This document shows positions 1 through 64,000 of a stretch of DNA of 64,000 nt, piece after piece. How positions within the stretch are numbered: position 1 is the first letter of the stretch; every line of letters starts with the position of its first letter. Origin of the DNA: an uncultured Planctomycetaceae bacterium (lineage in GTDB: Bacteria; Planctomycetota; Planctomycetia; Planctomycetales; Planctomycetaceae); NCBI GenBank assembly GCA_963813715.1, contig CAWFAK010000017.1, positions 192,001-256,000 on the forward strand. The letters run 5' to 3'. A model generated the notes under the pieces. That model was not told the origin of the DNA. It saw only the letters and a program-made list of their open reading frames with translations, and ran no database searches. The position numbers and the translations under genes were made by a program.

Positions 1-383
1 CCTTGCAGGTCCGCGGCGTGGAGGCGTTGCAGGAGCCGGAGGTCGTCACGGCGCTCAACCTCACGCACGAACAACGGACGCAGCTGCGCTCGCTGTGCGG
101 ACCTCATCCGGGCCGACATCATGGGCCCGGCCGCGACGCGGATTCGGGACCCGTTTCTCCGCCGCGCGGCGTTTCCCTCGCCAATCACGACGGCAAGCAC
201 GGCGACACGCCCCCCTGGCGGGGACCCGGGCATCATCGCGAAGCGGACCTGTCGAAGGCGCTCGCACTGCTCAGTCCCGAGCAACTGGCCCGCTGGCAGG
301 AAATGACCGGACCTCGCTTCGCGGGCCTCAACGATCTATCCCATTCGCGGGGTCACGAGGGACCGCGCGACGATGTTCACTAG
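1..383 (+). CDS. C-terminal part of a His-rich Spy/CpxP-like (LTxxQ) periplasmic protein, 5' end outside the window
   Basis: LNLTHEQRTQLR and LLSPEQLARWQEMTG resemble LTxxQ helical motifs, with His/Gly-rich linkers; the frame is open to the window edge. Confidence 0.55.
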   Translation, partial: LQVRGVEALQEPEVVTALNLTHEQRTQLRSLCGPHPGRHHGPGRDADSGPVSPPRGVSLANHDGKHGDTPPWRGPGHHREADLSKALALLSPEQLARWQEMTGPRFAGLNDLSHSRGHEGPRDDVH

Positions 384-418
384 GCGAATTCACCCGCACT
401 ACCAACGGAGAGCACGTG

Positions 419-1118
419 ATGAATCCGATCGACGGCATTTTGAGCCGACGCAGCCTGTTGCGCGGCGCGGTGGCCTTGGGGGCTTCGACCCTGTTTGTTC
501 GCGGTGCCTACGCGGAGGAACTCGCCCAAACGCCGAGTCTGACTGAGGGACCGTTTTATCCACCCAAGCTGCCGCTCGACACCGATAATGATCTGCTCGT
601 GATCAACGACAACATTACGCCCGCCGTCGGCGAGGTGACTCATCTCACCGGGCGCATTCTCACTGCCGAGCGGCGAGCCGATGCGGAACGTCGTCGTCGA
701 AATCTGGCAGTGCGACGCGAAGGGCGTTTACATCGCCCAGGAGGACGGCGAAGGGAAGGACGCGAACTTCCAGGGGTTCGGCCGTTTTCTCACCAGCTCG
801 ACCGGCGAGTATTACTTCCGCACGATCAAGCCGGTCCCCTACCCCGGCCGCACGCCGCACATTCATGTGAAGATCAAGAAGGGGGACCGCGAGCTGCTCA
901 CCACGCAGTTCTTCATCAACGGTCACCCGCAGAATCGCAGCGACGGGATCTTTATGGGTGCCGGCGGGCCGTTGGAGCGGGAGCTGGTGCTCGTCGACTT
1001 CAAGCCGATCAAGGACTCGAAGATCGGCGAGCTGGCGGCCCGTATGGACGTTGTGCTCGGTCGCACGCCGGCAGAAGCCCCGCACGACGAACCGCGTCCG
1101 CGCCGAGGACGCCCCTAA
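419..1118 (+). CDS. Tat-exported intradiol ring-cleavage dioxygenase (protocatechuate 3,4-dioxygenase beta-like); frameshift near 670
   Basis: Twin-arginine signal SRRSLL and TEGPFYP in ORF 95..1159; VEIWQCDAKGVY and PYPGRTPHIH (Tyr,Tyr,His,His iron ligands) in ORF 681..1118; GGAG RBS before ATG 419. Confidence 0.85.
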
Positions 1119-1235
1119 ACTCTGCCAATTTGTCGTTATCTCTGCATCGCTCTCTCTGAGCTGAGTCAGCCCGTGACCAACTCGGGACCGCCTCGGAAAC
1201 CGAATATTCGCCGATCACTCGGAAGGAAACGCCTC

Positions 1236-3870
1236 ATGCGCCCTGCCTCGAAGTTTTTGCCCGTCGCCGTTGCGATCGGTCTGGCCGCCGTGGTTGCCCT
1301 CGCACAGCCGCCAGCCGAGCCGCGTGACGGCGGCCCGAAGGCATCGCCCGGTGCAGCTCCGGAAAAAGCAGCCCCGGACAAGGCGGCGGTCGACGCGCTG
1401 GTCGCTCGCATGATGGTGTTCGACAAGAACAAGGATGGCAAACTGACCCGCGACGAAATCGCCGACCCGCGGATGCAGCGGGCGTTCGACCGCGCGGACG
1501 CGAACCACGACGGAGTCGTCACGAAAGACGAGCTCACTGCGTGGGCGACAAAGGAGGCGGCGCAAGACGGCGGTCGTGACGGACAAGGTATGGGGCCTCC
1601 GGACGGCGGGCCCGGTGGGCCAGGTCCCGGTGGCTTTGGTGGGCCGGGTGGCCCCGGACGTCGCCGTGGTCCCGGCGGACGCGGTTTTGGCGGCTTCGGC
1701 GCGCGGACCAAGCCCGGCCAGCTGATGTCGCCGACGCTGATGGACACGCTCAAGCTGACCGATGAACAAAAGAAGCAAACCGCCGAACTGCAAAAGCACG
1801 TCGACGACGAGCTCGGCACAATCCTCACCGCGAAACAGAAGCAGCGACTCAAAGATCTGCAGTCGGGCGGTGGCGGCCCGGGCGGATTTGGCCCAGGCGG
1901 CCCCGGTGGATTTGGACAGGGTGGCCCGGGTGGTTTTGGACCGGGGCGTCGCGGTCGCGGCGGATCGGGTGGGCCTCCTGATGGTGGCCCCGGGAACGGC
2001 GGGCCGCCGGGCGATGGTCCGCCGGATCGCAGCCGGGGTGGTCAGGCTGGACCGGGAGGCCAGAATTCCGCACGCGATCGCGGCCCCGGCGGACCTCCGC
2101 CCGATGGAGGCGGCCCGCCGAACGATGATCGTCCTAACGCTGACCGCCGCGGCCCCGATGGACCTCCGGGTGATCGAGGCGATCGCGGCGCTGACCGTGG
2201 CCCCGGCGGACAACGGCCCGATGGTCCTCCTGGATTCGGTGGGCCGGGCGGCCCCGGTGGTCCGGGAGGTGGCTTCGGACGCGGGGGTGGATTCGGCGGC
2301 CCGGGTGGATTTGGTGTTGGCGGCGGTCCGCTCGGCCAAATTTTTTCGCCCACGGTCGTCGACGAATTGAACCTCAAGAGCGCAGCGAAAGCGGCTCGGC
2401 ACGCTGCAAAAAGAAGTCGACGGCAAACTTGCCCTCCTGCTCACCGATCACCAAAAGCAGCAGTTCAAGGAGATGACCCAGCGGAACGGTGGTCCTAATG
2501 GCGGCCGCCGCGGCGGACCCGGCTTCGGTGGTCCTGGGGGCGACGGGCCTCCCGAACGCGGGCCGGGACAGCCCGTGGTTGGCGCTCGTGACACCAATGG
2601 CGCGGGCGGCCCGCCGGCCGGCGAGCACTTGGCCTCGATCGGCCGTGCCGACGCTCAGCCCTCGGGCGCATTGGAAAACTGGCCGCAGTGGCGCGGCCCC
2701 GATTACGACGGCATCAGCCACGAAACGAATCTGCCGACAACGTGGAGCGAATCGTCGAACGTTGTTTGGAAGCTCGAGATGCCCGGCATGGGCGGCTCGA
2801 CGCCCGCCGTCTGGGACAAGCACATCTTTCTGACCAGTCAGGACGGCGACAATCTGGTCGTCGTCGCTGCCAGCACCGACGGCAAGCTGCTGTGGAAAAG
2901 GCCCATCGGCGCGAACCGGCCGATTCGCGGCGACGAAGGCAACGGTGCTTCCCCCTCGCCCAGCACGGACGGCAAACACGTCTTCGTCTTTGTCGGCTCG
3001 GGGCAACTCGCCTGCTTCGATTTCGGCGGCAATGAAATCTGGAAATTCAACGCGCAGGATCGCTACGGCCGCTTCCAGACGCAGCACGGCATGCACACGA
3101 CGCCGCTTCTGTATCAGGACCGGCTCTACATGCAACTGATTCACTCGGGCGGCGCGTGGGTGATCGCCCTCGATCCGGCCACCGGCAAAGAGATTTGGAA
3201 AGTTGCCCGCAAGAGTGACGGCTATGCCGAAAACGAGCACTCATACGCCTCGCCCTGCCTCTGGCATCGTGGGGCCGACGCTTACCTGATCACGCACGGC
3301 AACGACTATGCGATCGCTCACCGCCTGACCGACGGTTCCGAAATCTGGCGCGTCGGCGAATTGAATCCCAAAGACAACTATCGCCCCGACCTGCGTTTCG
3401 TCGCCTCCCCCGTCGCCAGCGCCGACCTGATCGTTGTCCCTACCGCCAAGAGCGGTGTCGTGGTCGGCGTACGGCCGGATGCCGCGGGAATCATCACGCC
3501 CGGCAACAGCGGCGAATTGTGGCGGATCGATCGCAACAGCCCGGACGTTCCCTCGCCGCTCATCGTCAACGGCCTGGTTTATTTGTGCCGCGAAACCGGC
3601 GTGCTGATGTGTGTCGACGGAAAGAACGGCAAGGTGCTTTACTCGCAGCGGACGCACACCGAACGGCACCGCGCCTCGCCCGTCTACGCCGACGGCAAGA
3701 TCTATCTCACCGCCCGCGACGGGACCGTGACCGTCATCAAGCCGGGGCCGACCTACACCGTGCTGGCGACCAACCGGTTGGAGGATCACTTCACCGCGTC
3801 CCCGGCGATCTCCCACGGGCGAATTTATTTCCGCGGCTTCGACACGCTCTACGCCATCGGAGCGAAGTAG
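1236..3870 (+). CDS. Secreted protein: EF-hand pair, Gly/Pro-rich low-complexity region with LTxxQ helices, C-terminal PQQ-like (BamB-type) beta-propeller; frameshift near 2385
   Basis: Signal peptide; EF-hands DKNKDGKLTRDE and DANHDGVVTKDE; NWPQWRGP...LPTTWSE...WK propeller start; the frames join as ...LNLKS/RKRLGTLQKEVDGKLALLLTDHQKQQFKEMTQ. Confidence 0.8.
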
Positions 3871-3973
3871 ACGCGACGCAGTCAGTGCGAAGCGATCAGG
3901 AGGAATCCATGAACGAGCAACAAAGTCCGAAATCGTCGGGCAGCACGCGTTACCCCGCGCGAAGCCGCTCCCC

Positions 3974-4993
3974 ATGTTCGCCACGGCCGTGTTGATCGCT
4001 GCGGCACTCTATGGAGCGACGCTGCTGCCGCCCACACCTGCCACGGCCGTTGTCGAGGACGAGTCGGCGCCGCACGCAGTGGCGGCCGCCAAAGCGTTCA
4101 TCGAGTCGCTTGATGAAAAACAGCGCGAGCACGCCGTCTACCAGTTCGGCAGCCCCGACAAATCGCGCTGGTCGAATTTGCCGGTCCGCATGGTTCCGCG
4201 GAACGGAGTCCGGCTGGGCGATTTGAACAAAACGCAACGGGGCCTGGCCCTGGAGGCCGTCGCTTCCGTGCTCAGCAAAGAGGGCTATCAAAAAATTGTC
4301 GACATCATGGACGGCGATCAACGCCTGGCCGACGAAGAGGGGCGCGGCGGACCTGACGGGATGTTCGGATCCGACTTGTATTACCTCGCCTTTTTCGGCA
4401 AGCCCTCCCCGACCGAGCCGTGGATGCTGCAGTTCGGCGGCCATCACCTCGGGCTCAACGTGACCGTGATCGGCAAGCATTTCGTGCTCACACCGACGCA
4501 TACCGGCGCACAGCCGACGCTGTTCGAGCGCAACGGCAAACAAGTCCGGCCGCTCGGCGTAGAGAACGACGCGGCCTTCAAGTTGGTCAACGCTCTCGAC
4601 GAGAAGCAGAAGGCGCAAGCAATCATCGGCACGCGGGCTCGAGGCGAGTTGCTGCTTGGCCCGGGACGTGACGGCCGCAAAATCAGCCCGCAGGGAGTCA
4701 AAGGTTCCGCTCTCACCGACGACCAGCAGCGGCTACTACTCAACGTGATTGCCGCGTGGGTGAACATCGTCGACCCCGAGGCGGCCGCCGCCCGCATGAC
4801 GGAGATCCGGGGCAAGATCGGCGAAACGTACTTTGCGTGGAGCGGCCCGACGAAAGAGGGAAGCGCGGCCTACTTTCGCATTCAGGGTCCCGCCATTGTG
4901 ATCGAATACGCGCCCCAGCGGGGCACCGGCCACGTCCACACGGTGGTTCGTAATCCGAACGACGATTACGGAGTCGCGTTCTTGCCGCGTTAA
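3974..4993 (+). CDS. DUF3500 family secreted protein (true start may be ATG 3909 with a frameshift)
   Basis: WSNLP...RNGVRLGDL, YYLAFFGKPS...WMLQFGGHHLGLN, YFRIQGP..VIEY, HVHTVVRNPNDDYG; strong GAGGA RBS before ATG 3909 in another frame. Confidence 0.85.
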   Translation: MFATAVLIAAALYGATLLPPTPATAVVEDESAPHAVAAAKAFIESLDEKQREHAVYQFGSPDKSRWSNLPVRMVPRNGVRLGDLNKTQRGLALEAVASVLSKEGYQKIVDIMDGDQRLADEEGRGGPDGMFGSDLYYLAFFGKPSPTEPWMLQFGGHHLGLNVTVIGKHFVLTPTHTGAQPTLFERNGKQVRPLGVENDAAFKLVNALDEKQKAQAIIGTRARGELLLGPGRDGRKISPQGVKGSALTDDQQRLLLNVIAAWVNIVDPEAAAARMTEIRGKIGETYFAWSGPTKEGSAAYFRIQGPAIVIEYAPQRGTGHVHTVVRNPNDDYGVAFLPR

Positions 4994-5073
4994 GACATCG
5001 GCAGCGACGAGTTGTTCGCCGAAGGTGTCAGCGCTGGTGCGTCTCGCATCCCATGCGTTGCCGCGGTCGGCCG

Positions 5074-5619
5074 TCAGACTTTTTTTCGCCGTCGATCGGT
5101 GGCGCGCACTGCCTTCCCGTCGGAAGCGTCGTGCACGCGGCTCCTTTGGCGGACAGACTGAAACGGCATCCCCGCCTTGAGTTCATAGCGCTCGGCACGC
5201 AGGAACCAGAAAGCGAGGCCCCCCGTGTTGTGGTAGCTGCCGGGCCGGTTCCGTCGACCGGAGATCTTGGCCCGAACGCCCAGCGACCCTTTGCGGCCCG
5301 TCCTCTGCCATCCGCGGCTCTCCATGATCATGCGAACCACGACTCCGACGACCTGCCGCAGGCGTTTTGTCCGTCGCGGATGCTTCGTCGCCAGGAACCG
5401 ATTGACGGGTTCGAGAGTTTCCAGCTCGCGCACGACCCCTGCGAGTGCCGGACGGTCGTGGTGGACTTCCGAGTCCTCCATGCGTTGCTGGCGGCGGCCA
5501 TCGTTGAAGAATTCGAGGACCTGGTCGAGCGGCTGCTCCGCGTCATCGAGCACGTCCGCGAATGTCCGGCCTTGCCGGTCCTCCTGAAAATCTTTGCGCG
5601 TGATGCGAGTCACTGGCAT
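5074..5619 (-). CDS. Conserved hypothetical protein, paralog A
   Basis: Highly similar to the gene at 6532..7399 (RKDF.EDRQGRTFADVL, HHDRPALAGVVRELE, HNTGGLAFWFLRAERY); start set at MPVTRIT by alignment. Confidence 0.8.
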   Translation of the reverse strand: MPVTRITRKDFQEDRQGRTFADVLDDAEQPLDQVLEFFNDGRRQQRMEDSEVHHDRPALAGVVRELETLEPVNRFLATKHPRRTKRLRQVVGVVVRMIMESRGWQRTGRKGSLGVRAKISGRRNRPGSYHNTGGLAFWFLRAERYELKAGMPFQSVRQRSRVHDASDGKAVRATDRRRKKV

Positions 5620-5671
5620 CGCCTCTCGTTGGCGTCCCTCGACGCTGGCGGACATTTCGTATCGAGTGATC

Positions 5672-5696
5672 TGCAATTACAAACTTTGCACTTGCA
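5672..5696. promoter_or_regulatory. Palindromic operator-like site upstream of paralog A
   Basis: TGCAATTACAAACTTTGCACTTGCA aligns with 7462..7486. Confidence 0.6.
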
Positions 5697-5909
5697 ACGT
5701 CATAACCGACATGTGATCGGAGAGCAAGGGGGAAAAGACGCTCAACGCTTCGCTCGAAGATCGGCGCCGCGAGCGATCAACTAACTTGAGTGCCGCTTGT
5801 CCCGGAGATGGCGGGGCCGCTCAGTCCCATGCATCCCGGTCGACGCGACAAGTTGAGCAGCAGAAAATCGAACATGGTCCGGCGGCGGGCTCGGCTCGTC
5901 TGAGTGCCA

Positions 5910-6164
5910 TTAGACACCAATGAGCCGCTTGTAGGTGACCAGGCACAGGCTCGCGCCGGCCAGGGCAAACACCAGCGCGAAGAAGCTCAACGACGCGCTC
6001 GATCCGTGACCAAACATTTGGGCGATAAACCCGCCGGCGATGGCGCCGGCCACGCCGACCCCGAGGGTCAGCAGCACCAATCCCTTTTCAGCGCCCGAAA
6101 TGAGATAGCTCATGATGTAACCGCAGACGACCCCACACGTAATCCAAGCCACGATTCCCGCCAT
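5910..6164 (-). CDS. GlsB/YeaQ/YmgE family (transglycosylase-associated) small membrane protein
   Basis: MAGIVAWITCGVVCGYI...LGVGVAGAIAGGFIAQMFG...ALAGASLCL three-helix pattern. Confidence 0.75.
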   Translation of the reverse strand: MAGIVAWITCGVVCGYIMSYLISGAEKGLVLLTLGVGVAGAIAGGFIAQMFGHGSSASLSFFALVFALAGASLCLVTYKRLIGV

Positions 6165-6531
6165 TGTCGTTTTGCTCTCTAGTGCCGCGCAGGCACATTC
6201 AGTTGCGCGAGACTGTTCGGTCAATCGAAGTGCGTATTTCCTGCATCGCCCTCGCTCAGGCGTCAGGTCAACGCATGCGAGACACCAACCAGAAGCGTGA
6301 ACGAGGACGACGGCGGATCGATCGCATCGAATTCAGCGAAGGTCTCAGTTCGATTTGCGACTGTCGTTGACGGGGCGCCTCGCCTGGCGGCCGCGCTCAA
6401 TCCGCAAAGCCACGCAAGGCCGCGTTCCAGATTGCTCGGAACGGTGCTGTCAGCAGGCGATACGTGAGATAGCCGCAAGCCTCAATCCAGCTCCACATTT
6501 TTTGACTTTCGGCGGTCCCAGCCCGGCGCCG

Positions 6532-7399
6532 CTAGGCGGGGCCGCGCATCAGCCGCACATCGGGAATCGCCATCAACATTTTGATGAATGACGCGGGTGA
6601 CAACGGCGGATTGTAGGGAACGAGGAAATGGCAAAGAGACGACCCGTCATCCTCTGTCATCGGATCGAAGGTCTTGAACACGAAGGCCTGGCTGAGGCAA
6701 GTCAGCAGCCTTTTCGCGTTGTCCTTGCCATCGACGCGGACATGGCAGAAATCGCCTTCGGAACTAATCCAGACCCGAAAAGGCGTCATTGAATGCCTTT
6801 TTTTGCGCAAGGAGCCCGCGTCATCCCGACTCGAGGTTTCGCCGTTGCGGTGCTCTTTCTTGCTGCGACGCTTGATGGCCGGCGCTTGGTCCTCTTTACG
6901 GTCCGCATCGTGCGTGCGTCGCCGCTGCCGCACCGAGCGATAGGGCATGCCGGCCTCGCGCTCGATAGCGCTCGGCCCTTAGGAACCAAAAGGCCAGCCC
7001 GCCCGTATTGTGGTACGTGCCAGGTCGGGTCGTGCGCCCGGAAACGGTGGCACGCACTCCCAGCGACCCTTTGCGTCCCGTCTTGCGCCATCCCCGCCGT
7101 TCCATGATCATTCGCACGACGACGCCGACAACCTGTCGAAGACGTTTGGTGCGTCGAGGATGCTGCTTGCCGAGGAACTGATCCAGGGGCTTGAGCGATT
7201 CGAGCTCGCGGACGACGCCCGCCAAGGCGGGGCGATCGTGATGGATTTCCGACTCCTCCATGCGCCGCTGATGCTCCGCGTCGTTAAAGAATTCGAGGAC
7301 GAGATCCAAGGGCTGTTCCGGGTCGTTGAGCACGTCCGCGAAGGTGCGACCCTGCCGATCCTCAAGAAAGTCTTTGCGCGTGAACCGAATCTCGGGCAT
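6532..7399 (-). CDS. Conserved hypothetical protein, paralog B, with an extra ~85-aa C-terminal domain; frameshift near 6960
   Basis: ORF 6896..7408 matches paralog A up to AERY; the match continues (GMPYRSVRQR) in ORF 6532..6948, which reads on into MTPFRVWISSEG... Confidence 0.7.
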
Positions 7400-7461
7400 C
7401 GTCTGCACTCCTCAATTCATCCGGTCTAGCATGGAAATCCCAAAATTGCTCGTACGAATCT

Positions 7462-7486
7462 TGCACATACAATTATTGTATCTTCA
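7462..7486. promoter_or_regulatory. Palindromic operator-like site upstream of paralog B
   Basis: TGCACATACAATTATTGTATCTTCA, with a perfect TACAAT-T-ATTGTA core at 7468..7480. Confidence 0.6.
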
Positions 7487-7638
7487 ATCGGCAGTTTCTG
7501 CAAGACAATTCAGTGTTTCTCTCAGGCAAGTCCGCGCAGCGAGCGCCGACTCGCCTTTGTTTTCACTGCCTTGAGTGCTATAGTTCGAAGAGTGATTTCC
7601 ACTCTGTGTTGCCCCTTGGATCGCGCTCAGGCCGAATC

Positions 7639-7676
7639 GGTCTTCTGAAACGCAGGGGGTCTTTTGAAACGCAGGG
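7639..7676 (+). repeat. 19-bp tandem direct repeat, two copies
   Basis: GGTCTTCTGAAACGCAGGG / GGTCTTTTGAAACGCAGGG, one mismatch. Confidence 0.9.
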
Positions 7677-7726
7677 CGCGTTTCTTGCATCTGGTCCTGC
7701 GACCCTCTCTTTCTGCGGGACTGCGA

Positions 7727-7909
7727 ATGACCTTTCACGAGCTGGGGCTTTCCGATCCTCTGCTTCGCGCCATCGCCGCCGAAGATCATGTTCTCCCCAC
7801 ACCCGCCGAACGGACTGCGGATCGCGTGGTGAGGGAATTGCCAAAGCGGCAATGCATGGGCAGCGCAGGGACGACAACAGAGGGCGATCCGCCGAGCGAA
7901 CGACCTTAA
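7727..7909 (+). pseudogene. DEAD-box RNA helicase N-terminal (Q-motif) fragment
   Basis: MTFHELGLSDPLLRAIAAEDHVLPTP matches the helicase start F.xLGL...LL.AI...PTP; no Walker A or DEAD motif follows; stop after 60 aa. Confidence 0.65.
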
Positions 7910-8165
7910 CCGAAAGTCAGGTGACTTATTGCCAGACAAAGAAACACGGTCGCAAAACGCCAGCGCGAAAATGACAAACGTCGCAAGGCCGAAGATAAGC
8001 GTGCCAAGCGCGCGGCCAGAAAAGAGCCATCCCTGAACGAGCCTCCCGCAACGGGCGTTCCGGAACTGCCGTCGCGAGACGATTCGACGCGGATTGCGTG
8101 AGAGTCCGGCTTGCTTCAAAACTCGCTTACACCGGAGAGCACCCATTCGCTCTTCCATCGATTTC

Positions 8166-8585
8166 ATGCAGATTTTCGTCGGTCTCAAAGAACACGAGCT
8201 GACCACGACGGCCGTCGAGATGTGGAGCGAAGTCTTCACCGCCTGGGCTGGCCTGCACGGTCGAACCGACGACGATTCGGCCCAGCAGCTGGTCGAATAC
8301 GAAGAATTCCTCCGCGCATCGATCTGGCACCTGAAACAAGTCAGAGCCGAGCCGCGCGGCGACTTGGCGGCGGCGCGAGAAGGGAAACGCGCCGAAGCAA
8401 TCTTGACCGGCATCTTCAAGCACGTCGCGCACTCGGTCGTACTCGCGGAGCGCAAGATTGCTGACGGCAAAATGCCGCGCGGCAAGGATTCGGCCGTGCT
8501 CGGCCGCGATAAATTGGTGCGGTTGCTCGACGATGACGTGTCGTTGCTCGATGAGGCGATTGCACGCGAACACGCGGCCCCATGA
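8166..8585 (+). CDS. Hypothetical alpha-helical protein
   Basis: Coding-like composition, GGAGAG upstream, no recognised motif. Confidence 0.6.
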   Translation: MQIFVGLKEHELTTTAVEMWSEVFTAWAGLHGRTDDDSAQQLVEYEEFLRASIWHLKQVRAEPRGDLAAAREGKRAEAILTGIFKHVAHSVVLAERKIADGKMPRGKDSAVLGRDKLVRLLDDDVSLLDEAIAREHAAP

Positions 8586-8772
8586 TCGGCGCCGGAAGCG
8601 CGATCGAAGAGGCATTTGACCGGCTCACCCAAGAGCATTTCGTGTAAGCTGTCTTTGTCTGGCGATGGGCGCCATTCTCCCCGCGTCCCCGCCGATGCTT
8701 CGCGACCACGCTCCCCCTTCGCAGGGCGCGGCAAGCCGAGCAGCAAAGGGACCCGACTTGTTTGATCGTGAC

Positions 8773-11065
8773 ATGTTGGGCCACAGCCTCGTTCTGTGGC
8801 GTTGTCTCGTTCTGGCTAGCTTTTCTGCGGTGCTTGGGACCGGACGCGCCGTTGCCGACGGCCCCAGTGTCGATTTGGCCGGACTGCCGCCGCGAACGTT
8901 GATCGCCGCGCCGCCGGATCGGGCCGTGCCGCAATGGATCAAAACCAATCTGCGGATCGGCCATCTGCCCGGCTACAGCGAACGCATGGTGCGGGAGTTT
9001 CTCAAGGCGGGCTACAACGTCGTGACGGTCAACTGCCTGGACGCGTGGCATTGCGTCGGTCCCGGGGCGGCGTGGTACTCGGCCGAACGCGTCAAACGGT
9101 CCGATGAATATCTTGCGACGCGTGGTCGATACGATTCACGCGGCGGGCGCCAAGAGCGTGCTCTACATCGGTCCCGTGCAGGTCCCCTGGCTGAGCCCGG
9201 AGCTGCGCGTGGCTCATCCGGAGTGGTTGCGAGTAAAGCCGGACGGATCGCGCGATCCGAACTTCGGCAACATCCGCAGCGGGTACGGAGATTGGCTCTG
9301 CGATCAGTTGGCCTACGTGGCCCGCACGTATCACGCCGACGGCTTTTGGTTCGACGGTTACGCGCCCGACCACTTGCATAGTTACGACGCAGCGACCGAG
9401 CGCCAGTTCGCCGCGCTCTCGGGCGGCAAGGCGATTCCGAAAGCGTTTGATCCGGTGCACGACCCGGTTGCTCGGCAGTACCTGGCGTGGCACCAGCAAT
9501 ATTTCGTCGACTTCGCCGATCGCATGCGCAGCGCGATTCGCAAAGAGAAAGCGGACGCCGCGATCTGGGCCAACTACTCGGCCAATCGCACCTGGTATTA
9601 CCCGCAGATGTACATGGGCGAGTACCCCGCCGCTTTTTGTCGCGCCGTCGACGTGTGCTCGGTCGAGCTTTACTGGGACGTTCCCGGCGACGCCCTCTAT
9701 CAGCAGTTCTGTTACGCGTTTCTACAGGGAGTGACCGGTCGCCACGGCGGCTCGGTTTGGATTCAACCCTCGGCGCACGGTGTTTCAGGCGTCGCGTCAC
9801 CGATCGAAATTCAGCTCCGCGGCCTCGAGGGCACGCCGTGGGGGATCGCGGCCGAGTTCGTGGAGTCGGCCGGACGCGAAGAGTACTTCAAACTGCACGT
9901 TGCCAACGTCAAAGCCCGCGAGGAATGGTGGCGTCAATCGGAGCCGGTGCCGTATGTGGGCATCGTCGCGTCGGAACAAACGCGAAACCTGTACGCGCAG
10001 GCCGCGTTGCCAGTCTACTTTTCCCATACGCTGGGCGCCTTCCGTGCCCTGTTTGAAAAGCATTGGCCGATCCGCGTGATGACCGAATACGACCTCGAGG
10101 ATGGCGATCTCCACGGCGTCCGCGTGCTCGTGCTGCCGAACGTCGCATGCCTCTCAGATCGGGCCGCGGAGGTTGTCCGGCGCTTCGTGCAGAACGGCGG
10201 CGGCCTGGTCGCCAGCTTTGAGACCTCACTGTACGACCAGGATTTCAAACGCCGGCCCACTTTTGCCTTAGCAGACGTCTTTCACGCGCGGTACCTGAAG
10301 ACTCATCAAGTTCAGCTGCGGAGCGAGAACCTGTCGCTGACGATTGACCGCGCCCACGAAATCGTGATCGACCCGCTCATTCGCCAAAAGCAGGCGACGG
10401 CCTGGTTGGGCGGCCTCGACGAGCTTCCCGCGAACGGCTCGCTGGCCTTGATCGCCAGCGCGGTCGAAGTCAAACCGGAGAGCGGTGGGACAGTGTTGAT
10501 GAGCTATCGCTTGAGCGAAGCGGAGAAGAACACCGGGCGGTATCCGGCCGTGATCACGTCGAGCTTCGGGAAAGGCCGCGTGGTCTATCTTCCCGCGGGA
10601 ATCGACAAGGCGATGTTTTTCTACCCCGACACCTACATGCGACAGCTCATCGCGAACGCGTGCCGCTGGGCCGCCGGCGATGAACCGCCGCCCGTCGAAG
10701 TCGAGGGACCTTTAATTCTCTCCGCCACCTTCCGTAGTCAGCCGCAGCAGGGCAGGACCGTCGTGCACCTGCTCAACGACCACAGCTCGTACGGCCGCCA
10801 TTCGATTTATCAAAAGCTCGCCCCGCTCCCCGCGGAGCTGCAAAAATCGTGGGGCTTTCCGAACCAGTCGGAGCTCCGCGGCACCTGGCCCGTCCGCGAA
10901 GAAGTGATTCCTCTGCACGACATCAAAGTCCGCTGTCGCCTGCCGCACATCACCAAGGCGACCCAGCAGCCTGAAGGCAAACCTTTGCCGATCACCCACA
11001 CGAGCGACGGGATCGAAGTCACTGTCCCCAAGGTGGAGATGCACTCGATGGTCATCTTCGAGTGA
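8773..11065 (+). CDS. Secreted glycoside hydrolase-like protein (GHL6-like TIM barrel plus beta-galactosidase trimerisation domain); frameshift near 9110
   Basis: Signal peptide; HPEWLRV, ADGFWFDG; VLVLPNVACLSD...RRFVQNGGGLVASFETSLYD; FGKGRVVYLP; RTVVHLLN. Confidence 0.75.
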
Positions 11066-11687
11066 CTTGGGCTGTGCGTTCTATCACGTTGGGCGGCATC
11101 GGCCCCACAGCATGGGGTTCAGGAACTTGGACGTCATCCCCTCGCTGAGCCACGGGGCAGCAGAGAATTGAGATTTCCGCAACGAAGCGCCCAGCCTTTG
11201 GTCCCGATGCACGAGTAAAAGTCCGCGTAAATTACCCAAGTTCGGGCGGTTTGGTTTGATTTATGCTAGGGTACTGGCCAAGTTTATAGATCTGGTGGCA
11301 TTCCGAAGTCGATTTTCGACAGGGCCAAGATAATGTACGGGACATGGGCAGACCGGCGGGCTTGGTGCGCTCCCAACCTCGTGCGCACTGTTCACCGCGG
11401 CGAGCGGAAGAGCTTCGTCGCCGACCGCAGCGACGGTTCCAATTTCCGCCAACCACAGTTCCGCCGCGGATGAGCGTGATAACCGCCGTGCCCTCATCGA
11501 CGTTGCCGTCCCGCGGCCAATGAGAACGGGCTTCGCAGTTCGTTTTTGTTCCCCCCCCGGCGAGGGGCTCACTGGAATGACGAGGCCGCAGTTCCAGGCG
11601 CTGTCGGCTCCTCCTTCAATGGCATCTTGCGGACATTCCAACGAGCAGGCTTAGCCCCCCTTCACTGAAATCTCTAACAGGCAACCA

Positions 11688-14600
11688 ATGGTCAACATCT
11701 GGAAGCAATCTTTGAGGGGCAGACGGTTCAATTTCTTTTTGGGCCGTTCCAGGTCGCGGCCGCGTCGCCGACAAAGTCGGATCTATTCCGGAAGGACGTC
11801 GGCGATCGAGTGTCTGGAAAACCGCACGATGCTGGCGGCCACCATGTTGGCTTTCGCCCAGCAGCCCTCCGCGGGAATAGCCGGCCAAGGACTGGCCAAC
11901 ATCAAGATCGATGTCGAAGACTCAACCGGCACTGTCGTGAAGACGGACACGTCGACCGTCACGATTTCGGTCGCCAGCGGGCCCGGCGGATTCGCCGTCG
12001 GCAGCACGACGAGCGTGGCGGCCGTTAAAGGCGTGGCGACGTTCAACAACCTGATCCTCGATACGGCAGGCACCTACACGCTGACGGTGATCGACGGAAC
12101 GCTGACCGGCGCGACTTCCACGAACATCGTCGTCAGCGCCGCGGCCGCCAGCCAATTGGCGTTCCAGCAGGTCCCGACGACAGGAACCGCCGGCCAGGCG
12201 GTCGCCCCAGCAGTCACCGTCGCCGTTGAAGATGCGTTCGGCAACGTGGTGACGACGAATACGTCGAACGTCAAGATTGCGCTCGCCACCGGCCCCGGTG
12301 GTTTGACGACCGGCAGCACCACGCGAGTCGCGGCGGTCAACGGCGTGGCGACATTCAACAACCTGGTCCTCGATACGGCCGGCGCTTACACGCTCCAGGC
12401 GACCGACAATTCGTTGACGGCGTCCATTTCGAGCAACATCACGATCAATTCCGGAACGTCGACCCAACTCGCGTACTCAAAACTCGCCACGACGGGAACG
12501 GCCGGCCAAGCGCTTTCTCCCGCGATCCAGGTCGCCGTCGAGGACGCGTTTGGCAATGTCGTCACGACCGACGCGTCCACCGTCACGATCGCCGTTGCCA
12601 CTGGGCCGGGCGGATTCACCGGAAGCACGACCAGCGTGGCAGCCGTCGGCGGCGTGGCGACATTCAACAATCTGGTTCTCGATACAGCAGGGACCTACAC
12701 GCTGACCTCGACCGATGGCAGCCTGACGAATGTCACCTCGGGCAATATCGTGATCGCCGCCGCCTCGGCCAGTCAATTGGTCGATCAGCTGGTTCCCACG
12801 ACAGGGACCGCCGGGCAAGCCCTCAGTCCTTCCCTCAAGGTGGCCGTAGAAGATGCCTTCGGAAATTTGGTGACGACCGATACCTCCACGGTGACGATTG
12901 GTGTCGCAAGCGGGCCCGGCGGATTTACCGGAAGCACAACCAGCACGAGCGCCGTGAGCGGCATCGCCATTTTCAGCAATCTGTACTTGGATACGGCGGG
13001 GACCTACACACTGACGGCGACCGATGGCACGCTGAAAAGCGTGACCAGCGGAAGTATCGTCATTAGCGCCACAACCGCCAGCCAGCTGGCGTATCAACAA
13101 ATTGTCACCACGGGAACCGCGGGCCAGGCGCTCGCTCCGGCGGTCACCGTGGCGGTCGAAGATGCGTTCGGCAACGTGGTGATGACAAATACATCGACCG
13201 TCAAGATTGCGGTCGCTAGCGGCCCGGGCGGATTCATTGGCAGCACAACGAACGTCGCGGCAGTCAACGGCGTGGCCACGTTCAGCAACCTGGTCTTGGA
13301 TACGGCGGGGACATACACCCTTCACGCAACCGACGGTTCGCTGACTGCCGTCACCTCGGGCAACATCACGGTCGACGCGGCGGCTGCGACCCAATTGGTT
13401 TATGAGCAGGCGCCGACACCGGTCACGGCTGGCCAGGCGATCGCCCCTGCGGTGCAAGTGGCCGTGGAGGATGTGTTCGGCAATGTCGTCACGACCGACA
13501 CCTCGACAGTGATGATCGCGGTCGCCACCGGTCCCGGCGGGTTTATCGCGGGCAGCACGACCAACGTCGCGGCCGTCGGCGGAGTGGCCACCTTCAACAA
13601 TCTGATATTGGGCACAGCCGGGAACTACACCCTGACGGCGACCGACGGCGCGCTGACGAGCGTGACTTCGGCCAGATTCGCGGTGAGTGTGGCGCCTGCC
13701 AGTCAATTGGTCTATACGCGATCGGTCTCGACGGGGACGGCCGGGCAAGCCCTCAGTCCGTCCCTCACCGTGGCGGTGGAGGACGCCTTCGGCAACCTGA
13801 TCTCGACCGACACCTCGACCGTGACGATTGCCGTCGCGAGCGGGCCCGGCGGGTTCGACGTCGCGAGTACCACCAGCGCGGTCGCCGCGAGTGGTGTTGC
13901 CACGTTCAGCAATCTGCTCCTGGACACGTCCGGGACGTACACGCTGACGGTGACCGACGGAACGCTGACGAGCGCGACTTCGCCCAACATTCTCGTCAGC
14001 GCGGCAACGGCCAGCCAATTGCTGTATCAGCAGATCGTCAACACGGGCACGGCGGGCCAGGCCCTGGCTCCGGCGGTCACCGTCGTCGTGGAAGATGCGT
14101 TCGGTAACGTCGTCACCTCCGACACATCGAATATCAAGATCGCAGTCGCTAGCGGTCCGGACGGATTCACCGGCAGCACCACGAATGTCGCCGCCGTCAG
14201 CGGCGTGGCTACGTTCAACAACCTGGTCCTCGACACGGCTGGGAGCTACTCGCTCCAGGCCACGGACGGTTCGCTGACGGCGGCCATCTCGGGCAACATC
14301 ACGATCAATCCGGCCGCCTCGTCGCAATTGGTTTATGAGCAGGCGCCGACACCGGTCACGGTGGGTCAGACCATTGCCCCGGCGGTTCAAGTCGCCGTGG
14401 AGGACGCGTTCGGCAATGTGATCACGAGTGACACGTCCACCGTGACGATCGCAGTCGCGAGCGGGCCGGGCGGATTCACCGCGGGAAGCACGACCAGCGT
14501 CGCGGCCGTCGCCGGAGTGGCCACCTTCGATCCTCTGGTGTTGGACACGTCCGGGAACTACAGCCTGACCGCGACGGACGGCGCTCTGGCGAGCGTCACT

Positions 14601-17600
14601 TCCAAGAAGTTTGCGGTCAGCACGGCGCCGGCCAGCCAACTGGTCTATACCCGCGTGGCGACGACGGGGACGGCAGGCCAGATACTCCGCCCGACGTTGC
14701 GCGTGTCGGTGGAAGACGCGTTCGGCAACGTGGTGACGAGCGATACTTCGACAATCACAGTCGCGGTCGAGAGCGGGCCCGGCGACTTCGACCCGGCGAG
14801 CACGACCAGCGTCGCGACGACGAACGGAGTCGCCAAACTCACCAACCTCATCTTGGACACCGCCGGAACGTACACGCTCGTCGCCAGCAACGGGACGTTG
14901 CCGAGTAGCGTCTCCGGCGACATCGTGGTCAGTGCGGCCTCGGCAAGTCAACTCGTGCTCGAGCAGGCGCCGACGACGGGAATCGCCGGACAAGCGCTGA
15001 GTCCTTCCGTTACGGTCGAGGTGGAAGACGCCTTCGGCAACTTGGCGACTGCCAACACGTCGACGGTGAAGATCGCCGTCGCGAGCGGACCCGGCGGATT
15101 CGACACTGCATCCACGACGAGCGCAGCGGTCACGGGCGGCATCGCTACGTTCAGCAATCTCATCCTGGATACGCCTGGGCAGTACACATTTTCGCTGAGC
15201 GACGGCAAGCTGACGGGCGCGACCACCGGCACGATCAACATCGGTTCGGGTACTGCTTCCCAACTGGTTCTCCAGCAGTCGCCGACGAGCGGGACGGCCG
15301 GACAGGCGCTGAGTCCGTCGATCACGGTGACTGTCGAAGACGCCGTCGGCAATGTGCTCACGAGCGATTCGTCGACGGTGACCGTGTCCATCGCGACCGG
15401 GCCGGGCGGGTTGGACTCCGGCAGCACGACCAGCGTCACCGTAGTCAACGGGATCGCCACATTCAGCAATGTGATCCTGGATACCGCGGGCAGCTACACG
15501 CTGTCTCTGAGTGACGGCACCCTCACGGCGGCAACGACCGGCACGATCACCATCATTGCGGGATCGGCAACTCAGTTGGTGCTGCAGCAGTCGCCGACGA
15601 GCGGGACGGCCGGCCAGGCGCTGAGCCCGTCGGTCACGGTGGCTGTCGAGGACTCCTTCGGCAACGTGATCACAGGCGATACTTCGACTGTGACGGTTGC
15701 CGTTGCCACGGGACCGGCCGGCTTCGACGCCGGCAGCACGACGAGTATGGCGGCGGTGGGTGGCGTGGCGACGTTCAGCAACTTGCTATTTGACACTACG
15801 GGCAACTACACGCTCTCCGTCAGCGATGGCGGCTTGACTCGCGCGACGACGGGTTCGATCACGATCAGTCCCGCGACGGCCAGCCAATTGGTGCTAGAGC
15901 AGTCACCGACGACGGGGACCGCCGGACAGGCGCTGGCTCCCTCCCTCACGGTGACCGTCGAAGACTCCTTCGGGAACGTGGTCACAAGCGACGCCTCGAC
16001 TGTGACGGTCGCGGTTGCCACTGGACCTGCCGGTTTCGCGGTCGGCAGCACGACCAACGTGACGCCGGTGAGTGGCGTGGCAACCTTCAGCAATTTGGTG
16101 CTCGACACCGCGGGCAACTACACGCTCTCCGTCAGCGACGGCGGATTGACCGGCGTCACCACGGGTTCGATCACGATCAGCGCGGGGTTGGCGAGCCAAC
16201 TGGTGCTCCAGCAGTCGCCGACTAGCGGCACCGCGGGGCAGGCATCGGCGCCCTGCAGGTGGCGGTCGAAGACAGCTTCGGCAACGTAATCACCGGCGAC
16301 ACCTCGACCGTGACGGTCACGGTTGCCACGGGACCAGCCGGCTTCACGACCGGCAGCACCACCAGCGCCACGGTGGCAGGCGGCATCGCGACACTCAGCA
16401 ATTTGATCCTAGACACCACGGGCAACTACACGCTTTCTCTCAGTGACACGGGATTGACCGGCATTACGACGGGTTCGATCACGATCAGCCCGACCTCGGC
16501 GAGCCAATTAGTGCTCCAGCAGTCCCCGACGAGCGGCACGGCCGGTCAAGCACTTAATGCACTCAAGGTTGCGGTCGAAGACACCTTCGGCAACATGGTC
16601 ACAAGCGACACCTCCACTGTGATGATTTCCGTTGCCACGGGACCATCCGGATTTGCAGCCGGCAGCACCACCAGCGTAGCGGCAGTGAGCGGCGTGGCGA
16701 CGTTCAGCAATTTGCTCTTTGACACGACCGGCAATTACACGCTCTCTGTCAGCGACGGCGGCTTGACTGGGGCGACCACGGGTTCGATCACGATCAGCCC
16801 CGCAGTTGCCAGCAAACTGGTGGTCCAGCAGTCGCCGACTGGCGGCACGGCCGGGCAGGCGCTCAGTGCGCTTAAGATTGCTGTGGAGGACGCCTTCGGG
16901 AATGTGATGACGGGCGACAGCTCGACTGTTATGGTCGCCGTCGCCACCGGACCCGGCGGATTTGCCACCGGCAGCACAACCAGCGCGGCCGCCGTGAACG
17001 GCGTGGCCACCTTGAGCAATCTGACTTTGGACACGGCCGGAACATACACCCTGATAGTGACCGACGGGACGCTGACGAGCGCGACTTCCGGCAACGTTGT
17101 CGTCAGCCCGGCAACCGCGAGCCAACTGGCTTACCAACAGACGCCCACAACGGGCGCGACCGGGCAGCCGCTCAGTCCTGCAGTCGTGGTCGATATCGAA
17201 GACACTTTCGGCAACATCGTGACGAGCAACACGTCGAGCGTCACGATCGCCGTCGCGAGCGGGCCGGGCGGGTTCGCCACCGGGAGCACAACCAGCGTGT
17301 CGGCCGCGGGCGGTGTGGCCACGTTCAGCAACCTGATGCTGAATACCGCTGGCAACTACACGCTGAGCGTGAGCGACGGCACTCTCACCGGCGTGACGTC
17401 GACCAGCATTACGGTCGGAATGAGCCCGCCAGTGATCACCGCGCCCGCGACGGCCTTGGTGAACGAAAACGGATCGTTGGTCTTCTCGGCGAGCAACGGC
17501 AACGCTCTCTCCCTCGCCGATAGCGGCATCGGCCTGAATGCCGACTCGCTCACCATGTCGGTCTCGCAGGGAACGTTGACCCTGGGAACGACGAACGGGC

Positions 17601-19498
17601 TGGTCTTTTCGTCCGGCAGCAACGGCGCCGCCTCATTCACGGTCAAGGGCACCGTCACGAATATCGATGCAGCCTTGAGCAGCGTGACCTATCAACCGAA
17701 CGCCAATTACGCGGGCTCGGACTCGCTCGCAATCTCGGCCTCGGATCCGGGAGACAGCAAGTCGGCGTCGACCAGCGTCGCACTGACAGTCAGCCCCGGT
17801 GTGCCGGCGATCACCGCCCCGGTTTCGGCAGTGTTGAGCGAGAACGGTTCGCTCGTCTTCTCGTCGTCTAACGGCAATGCGATCAGTTTCGTCGATGCCG
17901 GCCCGGGCGCGGATTCGCTCACGCTCACGGTCACGCACGGGACGTTGACGCTGACGACAACCACCGGGTTGACGTTCACCGGCTCGAACGGATCGGCCTC
18001 GTTCACCGTGACCGGATCGGTCGCCAATCTCAATGCGGCGCTGAACGGACTGACCTATCAACCGGCGACGCGTTACTCCGGCTCCGATTCGCTGGCCGTT
18101 TCGCTGACCGATGCGGGTGACAGCCTCTCGGTCTCGAAGAGTGTGGCGCTGACGATCAACGGCCTCGCGCCTCCGTCGATCGGGGCTCCGGCAACGGCCT
18201 CTGTGGTCCTGAACGGATCGCTCGTCTTCTCGTCGGCCAATGGCAATCCGATCTCGGTCTCCGATACGGCCGCGGGCGGCAGCTCCGACTCGCTTACGCT
18301 CGGTGTCACGAACGGAACGCTGACGCTCTCCACGACGACGGGTTTGACCTTTACGGCCGGCACCAACGGCTCGTCTTCCTTCACGGTCAGCGGAACGATG
18401 ACGAATCTTAACGCGGCCCTGAGCGGTCTGACTTATCAGCCGACGGCCGGCTACTCGGGCGTCGCGTCGCTGACGATTTCGATCGCGGATCCGGGGGACA
18501 GCGAATCGGCGTCGAAAAGCGTGGCGCTCACCGTTAACGCCCCCACAATCACGGCTCCCTCTTCCGCCGCGGTCGGCATGAGTGGCACGCTGGTATTCTC
18601 CGCAGCGAACGGGAACGCCATCACGGTGGCAGATTCCGGCCCGGGTGCCAGCTCCGATTCGCTGACCCTGTCGGCCTCGTCCGGGACGCTCACGCTCTCC
18701 ACCACGGCCGGATTGACGATTACGGCGGGCGCAAACGGCTCGGCCTCGATCACTGTGACCGGATCCGTGGCCAGTCTTAATGCAGCCCTCAACGGACTGA
18801 CGTATCAGCCGACGTCCGCCTACAAAGGGTCCGATTCGCTGGTCATTTCGCTCAATGACTCAGTCGATCGCCTTTCAGCCTCCGCGAGCGTGGCCCTCAG
18901 CAGCCTGGCCGCAATCACGGCCCCCACGACGGCGGTGACCGCGATCACCAATCCGCTGGTCTTCGCGACTGGGAACAGGTTCGGGTACGCAATCAGCATT
19001 GCCGACGTCAGCGCGGGCAGCGCGGTCGAACCGCTCACACTGACGTCGACGGATGGAAAGCTGACTTTGGGATCCACGAGCGGCATCACCTTTACGTCGG
19101 GTGCCAACAATTCGGCCTCGATGACGATCAATGGCACGCTGGCCGCGCTGAATGCCGCCCTCAATGGCCTGATCTTCTCGCCGGCGCTGATCGGGAACGC
19201 AACGATTGTCCTCTCATATGCGGACGTTGGTGACGGCCAGATGGCTTCGGCGACGATTGACATCACGGTGACAAAGGGTGTCACGAAGCTGGGAACAGGA
19301 TCCCCGGTGAGTCCCCCTGCCCCTCTGCTTGCCGCGCCCGCGAGTTCGGTCACTGCTCCGACCGGGGCAGGTACCATTTCCACCGCGAATCCGACAGTTG
19401 CCAGCCAAACGACGGACAACAGCACGCCGCCGCCCGATGTCGAAACGAGTCCCGACATCGAAGTCACTTCGCCGGCCGGCCTCCAAACTCGGCTGTAA
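11688..19498 (+). CDS. Giant (~2600 aa) surface adhesin-like protein: Planctomycete export motif, 18 Ig-like ~105-aa repeats, 5 cadherin-like ~125-aa repeats, Pro/Thr/Ser tail; frameshift near 16250
   Basis: Arg-rich leader then IECLENRTMLA; 18 VED(A/S/T)FGN-type units across ORFs 11688..16289 and 16259..19498; five ITAP...LVF units. Confidence 0.85.
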
Positions 19499-19671
19499 GG
19501 AAGTGGGACCGGGTACACGTAGGTAGCGGGAATGTTCGAACGGGGCGTTCGTGCCTCGCACGCGGGCGCCAGCGCTTGCAACGGCGTGCCGACGGACCTG
19601 CGGCACACGCATCGAAGCCCTCAGCAGGTCCCGCCTAGTCCACACCGACGGAAGCGTCAGAGGTAAGCCCG

Positions 19672-20328
19672 GTGACACAGTCCGTGAACGACCTCGTCAA
19701 TGCATTCCTGCTGGTCTATGCGGGATTATTCCCAATCGTCAATCCGATCGGCGCCGCGCCGATTTTCTTCGGCCTGACCCGAGATTGCACCGCCAACGAA
19801 CGTCGCGCTCTTGCCTTGCAAGTCGCGCTCAACAGTTTCGTGCTGCTCCTCGGCTCGCTGTTCGTCGGCTCGTATGTGCTCGAGTTCTTTGGTCTGACCT
19901 TACCGATCGTGCGTGTGGCTGGTGGGCTCGTCGTGGCCGCGGCCGGGTGGAATGTTCTCCAAGCGGGAGATAGCGGGGACGACGAGCGGACCGGGCATAA
20001 ACCTGTCGTACCGACGGACGCATTTTATCCTCTCACAATGCCGATGACCGTGGGACCGGGGTCGATCGCGGTGGCCATCACGCTCGGCAGCCAGCGACCC
20101 CGGGCGCCCCTTGCTGATGTGACCTTACTCGCGGGCGCGGCCGTCGCCGGACTGATCGCAATCGCCGCCACCATTTACGTGTGCTACCGGTTTGCCGGCG
20201 GGGCCATCGGGCGACTGGGCAAGCACGGGACAAATGTGGTGGTGCGGCTGTCGGCCTTCATCCTCTTGTGCATCGGCATCGAAATTATTTGGAGCGGTTG
20301 CAGTGCCCTCGCGCATGTTGCTCGCTAG
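19672..20328 (+). CDS. marC: MarC family membrane protein
   Basis: LFPIVNPIGAAPIFFGLT, AFYPLTMPMTVGPGSIAVAI, VVVRLSAFILLCIGIEI. Confidence 0.9.
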   Translation: MTQSVNDLVNAFLLVYAGLFPIVNPIGAAPIFFGLTRDCTANERRALALQVALNSFVLLLGSLFVGSYVLEFFGLTLPIVRVAGGLVVAAAGWNVLQAGDSGDDERTGHKPVVPTDAFYPLTMPMTVGPGSIAVAITLGSQRPRAPLADVTLLAGAAVAGLIAIAATIYVCYRFAGGAIGRLGKHGTNVVVRLSAFILLCIGIEIIWSGCSALAHVAR

Positions 20329-20330
20329 GA

Positions 20331-20355
20331 CCAGTGCCGCATTGACCGGCACTGG
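20331..20355 (+). terminator. GC-rich stem-loop just after marC
   Basis: CCAGTGCCG-N7-CGGCACTGG perfect 9-bp stem; no U-tract. Confidence 0.45.
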
Positions 20356-20452
20356 GGCCACATCTATCACTCGGACGCGAATTACCGGCATCTAGGAATG
20401 CCCTCGCTTCTCGCCGCAACGACCCTGATTTCGACGCAGTCATCCATTGAAA

Positions 20453-20496
20453 TTACAAGTTTCATTACTTGACTTTTGTAACAATGTCGCTAAGAT
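20453..20496 (+). promoter_or_regulatory. Sigma70-like promoter with an overlapping inverted repeat (candidate TetR operator)
   Basis: TTGACT (20469) -N16- TAAGAT (20491); TTACAA-N17-TTGTAA and CAAGT-N6-ACTTG overlap the -35. Confidence 0.55.
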
Positions 20497-20529
20497 TGCC
20501 CCCTGTCCACCTGGAAAAGGAGCAATCCA

Positions 20530-21417
20530 ATGAATGACGCAACTCTCGGCGGCCGGTTCACGTTCCCTGGGACGTCCCTGACGGTTCAACGGATCGGCTA
20601 TGGCGCGATGCAACTGGCTGGGCCCGGTGTGTGGGGGCCGCCCAAGGACCCCGACGGTGCCGTCGCCGTGCTTCGCGAGGCAGTCGCCGCCGGCGTGAAC
20701 CACATCGACACGTCCGACTTCTACGGCCCGCACGTGACCAACCAAATCATTCGGCAGGCGCTGCACCCGTACCCGTCCCAGTTGGTGATCGTCACCAAGC
20801 TCGGCTGCCGTCGTCCGCCGGACAAGTCGTGGGAGCCGGCCGTCTCACCCCAGGACCTGACCGAGGGCGTCCATGATAACCTTCGCAATCTGGGTTTGGA
20901 CGTGCTCGACATCGTCAACTACCGCGCGCTGGGGACGATTCACGGCCCCAAGGAGGGGCCTATCGCCGAGCAAGTGACGGTGCTCGCCGACCTGCGGCGC
21001 AAGGGGCTGATTCGCCACGTTGGTCTCAGCAACGTCACGGCCGCCCAGATCGCCGAGGCACAGGCGATCACCGACATCGTTTGCGTGCAGAACAACTACA
21101 ATCTGGCCAACCGCCACGACGATGCTCTGATCGACGACCTGGCCACGCAGGGCATCCCCTACGTGCCCTTCTTTCCGCTCGGCGGATTCACGCCGCTGCA
21201 GTCGTCCACGCTGTCAGACGTCGCGGGCCGGCTCGGCGCCACTCCGATGCAGATCGCGCTGGCGTGGCTGCTCCACCGCTCGCCTAACATCCTGCTGATT
21301 CCTGGCACGTCGTCGGTCGCCCACCTGCGCGAGAACCTGGCCGCAGGGCAGTTGACGCTCTCACCTCAAGTTTTGTCGGAGTTGGACGGAATCGCCTCGA
21401 CCGCGGTTGGGCACTAA
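20530..21417 (+). CDS. Aldo/keto reductase (YdbC-like)
   Basis: RIGYGAMQLAG, GVNHIDTSDFYGPH, GLIRHVGLSNV, LLIPGTSSVAHLRENL. Confidence 0.92.
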   Translation: MNDATLGGRFTFPGTSLTVQRIGYGAMQLAGPGVWGPPKDPDGAVAVLREAVAAGVNHIDTSDFYGPHVTNQIIRQALHPYPSQLVIVTKLGCRRPPDKSWEPAVSPQDLTEGVHDNLRNLGLDVLDIVNYRALGTIHGPKEGPIAEQVTVLADLRRKGLIRHVGLSNVTAAQIAEAQAITDIVCVQNNYNLANRHDDALIDDLATQGIPYVPFFPLGGFTPLQSSTLSDVAGRLGATPMQIALAWLLHRSPNILLIPGTSSVAHLRENLAAGQLTLSPQVLSELDGIASTAVGH

Positions 21418-21432
21418 TCAGGAGAGCAAAAC

Positions 21433-22323
21433 ATGCGAGTTTTCCTCACGGGCGCTACAGGGTTTATCGGCTCTGCCATCGTTGGGGAACTCATCGGCGC
21501 GGGCCATCAGGTTCTGGGTCTTGCTCGCTCAGAGGCGGCCGCGAAGCAGCTGACTGCCGCTGGTGCCGAGCCGCATCGAGGTGATCTTCAAGACCTGGAC
21601 AGCCTGCGCAGCGGGGCCACTGCCTCGGATGGCGTCATTCACACAGGCTTCATCCACGACTTCTCGAGATTCAAGGAAGTCTGTGAGGTCGATGAGCGCG
21701 CCATTGAGGCCCTGGGCTCCGCGCTCGTTGGCTCTCACCGCCCGTTGATCGTCACTTCTGGGACCGCGCTGGTTTCGCCGGGTCGCCTTGCGACAGAAGA
21801 CATTCCGCCCGCGCCCAAAACCAGCGTTCCCCGTGCTTCCGAAGCCGCAGCAGCTGCGGTGGCGGCGCGCGGCGTGCGCGTGGCGGTGGTACGCCTTTCT
21901 CCTTCGGTTCATGGCGACGGTGATCACGGCTTCGTCCCAATTCTGATCAACATGGCCCGCGAAAAGGGCGTTTCCGCCTATGTCGGCGACGGATCAAATC
22001 GCTGGAACGCGGTGCACCGGCTCGATGCTGCCCGTCTTTTCAGGCTGGCTCTCGAGAAAGGGGCCGCAGGAGCGCGGTATCACGGAGTCGCCGAAGAGGG
22101 CGTGCCCTTCCGTGAGATCGCGGGCGTGATCGGCCGACGCTTGAAGCTGCCCGTCGTCGCCAAGTCACTCGAGGAGGCAGCCGGCCACTTTGGCTGGTTC
22201 GCGCATTTCGCCGCAATCGACTGCCCAGCCTCGAGTCAGCGAACTCGGGAATTGCTGGGGTGGGAGCCGACGAGGCCCGGACTGATTGCCGACCTCGACC
22301 GGCTCAAATATTTCGAGAATTGA
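21433..22323 (+). CDS. Extended/atypical SDR (NAD-dependent epimerase/dehydratase family)
   Basis: [37 protein letters not shown]. Confidence 0.9.
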
Positions 22324-22334
22324 AGGAGAACAAT

Positions 22335-23057
22335 ATGCCGAAGGTGGCACTCGTCACGGGAGCGAATAAGGGCATCGGGTTTGAAGTCGCGCGACGGCTT
22401 GCCGGGAGCGGACTGACCGTCCTGCTGGGAGCACGCAACGCGGAGTTGGGACACGAAGCGGCGGCGAAGATGAAGCGCGAAAACCTCGATGCGCGGTTCG
22501 TGGAGCTCGATCTTCTCCGCCAAGAGACGATCGAAGCCGCATCCATCCTGATCGAGAAAGACTTCCAGCGTCTCGATATCCTAATCAACAATGCGGGGAT
22601 TGCTGACCCCTCGGACGGGTTGCCCAGCACCGCGAGCTTCGCCGCAGTGCGGCGCACGTTGGAGACCAATTTTCTGGGAACGTTGGCTGTCACGCAGGTC
22701 CTGCTGCCTCTTTTGAAAAAGGCCGAGGCCGGACGCATCGTGAACGTCTCCAGCAGCCTGGGTTCGTTGACGCATCAGGGCAATCCGGCATGGAGTTCTG
22801 CTTCGACCAAGTTCATCGGTTATAGCGCGTCAAAAGCAGCTCTCAACATGCTGACGGTGCACTTGGCCTATGAGCTTCGGGACACGGCCATCAAAGTGAA
22901 TTCGGCCAATCCCGGCTATACGGCCACGGACCTGAATCAGCATCGCGGACACCAAACGGTTGCGGAGGGCGCCGAAGAAATCCTTCGGTTGGCGCTGCTG
23001 CCGGTCGACGGGCCCACCGGCGGCTTCTTTGAAAAATCCGGCGCGGAGCCCTGGTGA
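22335..23057 (+). CDS. Classical SDR, carbonyl reductase-like
   Basis: VTGANKGIG, INNAGI, YSASK, NSANPGYTATDL; GAAGGAG RBS. Confidence 0.92.
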   Translation: MPKVALVTGANKGIGFEVARRLAGSGLTVLLGARNAELGHEAAAKMKRENLDARFVELDLLRQETIEAASILIEKDFQRLDILINNAGIADPSDGLPSTASFAAVRRTLETNFLGTLAVTQVLLPLLKKAEAGRIVNVSSSLGSLTHQGNPAWSSASTKFIGYSASKAALNMLTVHLAYELRDTAIKVNSANPGYTATDLNQHRGHQTVAEGAEEILRLALLPVDGPTGGFFEKSGAEPW

Positions 23058-23077
23058 TAGCATGTCTAGAGGTCTAA

Positions 23078-23706
23078 ATGTCCCCCGCTGACACCCCGCT
23101 GACCCTCGATCGGATCGTCTCTGCTGCGGAGGATGTCCTCCGCCGGTTCGGCCCGGCCAAGGCGACCGTGGTCGACGTCGCCCGGGCATCGGCGTGAGCC
23201 ACGCGGCCGTCTATCGGCACGTGGCGACCAAGGCCGCGCTGCGAGACCTCGTCGTCGGCCGGTGGGCGGAGGCGACCATGCCCCCGCTCCGGGCCATCGC
23301 CGCCTCGAAGAGCCCTGCCCCGCAGCGATTGCGACAGCTTCTCGACGCCCTGATCGCCGTCAAACGCCGCCTCGTCGCTAACGACCCGGAGCTATTCGCC
23401 GCCTATCGGACGCTGGCCGCCGACGCCAAGTCCGTGGTCGACGCCCACGTCGACGAGTTGATCGCGCTGACGGCGATGGTGATCCGCTCCGGCGTGGAGG
23501 AAGGCACGTTCCACACCGTCGACCCGCTGGCCGCCGGCCGGGCAGTGCTGTTCGCTACGTCCCGGTTCCACCACCCGGCCCACGCCACCGAATGGGGCGA
23601 CCCGACCATCGATGCGGCGTACAACGACGTGTGGCAACTGCTGATGGACGGCCTGTGCGTTGCGAAGACGCGTGCGCGCTCGTCTCAGGTGCGGCGACCG
23701 CGTTGA
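23078..23706 (+). CDS. TetR family transcriptional regulator; frameshift near 23190
   Basis: LTLDRIVSAAEDVLRRFGPAKATVVDVARA / GVSHAAVYRHVATKAALRD HTH; C-terminal ATSRFHHP. Confidence 0.85.
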
Positions 23707-24085
23707 GATTATTCCCATTGTTCGCCCCCCCAGATGTTGCCCGCCGCGTCGATGTACACGTCGATCAGCATCTGAATGCCGCTCACCCTTGAATACTCAA
23801 TGGCGTCGGCGTTCAAGGAGTAGGTACAGGATCAGGCTGTCGTATGGCCGCTGAGGCATCGCGTTCGCGAATCGAACCGTTCCTGTCGTCGCGGCGAATT
23901 AAGCGGTCTCGCCGGCTGGTCTTTAACGACGAGCAACGCAAAGCACAGCAGCCGGGCCCGTCGCTCAAGTCTCCCTCTCGCACTCAGGGTCCAAATATTG
24001 CTCTCGTCGTTCCTCCGTTCCGGAACTGATGGACGGGTTTGGGTCTTCGTCTTATTCGCGAGGTGGATCTGCCGCAGAGTCGACA

Positions 24086-24200
24086 ATCCTCCCCCAAGGC
24101 AAACGCCGCCTCCCCGAAACCGCCGACCGCGTCGTGAAGCTCTACACGCCTGGGGCAAACCCGAAAAGCCGCCGAATGGCGGCAGAAGATCAGGGCTGTT
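24086..24200 (+). pseudogene. Relic of the C-terminus of a planctomycete TPR/Ser-Thr kinase gene
   Basis: Across two frameshifts it reads ILPQGKRRLPETADRVVKLY(x)AWGKPE(x)AAEWRQKI, a typical end of such proteins; no upstream body. Confidence 0.5.
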
Positions 24201-24411
24201 CCGAAGCCGCGGTGATGGGAGGACCAGAGTGGGCGTTGAGCCGAGTCAGAGAGATTAGGAATGCGTCCTCTTTCTTGGCATCGTAAGACGAGGCTTCCTG
24301 CACATTCGTTCGTCCGACCGACGTGCAAGATCGCCTTGGCTTTTCCCCCTCAACCACCTTAGGAGCATTGGCTAAAACGCGCATTTAGGGATACGATGGA
24401 GGGCTTGGAGA

Positions 24412-24882
24412 GTGGCGACTCAACGATTTCAGGAGGTCACCTTGGGCGGCGCTGAGACAAAGCCTCGCGACTATTTCCGACGGGACCAGAAGGGTGGAAT
24501 CTCTCCTCCCAATCTGGCGAACGATTGCACGTTCGCGGAGCATATTGTGCATGCTCGCGGCAAGCGAACCCAATATACGAGCGTTTCTTTGGATTTGAGC
24601 AAGATTCGCGATTTCGGGGATACCAACTATAAGCTGGAGAGAGAGTCGGCCATTAGCGACGGGCATGGCCTCGTCGAACATGAAACCTTGATCGCAGAAT
24701 TGCGAAGGGTCGCCAGAGAGGAAACGAAGGAAGCTCGGCTGAGAGCTGTTCAGGCCTTAAGATATGCCACCAGCCGAAGGGAAGGCCTTGTCAGTTGGTC
24801 GTTCAAGACCACAGGAGTAGCCCAAAAGGACCTCATCAGCTGGGCGGAGAAGATAATCCAAAAGTACTTTGCCCGGATATAG
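24412..24882 (+). CDS. Putative R-S-E clade ADP-ribosyltransferase-like protein
   Basis: YFR23RD, EH44, YTS57VS59 and RE124GLV in the order and spacing of cholera/pertussis/scabin-type ART cores; GGAGA RBS, GTG start; AT-richer than the flanks. Confidence 0.6.
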   Translation: MATQRFQEVTLGGAETKPRDYFRRDQKGGISPPNLANDCTFAEHIVHARGKRTQYTSVSLDLSKIRDFGDTNYKLERESAISDGHGLVEHETLIAELRRVAREETKEARLRAVQALRYATSRREGLVSWSFKTTGVAQKDLISWAEKIIQKYFARI

Positions 24883-24886
24883 ACCG

Positions 24887-25681
24887 ATGGACGAACTATT
24901 CAGTTGCCGTAATTGTATTCACAACTGCGGCCAAAGCCTCAACACCGGAAATGGCGCGGGCTATTGCCTAAAGCACAGTTCCGTCATTTCCCATCCCGAC
25001 AGGACTACGTGCAAGTATCTTCACAGGAAGGATCTCCCTCATTTTGTAGTTGATGAAGGAATCCGGGAGCATGCAGCGGAATACGCACTTTTTCCTCGAC
25101 TCGTGTCTCTCGACACGAAAGAGCCGATCGAGCGTATCGTTTATAGTGAAAAGTATTATTGGGAGAAAAGGGAGTTCGATCCGCTTACCCATGCTCTCGC
25201 ACAGTATTTTAAAGCAGAACGCAGATGGGTTGTGATCCAGGCTTTTACTGCAGGAGCTGATGGCCAACGGTCGCTTGCGCATGCCTCGCTTGTACGTCAT
25301 TACATGGATCACTGTGGCACTTGGACCAGTTCTTACAGGCTGGTCCTAGGATTGCTCGAAGAAATCGATGAAACTCCGGCTTTCACTCGCAGGGCTCTTT
25401 TCGTTTCCGATGGCTCCTCGGCCCAAGAGACAGCCGAGAACGCGCTGTGGGATGTAGTCTTTGTCAGGCTATCGGCCATCCAGGAATACGGGTGGCACGC
25501 TGGCTTGGAGACTCTCATGTGGGTCAGTGACGCTGTGAATGGTTCGCTCGTCGAGTTGAATTGGACCAGACTGCAAGGCGAACTGAGTAGCCTCCGTGAC
25601 AAGTGGATTGGTGAAGTCATAAGTCACGCCAAAGCACATGATGCATTCTTCCCCAAGCCGGAAATCGAAGAAGAGTACTGA
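24887..25681 (+). CDS. Unknown protein with an N-terminal Cys-rich metal-binding motif
   Basis: CRNC-x3-C-x12-C-x2-H-x11-C; starts 4 nt after the upstream stop; same AT-richer composition. Confidence 0.75.
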   Translation: MDELFSCRNCIHNCGQSLNTGNGAGYCLKHSSVISHPDRTTCKYLHRKDLPHFVVDEGIREHAAEYALFPRLVSLDTKEPIERIVYSEKYYWEKREFDPLTHALAQYFKAERRWVVIQAFTAGADGQRSLAHASLVRHYMDHCGTWTSSYRLVLGLLEEIDETPAFTRRALFVSDGSSAQETAENALWDVVFVRLSAIQEYGWHAGLETLMWVSDAVNGSLVELNWTRLQGELSSLRDKWIGEVISHAKAHDAFFPKPEIEEEY

Positions 25682-25993
25682 AGCCAGGCGTGCTGTCCGC
25701 GGGTCGCGCCAGCAAGAGGTTGCTCAATCGATCCAGCTCGCGGGCACACCGACCGGGCGGCGATACTCGTCGTGCCCGCCGTCCAGGGCCAGTCGGTCGT
25801 GCGAGTCAGAAGTCTCGTCGCGACGGGATTCAACCCCGCAAGAGTGCCGCCGCTGGTAGGGCTAATTGGCGCGGGGCTCATTGCACGCATCGTTGCCAAG
25901 GCGGCGGGTTCTCGACAACCCTCTTGCCGCTTCGCGGCCGAGACGACGAGTAGTCCCGGCCAGCCCGCTGCGTTTTCTGTCCTCTTAGATCGA

Positions 25994-26321
25994 TCCCGTC
26001 CCGAACTTCGAGTCCCGTCCCGCCGCGCGAGGGTTGCCCAGAGGCGAAAGCCCGCGTGGTGGGACCACTTTTGGCACTCCCCCTTATATCAATGCACGGA
26101 GTCCCGTCCCGCCGGGACCACTTTTCACGGTCCCGCCGGGACCACTTGTCCCACCGTTCCCGGCAGGTGGCTCGGTGTCCGCGCCACCTGTCCCGGGCAC
26201 CGGGGCACCAATGCCTCGTCGCCGGCTGCCGGGGATCTTTTCCCCCTCTTAGTGAAAACGGATCCCCATCACCGCCGGGGATCCAATTTTCGTCCCCGCC
26301 GGGACTCGATTCCCACGGGAC
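25994..26321. repeat. Tract of GGGAC/GTCCC iteron-like repeats around an AT-rich core
   Basis: GGGACCACTT at 26061, 26114 and 26138; GTCCCGCCGGGACCACTT at 26106 and 26130; TCCCGTCCCG at 25994, 26013 and 26102; CCCTTATATC at 26081. Confidence 0.8.
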
Positions 26322-26717
26322 AGATTTCCGCCCCTCCTCGCCGCCGTGCCAGACAGCCTCCGCACGAAATAAAAGGTCCGACAATCGGCAACGCGATTCA
26401 CCGGTGCGCACGGCGACGGTCCCTCTCCGCGCAGCACGACGGCTATCCCCAGCCTGCCGCAAAAACCGCCCGGTGCCAACCCCAAGTTTCTACGACCGTG
26501 TAAACAACTTTGAAACTTTTTCCGGCCGGCGAGGTCCGGCTTGTCGACTCTTCGGAGATGGAGAGACGACCATCCTACGTGCTCAAACTCGTCCTCCCGC
26601 CTTTTTCCCCCAACGTGAATTGCTAACGCGCTGGACGGTCAGCCGGTTCAGAACGCCAGGCGCTGTCGAACAAGCGCTGCGGACCGAAGACAAGCGCGGC
26701 TCACCCGGCATCGACGG

Positions 26718-28362
26718 CTACGTTAACGCCGCGCCTGGTGAGCCCTGCGCGGGTAGCGTGAAGCGGAAGACCGTGGATTCGGCCGGCGATGAATCGCACC
26801 AAAGGTTACCGCCGTGTGATTCAATGATCGAGCGGCTAATCGACAGGCCCAAGCCCAATCCGCCGGACTTGGTCGTGAAGAAGCGCTCGAAGATGCTGGG
26901 GAGATACTCGGCTGCAATCCCCGCGCCATTGTCAGCCACGGAAACTTCCAAGAACCCGGCGTCATTTACGTACGTCGAAACTAAAATCTTCGGAGATTCG
27001 CGGTCTGCCGCGGAGACCGCATCGATGGCATTCGAGAACAAATTCAACAAAACTTGTGTGATCCGCACTCGATCCGCCAGTGCTGGCGGGAGGTCCTTGT
27101 CAGGCCGAAGAATGACGGCCACGCGGTGCTCACGCCGCTCGAGACGCGTCAATTGCAGCGCGTCCATCACAATTGAGTTGAGGTCGACGGGCTGGCGTTC
27201 TGGTTCGCGACGGCGGATGAATTCGCGGACTCGGCGGACGACATCGGCAACACGCATCGCTTCTGTGGCGATTTCGCGAAGTCGGTCTTCCAGTGCGTCG
27301 GTCGTCAGCTCGCCCTGCTTCAGCCTGAGCAGGCTTCCGTTGGCGTTATTGGCAATCACTCCAACCGGCTGGTGAATTTCATGTGCCAGATCGGCGAGCA
27401 TTTCACCCATCACGCTCAGTCGGGAGGCATGTTCCAATTGAAGATTGACCTCGCGAACCTGCTCCTCCGCAGTCTTTCGCCCCGTGAGATCAATGACGAA
27501 CGTCACACACCGCCCGGACTCGCGTTCCAAAAGCGCTGAACCGATCAGGACGGGAATCCGCGTACCGTCCTTTCGAATGTATTCCTTCTCGACCGGCGGC
27601 GCGGTCCCCTCCCGAACCAACTGTTGCACAATCAATTCAGACGTGTGAGACCATTCCCGCGGCGTCATGTTGTCCCAGCGCAGCGGGAGATCCGAACGGG
27701 AATACCCTGTCATCTTCAGGAATTCCTCGTTGGCATCAAAGACCTTGCCGTAAATGTCGCTAAAGACGACTCCGATAATGTTGGCCTCAAACAGCCGGCG
27801 GAATCGCGTCTCGCTTCGACGCAGATCTGCTTCGATTTGCTTACGCTGCTCGATCTCCTGTTGGAGCCTCGTCACCGTCTGCGTTAATTCCTCGGCTCGC
27901 AACTCCACTTCTCGCGCCAATTCCGCCTGCTCGGCTTTGAGGCGCAGTTCGGCCTGCTTGCGTGTCGTGATGTCTTCGGCCAATTCGACAAAGCAAACCG
28001 CATGTCCTGCTCCATCGAAGGTCGGCGTGATCACAGAGCGCAACCAACGCGTTTCACCGGACGCGGTCCGGATTCGATATTCCAGCTCCGAACGGCCCTG
28101 GAATTCCCCGGATCGCCGTTTGGCCATCATCTCCAGAACCAATCGCAGGTCTTCTTCGTAAATTGGCTCCATCCAAGCGCGGGCTCTTGTCCGAGCCATC
28201 GCACGAGAACCCGGTCATTCGTTCATAGGCGGGGCTTACGTAGAGCACCTGAGTCAAGTCGGCGGCGACCAGAACGAGACTCTGATCCAACGACTCGGCA
28301 AGCTCTTGAAAGCGGGCCAGTTGGACACGTTTTGACGGACCTAGTTTATGGACCGGCGACAT
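26718..28362 (-). CDS. Cytoplasmic two-PAS sensor histidine kinase; frameshift near 28180
   Basis: LYVSPAYERMTG PAS start in ORF 28054..28743; EYRIRTASGETRW; H-box LAHEIHQP; DNGAGI; FFTTKSGGLGLGLSIS. Confidence 0.88.
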
Positions 28363-28836
28363 GCTCCGACCCCCGCTGCTCACTGCTCGAAATCGCCGCA
28401 TTTCCGCGGGATCGCCGCGAAGCAGCCGAAATTCCGGGCGAAAGCGCTGAGCGCGGACAAGATATTGAACAGGACTCAATGCAATTGAGCGGATCGACGT
28501 CACGGCGCGGTAAGCGCCATTTACGCGGTACAACTGTAAGAATTGTTCGCCGGCACACAGTTGAGCGGGTGTGCCAGGCGGTCGTAGATGACCGGGTCGG
28601 GCCGACTTTCCAGCTCCTCGTAGATTGTGGCGGCCAGTGTGCGCGGACGCAACAGCGTGGAAACGGGATAACCGCCGATCACTTGTCCCCAGCGCGCCGC
28701 GCGACTGAGGACTCCGTTCAACGGGCAATCGCAAGTGGCCCAATCAGGTCGGAAGACGGAGGACGGCTTTCAGAGCCACGCGGTCGACCATTGGGTCTCA
28801 GTCGGCCGAAGGTCGTTGTGAGACGACGACCGGAAT

Positions 28837-31800
28837 CTAAGGTTTCGCAACCTGTCGCGCGACCGGGGTCGTGATGATTCGGCATTGCGGAAGCGATTTG
28901 TTTAGCTCCGCAACACCGGCGGCCGTGAAATGGGTGTCGCTGAGGTCGAGTTCTTTGAGTCGTGTGAGCTGCGAGAGATACTTGGCGCCTTCGTCGGAGA
29001 CATGGCTCCTGGCCAAAGACAGTCGCTCCAGTTTCTTCAGTCCGTCGAGTTCCACCAGAAACAGCTCCGCGAGCGCCGGGCAGCCGAGCCGGAGTTCGGT
29101 GAGTTCCGTGAAATCCTGTAAGTGTGTGAGGCCCGGTCCGCGGATGGCGTCGCCATCCAGCACGAGTCTCCGCAGCGCGGTCAAGCTTTGCAGCTGCGGG
29201 ACGCTGGCATCCGTGATCCGCGTGTCCGCAAGGTTCAGCTCCTGTAACGTGACCAGCGGTTTGAGGCGCTCAACGTCGGCGTCCTCGATCGCGGTGCCAG
29301 ACAAGTCGATGGCAACCAGTGCACCGAGCTTCGAATTCACAATCGCAGACAACAATTCCTGGAGGGCCGGCCGCGACCCGGCCAAGCGGGCCCGGGTGAC
29401 CTGAAACGACTTAACGGGAAGTTCGCTGATCGCCTTGACGGAGCGCCTGGTCCCGTTCTCCTCAAGGCGAACATCGACGCCGCCACCAGCCTCCAAAACG
29501 GCGCGGGCCAAAGCATAGTTCGGCTCGGACCACGTGATGCGCAGGTTCGGTAGAGCGGCCTTGAGAATCTCGATTCCCCGAGCCGAGATGTGCGTGTCGC
29601 GGACGTCAATGGACCGCAAACCGCGGAGATGCAGGATTCGCCGTAGCGCTGCATCGCTCACGCGAGGCAGTCTCTGCAAGCTGAGTATTTGGAGGTTCCT
29701 CAAGCCCTGCAGCTCGGCAAGTCCGGCGTCCGTGACACGCGTCTCGCTGACGTCGAGTGAATACAACTGGGTCAGGCCCTTCAGGTACACGAGCCCCGCG
29801 TCGGTCACATGCGTTTGGTCCAGAAAGAGTTGTTGCAGATTCTTCAGCGTTTCGACGTTGATCAGCCCGGAATCGGTCACAGGCAGATGGCTCAAGCTCA
29901 GGTTTCGCAGCTTTTTGAGACTGCGGAGGTGCTCCAGGCCTGCGTCGGTCACATGCGTTTCGCGCAACCAGAGGCTATCCAGCTGCGGAAGCCCCTCCAG
30001 TTGCGCCAGCCCTGCATCCGTGATGTTCGTCCGAGTCAAGGAGAGCTCATGCAGGCTTTTCATCTGCCGGAGGTGCGCAAGCCCGGCATCAGTCACGGGA
30101 GTACCATAACCCAACCACAAGCTCTCGAGTTTCGTCAGACGCTGCAGCTGCTTCAACCCGGCATCAGAAACGCGCGTCGCTTCCAGGATTAGACTCCTGA
30201 GCTCGGGCAAACCCTCGAGGTAGGCAAGCCCTGCATCCGTGACCGCCGTGTTCTTGAGACTGAGAGTTCTTAGTGCCTTTAGGCCCGCAACGTGCGCCAG
30301 GCCGGCATCTGTCACGCGCGTGCGGTCAAGTATCAGGTTCGTCAGTCTCGTCAGACCGCGAAGGTGGGCGAGCCCCGAGTCGGTCGTCTCGGTACGGCTG
30401 AGCACCAGCTCTTCGAGATTTGTGAGGCCACCGAGTTGCTTCAGTTCGGGTCCGCGAACGACGGTGCCCTCCAATGCTAGACTACGGAGGCGGGTCAATC
30501 CCTTCAGGCGCAGCCAGTCGGCGTCGCCGATCACGGTGCCGGACAGATTTAGGGAAATTAAGCCATCCACTCCTGGACCGGAGAGAGCAGCAAATGCGGC
30601 CTCGAGCGGTGGCCGGCGCCGGCCAAGCTTGCGGCGGTGATCCGGAACGGCTCCGAGGGGAGCTCGGCGATCGCCTTGACCGAACGGTCCGACTTGGTTC
30701 CCTGCAGACGAATTTCGACCGTCCCACCGGCCGAGAGCACCGCTTTAGCGGCGGTGGTGTTCGGGTCGGACCAAGTGATGCGTACTGAATGCGGAAGAGC
30801 CGCCTTGAGGGCTGCGAATCCTTTTGTGGAAACGCGGGAGTCGGTCAGGTCGAGTTCCGCCAGATTTCCCAGATTCAGAATTCTTGGCACGATGGCGTCG
30901 TCGATCTGCGTCGCCCCCTTCAGGCTGAGAACGTGGAGGTTCTTCAGACCTTGAAGCTCGACTAGTCCGGCTTCTGTGACGCGCGTCTCGCCGAGGTAGA
31001 GGCGTCCCAAGCGCGTCAGTCCTTTCAGGTGTGCCAGCCCTGCGTCGGTCACGGGCAGCGAGGTCAGGTCCAGGATTCCCAACTTCGTGAGGCCGCTCAG
31101 ATGCACCATCCCCGCGTCGGTCACGCGGGTTCCCCGTAGCCACAGCCGATCAAGCTGCGGCAGACCTTGAAGTTGTTTGAGTCCGGCATCCGTGACGCGT
31201 GTCCATTCCAGCATGAGGACGTGCAGCTTCTTCAAAACTGGAAGAAGTTTCAGCCCCGCGTCGGTCACCTGAGTGCCGTTCAGCCGCAGCGACTCGAGTT
31301 GCGTCAGACCTTGAAGGTGCTTCAACCCGGCATCGGTCACCAATGTGTTCGTAAGATCGAGCGTGGTTAATGCCGTCAGACGCTGCAGGTGACTCAGGCC
31401 GGCGTCGGAGACTCGCGTTCCCTCGAGCGCAAGGCTCTTGAGCCTGGTTAGACCCTCGAGGTGCTTAAGCCCCGCGTCGGTCACACCCGTGTTCTTGAGA
31501 GTTAGAGTTTTCAAGGCAGTGAGGCCCGAAATTTGCGCCAGTCCCACGTCTGTCAAATGCGCCCGGTCGAACGCGAGGCCGGACAAATCCAGAGAGACCA
31601 AGCCGTCCACTCCCGGATCGGTCAGCGCAGCAAAGATCGGCTCGAGCGGGGGCCGTGCGCTTGCCAGGCTGACGGAGGTGATCCGGAACTGCGCGGAAGG
31701 CAATTCGCCGATCGTCTTGATCGAGCGGTCCGCCGCGGCTCCCTGCAGGCGAATCTCGACCGTACCGCCGGCCGAGAGCACCGCTTTGGCCGCAGTGGTG

Positions 31801-33355
31801 TTCGGGTCGGACCTGGCGACGCGTACTGAACGCGGAGGAGCCGCCTTGGGGGCGGCGAACCCGTTGGTAGAAACGCGGGTGTCGGTCAGGTCGAGTTCCG
31901 CCGAATCAACCTGTCCACGGTTCGTTGCGATCCGGACAATTTGAGGGCCGAAGTAATACCAGAGAAGAGGGACCAGGACCGCGACGCCGACGCCCGTGCC
32001 GATCGCCCACTTTTTCCTCCACCTGCTGCGAGACCCGGTATCCGATGATGGATCACTCCCGCTTGGCCTTGGGGTGACTTGTTCGCGCGCGAGCCCTTGC
32101 TCGATGGCCCGCAGCTGGCCCACAACGACTTGCGCCGTTGCGGGGCGGTCATCGGGCGATTTCGACAAGAGCTTGTCGACCAGGTCGGACAGCGCACGGG
32201 GCACCTGCGGATTGAGCGTCCGCAAGGGAAGCGGTTCCTCACAGGCCAGCGCGCGTAGCACAGCGAGCAGATCGCTCCCCCCGAACGGAGCTCGGCCGGT
32301 TGCCATCCGATACAGGACGCATCCCAGGCTGAATAAATCGGTCCGCGGATCAACGGCATCTCCGGCGACCTGTTCGGGGGCCATGTACCGCGGCGTGCCG
32401 ATCAACATTCCCGCGTGGCTGGTTTCCGGTTCGGCAGCCCACAACTTCGCCAGGCCGAAGTCCAGGATCTTGACTCTTCCCGACGCAGACTCAACTTGCA
32501 GAGAACTCTTGGACTCGCCGGGCGGAGCCACCGAGTCGCCCTGTCCGTCGTCTCGCAAGAGGCTCTTCACGGGATTCGGCGGCTGCGGTCCTTCCAGCCA
32601 GACGTTGGTCGGTTTGATATCGCGATGCAGCAGGCCCTGTGCATGAGCCGCAGCCAGCCCCTCGGCGATCTCGCGGCCGATCCGGACAATTTGAGGGACA
32701 CTCAATCGACCGGCGCGGACAAGACGGTCTTCGAGGGTTTCGCCGTGGAGCAATTCCAGGACAAGGAAGGGCGTCTCCCCTTGCGATCCCACTTGATGGA
32801 TCGTCACGACGTGCTCGTGCTTGAGCGCTGCGGCGCTCTGCGCCTCACGCAGGAATCGTTCGGTCGATCCAGGCCTGGCAGCAATGGCTGGATGCAAAAT
32901 CTTCAGAGCGACCCGCCGCTTAAGCTGAGTGTCCTCCGCCTCGAACACCGCTGCCATTCCGCCGATACCCAAAAGGCCCAGGACACGGAAATCGGCGATT
33001 CGACCGATTTCGTCTGCAGATTGCGGCGGGGACAGCACAGTTTTGAAATCGGCCAACGAGGGAGATAGCGCGTCGTGATCGGGACACGTATCATCACGGG
33101 TCACGAGCCACGTGGAGAGGGCATCTCGCACTCGCCCGAGCGGAAGGTACATCGTCCTTGTCGGCTCGCCAGCGGCGCGACCCGCCCGCGCGGCTTCGAC
33201 GATTTCGTCTGAGACGATCCATTGCCGCAACGCGTCCAAGCACGTCGCGCAGGTATCCACGTGTTGAGCGATCGTCTGCGCCGGGTGCCGCGAACTTTCC
33301 CCAAGACCATCTGGTGTAATTCGTCGCGCCACGGACAGCCGCTCAGGTCAGGCAT
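28837..33355 (-). CDS. Membrane Ser/Thr protein kinase with an N-terminal zf-HC2-like finger and extracellular leucine-rich repeats; frameshifts near 33300 and 30610
   Basis: CPWRDEL...HVDTCATC; GIGGMAAV, VALK, HRDIKPTN, DFGLAK, GTPRYMAPE; TM WAIGTGVGVAVLVPLLWYYF; many 24-aa LxxLxLxxTxVTDAGLxHL repeats. Confidence 0.9.
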
Positions 33356-33809
33356 CGCCATCCTCCTCTCGCTGGGGAGGGTGGACTGGATCCGAGCCGG
33401 GGGGAATGATTGCGGCATCGTCGGCCGGGATCGGTTCGTCGTCTAAGTTGGCGAACCCGCCCGTCCCGGTCGAGGAAGCTTCCGTGATGAGCGGCGAACT
33501 GGTGGGCTCTGTCGCGGGCGACAGATCAACCAAGAAGTTGATCTCACCGATGCAGACGTTGTCGTCGTGCAGCAGGACAATCGCATTCGTGCCGATCCGA
33601 CATCCGTTGACAAACGTCCCGTTTTTGCTCCCGAGCTCGCGGAGTCGAAGCGAGTGCTCGTCGCGCAACAGAATGCAGTGGTACCTGCTGACGAAGTCGC
33701 TGTCGATTCGGAGATCGCAGTCTTCCGCGCGCCCGATCAGGAGCTTTCGGGCAAGTCGGATGGACTGTCCCGATAAAGGGCCGCCAACTACCTTCAGCCT
33801 CGCGTCCAT
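33348..33809 (-). CDS. FHA domain protein
   Basis: LIGRAEDCDLRI, VSRYHC, LRELGSKNGTFVNG; its stop overlaps the kinase start. Confidence 0.92.
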   Translation of the reverse strand: MDARLKVVGGPLSGQSIRLARKLLIGRAEDCDLRIDSDFVSRYHCILLRDEHSLRLRELGSKNGTFVNGCRIGTNAIVLLHDDNVCIGEINFLVDLSPATEPTSSPLITEASSTGTGGFANLDDEPIPADDAAIIPPGSDPVHPPQREEDGDA

Positions 33810-34332
33810 TATCTCGTCAGTATAGTTAACTCGACCGAGCTCTGGGCGCGTTCTCGGCTAGGGATTTCTACCTAGCTCCCGTGCGGGAAATGCTCGCAGG
33901 CGATCCCGGCGTTGTCGCGATTCGAGTCCCCTCTTCCTTTCGTGATGACCGTAGGCGGCAATACACCCGAGTTTTGTCCGGTATCGGATGGCCACCCGGT
34001 CCGATTTGCAAAGTCCGAGTTCCGGAAACCCGTCGAATCCTATAATTCGCTTGCGGAGCGTTTTTCCAATGCTGCGCTGGTTGAATGTTCCTTGGATAAA
34101 CTGAGTTCGCCGTCGAAGTTGCGAGCAGAAAGAGCCTCGGGATTTTGGCTCCCCGGATTGCGGTGGCCCCCGTTCTGACGGGCGAACAACCACCGACCGG
34201 ATTTGGAGGTATGGAACCACTGAACTCGATGCTGACCGGTCATCGGAGACCACTGATCCGAAAACTGCCAACGCTCCCAATCGCTGCCCTTCATCGGGGT
34301 CGCTGATGCGGAATTCGTCCTCGGGACCAACC

Positions 34333-34941
34333 TCAAGGGAAATGCGGCTCCAAAAGCGAGCGAAGCGCCTGGCGAGCGCGGTGGAGTCGGGTCTTCACTG
34401 TTCCGGGAGTCGCGCGCAGTATTTCCGCCGTTTCCTGAGTACTCAGTTCCTCGATGTCGCGGAGGATCAGAACGGTTCGGTGATCGTCGGGGAGCATGTC
34501 GATGCAACGGCGGACGAGCTCCCGAGTCTCCTCGCGCAGCAGCCTATGGTCGGGAGCCGATTTCCATCGACGGACTGCCTGCCTGTGGCGCCCGGAAGTG
34601 TCGAAGGTTGGCAACAAAGCATCGATCGAAAGCGAAGGCTGAGGGGCTCGGCTGCGGAGTTTCATCAGGCAAACATTCACGACGATGCGGTGCAACCAGG
34701 TCCCGAGAGCCGAGTTTCCCTTGAATGTTCCGATCGACTGAACGGCAGAGAGAAAACTCTCCTGGACCGCGTCCTCGCAGTCGGAGTCGGATTGCAGAAA
34801 TCGCCGGGCGGTCGCGAATGCCGTTGAGCCGAACCTTCGCACAAACTCTTCGCCGGCGTTCGTTTCCCTGTCTTTGAGCGCGGCCGCCAAAGTCAGGTCA
34901 TCGGGATAAAGCGGAGAGAGCTGCGCCGTCTCACTGCTCAT
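34333..34941 (-). CDS. ECF-type RNA polymerase sigma-70 factor
   Basis: DCEDAVQESFL, TWLHRIVVNVCLMKLR, LRDIEELSTQETAEIL...VKTRLHRARQALR. Confidence 0.93.
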   Translation of the reverse strand: MSSETAQLSPLYPDDLTLAAALKDRETNAGEEFVRRFGSTAFATARRFLQSDSDCEDAVQESFLSAVQSIGTFKGNSALGTWLHRIVVNVCLMKLRSRAPQPSLSIDALLPTFDTSGRHRQAVRRWKSAPDHRLLREETRELVRRCIDMLPDDHRTVLILRDIEELSTQETAEILRATPGTVKTRLHRARQALRSLLEPHFP

Positions 34942-35221
34942 CTGGACGCCGCACCTCCCGCTCGTCGTTCAGTCGCAAGAGCGTCGCGACGAAGGCAGAG
35001 CACGACTCGACCGCCACCCCCTCTCGCAGCAGGTTTTGCAACAGCTCGATTCCGGCCGCGTCGACGAACGTGAGTGCCGACAGGTCGAGTCGAGGAAGGA
35101 GTGGGGGCACTCGTTGCGAAAACAGGGCGCGAACCTCAGTCACCCAGGGCTCGAGTAATTTGCCCTCCAAGACCACGATCGTTCCCTCGACCGGCGTAAC
35201 TCTTTGCGTGATTTTCAGCAC
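34931..35221 (-). CDS. STAS domain protein
   Basis: VVLEGKLLEPWVTEV, LDLSALTFVDAAGIELL; GTG start after GAGGA; overlaps the sigma start. Confidence 0.8.
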   Translation of the reverse strand: MLKITQRVTPVEGTIVVLEGKLLEPWVTEVRALFSQRVPPLLPRLDLSALTFVDAAGIELLQNLLREGVAVESCSAFVATLLRLNDEREVRRPDEQ

Positions 35222-35256
35222 GATTGCTTCTTTCCTCGGAGACGCCACCAGACAAA

Positions 35257-35272
35257 TGCGAAGGACGTGCCG
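35257..35272 (-). promoter_or_regulatory. Sigma54 (-24/-12) promoter for the STAS-ECF operon
   Basis: Minus strand CGGCACGTCCTTCGCA = GG-N10-GC, close to TGGCACGnnnnTTGCW, 36 nt upstream of the STAS start. Confidence 0.7.
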
Positions 35273-35374
35273 CCTCTTTAGAAGACGACGCTGGAACATC
35301 GGAAGACCATGGGGGCTGAGCAGTTGCGTACGACGATTCAGTCGCGGTGCCCCCTCGATTGCTGCGCTGCCAAG

Positions 35375-35408
35375 CCTCGAAATGTCGTGGGTCCACGAGC
35401 TTTCGTGG
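35375..35408. promoter_or_regulatory. Tandem palindromes, candidate enhancer (UAS) for the sigma54 activator
   Basis: CCTCGA-AATG-TCGTGG and CCACGA-GCTT-TCGTGG, about 100-135 bp upstream of the sigma54 promoter. Confidence 0.55.
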
Positions 35409-35451
35409 GCACGACCCCCTTCGAGATTCGGCGCGGCGAGCTGAGATTTCT

Positions 35452-35481
35452 GTAACTTCGGCGGCTGTTGCGTCATCCGAT
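35452..35481 (+). promoter_or_regulatory. ECF-type promoter for the anti-sigma/activator genes
   Basis: GTAAC-N16-TCATCCGAT; same motif and spacing at 38094. Confidence 0.65.
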
Positions 35482-35537
35482 ATTGGGGCAGCCACTTCAC
35501 GCGCACCGTCGCCGGCGCCTCAGAGACGGGACGAACG

Positions 35538-35804
35538 TTGAACTGTCGCGATGTAATCGAACGACTTGGCGACCTTGTCGACGGCGATCTGCATGTGATC
35601 CCGAGATTGCGCCTGAGGATTCATACCTGGTTGTGCCGGCATTGCCGCAATTACCTTCGGTCCTACGAAACCACGCTGAGGGCTGAGAAGGCTGCGATGT
35701 GCGATGTGCGAGGCGCGTCAGCCAATGGCCGACGTCTTCGTCGCAAAGATCGTTGGCACGGTGATGGGCGCTCGGCCGACGGACGATTCGAGCGATCGGA
35801 TTGA
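35538..35804 (+). CDS. zf-HC2 (ZAS) anti-sigma factor; 3' end uncertain, possible frameshift near 35715
   Basis: MNCRDV...LVDGDL...[12 protein letters not shown] (Hx3Cx2C). Confidence 0.8.
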
Positions 35805-35944
35805 CGGACGGCCGTTTCCGCCTGGCGAACGAATCACATGCCGCTCTGCGGATCGTCTCTTCTCTTCCTGCGTGCCCGGTCTCGCCCGGGTATCATGAGA
35901 GTCACGGATCCCGCTGTGAAGATTCGCAACAGCATACGTGGAAT

Positions 35945-37909
35945 ATGATTGATCCGACCGACGCCCCGGACGAGGATCGCAGGTCGATCGCTTCGCGCCC
36001 GGACGAGACCGACTCCGAGGAGCGCGAGCGAGTAGATCTCGAAGAAATGCAGTCGCTGCGCGAGATCGCGCAAGGCACCGGGCACACCTCTGGGATCGCG
36101 TTCTTCCAAACCCTCGTTGAGCATCTGGCAAGGGCTCTCGACGCGAAATACGCCTTCGTCGCCGAGTTCGCCGGCTCGAACACCCGCGTGCACACAATTG
36201 CCTACTGGGGTGAGGGCCGGATTCTCGAAGACGAGGAATGGGATCTGCCCGGCACGCCCTGCGAAGACGTTGTGCGGGGGAACTTATGCCATCACCCAAC
36301 GGGCGTGCGCCTCAAGTTCCCCGGGGATGCGGCCCTGGTGAAGATGGGCGTCGAAAGCTATTTGGGTGTGCCGCTGCTTGCGCCCGATGGCGAGCACTTG
36401 GGGCACCTGGCTGTCTTCGATCCCCGACCAATGCCCGAGATGCCGCGGAAGCTGCTGATTTTCCGCATATTTGCGGCCCGCGCGGCAGCGGAGCTGGCGC
36501 GACTTCGCGTCGAGCGCGGCCTGATCGAGAGCGAAGAGCGTTTCCGCGACCTGTTTGAAGAGGCGCCGATCGCCTACGTCCATGAAGATCTCGATTCTCG
36601 CTTTGTCCGTGCGAACCGGGCCGCCGTGCGGATTCTGGGCCTCGACTCGGACGAGGTCGTCGGCACGGTTGGCATGTCGCTGGTGGCGGACACGCCCGAG
36701 AACAAACGCACAATCCAGCAGGCATTCGCAGCGGTCGGCCGGGGAACCGACACCGGCGGCATCGTGCTCGAGCTTCGACGGAAAGACAACGGCCAGCCGG
36801 TTTGGGTGCAGTGGTGGTCGAAGCCCGAGCCCAATGGGAAGTACACGCGCACGATGTTCGTCGACATCACCGAGCGCGTGCTCATGGAGCGCGAGCAGGC
36901 GCGGCTCAAGGCCGAAAATCTCTATTTGCAGGAAGAGATCAAAGCTGACCATAACTTCGAAGAGATCGTTGGACAGAGTCCGGTGATCTTGAAGACGTTG
37001 GACAACGTGCTCAAAGTCGCGCCCACGGATGCTTCGGTTCTAATTTCCGGGGAAACAGGAACCGGTAAGGAACTCATCGCCCGCGCGATTCACTCCAACA
37101 GTCGCCGCCGCGAAAAGCCGTTGATCAAGATTAACTGTGCCGCCCTGCCGACCGGCCTGGTCGAGAGCGAGCTGTTCGGCCATGAGAAAGGGGCATTCAC
37201 CGGGGCGATCGCGAAGCGCATTGGCCGATTCGAGCTGGCTGACGGCGGGACGATTTTCCTCGACGAGATCGGGGAAATCCCGCTCGAAGCACAGACGAAA
37301 CTGCTCCGGGTGCTTCAGGAGAAGGAGTTCGAACGAGTCGGCGGAAAATCGCCCATCCGCGTCGACGTGCGGGTAATCGCGGCGACGAACCGCGACTTGC
37401 TCGCGGCCGTGCGAGAGAAGACTTTCCGCGAGGATTTGTACTACCGGCTGAATGTCTTTCCGATCGTCGTTCCCCCCTTGCGAGACCGGACAGACGACAT
37501 TCCCCTGTTCGGCGCATTTCTTGACAAGAAAGTGCGGCCGGCAGATCGGCAAACTGATCGAAAGGATTGACAGCGACTCGCTAGAACGGCTCTGCGCTAC
37601 CACTGGCCGGGAAACGTGCGGGAGCTGGAGAACGTGATTGAGCGTGCCTTGATTCTTTCGACGGGGTCGGTGCTCGAGATCGACTCCGACCTGGTCCCCG
37701 CTGAGCCCGCGAGACTGACCGGGGGCTCACTGCTTGCCATCGAGCGAGACCATATTCAAAGAGTCCTCGAGCAAACCGGCGGCGTCATCGAAGGAGCCAA
37801 CGGTGCTGCGCGAATTCTCGACATGCATCCGAATACGCTTCGCAGCCGGATGAAAAAGCTGGGCATCCGCAGGACCGGCGACGACGCGCGACCAGGCCGG
37901 CTTTCTTGA
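35945..37909 (+). CDS. Sigma54-dependent activator, GAF-PAS-AAA+-Fis HTH (FhlA/NifA-like); frameshifts near 37510 and 37590
   Basis: GAF ([15 protein letters not shown]), [70 protein letters not shown]. Confidence 0.92.
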
Positions 37910-38093
37910 ACGCCGAGCGCACCGCTGTAACGCCCACCACTCGCCCCGCATCTAACCTTCGGGGTCCCCGTCGCGTCAGGCGGAACCTGAGCGACGCGAC
38001 GGGCCAACCCGATTCATCTCTGCGCTCAGCGGGTGGGACCGCGCAATTTCCCACCGCTGAACGCTCGCATTCGGGTTCGCTTCGCGAAATCCC

Positions 38094-38123
38094 GTAACCT
38101 GCGGGTATCTCAAATCATCCAAT
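38094..38123 (+). promoter_or_regulatory. ECF-type promoter for the Met-rich peptide/MsrQP-like operon
   Basis: GTAAC-N16-TCATCCAAT. Confidence 0.65.
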
Positions 38124-38224
38124 CAGAGTGATCTGGAGCGGGAACGCCTCACCAAAGCCTCGTCGTTGAACTTTCCACCCCGCGGCAGTCGTCGAGTGGC
38201 CATCCATTTGATCGGGAGAGATTT

Positions 38225-38521
38225 ATGCGTCGCCTCGTTAACGGAGTCCCCTTAGTTGTCTTGGCCATTGGCCTGGGTCTGGGAATCGCCGGCTGTGGCT
38301 CCTCGGATGCCACGCCCAGCGGAAAATCATCCACCGGGAAGATGGGCGACAAGATGAGTTCGGACAAGATGGGCTCAGACAAAATGTCGTCCGACAAAAT
38401 GGGGTCTGACAAGATGAGTTCGGACAAGATGAGTTCGGACAAAATGGCCACCGACAAAATGGGCTCGGACAAAATGGGAACCGACAAGATGGGCTCCGAC
38501 AAAATGGGCGACGGGAAGTAG
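38225..38521 (+). CDS. Methionine-rich pentapeptide-repeat (MXKDX-like, here MxxDK) lipoprotein
   Basis: Lipobox IAGC; 11 DKM units. Confidence 0.88.
   Translation: MRRLVNGVPLVVLAIGLGLGIAGCGSSDATPSGKSSTGKMGDKMSSDKMGSDKMSSDKMGSDKMSSDKMSSDKMATDKMGSDKMGTDKMGSDKMGDGK
38348..38506 (+). repeat. 15-bp coding tandem repeat (GACAA(G/A)ATG-N6), about 11 units
   Basis: Directly visible; encodes DKMxx. Confidence 0.95.
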
Positions 38522-38605
38522 TTTCCCTGAGCGGGCTCTGAACGCCGTGCTCAAGAAAAATCTGATTTCGCGTCGTCTTCTGCGCGGCAGTCGGGAGGTT
38601 GGTCC

Positions 38606-39340
38606 GTGAAGCGACTCGACCCCAAGCATCCCCGCGCGATTCGCTGGTTTCACTGGATCAATGTGCCCCTGCTGACCGGGATGGTCTGGAGTGGCCTGCT
38701 CATCTATTGGGCCAACGATATCTACCGGATCGGCTGGGGCGGCTTCACGTTATTTCATTTCTTTCCCGATTGGTTTTATCGCGCGCTCAATCTGAGGTTT
38801 CGCCTGGCCGAGGGGATGGCCTGGCACTTTTTTCTGATGTGGTTCTTCGCCATCAATGGCGTCCTCTACGTGTCCTATACCTGCCTTTCGGGCGAGTGGC
38901 GGGAACTCGTGCCGAACCGTCGGTCGTTTCGCGAGGCGATCCTGGTCGTCCTGCACGATCTGCGACTGATCAAGACGCCGCCGCCCCAAGGCAAATTCAA
39001 TGCTGCTCAGCGGTTCGCCTACACCGGTGTCGTGATGATGGGGGCTGGCTCGCTGACGACGGGGCTCGCGATTTACAAGCCGGTGCAACTCGCGTGGCTG
39101 ACTGGGCTGCTCGGCGGTTACGAGGCGGCTCGACTGGAACACTTCCTGCTTACGATCGGCTACTCGCTGTTTTTCGTGGTCCACATCTCGCAAGTCATCC
39201 GGGCCGGATGGAACAACTTCCGCGCGATGGTGACGGGATTCGAGGTTGCGGAGGGAAATCAACCTTCTCCCGCGACACCCCCAATTGGCCGTGCGGCAAT
39301 CGTAACCGGACCAGTAAGGTCGGCCTCCAAACCGACATGA
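38606..39340 (+). CDS. Cytochrome b/b6-type membrane subunit, electron donor to the molybdoenzyme (functional MsrQ analogue)
   Basis: KHPRAIRWFHWIN, WHFFLMW, KFNAAQRFAY, EHFLLT...VVHI heme His residues; four TM segments. Confidence 0.85.
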   Translation: MKRLDPKHPRAIRWFHWINVPLLTGMVWSGLLIYWANDIYRIGWGGFTLFHFFPDWFYRALNLRFRLAEGMAWHFFLMWFFAINGVLYVSYTCLSGEWRELVPNRRSFREAILVVLHDLRLIKTPPPQGKFNAAQRFAYTGVVMMGAGSLTTGLAIYKPVQLAWLTGLLGGYEAARLEHFLLTIGYSLFFVVHISQVIRAGWNNFRAMVTGFEVAEGNQPSPATPPIGRAAIVTGPVRSASKPT

Positions 39341-39376
39341 GCCCCCAAAGCGACATAAGCCATCGAGTGAACAACC

Positions 39377-40184
39377 GTGAGCGCGACTCCTCAACAAAAG
39401 GACAACCCGGAGGACGAGGTCGCGAGGCAAATTCGCCGCATCACGCGACGCTCCTTCGGCACAGGCGCGGTGGCTGCGACGGCAGGCTTGGCGGGGTGGC
39501 GTTGGCTACGAACGCGCGCCGACGTGGACGGCATTCCGTGGCCGTTGCGGCGGATGCTGGAGTGGAATCAGCGGCTTGCGCAAGCCTACTTCCGGCGGAC
39601 CCGGCTGTCGCCGACCTTTCCCGCCAGCGCTGCCCGCATGCCGCGAGCCAACGGCCACGTCGGTCTTGACGCTCGATTCGATCCGGCACACTGGTCGCTT
39701 CGCCTCGAAAACTCGGTCATCGGGAAGCCGCTGACAGTCACGCTTGATGACATCAAATCGTTGCCGCAGGTCGAGATGGTCACCGAGCTCCGCTGTATCG
39801 AAGGCTGGAGTGATCCCGTGCGTTGGACTGGCGCGCGCCTCGTCGACCTCGTGTCTCGATCCGGGATTGCGACTCGAAGCGGGGCAAAACCCGATCTCGA
39901 GCAAGCTGACGCGGACTTGCTGCCCTATGTGAAGTTGTCGACCCCAGACGAAGCGTATTACGTGGGCCTGGACATTCAGAGCGCGCTGCATCCGCAGACA
40001 TTGCTCTGCTACGAAATGGACGGCGCGCCGCTGACCCCTGGGCACGGCGCATCCGCTGCGGCTTGTGATTCCCGTCAAGTACGGCATTAAGAACATCAAG
40101 CGCATCGGAACAATCCGTTTCACTGACGAGCGTCCTGCCGATTACTGGGCCGAGCGCGGCTACGACTGGTACGCCGGACATTGA
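39377..40184 (+). CDS. Tat-exported sulfite oxidase-family molybdoenzyme (MsrP/YedY-like); frameshift near 40050
   Basis: ITRRSF signal, LRCIEGWS Mo-ligand Cys, LHPQTLLCYEM, HGA/PLRLVIPVKYGIKNIKRI, YWAERGYDWYAGH. Confidence 0.88.
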
Positions 40185-40261
40185 TCTGCGGCCCTTCGTG
40201 AATAACGGGGCCGTGACGCAATTGGCTCGACCCCTGACTAGCTCCAATTAAGGAGAACTCG

Positions 40262-41158
40262 ATGAACCATGAGCCCAAAATCTCTGACCGCACTGTGCGA
40301 AGCGAAGTCCTCGCTGTCGAGGGACTCGACATCTTCTATCGGGAAGCCGGCAATCCTGGTAGCCCTGTCATCGTCTTGCTGCATGGCTTTCCCGCCTCGT
40401 CGCATCAGTACCGCAACCTCATTCCGGCCCTGGCCGATCGGTTCCACGTCGTCGCGATGGACTACCCGGGGTTCGGCAACAGCTCGATGCCCGACCCGGC
40501 GAAGTATTCGTACACGTTCGATAAGACCGCCGAAGTCGTCGAAGCGTTCCTGACTAAGAAGGGTCTCAAGCGTTTCGGAGTCTTCATGCAGGACTACGGC
40601 GGGCCCGTCGGCTTTCGGATCCTTTGCCGTCATCCGGAGTGGCTCGAGTGGCTCATCATTCAGAACACGAACGCGTACGTGCAAGGTTTCACTCCCGTCT
40701 GGGACGGCTTCCGCAACGCCCTCTGGAAACGCAGGACCCCCGAGTCCGAAAAGCCCCTCTCTGGTTTCTTGGAGCTGGAAGCGATTAAGAGCGTCTATCT
40801 GCATGGACACAAACTGCCGGCTTTGATCAGCCCCGATAACTGGAACATGGATTTTCGGTACATGGACCGCCAGGGCGCTCGACAGATCCAGATGGATTTC
40901 TTTTATGATTACCGCACCAACGTCGAACTGTATCCGAAGTGGCAGGAGTTTTTACGCACGCAGAAACCTCAGACCCTCATCTTCTGGGGCCAGAACGACA
41001 TCTTCTTCACCCCGGAGGGCGGAGAAGCGTATCTGAAAGACCTGCCCCAAGCGGAGATTCACCGCCTCGACTCGGGCCACTTCGCCGTCGAGGATTGCCT
41101 GGAATACATCTCCAGCAACATCCATCGCTTTTTTGAGAAACGACTCGCTTCCAGATAG
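40262..41158 (+). CDS. Alpha/beta hydrolase (epoxide hydrolase/haloalkane dehalogenase-like)
   Basis: LLHGFP, MQDYGGPVG (Asp nucleophile), WGQND, GHFA. Confidence 0.9.
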   Translation: MNHEPKISDRTVRSEVLAVEGLDIFYREAGNPGSPVIVLLHGFPASSHQYRNLIPALADRFHVVAMDYPGFGNSSMPDPAKYSYTFDKTAEVVEAFLTKKGLKRFGVFMQDYGGPVGFRILCRHPEWLEWLIIQNTNAYVQGFTPVWDGFRNALWKRRTPESEKPLSGFLELEAIKSVYLHGHKLPALISPDNWNMDFRYMDRQGARQIQMDFFYDYRTNVELYPKWQEFLRTQKPQTLIFWGQNDIFFTPEGGEAYLKDLPQAEIHRLDSGHFAVEDCLEYISSNIHRFFEKRLASR

Positions 41159-41225
41159 ACCTCGGCGGCTAGCGCAATTGCGCGGGCCGTACTGACACAC
41201 ATCTTTTTGAAACAAGGGGCATTAG

Positions 41226-41997
41226 ATGTCGACGTCAGTTGCCGTTGTCACGGGGGCCAGCCAGGGGATTGGTCAAGCGACGGCGATCCGTCTCGCCCGC
41301 GATTTTTCATCGCTGGTCCTGGTCGCGCGGAACCGTGCCAATCTGGAGCAGACGGCCGAAGCAGTGAAGGCGGCCGGCGCCCAAGCGTTGGTGATTGATA
41401 TCGATCTCGCCCAGCCTTCGGCCGCCCGAACGGTGGTCGATCAGACCGTGCAGGCCTTTGGCCGAATCGACGCGCTGCTCAATATCTCCGGTGCGGTCCC
41501 ACAGATCGATCTGTTCGAGATGACGGACGAGCAATGGGAGGCGGGCCTGGCGCTCAAGTTGCACGGCGCCCGGCGACTCACCATCGCCGCCTGGCCCGCG
41601 TTGAAGGAGGCCAACGGCTCGGTCGTGCTGATGTCGGGCAATTCGGCCCTCTTCCCGAAGGCGCCTTACGCGGCGGTCGGTACAATCAACGCGGCGATCA
41701 TCGCGCTGGCTAAAGCCTTTTCCGATCGCGGCATCACCGACGGCGTTCAGGTGAACAGCGTGCTGCCGGGACCCGTGCATGACCGGCCGCCGCCGCTCGT
41801 ATCTCGAGCACTGGGCGCCGCTGCACCAGATGACGGTTGAGGAGGCCACGGCCAAATTTCCGAAGGAGGCCGGCATCGCCCGCTACGGCAAGCCCGAAGA
41901 GATCGCCGAGCTGATGGCCTTTCTGGTGTCGCCGGGCGCCCGCTGGATGACCGGTTCGACGCTCCGGATGGATGGTGGGGAGGTGAAGTCGATCTGA
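41226..41997 (+). CDS. Atypical SDR oxidoreductase; frameshift near 41778
   Basis: VTGASQGIG, VNSVLPGPV / MTGRR, RYGKPEEIA, MDGGE; lacks YxxxK. Confidence 0.85.
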
Positions 41998-42079
41998 CGG
42001 CAGCGGCCGCGTCGGGCCCACACGCGAAGACAACTTCGATTGATAGCCGGTTGCAATTCGTCCCGGTGGAAAGAGTGCG

Positions 42080-42778
42080 GTGATGTCCTCGTCTGACGTG
42101 AGTGTTGTGCTCGTGCATGGCGCTTGGGCGGACGGATCGAGTTGGGCAAAGGTGATCGCGCCACTGGCGGCCGACGGCGTCAAAGTCGTCGCCGCCCCGT
42201 TGCCCCTCACATCGTTTCGAGAGGATGTGGCGGCCCTCGATCGAACGCTGGAGCGCGTGACGGGGCCGATCGTTCTCGCCGGCCACGCCTATGCGGGCGC
42301 CGTCATCGCGGCGACGCGCGGCGAGAAGGTGAAGGCGCTCGTCTACGTCTCAGCCCTGGCTCCGGACGAGGGCGAAACTGTCGCGGATGTTTTCTACCGC
42401 ACTCAGCCGCACCCTCAGGCGCCCCTGTTGGCTCCCGACAAGCACGGGCTGATCTATCTGCCCGAGTCCGCCTTCGCCGCGGCCTTCGCCCAAAATGCGG
42501 TCCCGGCGGAACTGGCCGTGTTGGCAGCGGTTCAGCGACCGCTCTCGCCGGCATGCATCAACGTTGCCGTCGATCGACCGCTCTGGAAAGACCTTCCAAC
42601 CTGGTACCTCGTGGCCGAGCAGGACCGCATGATCGTCCACGAAAATCAGCGGTTCATGGCCGAACGGATGAAGGCTCGGGTGCGCGCGCATCCCGTCGAT
42701 CACACGGCAATCGTAACGGCGCCCTCCGTCGTCGTTGATACCCTCCGAGAGGCGATCGCCGAGGTTGTCGGATGCTGA
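42080..42778 (+). CDS. Alpha/beta hydrolase-fold protein with a non-canonical nucleophile elbow
   Basis: VLVHGAWADGSSW, GHAYAG, QDRMI, VDH. Confidence 0.85.
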   Translation: MMSSSDVSVVLVHGAWADGSSWAKVIAPLAADGVKVVAAPLPLTSFREDVAALDRTLERVTGPIVLAGHAYAGAVIAATRGEKVKALVYVSALAPDEGETVADVFYRTQPHPQAPLLAPDKHGLIYLPESAFAAAFAQNAVPAELAVLAAVQRPLSPACINVAVDRPLWKDLPTWYLVAEQDRMIVHENQRFMAERMKARVRAHPVDHTAIVTAPSVVVDTLREAIAEVVGC

Positions 42779-42833
42779 ACGCGCGCGCCGGCATCTTTCT
42801 CAGCAAACCCCTCCTCGCATAGAGAGCATCAGT

Positions 42834-44282
42834 ATGACCGTCGAAAATTATCAAAACCTCGTGATCGGCAGTGGCGTGGGAGGAAAGCTCATCGCGTGGA
42901 CTCTTGCCAAGAGGGGCCAAAGAACGGTCGTGGTGGAACGATCGATGATTGGCGGCGCGTGTCCTAACGTGGCCTGCCTGCCCAGCAAGAACGTGATTTA
43001 CAGTGCCAAAGCGGTGACACTTGTCGATCCCAAGCGCGGTCTTGGTGTCACGAAAGGGCAACTTCAAGTCGATATGCCCGCGGTGGCTCGCCGCAAGCGA
43101 GAGATGGTCAACCGTCTGGTCGAGATCCACGTTGCCAACTACAAGGAGAGCGGTGCCGAGCTTGTAATGGGAGAAGCGCGTTTCACCGAGTCGAAGACAG
43201 TTGAGGTGACGCTGAATGTCGGAGGAACGCGGATGCTCCGCGGCGAACGCGTGTTTCTCAACCTGGGAACCCACGCCAACGTTCCGGACGTGCCGGGACT
43301 TGCCGCCGCCACGCCGCTGACGCATGTGGAAGCCCTGAACCTCGAGCGATTGCCGGAGCATCTGCTGGTCATTGGCGGTGGTTACGTCGGCCTGGAGTTC
43401 GCCCAGGCGATGCGGCGTTTCGGCAGCCGTATCACGATTATTCACCGAGGAACGCAACTACTAGATCGCGAAGATCCCGAAGTGGCCAGTGCGATGCTCG
43501 AGCTGATGAAGGATGAAGGCATTGAGGTCTTGTTGCAGGCGCAAGTGCTGAATGTCTCCGGCCGATCGGGCAGCGGCGTAACCATGCAGGTTCGATCCGG
43601 AGGGAAGGAAACGTCACTGGAAGGCTCCGACATCCTGGTGGCAGCCGGGCGAACGCCGAACACGGATCGAATCAACGCGCGCACAGCAGGCGTCGAAGTT
43701 GATTCGCACGGTTATATTCGCGTGAACGAGCGGCTGCAGGCCACAGCACCAAACGTCTGGGCCCTCGGCGAGTGCGCCGGAAGTCCGCAATTCACTCATG
43801 TGAGTGAGGATGATTTTCGCGTCGTGCTGAGCGATCTCGACGGCGGCAATCGAACCACCCGAGGTCGCGTGATCCCGTCTTGCTTGTTCACCGACCCCGA
43901 ACTGGCCCATGTTGGCATGAGTGAATCGGAGGCGATGAGCAAGAACGTTCCTTATCGACTGATCAAGCATCCAATGGCGGGCGTGCTTCGGATGTACACA
44001 ATTTCGGAGACGCGAGGATTTGCAAAGGCTCTGATCGGGTCCGATGACCGGATTCTCGGGTTTACAGCATTTGGAGCCGAAGCGAGCGAGATGATGGCGG
44101 TCGTGCAGACTGCGATGCTGGGCGGGCTGCCCTATACGGCGCTTCGCGATGCGATCTTCGCCCACCCAACCGCAGCCGAAGGTTTGGTCGCCATGTTCGG
44201 CAGTCCGCTTCTAGAGCCAGAAAGGACGAAAGGCCAAGGCCCTGCCTCGGCCGCATCCACAACTTCTCGCCGATCAATTTAA
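42834..44282 (+). CDS. Pyridine nucleotide-disulfide oxidoreductase, RclA/YkgC-like
   Basis: IGSGVGG, GGACPNVACLPSK redox disulfide, IGGGYVGLEFA, IFAHPTAAE; no C-terminal Cys-Cys of MerA. Confidence 0.85.
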   Translation: MTVENYQNLVIGSGVGGKLIAWTLAKRGQRTVVVERSMIGGACPNVACLPSKNVIYSAKAVTLVDPKRGLGVTKGQLQVDMPAVARRKREMVNRLVEIHVANYKESGAELVMGEARFTESKTVEVTLNVGGTRMLRGERVFLNLGTHANVPDVPGLAAATPLTHVEALNLERLPEHLLVIGGGYVGLEFAQAMRRFGSRITIIHRGTQLLDREDPEVASAMLELMKDEGIEVLLQAQVLNVSGRSGSGVTMQVRSGGKETSLEGSDILVAAGRTPNTDRINARTAGVEVDSHGYIRVNERLQATAPNVWALGECAGSPQFTHVSEDDFRVVLSDLDGGNRTTRGRVIPSCLFTDPELAHVGMSESEAMSKNVPYRLIKHPMAGVLRMYTISETRGFAKALIGSDDRILGFTAFGAEASEMMAVVQTAMLGGLPYTALRDAIFAHPTAAEGLVAMFGSPLLEPERTKGQGPASAASTTSRRSI

Positions 44283-44538
44283 CCAGCGGAACGCCTCGGG
44301 TGGCTGGACTGTGCTCTAGTCGTGGTATCTCATCCGATTTTCGTGAAGCCCAGAAATGGACCGACCAGTGCTGCCCTGATAGGCACCGGAAACTCATGCA
44401 GCCTTGGGGCACCCCCCCGGAAGAACTTGACCGACGGCGATGGCTTCAATCCGAGACGAACTGTGATATGTTCATACGAGGCTGCGGGTCGCTTGTTCCG
44501 CAGCGATGGCTACACGCCGACGAAGAGGGGACGAGGCC

Positions 44539-45225
44539 ATGATCCGACGAGTTATTGCCATCCGGACCCTAATCATTGCGTTTCTGGTGCTGTTACTCGT
44601 TCCGGCGACAATGGCCTGCGCCGACGAACCCAGTCCAAACCTGACGGATGAGGAATTCGCCGAACTCATCAAATCGCACGATCACTCGCTGAACATGCTG
44701 CTCGGTCTCATCAGCGGCCTCAGCGACGAGCAATGGACCTTCAAGCAAAACGCCAAGCGCTGGTCCGTGGGCGAGTGTACGGAACACATTGTGCGATCCG
44801 AACGCGCTCTCTTCCAAAACGCGATGCAAGCGATGAAGAATCCGCCTGACCCGGACTGGTACGCGCGTACCAAAGGCAAAGCGGATTTCATTCGCAGGGT
44901 CATCCCAAACCGGAACCCGGGTGGCGTCGGCGGCGCGCAGGCACCGCTGGAAATCCAGCCGACGGAGAAATGGGGCCGCGCGAAGGCGATCGAAGAGTTC
45001 TACAAGATCCACGGCGAGGTGCGTGCGTATCTCGAAACCATGCCGCGCGAAATCAAAAACCATACCGTCCGGCATCCCTTCCCAATCTTCAACTGGCTGA
45101 ACGCACACGATTGGCTGCTGTACTTGCCTTTGCACACAGAACGTCACTGCAAGCAGATTATCGAAGTGCAGGCCGATCCAAGATATCCGAAAAAAGCGGC
45201 CTCGGTGGCGGCTGCGGCGAAATAA
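44539..45225 (+). CDS. Secreted DinB/YfiT superfamily protein (thiol S-transferase-like)
   Basis: Signal peptide; GLSDEQWTFK...WSVGECTEHI, HPF, HTERHCKQI metal-binding His triad. Confidence 0.85.
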   Translation: MIRRVIAIRTLIIAFLVLLLVPATMACADEPSPNLTDEEFAELIKSHDHSLNMLLGLISGLSDEQWTFKQNAKRWSVGECTEHIVRSERALFQNAMQAMKNPPDPDWYARTKGKADFIRRVIPNRNPGGVGGAQAPLEIQPTEKWGRAKAIEEFYKIHGEVRAYLETMPREIKNHTVRHPFPIFNWLNAHDWLLYLPLHTERHCKQIIEVQADPRYPKKAASVAAAAK

Positions 45226-45235
45226 TTAGCCTTGC

Positions 45236-45300
45236 TTGACCAACACGGTCAATTGGGGCGACACTGCACGAATCAGTCGGCTGGCGTTGGTTGACAACCA
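45236..45300. promoter_or_regulatory. Two perfect inverted repeats upstream of DUF2911
   Basis: TTGACC-N5-GGTCAA (45236-45252) and TGGTTG-A-CAACCA (45288-45300). Confidence 0.45.
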
Positions 45301-45330
45301 GTTCCTCCCCTAACGCTTTGAGGAGACATC

Positions 45331-45883
45331 ATGAGCATGCTTCGCGTAATCGTCTTGGCGACTGTGGTCGGCTTGTTGAGCACCGTTCCCGCTGACGCGC
45401 AACGAGCCCACGCGCAAGCGAGTCAGCCCTCACGAGACCGTGAGTGCCGTGATCGCAGGCAACGAGGTGAAGATCACCTACGGCCGGCCCTACTCCAAGA
45501 ATCCGCGCGGCACCGACATCCGAAAGATTTGGGGATCGCTGGTGCCCTACGGCAAAGCCTGGCGACTGGGCGCCGACGAGGCGACGACCATCGTGCTGCA
45601 AAAGGGGATCAAGATTGGCGACGCGGCGATTCCTGCCGGGACCTACACGCTGTACCTGATTCCCGAAGAGAATGGCGGCAAGCTGGCTTTCAGCAAGACC
45701 GTGGGTAAATGGGGGGTTCCCGTCGACCAGAAGAATGATCTGGTCCGTGTCGACGTCAAGAAAGAGCCGCTCTCGCCAGCGCTTGATCAATTGGCGATCG
45801 CCGTCCAGAAGGGCGACAATGGCGGCGTGCTGAAGTTCATGTGGGAAGACTCGCAGTACACTGTGAACTTCACCAACGAATAG
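45331..45883 (+). CDS. DUF2911 family secreted protein; frameshift near 45410
   Basis: Signal peptide; RVSPHETV, ITYGRPY, LVPYGKAWRLGADEAT, IPAGTYTLYLIP, MWE. Confidence 0.88.
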
Positions 45884-45944
45884 CGCGCCGATCTTGATCC
45901 GCCCAACCCCACCGACTCGTCGCAAGCAATCTGACAGTGCGCCT

Positions 45945-48473
45945 ATGCAATCCAGCTCTTCGACGACCGTCGGCATTCGCGCACGACTCCGGATTGCCGC
46001 TTGGACCGCCGTCGCGCTGATGCTTGTCGCGCTCGGCGCAGTCCAAGGCGGAATCGCCGCCCGCAAGCGCGGGAGCCGCGATCCTGGAAAAACTGCGTGC
46101 CTTTCAAGAGATGGGGAGCGTGCTGCACGTCGCCGCCCATCCCGACGATGAGAATACGCAGTTAATCACGTACTTGGCGCGGGGGCGGCGAGTCCGCACG
46201 GCCTATCTGTCGATTACGCGAGGCGACGGCGGGCAGAATGTGCTCGGCGGCGAATTCGGCCCGCAACTGGGGCTGATCCGTACGCACGAGCTTCTGGCCG
46301 CGCGGCGATTGGACGGGGGGAGACAGTTTTTTACGCGTGCGATCGACTTCGGTTTCTCAAAGGACCCCGAAGAGACGCTCAAGATCTGGGACGAGCAGGC
46401 GGTTCTGTCGGACGTCGTCCGCGTGATTCGCACATTCCGGCCCGATGTGATTGTGACTCGGTTCAGTCCGCAGGCCTCGCGCACGCATGGGCATCACACG
46501 GCCTCAGCGATTTTGGCCGTGGAGGCGTTCAAGCTCTCGGGCGACCGGACGGCGTTTCCCGATCAGCTCAAAGAACTGGAGCCTTGGCAGCCCAAGCGAA
46601 TACTGATGAACCGCGGCCTTGGTGGCGGTCGCGGCGGCGGAGAGGGCGCCGTGCAGCTCGACGTCGGCGGCACCGACGTGTTGCTGGGCGAGAGCTTCTC
46701 GACGATCGCATCGCGCAGTCGTGCGATGCACAAGAGCCAAGGGTTTGGCAATTTTGGAAGCGGCGGGCGCGGCGGCGGCAGCCGGCCGCGGACGGAGTCG
46801 TTTCAGCTCCTGGCCGGCGAACCGGCCAAAAAGGACATCTTCGACGGGATCGACGTGCAATGGACCCGCGTGCGCGGCGGTGCAGAGATCGGGAAACTGG
46901 TCAGCGAGGTGATCGCCAAGTTCAATCCGGCGCGATCCGGGCGCAAGCGTTCCCGATTTGTTGATTCTGCGCCGCAAGTTGACAGCTCTTGCGGACGAGC
47001 CGCTCGTTCGCGAAAAGCGTCGCGACTTCGACCAGATTCTACAGGCCTGCCTGGGCCTGGTCGTGGAGTCAACCTTGAGCACGGCCGAGGTCTCGCCTGG
47101 CGACTCCGTGACGATCGAGCATTCTGTCGTCCGCAAAGGCAAAGTGCCCGTCACTTGGCGGGGTGTTCGCTACCCGACTTTAAACAAGGAGCTGAAGCGG
47201 ACCGATCCGTTGACGTTAGACCAGGTCGTGAAGGTCACCGACCAGCAAACTTTGCCCGACGACATATCCGGTGAGCCAGCCCTATTGGCTTCGCGAGGTC
47301 CCAGGCGTCGGCGTGTATCGCGTGGCCGAGCCGAGCTTGATTGGCCAGCCCCTGGGGCCGCCTCCGCTTCTCGTGGAGCATGAATTTGAGGTCCAGGGGC
47401 AGACGTTCGTGGTGCCGATCGTGCCCACCGCCCGGGTGATCGAAAACGGAAAGCAGATCGAGCGTTCCCTCGAAGTGGTCCCGCCGGTGTTCCTCGGCTT
47501 CCCGTTCGAGGTAGCCCGTTTTGCACCGGGACAGAAGCGAAACGTGCAGGTCACCGTGTCCAGCAGTCGCCCCGGGGTTACCGGCGAGCTCACGTTGTCG
47601 GCACCAGCGGACTGGAAGGTGGCTCCCCGCTCGCAGAAGTTTCAGATCGACACGGGTTCCCAAGCCAGGTACACGTTCGAAGTGACGCCTCCGGCGCACG
47701 CCGCCTCGGCGTCGATCGTCGCCCAGGCCACGGTCGGCGGCCGCACCTACGACAACGGGCGCGTCGACATCCGTTATGATCACATCGGTCACCTCTTGTT
47801 GCAGCCGACCGCGCGGCTGACTGCCGCGTCTTTCGATCTGAACATTCGAGGGCGGAATGTCGGTTACGTCGAAGGCGCCGGCGATAGCGTCGCCGAATGT
47901 CTCGCGCAGATGGGTTACACGGTCAAGCCGCTCTCAGCCACGGATCTAACAAAAGAAGGTCTGCGCGGTCTGGATGCAGTCGTAATCGGCGTTCGCGCGT
48001 TCAACGTGCGCAAAGATCTGGGCAAGCACATGCCGGCCTTATTTGCGTTCGCCGAGGCGGGCGGAAATCTGATCGTGCAATACAACCGGCCCGAGGGCCT
48101 CAAGAGCGATCGATTCGCTCCGTACGACTTGGGTCTCTCGAGTCAGCGGGTGACCGACGAGCAGTCGCCGGTGACGTTTCTGGCTCCAGATCATCCGGCG
48201 CTCAACACGCCCAACAAAATCACGCGGGCCGATTTCGATGGGTGGGTGCAGGAGCGCGGGATCTATTTTCCGAATGAGTGGGATCAACACTTCAAGCCGA
48301 TCCTCGCGTTAAAAGACCCGAACGAACCGCCGCTCGAAGGCGGGATTCTGATCGCGGCACACGGCCGCGGCAACGTGATTTACACCAGCCTGGCCTGGTT
48401 TCGAGAGCTGCCGGCGGGTGTTCCCGGCGCTTACCGATTGTTTGCGAACCTTGTCTCGTTGGGCAAGGGCTGA
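45945..48473 (+). CDS. Large secreted PIG-L/LmbE family deacetylase with Ig-like (NEW3) and GATase-like C-terminal domains; frameshifts near 46025, 46935 and 47270
   Basis: AAHPDDEN, TRGDGGQN, DFGFSK, HGHH, SRAMHKSQGFG, GWVQERGIYF, FRELPAGVPGAYRLFANLVS. Confidence 0.88.
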
Positions 48474-48498
48474 AAATCCTCCAGCGCGGACGGGCGCC

Positions 48499-48654
48499 AT
48501 GGCCGAACGGACTGCCGACTCGTCGGACTCCGCAGAGAACGAAGCGACCCGGCTGCCTGTCTTCCGCACCTGGCCCGCGGTTTATGCCTTCGTCGTGGCC
48601 ACGTTCGTCCTCTGGGTCACGCTCCTCGCAGTCTTGGCGAGGACGTTCTCGTGA
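48499..48654 (+). CDS. Small single-TM protein preceding the SSS transporter
   Basis: LPVFRTWPAVYAFVV...LLAVLARTFS; stop overlaps the SSS start (GTGA). Confidence 0.75.
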   Translation: MAERTADSSDSAENEATRLPVFRTWPAVYAFVVATFVLWVTLLAVLARTFS

Positions 48655-50368
48655 ACGGAATCGATTGGGCTGTCCTGCTCATCACGATTCTGGGCATTGC
48701 TGGCTACGGGATCTGGGGCACACGCGGCCAGCGCAGTCTTCGAACTTTTTTGCACGGCTCAGGCGAAACGAGCTGGATGGTGATTGGCCTCTCGGTGATG
48801 GCCACGCAGGCCAGCGCCATCACGTTTCTCTCCACTCCCGGGCAAGGATATGAGAGTGGACTGGGGTTCGTGCAGAACTACTTTGGAGCCCCGTTCGCGT
48901 TGATCATCATCTCTGTCGTGTTTTTGCCGATCTATCGCCGTCTGAATGTCGACACCGCGTATGAATTCCTGGGGAGCCGCTTTGATTCCAAGACGCGCCT
49001 GCTCGGGGCGGCCTTGTTTCTTCTGCAGCGCGGGCTGGGCGCCGGGATCACAATCTACGCTCCGGCCATCGTGCTCTCGACGGTCATGGGTTGGCGTCTG
49101 GACCTGACGATCATCGGCAGCGGATTGGTGGCGATCGCCTACACCGTTTCCGGGGGCAGCGCCGCGGTTAACCTGACGCAAAAGTACCAGATCGGCGTCA
49201 TCTTCATCGGCATGATCACGGCCTTTTTTGTTTTGGTGTCGAAGCTGCCCGGCGACGTTGGCTTCTCCGGTGCGCTGACCGTGGCCGGAGGTTTGAATAA
49301 GCTGGAAGGCGTCGACTTCTCGTTCGATGTCGGCAAGCGCTACACGTTCTGGTCTGGCCTGCTCGGTGGACTGTTTCTCGCTCTGTCGTACTTTGGCACG
49401 GACCAGTCGCAAGTGCAGCGTTATCTGTCGGGCGGATCACTGCGCGAAAGCCGCCTGGGCTTGATGTTCAACGCGGTCTGCAAGATTCCTATGCAGTTCT
49501 TCATCCTGCTGCTGGGGGTGATGCTGTTTGTTTTCTATCAGTTCGAGCCGCCGCCAATTTTTTTCAATCAAACGGCCTGGAACAACGCGATTGCGACTAA
49601 GTCGGGCGGCCAATTGCAATCACTGGCCCGGCAATACGAGTCCGAATGCGCTTCCACCAAGACCGCAATCACCCGCTGGCTGGCGCTGGGCCACAGCAGT
49701 AATCCCGCGGAGGCTGATGCTGCGCGAACCAACGCGCAAGCGGCTTACCAGCAGAGCCAAGCGACCCGAGCCGAGGCCAAACGCGCCCTGACAGCCGCCA
49801 CCCGCGCGCGTCTTCCAACGATGCCGACTACGTCTTCGTGACGTTTATTCTGCATCACTTGCCGCACGGCCTGATCGGCCTGCTGATTACCGTATTCTTG
49901 GCCGCGACGCTCTCGTCAAAGGCTGCCGAGCTGAATGCCCTGGGGTCGACGACAACCGTCGACCTGTATCGGCACATCATGACTCGCCAGGCCACGGAGG
50001 CGCACTACCTGAAGGCATCGCGATTTTTCACGGCCATGTGGGGGTTGATTGCGATTTGCTTTGCCCTGTTTGCAAACATGGCGGAAAACCTGATCCAGGC
50101 CGTGAACATCGTGGGCTCGATTTTCTACGGCGTGGTGCTGGGGATGTTTCTGGTCGCGTTCTTGATGCGATGGATTGGCGGGACAGCCGTCTTTTATGCG
50201 GCAATCGTGTCGCAGGTGGCGGTGCTCGTGCTCTACTTCACGATCCCCATCAGCTACCTTTGGTACAACGTGATTGGCTGTGCGATTTGTGTCGTTTTGA
50301 GCGCGTGCGTGCAGATTGGCCTCGGCCCGATTGATCGCGAGCCAACCCGCGGGGTTAACCCAACATGA
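48651..50368 (+). CDS. Sodium:solute symporter; frameshift near 49800
   Basis: LSVMATQASAITFLSTPGQGY, TAYEFLGSRFD, YFGTDQSQVQRYL, LPHGLIGLLI. Confidence 0.92.
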
Positions 50369-51142
50369 GCGGGGAGCCCCTCATTTGCTTCGGCCAGCAA
50401 CCGTGCGGGTTCTTCCCACGCCGTTACCTCGTGGCGAAGATTCGGACCGCCCGGCGTTTGCAGGCGGAAATCGGGGGCAGAATTGTGTTTTTTTGTCACG
50501 ACTCCGATCACGATCCGCGCGAAACCAAGACCATCGTGCGCCACCGTCGCCTTGGCGAGCCGCTGCCCTTGAATTTCGCCTTCGCCAATAAGTGGCAGCG
50601 CAAATTCTCGCCGCTCTACGCCAAGCGAGTTCTGCCCGAGTGGCAAGCCAAAACGGCCATGACGCTGCATCCCTACGTGGAACCCTCTTTAGTCCAAGCG
50701 TTCGAGGAAACGCACGCCACGAACGTCGCCGATTTCTGCCTCGAGATGTACAAGCGGATGGGATTCTTGGAGGGAATGGACGATTGCGCGATCCAGCGAT
50801 CCGGCCTTCCGGGAAGCGGCCTGCGAAATCGACGACTACTATGTCGACGTGCCCTACGAGGGCGAAATTGTCCGCGCGCGTTACGTCAAAGGCGAACTGA
50901 TGCTCCACAAAGGGGGCGATGTCTATGAGACGTGCCCTCGTGTCCCTTTTGGCAAAAAGCAGATCAGCCCGGCGCGCGACACCCGCTTGAAATGGATGCA
51001 GTCGGTCGTGCAGTGCACGCACTATGTCGCGGGAGCAAGCGAACAGGACTATCTGCGTGTCGCGGACGCGCCCGAGGTAAACTTTGTACGCCGAGAGACG
51101 ATCGAGCGAGCAGATGAAGCCTATACCGACCTCCAACTCTGA
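50365..51142 (+). CDS. bshC: Half-size BshC-like bacillithiol cysteine-adding enzyme (~259 aa); frameshift near 50785
   Basis: GQQP, K, DSDHD, ISP...R...MQ and YVAGASEQDY match BshC TGQQ, EDHD, SPNVxxRPxxQ and YVGGPGExxY; adjacent to bshB1 and bshA. Confidence 0.7.
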
Positions 51143-51850
51143 ACCGGGACCGCTCTTGGTCTTCGGTGCCCATCCGGACGATATCGAGTTCGGCTGCGGT
51201 GCCATCGTGGCCTTGGAGACCCGCGCTGGCCGCCGCGTTCACTTGGTCGTCTGTTCGAAAGGCGAAGCCGGCACGTATGGCAGCGCCGAACAGCGAGTGG
51301 CCGAAGCCCAGGCCGCGGCCAAAGTGTTGGGCGCGTCGCTCGAGTTCGTCGAGTTCGATGGCGACGCACATCTCGAGCTTCGCGCGGCTCACGCCATCAC
51401 GCTGGCCCGACGTGTGCGGGAGCACAAGCCCGACATCGTGTTGGCGCCGACAGTCGTCCAGAATCAGCACCCGGATCACTGGCGGCTGGGGACGCTGGTT
51501 CGCGATGCCGTGAGGTTGGCTCGCTACGGCGGCCTGGAAGAGCTGCGTGCGCTCGCGCCGCATCGAATCGAGCAATTGTTTTTCTACGCGCTCGGTGCCG
51601 AAGCCGAACCCCGCGATGCGATGCCAATCTTGGTCGATGTCTCGCCCCCGGAGGTCATCGCGACATGGACCGCCGCCATGCAGGCCCACGCCTCTCAGGT
51701 TCGAGGCGCGAGTACGTCGAGCTCCAATTGAGCCGAGCGCATTATCACGGGCTCCGAGCGGGTGTGAGCCACGCGATCCCGCTATTCCCAAACGATCCAA
51801 TCCTTTTGGATTCGTTGGCCGCAGTCGAGCGCGCCGCTCGTGTCTTTTGA
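51114..51850 (+). CDS. bshB1: Bacillithiol biosynthesis deacetylase BshB1 (PIG-L family); frameshift near 51705
   Basis: FGAHPDDIEFGCG, GEAGTYGSAEQRVAEAQAAAKVLG, HPDH, HASQ. Confidence 0.85.
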
Positions 51851-51869
51851 TCAAGCAGAGCCAGCACAG

Positions 51870-53023
51870 ATGACACACCCGCGGCCGTTGAAAGTAGGCA
51901 TCGTCTGCTATCCGACTGTGGGCGGAAGCGGAATCTTGGCCGCAGCGCTCGGTGAAGAACTGGCCGCGCGCGGGCACGAAGTGCACTTCATTAGCTCAGA
52001 ACGGCCATTTCGATTTCCCGACCAGTCCGCACGTGTCCATTTCCATCCGGTTTCGGTCAATAAATACGAACTGTTTCGGTATCCCGACTACACGTTACCT
52101 CTGTCGGTGAAGATGGCCGAGGTTAGCCGAGACTACAGACTCGACGTGCTACACGCCCACTATGCCGTACCGCATGCCACGTCCGCGATTCTTGCTCGTT
52201 CAATGCTTCCACAGAATCTTCAGCCGCGTGTCGTGACCACTTTGCACGGCACGGACACTACGCTTTTGGGCGCGACGCGAACTACGGCCCGGCAATTCGA
52301 CACGCGCTCGACTGCTCGGACGCTGTTACGGCCGTTTCAGAGTTTCTCAAGCGGGAAACGCACCGACTGTTGGACGTGAGTCGCGAAGTCGAGGTGATCC
52401 ACAATTTCTATAAGCCTCGCCAACCAAGGCAATCTCGCGAGGCGGTCCGCAACGAATTAGGAATCGCGAATGGCCAGGCACTGTTGCTGCACAGTTCGAA
52501 CTTGCGAAGTCTTAAACGCGTCGACCTGTTACTTGCCGCTGTCGCCGCGATCCGCCCGCGCGAGTCGTTCAAGCTGATGATCTTGGCCGGCGAGGATTTT
52601 TCGCCCTTCACGAGCGAAGTACTGCGCCTGGGGCTGCAAGACCAGGTGATCGTGTTAGACAGAGTCAAGGACATCGAGGAATACCTCCAGGCCGCCGATC
52701 TGAATCTGGTCACATCGGAAAGCGAGAGTTTTTGTCTCAGTATTCTTGAGGCCATGTGTTTCGGGTGTCCGAGTGTGGCCATGCGCGTTGGCGGCATTCC
52801 TGAAGTCATCGACGACAATCGATCCGGCCAACTTGTCCCCTTTGGCGAAGTGGCGGAATTCGCCACAACGGTCGAGGCACTTATTCGCGACACGCAACGG
52901 CGATTGGAGTTCGGCCAAGCTGGCAAGGCGATCGCCCAGGAGCGATTCTCAGCAGAAAGGATCGTGCCGAAATACGAATCGCTCTATTACCGCATCTGTC
53001 CCGTGACGAAGAACAACGCATGA
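51870..53023 (+). CDS. bshA: N-acetyl-alpha-D-glucosaminyl L-malate synthase BshA (GT4); frameshift near 52275
   Basis: GIVCYPTVGGSG, GHEVHFIS, LHAHYAVPHA, TTLHGTD, HSSNLRSLKRV, ESFCLSILEAM. Confidence 0.93.
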
Positions 53024-53029
53024 CCTCCG

Positions 53030-53300
53030 AGCAGGCAAATGTCATTGCTTCGTCGCTTTGCGAGCAGGCCAAGGATGTATGTCGCGCGGGCCGACGATGA
53101 GGTCCGCACGCTTATCCACAAGTGTTGACACGCCTCATCGGAAAAATGGCGCCGAATTTGGCTGACGTCGCTGGATGTTCGGCCGCGGACCGGGCCTGGG
53201 CCATCACGGCACTGGCTGTCGGCGGGCTGCTGTTTTCGCGCAGCCAATGACGAGGAGATCTCCGATCGCATCCTCGCCGTAGTCGCCCCAGTTCAAGAAC
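53030..53300 (+). pseudogene. Degenerate C-terminal half of a TetR family regulator
   Basis: Across frames: DV..RADDEVRT / YPQVLTRLIGKM...RAWAITALAVGGLLFSR / AANDEEISDRILAV; no HTH. Confidence 0.45.
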
Positions 53301-53458
53301 GAGGGACCTGGGCCGAACGCAGACTGAGAGACGAGCTTGTGGGGCTCGTCCTAGCGTTCGTCGCTGCTGCGTCCTCGCAGCCGCGACGTACGCGCTAGCT
53401 CCCATGTAACTCTGGAAGCCAAGCCGCCGAGTAAACCTGGCCGTCTAAGTGCGTCAAG

Positions 53459-53488
53459 TCCCCGCCGGTGTCCCCACCACGGCGGGGA
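53459..53488. terminator. Stem-loop between convergent transcription units
   Basis: TCCCCGCCG...CGGCGGGGA 9-bp stem with an inner GGTG/CACC pair. Confidence 0.5.
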
Positions 53489-53530
53489 TTATTCACAACG
53501 TCCGGTCGGGTGAAGGTGGCCTTCGCGTTT

Positions 53531-54885
53531 TCAATTCCTTAGCGACGCAATCAAATCGTGCGCGGCTTGGATTCCGCTTTCGATCGCTCCATGGACGGAG
53601 GCGACGTTGCCTGGCTTGTCTTTGACGCCAACGGCTTCGCCGGCGAAGAACAAGGTGTCGGCCACCGGCTTGCCGAGAGCTTCCCTGGCATCCGGGAACG
53701 TGTCGTCCGGGAGTGCAGAGTAGCCGCTGCGGCTGTAAGGATCGTCGTGCCACACGCGCCACTCGGCGCGCACGAAGAGATCACGGATCCGCTCGTTCCG
53801 GAACATGTGGACGAGTTGATTGATGATCGCTTGTGGCGGGTCGGGGTGGTGTCCGAAACGATCGGCCGCATCGCCACCCACAAGGTGTGTGAGCAGGTGC
53901 CGTCGCCCGCGGCGTCGCCAGAGAGAAGTCGGCCAGTGCAATTGTGAGTCGAGGGCGCTCGCCAGAAATGCCATCCCCTCGGGCCAGAACGACTTGCCGC
54001 GGTGCAGGGGCGAAAGCTCGTGACCATTTTGAACGCTTTGCCCGCACGCAACGCGTCGATCGCCTCAGCCTTCGACGAGGGGAGCGGATCGTCGAAGATC
54101 ACATCGCCTTGCTGGAGCACTCCTAGTGGCAACGTCACGAGGACCGCACGGGATTGGAGCTTCAGGTTGCGGGCGAACACGCTGGCGCTGCCGGGTTCCC
54201 ATTCAATTCGGTGAACGGGCCGGTTGAGACGGATGTCGAGGCTTGCCTCCTCCGAGGCGCGGTGAAGCAGGGCCGAGTAGCCTTGGTCCACGTGGAAGTT
54301 TGCTTCAAAACCGGTGACATCGGGTTCAAGCCAGCCTTCGAGTGTGAGTACCGTCGGTTCGACGGAATGATCGTTCTTGATGAGCTGCTCGATGTATCGG
54401 CGCGTGACGGCCGAACGAGCCAGAATCTCGGCGCCCTCAGGTGTGCCGAGAAACACGGGAAGGGGTGCGGCTCCCCCACCCGCGCGTCGGAAACGCTCCG
54501 CCAATCGGCGCAGTTCATGCAGCAACAGTTGTGGCGGCCGAGGCAATTCGGAGTCTGGGACAAGCTGGCCGTCAAACCAGGAGTAAGTCTCGCCCACGTG
54601 GGGAACCAAAGTCAGGCCGTATTCGACGCTGAGCTGATGAACGATGTTGCTTTCGCCGTGAACAAATTCAGCCCCGAGCTCGATGGGGTGACGGGCGAGG
54701 GAGCGCCGGGTGAAAATGCGGCCTCCGATACGATTGCGAGCCTCCACGCAGATCGCCGTAAGTCCGCAGCGTAGCAGCTCGCGCATGGCGAACACGCCGG
54801 CGGCTCCTGCGCCGATGACGATGACATCGGCACGAACCGGCAGTGCGCGTTGACGAGGTCGATCAGGCGTTGAAGATTGCTTCAT
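53531..54885 (-). CDS. Flavin monoamine oxidase family protein; frameshift near 54005
   Basis: VIGAGAAG, EARNRIGGRI, ELGAEFVHG, VTLPLGVL, WHDDPYSRSGYS, FFAGEA, VHGAIESG. Confidence 0.9.
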
Positions 54886-55202
54886 AACGAAACGGCTAAC
54901 GGTTTAATTCCATCAAGGAAGGACCACCATTTGCCATTGGCTTGTCGACTACCGCATACGGCCGCCCTAACGGCCAAGCTTGCTCGTGACCTGGCGAATT
55001 GCAACCCGGTTACCGGGCGAATTGGGCTGCGCTCAACAGGCAGCGCGAGTCCCCTTTGCCGGATCGGATTGGAGTCTGTCCAATGGTGCGTCTTCTCCGG
55101 AGACAAAACGGCAGCATCAGAAGTCCAGACTGAAGCCCCGCCTTTCATATCCCCCAACAGCGCCGTGAACACAGCGATCGCTCAGCGAGCCTGGCGGCTC
55201 TC

Positions 55203-55520
55203 ATGTTGGGAGCTTTGAGGGTTGTATTCGGCGATATCGGCACGAGTCCCTTATACACGTTGAAGGAGTTTGATCGCTGCTGGAGGTGCCAAAGCAACCG
55301 TCGCCGATTTGTACGGCATCGTATCGCTCATGCTGCGGGCGCTCGTGATGCCGGTGACCGTCAAGTATCCTGCTTCGTGATGCGCGCCGACCACATGGCG
55401 AGGGGGGGGCATTTTCGCCTTGCTGGCCATCGTGCCCGAGCGGTTCCGCGCGCATAACACGCGCAAAGGGCGGATCACGGCAATGGCCATGCTGGCGGTC
55501 GTCGGAGCCTCGCTGCTGTC
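55203..55520 (+). pseudogene. kup: Kup (KT/HAK/KUP) potassium transporter 5' remnant
   Basis: LGALRVVFGDIGTSPLYTLKE, then broken frames giving GIVSLM...VTVKY and FVMRAD...IFALLA; only ~100 codons remain. Confidence 0.8.
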
Positions 55521-55796
55521 GCGCCAGCCAGCTCGAATTGCCCAACGTCTGTTTCATGGGCACGAACATCGTCAGCGGCACGGCCGCTCGCCGCGGCACG
55601 CAACACTGATCGGTGCGCAGAGAGCAGGTCGACCGACTCTGCAGCGGGCGGTATAAAGGAACCCGTCAATCCGGGAGTCGGCAACACAACCACGGGCGAG
55701 CCAAATCCCGATTGGGACGGACTCCACGCACCATCTTCTCCCTGGCGAACGCGAACCTCCGGTCTTAATGGCCCTTTCTTGGTCGAGACGGAATTC

Positions 55797-57794
55797 TCAA
55801 TAAGCAACGTTCGGAAGTTCCGAGTCGGTCGAAGTCGATGTCGACGCGGCCTGGATCCGGGACCTCCTTTTGGAACGCACTGCTCCGACGACCAACGCCC
55901 CGATGAGACAGACATTTACGGTTGTCAAGATTACTGCACCGAGTGTTTCCGCTGAAAACCGGCCCACGAGCGGGGCCCACCACGGAGTCCGGTGAACTAA
56001 CCCTTCGGCCGCTGGAGCAATCTCGAAAAAGCCGGTCATCATCTCGTCGAATGTTTGCCCTCCCCACCCAACCGTGGCCTTTGGGTCTGGGTTATTGAGG
56101 TTGGCCCCGGAATTATCGTAGTGTGCTACGCAGTTGATGACGGTCCCGCGCGGCATAATCTTTGGCTCTCGGAGGCGATAAGTTGTTTGCCAGCCGAAGT
56201 CGTAGTGAGGCACTGACAACAACATTTCCCGATGGCCATCAGGGTAGGTGGCTTCGTAACAAAAATCCTTGCCGCGCAGGTGCATGTGAGGGAGCATTGA
56301 CAGCAGCAGTGAGTCACGCTGGAAAATATACTCAGAACGTACTTCTTGGTTGAAAACGCCAGGTGGAATTTGAAAGGCTTTGTTAAATGCGCACGAGACG
56401 GTCACCTCGCGGTCGACTGACCGCGGATCGGCGAACTTAATGCCCAGGTAGCTGCGGTCCTGCTGTGGCGAGCCGTTGGGGGTGTAGTGGACATTAAAGA
56501 GGAGCTTTGAACCCGCTGGGAAACGACGGGCGAATCCGGAAGACAACTGATCCGGCACCAAACCGGGAGCGAAGCCTGCGAAGTAGCTTTCGTCCTCACG
56601 CAATGGGTCGAATGAGTTTGCGTCCGCCGGCAGCGAGTAGACTAGAATGTGATGTACGACCGACCGGTTGCCCGGTCGCAGCTCAATGGCCGAAATCCAA
56701 CGATCCTCTTTCCAACCGGGGTCGACGACAAAGACTTTATAGGGAACTACGCCGTTCGCCGGAACGTTGAACGGCTCAGGTGACATATAAATGATTTGAT
56801 CCGGCTGGGGAATCATCCACTTGTCAGCAAAAGTTGGCGGTTCCGGCAAAGCCTTCGGATCTCCCTGCGGCGCCCCGGCGGTCGCCCATTCTGCGAGAAT
56901 GAGTTTTTCCTTGTCGCTGAGGCGCGAGTCGTTAAGGAATGATCCGTAATTGGGATCGGCATGCCAGGGCGGCATGCGGTTCAATTCGGTCACCTCGGCG
57001 ATCATGTCGGCCCATCCAGCGACTTCTTCATACGATGTCAAAGCGAAAGGGGCGATTTGCTGCGGTCGGTGGCAGGTTACGCATCGCTTATTGAGGATTG
57101 GCGCGACGTCTTTCGCATAGGTGAAAGACAGGTGCGCCGCCGGTTCGCGATCCCGACCGATCAGGCATCCGGCCGCCTGAGTTTCGGTGACGGAAACTGG
57201 CTTGCCGGCCAGCAACTCGTCGATCGCACATTGAAGGTCCCTCCGCTCCGGCTTGGGTTTGTGATAGCCGGCCGTCCGATTAGTTGGCATGAACCCAAAC
57301 TGGTCGTCAATGCGTCCCCGGTAGCGGATTCTGCGCTCGCGGTCTAGGACGACTATCTGCGGGGTCCTCGTCGCCCCAAGTCGGTTGGCAATTGTCTGCC
57401 GCAGGTCTTTGAGAATCTGGAATGTGATTTCATGCCGCCGTGCAAAAGCGCCGATTTCAGTTACCGAATCTTGTCGATTCGAGTCCACGGCAATGAAGAC
57501 GACACCGCTCGATTTGTATTTTCCGGCGAGTTCGACAAGTCGCGGCGAATACAACTTCGCAAGGGGGCAGTCGACACCCAGAAAAGCAAACACGATCAAC
57601 TTGTCGCGGCCGACCTGAGTCAACGAAAAAGTCGCCCCCAAGATGTCCTTGGCGGCCAGGTCTTTGACGACGTCGCCGATCGCTGCCTTGCCCGGTACTC
57701 CACCCTCCACCGACTGAACGGAGGTGAACACTAACCATCCGGCGATTAACACAAGAGATTGCCGGCGCACAACCAACTCCGACTCTGGTAGCAA
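55797..57794 (-). CDS. Planctomycete redoxin + cytochrome c + copper type II monooxygenase-like fusion with a C-terminal TM helix
   Basis: FLGVDCPLAK, YRGRIDDQ, CVTCH heme motif, MPPW, VVHH, PHMHLRG, DEMM. Confidence 0.85.
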   Translation of the reverse strand: MLPESELVVRRQSLVLIAGWLVFTSVQSVEGGVPGKAAIGDVVKDLAAKDILGATFSLTQVGRDKLIVFAFLGVDCPLAKLYSPRLVELAGKYKSSGVVFIAVDSNRQDSVTEIGAFARRHEITFQILKDLRQTIANRLGATRTPQIVVLDRERRIRYRGRIDDQFGFMPTNRTAGYHKPKPERRDLQCAIDELLAGKPVSVTETQAAGCLIGRDREPAAHLSFTYAKDVAPILNKRCVTCHRPQQIAPFALTSYEEVAGWADMIAEVTELNRMPPWHADPNYGSFLNDSRLSDKEKLILAEWATAGAPQGDPKALPEPPTFADKWMIPQPDQIIYMSPEPFNVPANGVVPYKVFVVDPGWKEDRWISAIELRPGNRSVVHHILVYSLPADANSFDPLREDESYFAGFAPGLVPDQLSSGFARRFPAGSKLLFNVHYTPNGSPQQDRSYLGIKFADPRSVDREVTVSCAFNKAFQIPPGVFNQEVRSEYIFQRDSLLLSMLPHMHLRGKDFCYEATYPDGHREMLLSVPHYDFGWQTTYRLREPKIMPRGTVINCVAHYDNSGANLNNPDPKATVGWGGQTFDEMMTGFFEIAPAAEGLVHRTPWWAPLVGRFSAETLGAVILTTVNVCLIGALVVGAVRSKRRSRIQAASTSTSTDSELPNVAY

Positions 57795-57808
57795 CTCGGG
57801 TAACCGCT

Positions 57809-58948
57809 CTAATCAAACGGCAGAGCCGAATCTCCGCTGGTCAGATTGGAGTGCAAATCCTGCCAGACCTGCGGATCGATGTTGTCGCTGATGTAGTGAG
57901 CCGAACCGTCAAGCATCAAAATATGCACGCCCAGAGGATGCATGCTGCGGGAAGTGGCTTGAATTGAGACCTCGATTCCGTTGGCCTTGCTCACCTGACA
58001 TGGCATACCCATCTGCGTTAGCCGTGGCAATCCGTACTTCGCAATCAAGGCGGAGCAGCCAACGATGTCGTCGGCATTTGGAGACAGGTTATTCGGCGGG
58101 CCTGTGTTGCCCAGATTGTAAATCCCGTGGCAACAGGTGATGCTCGCACCGACCATGCCCAGCGCCCAAACGCCGCGCGGATCAAGGGGGTCGACGCCGG
58201 CACGAATTTCATCGATAGCCGTCATCCGGCTCGTTCCGCCGGGAAAATCTCGCAGACGAAACGATTTGTTGACGCCTCCTAGGCCGGTCCCCCACACGAC
58301 CATATTCTTATTTAGCAAATCGGGGTCGGCCACGTTGTAGCCGTTCGTGCACCCCGAAACGGACATGTAACACTGCCGATCGGGTCCGCCGTTGAACGCA
58401 TAATTTCCGCGTGCATAGGTGTGCCCGGTGGTCACGCCCGAAAACGTGGCCCGCTCATACGGCTTCGTATTATTGGGATCACTCGGGCAAAGCATGACTG
58501 AGAGAAATGTCGAGCGGACCTCAGCGTTGGCAGGATCGTCGATCGGCTTGCTCATGTCGAGCTTCGCATAAGCATTCTGTTGATCGAGCTGAGCCAGGAG
58601 CATAACCGCCCAGTTGGCGAGGACGCGATCGGGCCCCTTGGCAGGTGAATACCCGATCGCCACGCGGTCAATCGGCCCTACGGAGCAAACGCCGCCCCCC
58701 AACGGCTCCCCTGGCCCTCCGTTCCAAGTCACTGCTGGCGGCAGGCAGGAGTGTGATTCGTGATAGTTGTGCAGCGCGACGCCGATCTGGCGGAGGTTAT
58801 TGAAACACTGCGTCGCGCGCGCGGACTCACGCGCTGCCTGCACCGCCGGCAACAACAACGCCGCCAGCAGGCCGATGATACCAATCACGATTATCAGCTC
58901 GATTATCGTGAAACCGGATTTGGAACCGACTGGCGCGCATCGTTTCAT
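57809..58948 (-). CDS. DUF1559 prepilin-type N-methylation protein with an H-X9-DG motif
   Basis: [60 protein letters not shown]. Confidence 0.95.
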
Positions 58949-59791
58949 CGGTATTGCCCCCGCGGATTCCCGATCGCCCCGGATCGGGGACAGCATCCGC
59001 TCGGAAGCCATGGGAGCTGGGGTGCGCCAATCAACTGCGTGGATCTTGCCAAGTGAACCAGAGCCATGTCGCCTCCTAGAGCAGTTCGTCAGTTCCCGGG
59101 AGGAAGCCTCGCTCCCAATTTGCAGGGCGGCTCTCGGAGCGAGGCAGCTTTGCGAGATGGATGTAAGCTAAGTTACGGCGAGCCCGGCAGAATTGCCAGT
59201 ACGTGTGCAAAGAAGCTCCTCGACAAATGAATCGATTCCCTTTCCGTGGCGACTCTCAACCGCTCAATACTGAAAGTACAAAAAGCTCTGCCAGTCGCTC
59301 GAATCGCCACGAGCATGAGAGCCAGCGCGATTGAGACGCTCCACCACGGCACGCGGATGGCGAGGGGCTCCAGCGGGGTGTTGCGGCAGCGAGTGAACGA
59401 CCAGCACAGCCGCGAAGAATGAATGCGAATGAGCTAAAAGGCATCGCGAGCGGCTACGGATGTCGCGGATTGGCCCGTCTGAACGTAGGGCAGAGGAGTT
59501 GAGTTGCGAACGGAATCCAGATTCTGAGAACATGCTTGTAAGGATCGAAATCGCTTGGAAAAACGGCGGCACAACGGCCCGTCGAATCCTCGAGCGACTC
59601 CGCGACGAGCACGGCTGTCCCAAAAAAAAGCGTGAGGGGCGCGGATCCCACACGTCCCGCCCGACCAAATGGCGCGACATATTGAGCAGGTCGAGAACAG
59701 CAATAGGTCGCCATGGATTGCGACGCTTGGACAATACTCGTCGAATTATTCGCAAAAAAGAACGGCAGCGCTGCGACATGGAGCGCGATGA

Positions 59792-61051
59792 ATGAACGGA
59801 AGCCGCCGAGAGGTTGTAGTGACGGGAATGGGGGCGGTTTCCCCGTTCGGGATCGGCATTGCACCTCTGTGGAACGGCGTGAGCGCGGGGCACAGCGGCA
59901 TCGATTGGATCAAATCTCTCGGCGAACTCGATCCCGAGAACTATCCAGTCCGCTACGCTGGGGAAGTCTCCGGCTTTGACGTCGACAAGCTTTTGGCCAA
60001 ACACTGCGAAGTGCGTCTCGAAAAGAGCGTGCAAATGGGGCTGGTGGCCGCGCATGAGGCACTTGAGCACGCCGGCCTCCTCAACGAGTCTCAAATCGCT
60101 CCGCCGGATGCCAATCCAATTGCCGTCATCGCGGGCAGCGGACATGGCGCCTGCCACGAGCCCGAGTCACAGTACGTTGCATACTTTTCCCGGGGACCAC
60201 GGGCGGTGCGTCCGACCGCGATTGCGAAAGGAATGTTTAACTCACTTTCGAGCAATGTTTCGATTCACTTCGGACTGACGGGCCCCAATCACGTGATCGC
60301 CTCGGCGTGTTCATCTGGGACAGCCGCGATCGGTCTGGCTTTGCTACTCATTCGTCAGGGGTGGGCAGATATCGTGCTTTGTGGCGGCGCGGATGCCCCT
60401 TTCACGCCAGTGATGTTTACCGGCTGGACTAGTATGCGTGTGATGGCACGGCACACGAATCCGCAAAAGGCTTCGCGCCCTTTCGACCGCCAGCGCAATG
60501 GACTTGTTCTTTCCGAAGGCGCGGCGATGGTAGTGCTCGAATCGCGAGCAAGCGCAGAGCGCCGACGCGTCGCAACGTTGGCGACAATCCTAGGTTATGG
60601 CACGTCCAGCGATGCGCACCACATTACGGCACCCACAGTGGCCGGGCAGGTCGCCGCTATGCGGTCGTGCCTTGCGGACGCCCAACTGGAGTGCGAACGC
60701 GTTGACTACTTGAATCTGCACGGCACGGCGACTCGGGCCAACGACGAGACCGAGGGCCACGGGGTCGCCGAAGTGTTCGGGCCGCGCGGCGCCTCCATGC
60801 CGGCCAGCTCGACCAAGTCGATGCTCGGCCATGCGCGAGGCGCAAGCGGAGCGCTCGAGTTCATCATCTGCGTCGAAGCCCTCCGCCACGGATTCGTGCC
60901 GCCGACGATCAACTGCGAGGAGCCCGATCCCGACGTCGGTCTCGACTATGTGCCGCTCGTGGGCCGACACCATCCCGTGCGGGTCGCAATGTCGAACTCG
61001 TTCGCCTTTGGCGGCAACAACGCGTGCATACTTTTGGGAAGGAACCAATGA
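59792..61051 (+). CDS. fabF: Beta-ketoacyl-ACP synthase II family protein
   Basis: VVVTGMGAVSP, ASACSSG, HGTAT, KSMLGH, SNSFAFGGNNA. Confidence 0.9.
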   Translation: MNGSRREVVVTGMGAVSPFGIGIAPLWNGVSAGHSGIDWIKSLGELDPENYPVRYAGEVSGFDVDKLLAKHCEVRLEKSVQMGLVAAHEALEHAGLLNESQIAPPDANPIAVIAGSGHGACHEPESQYVAYFSRGPRAVRPTAIAKGMFNSLSSNVSIHFGLTGPNHVIASACSSGTAAIGLALLLIRQGWADIVLCGGADAPFTPVMFTGWTSMRVMARHTNPQKASRPFDRQRNGLVLSEGAAMVVLESRASAERRRVATLATILGYGTSSDAHHITAPTVAGQVAAMRSCLADAQLECERVDYLNLHGTATRANDETEGHGVAEVFGPRGASMPASSTKSMLGHARGASGALEFIICVEALRHGFVPPTINCEEPDPDVGLDYVPLVGRHHPVRVAMSNSFAFGGNNACILLGRNQ

Positions 61052-61317
61052 GCACGGAGGCCCGCGTCCACGTCATCGAGCAGCTGAAATCTACCTTCTC
61101 GAAAGTCTCGAACGGACGAGCCAAAGTGGATCAACTGCCGGAGGATGCTCGGATTATTGAAGACATTGGCCTCGCTTCACTCGACTTGTTGGAATTGCGC
61201 TTTGAACTCGAAGCGGTATGGAATGCGACGATCACGGACGAAGAAGCGATCTCGCTAAAAACGGTTTCCAATGTTGTCGATCTGGTCATCGAGAAGTCGA
61301 AGACAGCGAGACCGTGA
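61048..61317 (+). CDS. Acyl carrier protein
   Basis: EDIGLASLDLLELRFELE...ITDEEA...TV; overlaps the KS stop (ATGA). Confidence 0.85.
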   Translation: MSTEARVHVIEQLKSTFSKVSNGRAKVDQLPEDARIIEDIGLASLDLLELRFELEAVWNATITDEEAISLKTVSNVVDLVIEKSKTARP

Positions 61318-61581
61318 AGTTAAAACTGCCGGTCAGACGTTTGAAATTGTTGCGGCTAGAGCATCCCCTGGAATGAGGTCATTTATCGCGGACGAGGCAA
61401 TGAGGGATCGTCGGCGTTTTCACACGAGACCATTTTTCGAGACGTTTTGAGCGAGGTGGCTGGAATCACCTGCGTCCTCTGACCCTCGCATGTCGACCCC
61501 TACGTGCGATTTTCGTCGATTAAGTATCGCCTAGCCCAAGGCCGAAGCGAACACGCGGGTGCGAGTCTCTCGGATTTCACC

Positions 61582-63408
61582 ATGATTGCTGCGACCGGAG
61601 CTTCAGTCGGGAACGACGCTCGAGTCGGCCGCCGCATCGTGCGCGCGCTGGGAGTTTCCGGCCTGCTCTGTTGTCAGGCCGTCCTACTGGCTTGGAGCGC
61701 CAGTCTTCACTCGCCGACGATCGACGAGGCGCGGTGGCTTCCGGCTGGCATCCGGCACTGGCAGACGGGGACCTTCGATACGGCGATCGTCAACCCACCG
61801 ACTGTGCGAATGTTAGCGGCCGCGCCTGTGGCCTGGGCTCTGACCGGCGAGAGACGCGACGACGCCCACCTGAATGATGGGGGCGATCTGGTTCGGAGAT
61901 ACGGCGCTCGATCCTTTTGGTTGTTCACTCTCGGAAGGTGGGCCTGCATTCCGATCAGCCTCGTCGGCGGATTTGTCTGTTATTCGTGGGCGCGGCGACT
62001 TTACGGGGCGGCGTCTGGATTTGTCGCGCTGACTCTATGGTGCTTCTGCCCGAACATCCTGGCCCATGGACAGTTGATCTCAAACGATTGCGCCGCGGCC
62101 GCGTTTGGTATCGCCGCGACTTACACGTTCTGGCGCTGGCTAAGACAGCCAACGTGGGGCCTGACATTCGCCGCGGGACTCGTCTTGGGTGTCGCCGAAT
62201 TGGCCAAGATGAGCTTGTTAATCTTGATCTTTGCCTTTCCCATTATGTGGGTCGTTTGGCGGTTGACGGGTGAGAAGAAGGACGGCCAGGTTGGATGGGC
62301 TCTTTCGACTGCTCAACTCTGCTGTATTTTGCTTTTGGCGCTAGACGTGCTTAACGCCGGCTATCTGTTCGAGGGAACTTGCCGACCCCTGAAAGAATTC
62401 CGTTTTATGAGCAAGTTTCTTGGCGGTCCCGACGCGCAAAACCAAGGCGGCGGCTACCGCTTTGCCGGATCATTGCTCGGGGAAGTGCCTGTTCCATTGC
62501 CGGAGAACTATGTTCGCGGTTTCGATGAAACAAAGCATCAATTGGAAGTCGGCAACCGCGTCCAGTTCTCTTATCTACGCGGCCAATGGGCGACCCGCGG
62601 GTGGTGGTACTTTTACCTCTACGCCCTCGCGATCAAGGTGCCCCTGGGGACTTGGTGCCTGCTGGCATTCTCAGCCGCGATGAGGTTCTCGAAGGTCGAC
62701 TCAATTGTCGCGTGGCGAGACGAGATGCTGCTTGTCGTTCCCCCCGTGCTCTTGCTGACGGTCGCAAGTTCGCAGCTAGGATTCACCGATCATTTTCGCT
62801 ACCTGCTCCCCATGCTGCCGTTCGCATTCGTCTGGATCAGTCGCATCGCCGCCATCGCCATCGTTCGTCCGCGGACGCTGGGCATCGCGGCAGCAGCGGC
62901 GTTAGCCTGGTCGGTGGGGAGCAGTCTGGCGATTTATCCGCACAGCCTGTCGTACTTCAACGAGCTCGTCGGTGGACCGAGCCGCGGACATTTTCATCTG
63001 CTAGGCAGCAACATCGACTACGGACAGGATCTTTTGTTCCTGAAGGATTGGTTAGACAAGCACCCCCAAGCCCGGCCCATGAAACTCGCGATCTGGAACA
63101 TGAGGACTGTCGATCCGGCAGTGGCTGGAATTGAGTACACCGTTGCACCTTCGGGACCTCCTCCCAACACGCCCCTAACCCCGGACTTGTCAACGAAGTT
63201 TGGCCCGCAGCCAGGCTGGTTTGCCGTGAACGTCAACGTGCTTCACGGTGACGACTGGCCGGGACGAGCAAGCGAGACGACCACCGGATACTATGGGTAC
63301 TTTCTGCAATTCACGCCCGTGGCCCGCGCGGGCTATTCAATTTACATCTACCACATCAATGCGACCGATACCGAGCGCTATTGGCATGACTCCACGATCG
63401 CACGTTGA
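61582..63408 (+). CDS. GT-C membrane glycosyltransferase (ArnT/PMT, GT39/83-like)
   Basis: HSPTIDE, NPP, PNILAHGQL..ND, LAK, YYALAIKVP-like WWYFYLYALAIKVP, RYLLP, LSYFNEL, SNIDYGQDL; many TM segments. Confidence 0.85.
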   Translation: MIAATGASVGNDARVGRRIVRALGVSGLLCCQAVLLAWSASLHSPTIDEARWLPAGIRHWQTGTFDTAIVNPPTVRMLAAAPVAWALTGERRDDAHLNDGGDLVRRYGARSFWLFTLGRWACIPISLVGGFVCYSWARRLYGAASGFVALTLWCFCPNILAHGQLISNDCAAAAFGIAATYTFWRWLRQPTWGLTFAAGLVLGVAELAKMSLLILIFAFPIMWVVWRLTGEKKDGQVGWALSTAQLCCILLLALDVLNAGYLFEGTCRPLKEFRFMSKFLGGPDAQNQGGGYRFAGSLLGEVPVPLPENYVRGFDETKHQLEVGNRVQFSYLRGQWATRGWWYFYLYALAIKVPLGTWCLLAFSAAMRFSKVDSIVAWRDEMLLVVPPVLLLTVASSQLGFTDHFRYLLPMLPFAFVWISRIAAIAIVRPRTLGIAAAAALAWSVGSSLAIYPHSLSYFNELVGGPSRGHFHLLGSNIDYGQDLLFLKDWLDKHPQARPMKLAIWNMRTVDPAVAGIEYTVAPSGPPPNTPLTPDLSTKFGPQPGWFAVNVNVLHGDDWPGRASETTTGYYGYFLQFTPVARAGYSIYIYHINATDTERYWHDSTIAR

Positions 63409-63830
63409 ATAGCGTCATCGGTGTGACAGCATCGGTTCGGCTTATTGCGAGATTCAACACGATCAAATGCTCATCGTGATCAGAATCATCCGCTTCTCAG
63501 TGATGTTTAGTTTACCCGCTTGCGAAGCTGTATACACCGCGACTCGTCGAGCTTGCGCTCAGATATCGCCCGAATGGCCTCGTCTTCTAGGGTGGACGCG
63601 AGCGTCGGCCCGGTCGCTACGTCGGTGCCACCATTTCAAAGCGAGCGTCTTTTTGACTGAGTGGTTGATCGCCATGACGACCGCGAACCTCCACATCGGT
63701 CGGCGTCTTTACCGACATTGGCGGTTCGCGAAAGGACGTGGCCTTGTTGACGCGCTGATCTCGTTGCCGTAAAGGTACTGTAGCGGTCTCGGACCGCGTC
63801 TCGTCCAGTTTCCGGGGGCCTCTGGAGAGG

Positions 63831-64000
63831 ATGGACGAAATGGATGCTCCGCGGTTGTCGATCGTGATTCCGGCGCTCAACGAGGAAGAGGCAATCGGTG
63901 ATACGATCCGACGTTGTCTCGCCGCACGGAACTACATTTGCGAATGCGCGGGACTGAGCGATGTCGAAGTGTTAGTCGTCAGCGACGGGTCGACCGATCG
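63831..64000 (+). CDS. Glycosyltransferase family 2, N-terminal part (runs off the window)
   Basis: LSIVIPALNEEEAIGDTI...EVLVVSDGSTD. Confidence 0.88.
   Translation, partial: MDEMDAPRLSIVIPALNEEEAIGDTIRRCLAARNYICECAGLSDVEVLVVSDGSTD

What the first reader, a model, noticed from the sequence alone, without database searches (positions are those of the whole stretch)
44539..53023. Bacillithiol genes in one unit with a secreted DinB, DUF2911, a large secreted PIG-L amidase and an SSS transporter: possible extracytoplasmic BSH conjugation and salvage system
Seen: eight co-oriented genes. The last five (small TM, SSS, bshC, bshB1, bshA) overlap or nearly abut, and DinB, DUF2911 and the large PIG-L protein carry signal peptides. 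Established: BshA/B/C make bacillithiol; DinB/YfiT proteins include bacillithiol S-transferases; PIG-L proteins include thiol S-conjugate amidases (Mca, BshB2/Bca). The characterised examples are cytoplasmic. Inference: exported BSH is conjugated by the secreted DinB, the conjugate is cleaved outside the cytoplasm by the large PIG-L enzyme, and GlcN-malate (or BSH) is re-imported by the SSS transporter. That would give a function to the otherwise orphan PIG-L/small-TM/SSS/DUF2911 module, which I recall from Bacteroidota genomes but have not verified here.
Basis: partly seen in the sequence, partly recalled or inferred. Interest (0 to 1): 0.87.

Follow-up and report, generated by a model that had tools for sequence, protein, structure and literature searches.

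The report
Bacillithiol operon with exported deacetylase
This soil bacterium carries genes for making the antioxidant bacillithiol, including a half-size version of the enzyme for the last step, packed together with an exported enzyme and an importer that probably free and reclaim the molecule's sugar-malate core outside the cytoplasm, and that in some relatives seem to stand in for a missing step of the synthesis.

Summary
The eight genes are real; eight single-base frameshifts are assembly errors. DUF2911, large exported PIG-L, small membrane protein and SSS are tied to bsh genes: 69 of 72 PIG-L genomes hold bshA, in three gene orders; in Acidobacteriota 77 of 82 versus 23 of 69. Two corrections. 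(1) 'bshC' is a 258-residue protein with no Pfam or NCBIfam hit that folds as the BshC core (Z 19.7, 240 residues) and keeps its motifs without the coiled coil. (2) The secreted DinB is a genus-level add-on. New here: the cytoplasmic deacetylase bshB1 was not found in 11 of 24 Chthoniobacterales genomes with this operon; in three, one a single contig, the exported PIG-L is the only PIG-L found, while 10 of 10 module-less bshA genomes keep bshB1. Best reading: a periplasmic N-acyl-glucosaminyl-malate amidohydrolase plus GlcN-malate importer that recovers the bacillithiol core and can replace BshB. Substrates are inferred, not shown. The scan reported this operon and the short BshC before on other DNA (three notes).

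The parts
44539..45225 (+). Exported DinB/STL-family protein, 228 aa, with the three-histidine metal site; genus-level add-on at the head of the cassette
   Evidence: PF12867 E 1.3e-16; EH and HxxRH motifs in 116 and 117 of 120 relatives, hydrophobic N-terminus in 115 of 120; found beside the module only in 5 same-genus loci
45331..45883 (+). Exported DUF2911 protein, about 184 aa (assembly indel at 45407); role unknown, conserved part of the module
   Evidence: PF11138 E 7.9e-37; in 42 of 72 PIG-L loci and 19 of 21 short-BshC loci with enough upstream DNA
45945..48473 (+). Large exported PIG-L/LmbE amidohydrolase, about 840 aa (assembly indels at 46031, 46933, 47270): signal peptide, LmbE domain with HPDD and HGHH, helical part, two Ig-like domains, C-terminal ThuA/class I amidotransferase-like domain
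   Evidence: PF02585, PF10633; motifs invariant in 21 aligned relatives; model pLDDT 71.7; MshB Z 14.8, ThuA-like 1t0b Z 10.8 on residues 639-846
48499..48654 (+). 51-aa single-pass membrane protein, probable small subunit of the symporter
   Evidence: A small hydrophobic frame lies between PIG-L and SSS in 54 of 55 loci by the rule used (one of the 54, L042, looks like another frame); no family hit
48651..50368 (+). Sodium:solute symporter, 572 aa (assembly indel at 49800), with a roughly 90-residue insertion that solved relatives lack
   Evidence: PF00474, TIGR00813; closest solved: SMCT1, SMVT, NIS, 5nv9; within 700 bases after the PIG-L in 55 of 65 loci with room
50365..51142 (+). Short BshC, 258 aa (assembly indel at 50780): Rossmann core of the bacillithiol cysteine-adding enzyme without N-terminal extension and coiled coil
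   Evidence: Model pLDDT 95.1; best match 4WBD BshC, Foldseek E 1.7e-9, Z 19.7, rmsd 2.7, 240 of 258 aligned; motifs kept; no Pfam/NCBIfam hit
51114..51850 (+). BshB1-type cytoplasmic deacetylase, about 245 aa (assembly indel at 51705); the dispensable gene of the operon
   Evidence: TIGR04001 136 bits, cut-off 182.5; HPDD and HPDH motifs; absent from 12 of 24 Chthoniobacterales operons
51870..53023 (+). BshA, GlcNAc-malate synthase, 384 aa (assembly indel at 52267)
   Evidence: TIGR03999 409 bits over cut-off 273.7 for the intact relative; E 2e-92 to solved BshA 5D00

Best explanation
A self-contained bacillithiol cassette, gained as a unit by one planctomycete genus. BshA makes GlcNAc-malate, BshB1 removes the acetyl group, and the short BshC adds cysteine in the cytoplasm (family assignment shown; product inferred). 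The exported PIG-L is a periplasmic zinc amidohydrolase for N-acyl-glucosaminyl-malates: it cuts the amide of whatever form reaches the periplasm (GlcNAc-malate, bacillithiol, its disulfide or S-conjugates, the cell's own or from neighbours) and leaves GlcN-malate, which the symporter with its small subunit brings in for BshC (inferred). Because it also takes the acetyl form, it can supply GlcN-malate where bshB1 has been lost (inferred from gene loss). DUF2911 is an accessory periplasmic protein. The secreted DinB is a late addition in this genus and may conjugate periplasmic thiol there (weakest step).
For: Linkage in three gene orders: PIG-L-SSS-short bshC-(bshB1)-bshA in 24 of 72 loci; PIG-L-full bshC-bshB1-bshA-SSS in L038, and bshC-bshA divergent from PIG-L-SSS in L064 with bshA also beside it in L082, L085. 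bshA in 69 of 72 PIG-L genomes (25 in the locus, 44 of 47 elsewhere). Verrucomicrobiota sample: PIG-L 10 of 201, bshA 11 of 201, all 10 shared. Acidobacteriota: 77 of 82 PIG-L genomes have bshA, 5 of 51 bshA-less genomes have the PIG-L. Relatives: the same 7 of 41 genomes hold PIG-L and bshA. All characterised LmbE hydrolases named in the review act on an N-acyl-glucosamine core, and Mca and the single S. aureus BshB serve both as deacetylase and amidase (PMC4101496, PMC5790435 passages). SSS nearest to carboxylate and sugar-acid carriers. bshB1 not found in 11 of 24 short-BshC Chthoniobacterales genomes and in G756, with positive controls G710 and G725; in G669 (single contig, 4,517,628 bases), G707 and G656 the exported PIG-L is the only PF02585 match; their bshA keeps its motifs and scores 398.6 bits in G669 and their PIG-L keeps its signal. 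Same in genomes with the module beside bshA or bshC of the full type: no BshB1 over cut-off in 5 of 5. Control: 10 of 10 module-less bshA genomes keep BshB1 (9 over cut-off, 1 split). Loss from the operon needs 7 changes on the tree, at least 4 forced by well-supported branches.
Against: No substrate, metabolite or transport was measured. No exporter for bacillithiol or GlcNAc-malate lies in the cassette, and export of bacillithiol is not established (PMC5790435 passage). In Bacteroidota bshA is near universal (192 of 201), so co-occurrence there is weak (78 of 78; p 0.013 before kinship), and 114 of 192 bshA genomes lack the PIG-L. Five Acidobacteriota have the PIG-L without bshA, two with the SSS beside it. 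The PIG-L scores only 46.8 bits on Mca (cut-off 277) and carries Ig-like and NEW3 domains common in sugar enzymes. 10 of 65 loci with room lack the adjacent SSS, and divergent paralogues stand alone. Most module genomes keep bshB1 (13 of 24; 4 of 5 Acidobacteriota). A non-PIG-L cytoplasmic deacetylase was not searched for; most bshB1-less genomes are incomplete assemblies; G747 shows neither bshB1 nor the large PIG-L domain. The control genomes are of another phylum, and the five were picked partly for lacking bshB1 in the locus. No YpdA over cut-off and no BrxA/B in 5 of 5 short-BshC genomes.
Confidence: 0.58

Rival explanations
1. One reading: a periplasmic mercapturate-type route in which exported bacillithiol is conjugated by the secreted DinB, the conjugate is cut by the PIG-L, and GlcN-malate is re-imported; DinB is an integral part.
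For: DinB has a signal-like N-terminus and the three histidines of bacillithiol transferases, is single-copy in the genome and heads the cassette in 5 of 5 same-genus loci that reach far enough. Best NCBIfam match of the PIG-L is Mca, though far under cut-off.
Against: No such DinB beside the module outside the genus; DinB_2 found in 1 of 5 Verrucomicrobiota module genomes, far from the module. A conjugate-only amidase does not explain intact bshA in bshB1-less genomes. STL proteins also use other thiols (PMC5815605 passages).
Confidence: 0.12
2. The symporter imports intact bacillithiol or its disulfide (scavenging of a shared soil thiol); the PIG-L only trims conjugates or is accessory, and bshB1-less genomes rely on uptake.
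For: The module sits in a minority of bacillithiol-gene genomes (56 full-length of 201 Bacteroidota), as an optional uptake system would; glutathione uptake systems are a precedent (PMC4360819 passage).
Against: bshB1-less genomes keep both bshA and the short bshC intact, which pure uptake of the finished thiol would not need; the PIG-L is the most constant partner of the SSS.
Confidence: 0.12
3. The module acts on an unrelated N-acetyl-hexosamine (for example a cell-wall or chitin fragment) and is only co-located with bsh genes; bshB1-less genomes use a non-homologous cytoplasmic deacetylase.
For: Ig-like, NEW3 and ThuA-like domains occur in glycoside enzymes; diacetylchitobiose deacetylase matches the LmbE domain about as well as MshB (Z 14.0 versus 14.8); five bshA-less genomes have the PIG-L; unlinked in Bacteroidota.
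Against: Three separate gene orders with bsh genes, joint gain and loss within one genus, 77 of 82 versus 5 of 51 in Acidobacteriota, and no recurring sugar-catabolism genes among the families shared by the 72 loci.
Confidence: 0.1
4. The short-BshC cassette makes a bacillithiol variant (another acyl group or aglycone), and the module handles that variant.
For: Short BshC is only about 15% identical to BshC; bshB1 is under cut-off and bshA scores about 400 bits against 530-580 in Bacteroidota; YpdA and BrxA/B not found in 5 of 5 genomes.
Against: BshA motifs match solved BshA; the residues invariant in 14 full BshC are kept in the short family; the same module goes with full-size BshC elsewhere.
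Confidence: 0.08

Closest known systems
Bacillithiol pathway BshA / BshB1 / BshC (Bacillus subtilis; Chlorobiaceae; Bacteroidota)
   Same: BshA over curated cut-off; BshB1-type deacetylase; BshC fold and motifs.
   Different: BshC is 258 aa instead of about 540, without coiled coil; bshB1 is often absent; an exported hydrolase, symporter and DUF2911 share the operon; no YpdA or BrxA/B found in 5 genomes.
BshC of B. subtilis (PDB 4WBD; TIGR03998, PF10079)
   Same: 240 of 258 residues align, Z 19.7, rmsd 2.7; GQQ, K, DHDxxE, SP-R-Q and YxxGxxExxY kept in at least 85% of 116 aligned members each (S201 is the lowest, 99 of 116).
   Different: Lacks the first 80 residues and the coiled coil said to be required for dimerisation (PMC4360819 passage); no HMM hit; profile-profile match is weak (probability 58.9, 52 columns).
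Mca, BshB2/Bca and MshB (LmbE-like deacetylases and S-conjugate amidases)
   Same: HxDD + H zinc motif, LmbE fold; precedent for one enzyme doing both deacetylation and amide cleavage.
   Different: About 840 aa, exported, with four extra domains; far below all curated cut-offs; third-ligand motif reads HGHH rather than HPDH.
SLC5/SSS anion carriers SMCT1, SMVT, NIS and the bacterial symporter 5nv9 (recalled as the sialic acid carrier SiaT)
   Same: Nearest solved relatives, E 2e-39 to 3e-34, ahead of glucose/galactose carriers.
   Different: Has a small partner protein and a 90-residue insertion; substrate untested.
Glutathione export, periplasmic gamma-glutamyl transpeptidase and re-uptake in E. 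coli (export: PMC5790435 passage; the rest recalled)
   Same: Works like it: thiol broken in the periplasm, part re-imported.
   Different: No shared protein family; different thiol; no exporter identified here.
DinB/YfiT (STL) bacillithiol S-transferases BstA-H
   Same: DinB_2 fold family, three histidines.
   Different: Signal peptide; activity and thiol untested; not a general part of the module.

Membership tests
BshA | TIGR03999 over curated cut-off | tested here: met
   409.4 bits versus 273.7 for the intact same-genus copy; window copy split by an assembly indel
BshA | Makes GlcNAc-malate | not testable with these tools
   Motifs match solved BshA; papers naming the malate-binding residues were not held
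BshB1 | TIGR04001 over curated cut-off | tested here: not met
   136.4 bits versus 182.5; still the best family, and HxDD + H is present
BshC | Rossmann core matching 4WBD | tested here: met
   Z 19.7, rmsd 2.7, 240 aligned; next row Z 14.2; Foldseek E 1.7e-9; Atlas features 0.91 to PF10079 clusters
BshC | Residues invariant in full-size BshC | tested here: met
   17 positions matched by motif and spacing between 116 short and 14 full sequences; matching was by eye, not from a printed superposition
BshC | About 540 aa with coiled-coil domain; TIGR03998 / PF10079 hit | tested here: not met
   258 aa, no long helices in the model; no hit. Filed as a BshC-like core, not as TIGR03998
BshC | Adds cysteine to GlcN-malate | not testable with these tools
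   Not reconstituted even for BshC as of the reviews read
LmbE/PIG-L metallohydrolases | HxD1D2 + H zinc motif in an LmbE fold | tested here: met
   H65, D67, D68 and H181, H183, H184 invariant in 21 sequences; fold Z 14.8 to MshB
Mca / Bca S-conjugate amidases | Curated family score | tested here: not met
   Mca 46.8 bits versus 277
Mca / Bca S-conjugate amidases | Cleaves thiol S-conjugates | not testable with these tools
   Needs an assay
SSS (SLC5) symporters | PF00474 / TIGR00813 over cut-off | tested here: met
   200.1 bits versus 184
DinB/STL thiol transferases | DinB_2 domain with three histidines | tested here: met
DinB/STL thiol transferases | Uses bacillithiol | not testable with these tools
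   Needs an assay
Sec-exported proteins (DinB, DUF2911, PIG-L) | N-terminal signal peptide | tested here: met
   Hydrophobic-stretch rule with cytoplasmic controls; SignalP not available

The most novel reading that the evidence does not exclude
Bacillithiol synthesis that runs through the periplasm: GlcNAc-malate made by BshA leaves the cytoplasm, is deacetylated by the exported PIG-L, and returns as GlcN-malate through the symporter to a monomeric half-size BshC. In bshB1-less soil Verrucomicrobiota this would be the only route, and the same loop would let them harvest the bacillithiol core released by neighbours, making it a shared soil resource.
Probability: 0.3. Interest if true: 0.88.

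Novelty: new variant of a known kind. Interest (0 to 1): 0.76.

Why it matters
It touches three stated gaps. Whether bacillithiol is imported or exported is called unresolved, and the BshC reaction undetermined, in a 2018 review (PMC5790435); this cassette names a candidate importer and periplasmic hydrolase, and gives a natural 258-residue BshC core that shows which parts are dispensable and should be easier to assay. Verrucomicrobia and Planctomycetes were listed as having no documented or predicted low-molecular-weight thiol (PMC6282198), and a 2025 survey lists no Verrucomicrobiota in the stored part of its dataset; the short BshC escapes such searches and is present in 24 of 121 Chthoniobacterales genomes and over 6,000 protein clusters. 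The repeated loss of bshB1 makes a sharp, testable prediction for the exported enzyme.

Tried and rejected
Pseudogene reading of the frameshifts: rejected. DinB as core member: rejected. Sequence search of solved structures with the short-BshC profile found nothing meaningful (1 match, E 1); hhalign caught only the first motif; the fold search settled it. Bacteroidota profiling as a test: nearly uninformative because bshA (192 of 201) and bshC (193 of 201) are almost universal there. Idea that bshB1-less operons carry a PIG-L without signal peptide: rejected, they keep it. Atlas search for DUF2911 outside its own family: one hit at 0.77, a lead at best. Promoter and terminator scan: 1 promoter-like site against 1.9 expected, 15 terminator-like against 9.4 +/- 3.0; nothing usable. 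RNA-library contigs cover the stretch but contigs do not show transcription. Literature: nine searches gave no paper describing this module or a short BshC; the library lacks most subscription papers, and the BshC and BshA structure papers were not held. PMC12817932 and PMC9586298 (passages) were irrelevant. Donor of the planctomycete cassette not resolved: the short-BshC tree has an open backbone.
Full report
What is in the window. The window is G000:C17:192001-256000 of a 7.49 Mb, 82.6% complete genome; a 92% identical locus is titled Planctomycetaceae (L020). Eight genes lie on the + strand from 44539 to 53023: DinB, DUF2911, large PIG-L, a 51-aa membrane protein, an SSS symporter, a bshC-like gene, bshB1 and bshA. 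Six are broken by single-base indels. Contigs of four public runs show the restoring base at all eight places, each in 2 to 4 of 4 runs, and same-genus genomes give intact frames, so I treat the breaks as assembly errors and used intact relatives as queries. The cassette is in 7 of 12 same-genus genomes (G000 included) and in 0 of 29 genomes of other genera searched, and the same 7 hold bshA (one further weak PIG-L hit, G001, E 4e-4, was not counted): it comes and goes as a unit.

Export signals. No SignalP was at hand. A hydrophobic-stretch rule passes 67 of 69 PIG-L and 47 of 47 DUF2911 N-termini, against 0 of 24 short BshC, 2 of 22 bshB1 and 1 of 25 bshA, and 115 of 120 DinB relatives. In these two-membrane bacteria that most simply means periplasm (inference).

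The 'bshC' is a half-size family. It is 258 aa and hits nothing in Pfam or NCBIfam. A search returned 6,187 relatives among proteins of 102 to 328 aa, the best mostly 254-258 aa; the few named ones are mostly Verrucomicrobia. The model (pLDDT 95.1) matches B. subtilis BshC best: Foldseek E 1.7e-9; Z 19.7, rmsd 2.7, 240 of 258 residues on BshC 81-517, next row Z 14.2. Seventeen positions of full BshC, matched by motif and spacing, are kept in the short family. It lacks the coiled coil that a review says is required for dimerisation (PMC4360819, passages). No full bshC was found in 5 of 5 short-BshC genomes. Against: the profile-profile match is weak (probability 58.9) and identity is 15%.

The module is tied to bacillithiol genes. 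Of 72 PIG-L loci from named genomes (best 80 of 656 stretches), 24 read PIG-L, SSS, short bshC, and 21 of those reach bshA (three end at contig edges). Two other orders use full BshC: L038 (Aminicenantes) PIG-L, bshC, bshB1, bshA, SSS; and L064 with bshC-bshA divergent from PIG-L-SSS, bshA lying likewise in L082 and L085. Of 47 genomes without bshA in the fetched locus, 44 have it elsewhere over cut-off: 69 of 72 in all. In 80 metagenome loci of the short BshC, the SSS is upstream in 56 of 58 with enough DNA, PIG-L in 35 of 37, DUF2911 in 19 of 21, bshA downstream in 43 of 45. Profiles on fixed samples: Verrucomicrobiota PIG-L 10 and bshA 11 of 201, all 10 shared, 9 of them other than the seed genome and mostly in one operon, so not independent of linkage. 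Acidobacteriota PIG-L 82 and bshA 100 of 151, both 77, PIG-L alone 5, bshA alone 23, neither 46; without the two unpublished genomes G538 and G513, 75, 5, 23, 46. Bacteroidota PIG-L 78 of 201 (56 full-length), bshA 192, bshC 193; none of the 9 bshA-less genomes has the PIG-L, weak support given the background. Kin are not independent, so p values overstate. Counter-examples: five Acidobacteriota with the PIG-L and no bshA on a second look, two with the SSS adjacent; they are 31-33% identical to the query. Divergent Bacteroidota paralogues stand without SSS (7 of 7 fetched).

DinB is local. It has the three histidines of bacillithiol transferases (PMC5815605, passages). A profile of 120 relatives finds it only in 5 same-genus loci among all loci fetched, and once in the genome.

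bshB1 is the dispensable gene. It follows the short bshC in only 12 of 64 metagenome loci with 400 bases downstream (these loci are rich in near relatives). In a Chthoniobacterales sample the short bshC is in 24 of 121 genomes; 12 have bshB1 in the operon and 12 do not. Of those 12, G725 has it elsewhere; in 11, and in G756, no orthologue was found by family search or by protein query, with G710 and G725 as positive controls (G739 gave one partial 31% match). In G669 (one contig of 4,517,628 bases), G707 and G656 the only PIG-L domain found is the exported one; the others have one to three unrelated small PIG-L proteins, and G747 shows no large PIG-L domain, possibly a contig break. Their bshA keeps all motifs (398.6 bits in G669) and their PIG-L keeps its signal. 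On a tree of 61 short BshC sequences the label needs 7 changes, at least 4 forced by well-supported branches. Five more module genomes of other lineages have no BshB1 over cut-off, and in two (G070, G757) the only match is the large PIG-L; these were picked partly for lacking bshB1 in the locus. Control: 10 of 10 module-less bshA Acidobacteriota keep BshB1 (9 over cut-off, one split; 10 of 23 such genomes were tested), as do 4 of 5 module-bearing ones. I did not search for deacetylases of other families.

How it most likely works. Shown: gene content, folds, motifs, linkage, loss pattern. From known biochemistry: LmbE hydrolases cut the amide of an N-acyl-glucosamine (PMC4101496, passages), and Mca and S. 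aureus BshB act both as deacetylase and conjugate amidase (PMC5790435, passages). The PIG-L has the zinc motif and an LmbE domain followed by helical, two Ig-like and a ThuA/class I amidotransferase-like domain (model pLDDT 71.7, low at 718-804). The SSS is nearest to monocarboxylate, vitamin, iodide and sugar-acid carriers. Inferred: the PIG-L frees GlcN-malate in the periplasm from acetyl, cysteinyl or conjugate forms, the SSS imports it, and BshC reloads it. The price is an unidentified exit route for GlcNAc-malate. I put this at 0.58; the strict form, synthesis obliged to pass through the periplasm, at 0.3. Rivals: the full DinB scheme 0.12, uptake of intact thiol 0.12, unrelated sugar substrate 0.10, variant thiol 0.08. 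YpdA and BrxA/B were not found in 5 of 5 short-BshC genomes, which leaves open how the thiol is kept reduced.

Novelty. Nine literature searches found no description of the module or of a short BshC; the library misses most subscription papers and the two structure papers were not held. PMC6282198 (passages; supplements searched without a hit for these phyla) states that Verrucomicrobia and Planctomycetes have no documented or predicted thiol. PMC12719100 (passages; supplements searched, file cut when stored) lists two Planctomycetota with the usual pathway and no Verrucomicrobiota. This scan noted the operon three times before on other DNA, once with the short BshC; I had reached both points before that call, and those notes are not counted as support. 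A search of the scan's notes for the bshB1 loss showed nothing. Verdict: real, a new variant of a known pathway with an undescribed envelope branch; interest 0.76.

Noticed in passing
L120:3402-11070 (metagenome contig Ga0180433_10006834): A divergent short BshC lies tail to tail with a BshB1-like gene (155 bits, cut-off 182.5) between gatA and gatB and near a geranylgeranyl reductase, an archaeal-looking setting without the module. PMC12719100 found no archaea with the full pathway; bshA was not seen in this contig.
   Followed up: partly
L100:4799-9021 (G160): Small (1.95 Mb contig) genome of the Verrucomicrobiota sample with methyltransferase, full bshC, bshB1, bshA in a row and no module: possible N-methyl-bacillithiol cluster; the methyltransferase was not tested as NmbA.
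   Followed up: partly
L098, L099 (G270): The operon is split: DUF2911-SSS-short bshC-bshB1-bshA at one place, the large PIG-L with a second DUF2911 nearby 2.5 Mb away.
   Followed up: partly
L015, L016 (G002:C1): Two near-identical inverted copies of the cassette at the two ends of a 93 kb contig, with an insertion element in the upstream oxidoreductase; duplication or assembly artefact.
   Followed up: no
window 38225-44282: Upstream + strand run: a small protein with GSDKM repeats (38225-38521), cytochrome b and molybdopterin oxidoreductase-like pair (recalled as MsrPQ-like), two alpha/beta hydrolases, an SDR and an RclA/MerA-like flavin disulfide oxidoreductase (353 bits on RclA, cut-off 740). 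Redox-stress flavour, but only G002 shares the oxidoreductase beside the cassette.
   Followed up: partly
window 40000-56000: Single-base frameshifts also break genes outside the cassette (SDR near 41800, amine oxidase near 53950), so split genes in this genome should not be read as pseudogenes without reads.
   Followed up: no
SSS residues about 300-395 (window about 49550-49830): A roughly 90-residue insertion absent from solved SLC5 relatives; a candidate docking site for the PIG-L or DUF2911.
   Followed up: no
L200-L205: Large PIG-L paralogues in bshA-less Acidobacteriota, two with an adjacent SSS: candidates for scavengers of bacillithiol made by others, or for another substrate.
   Followed up: partly
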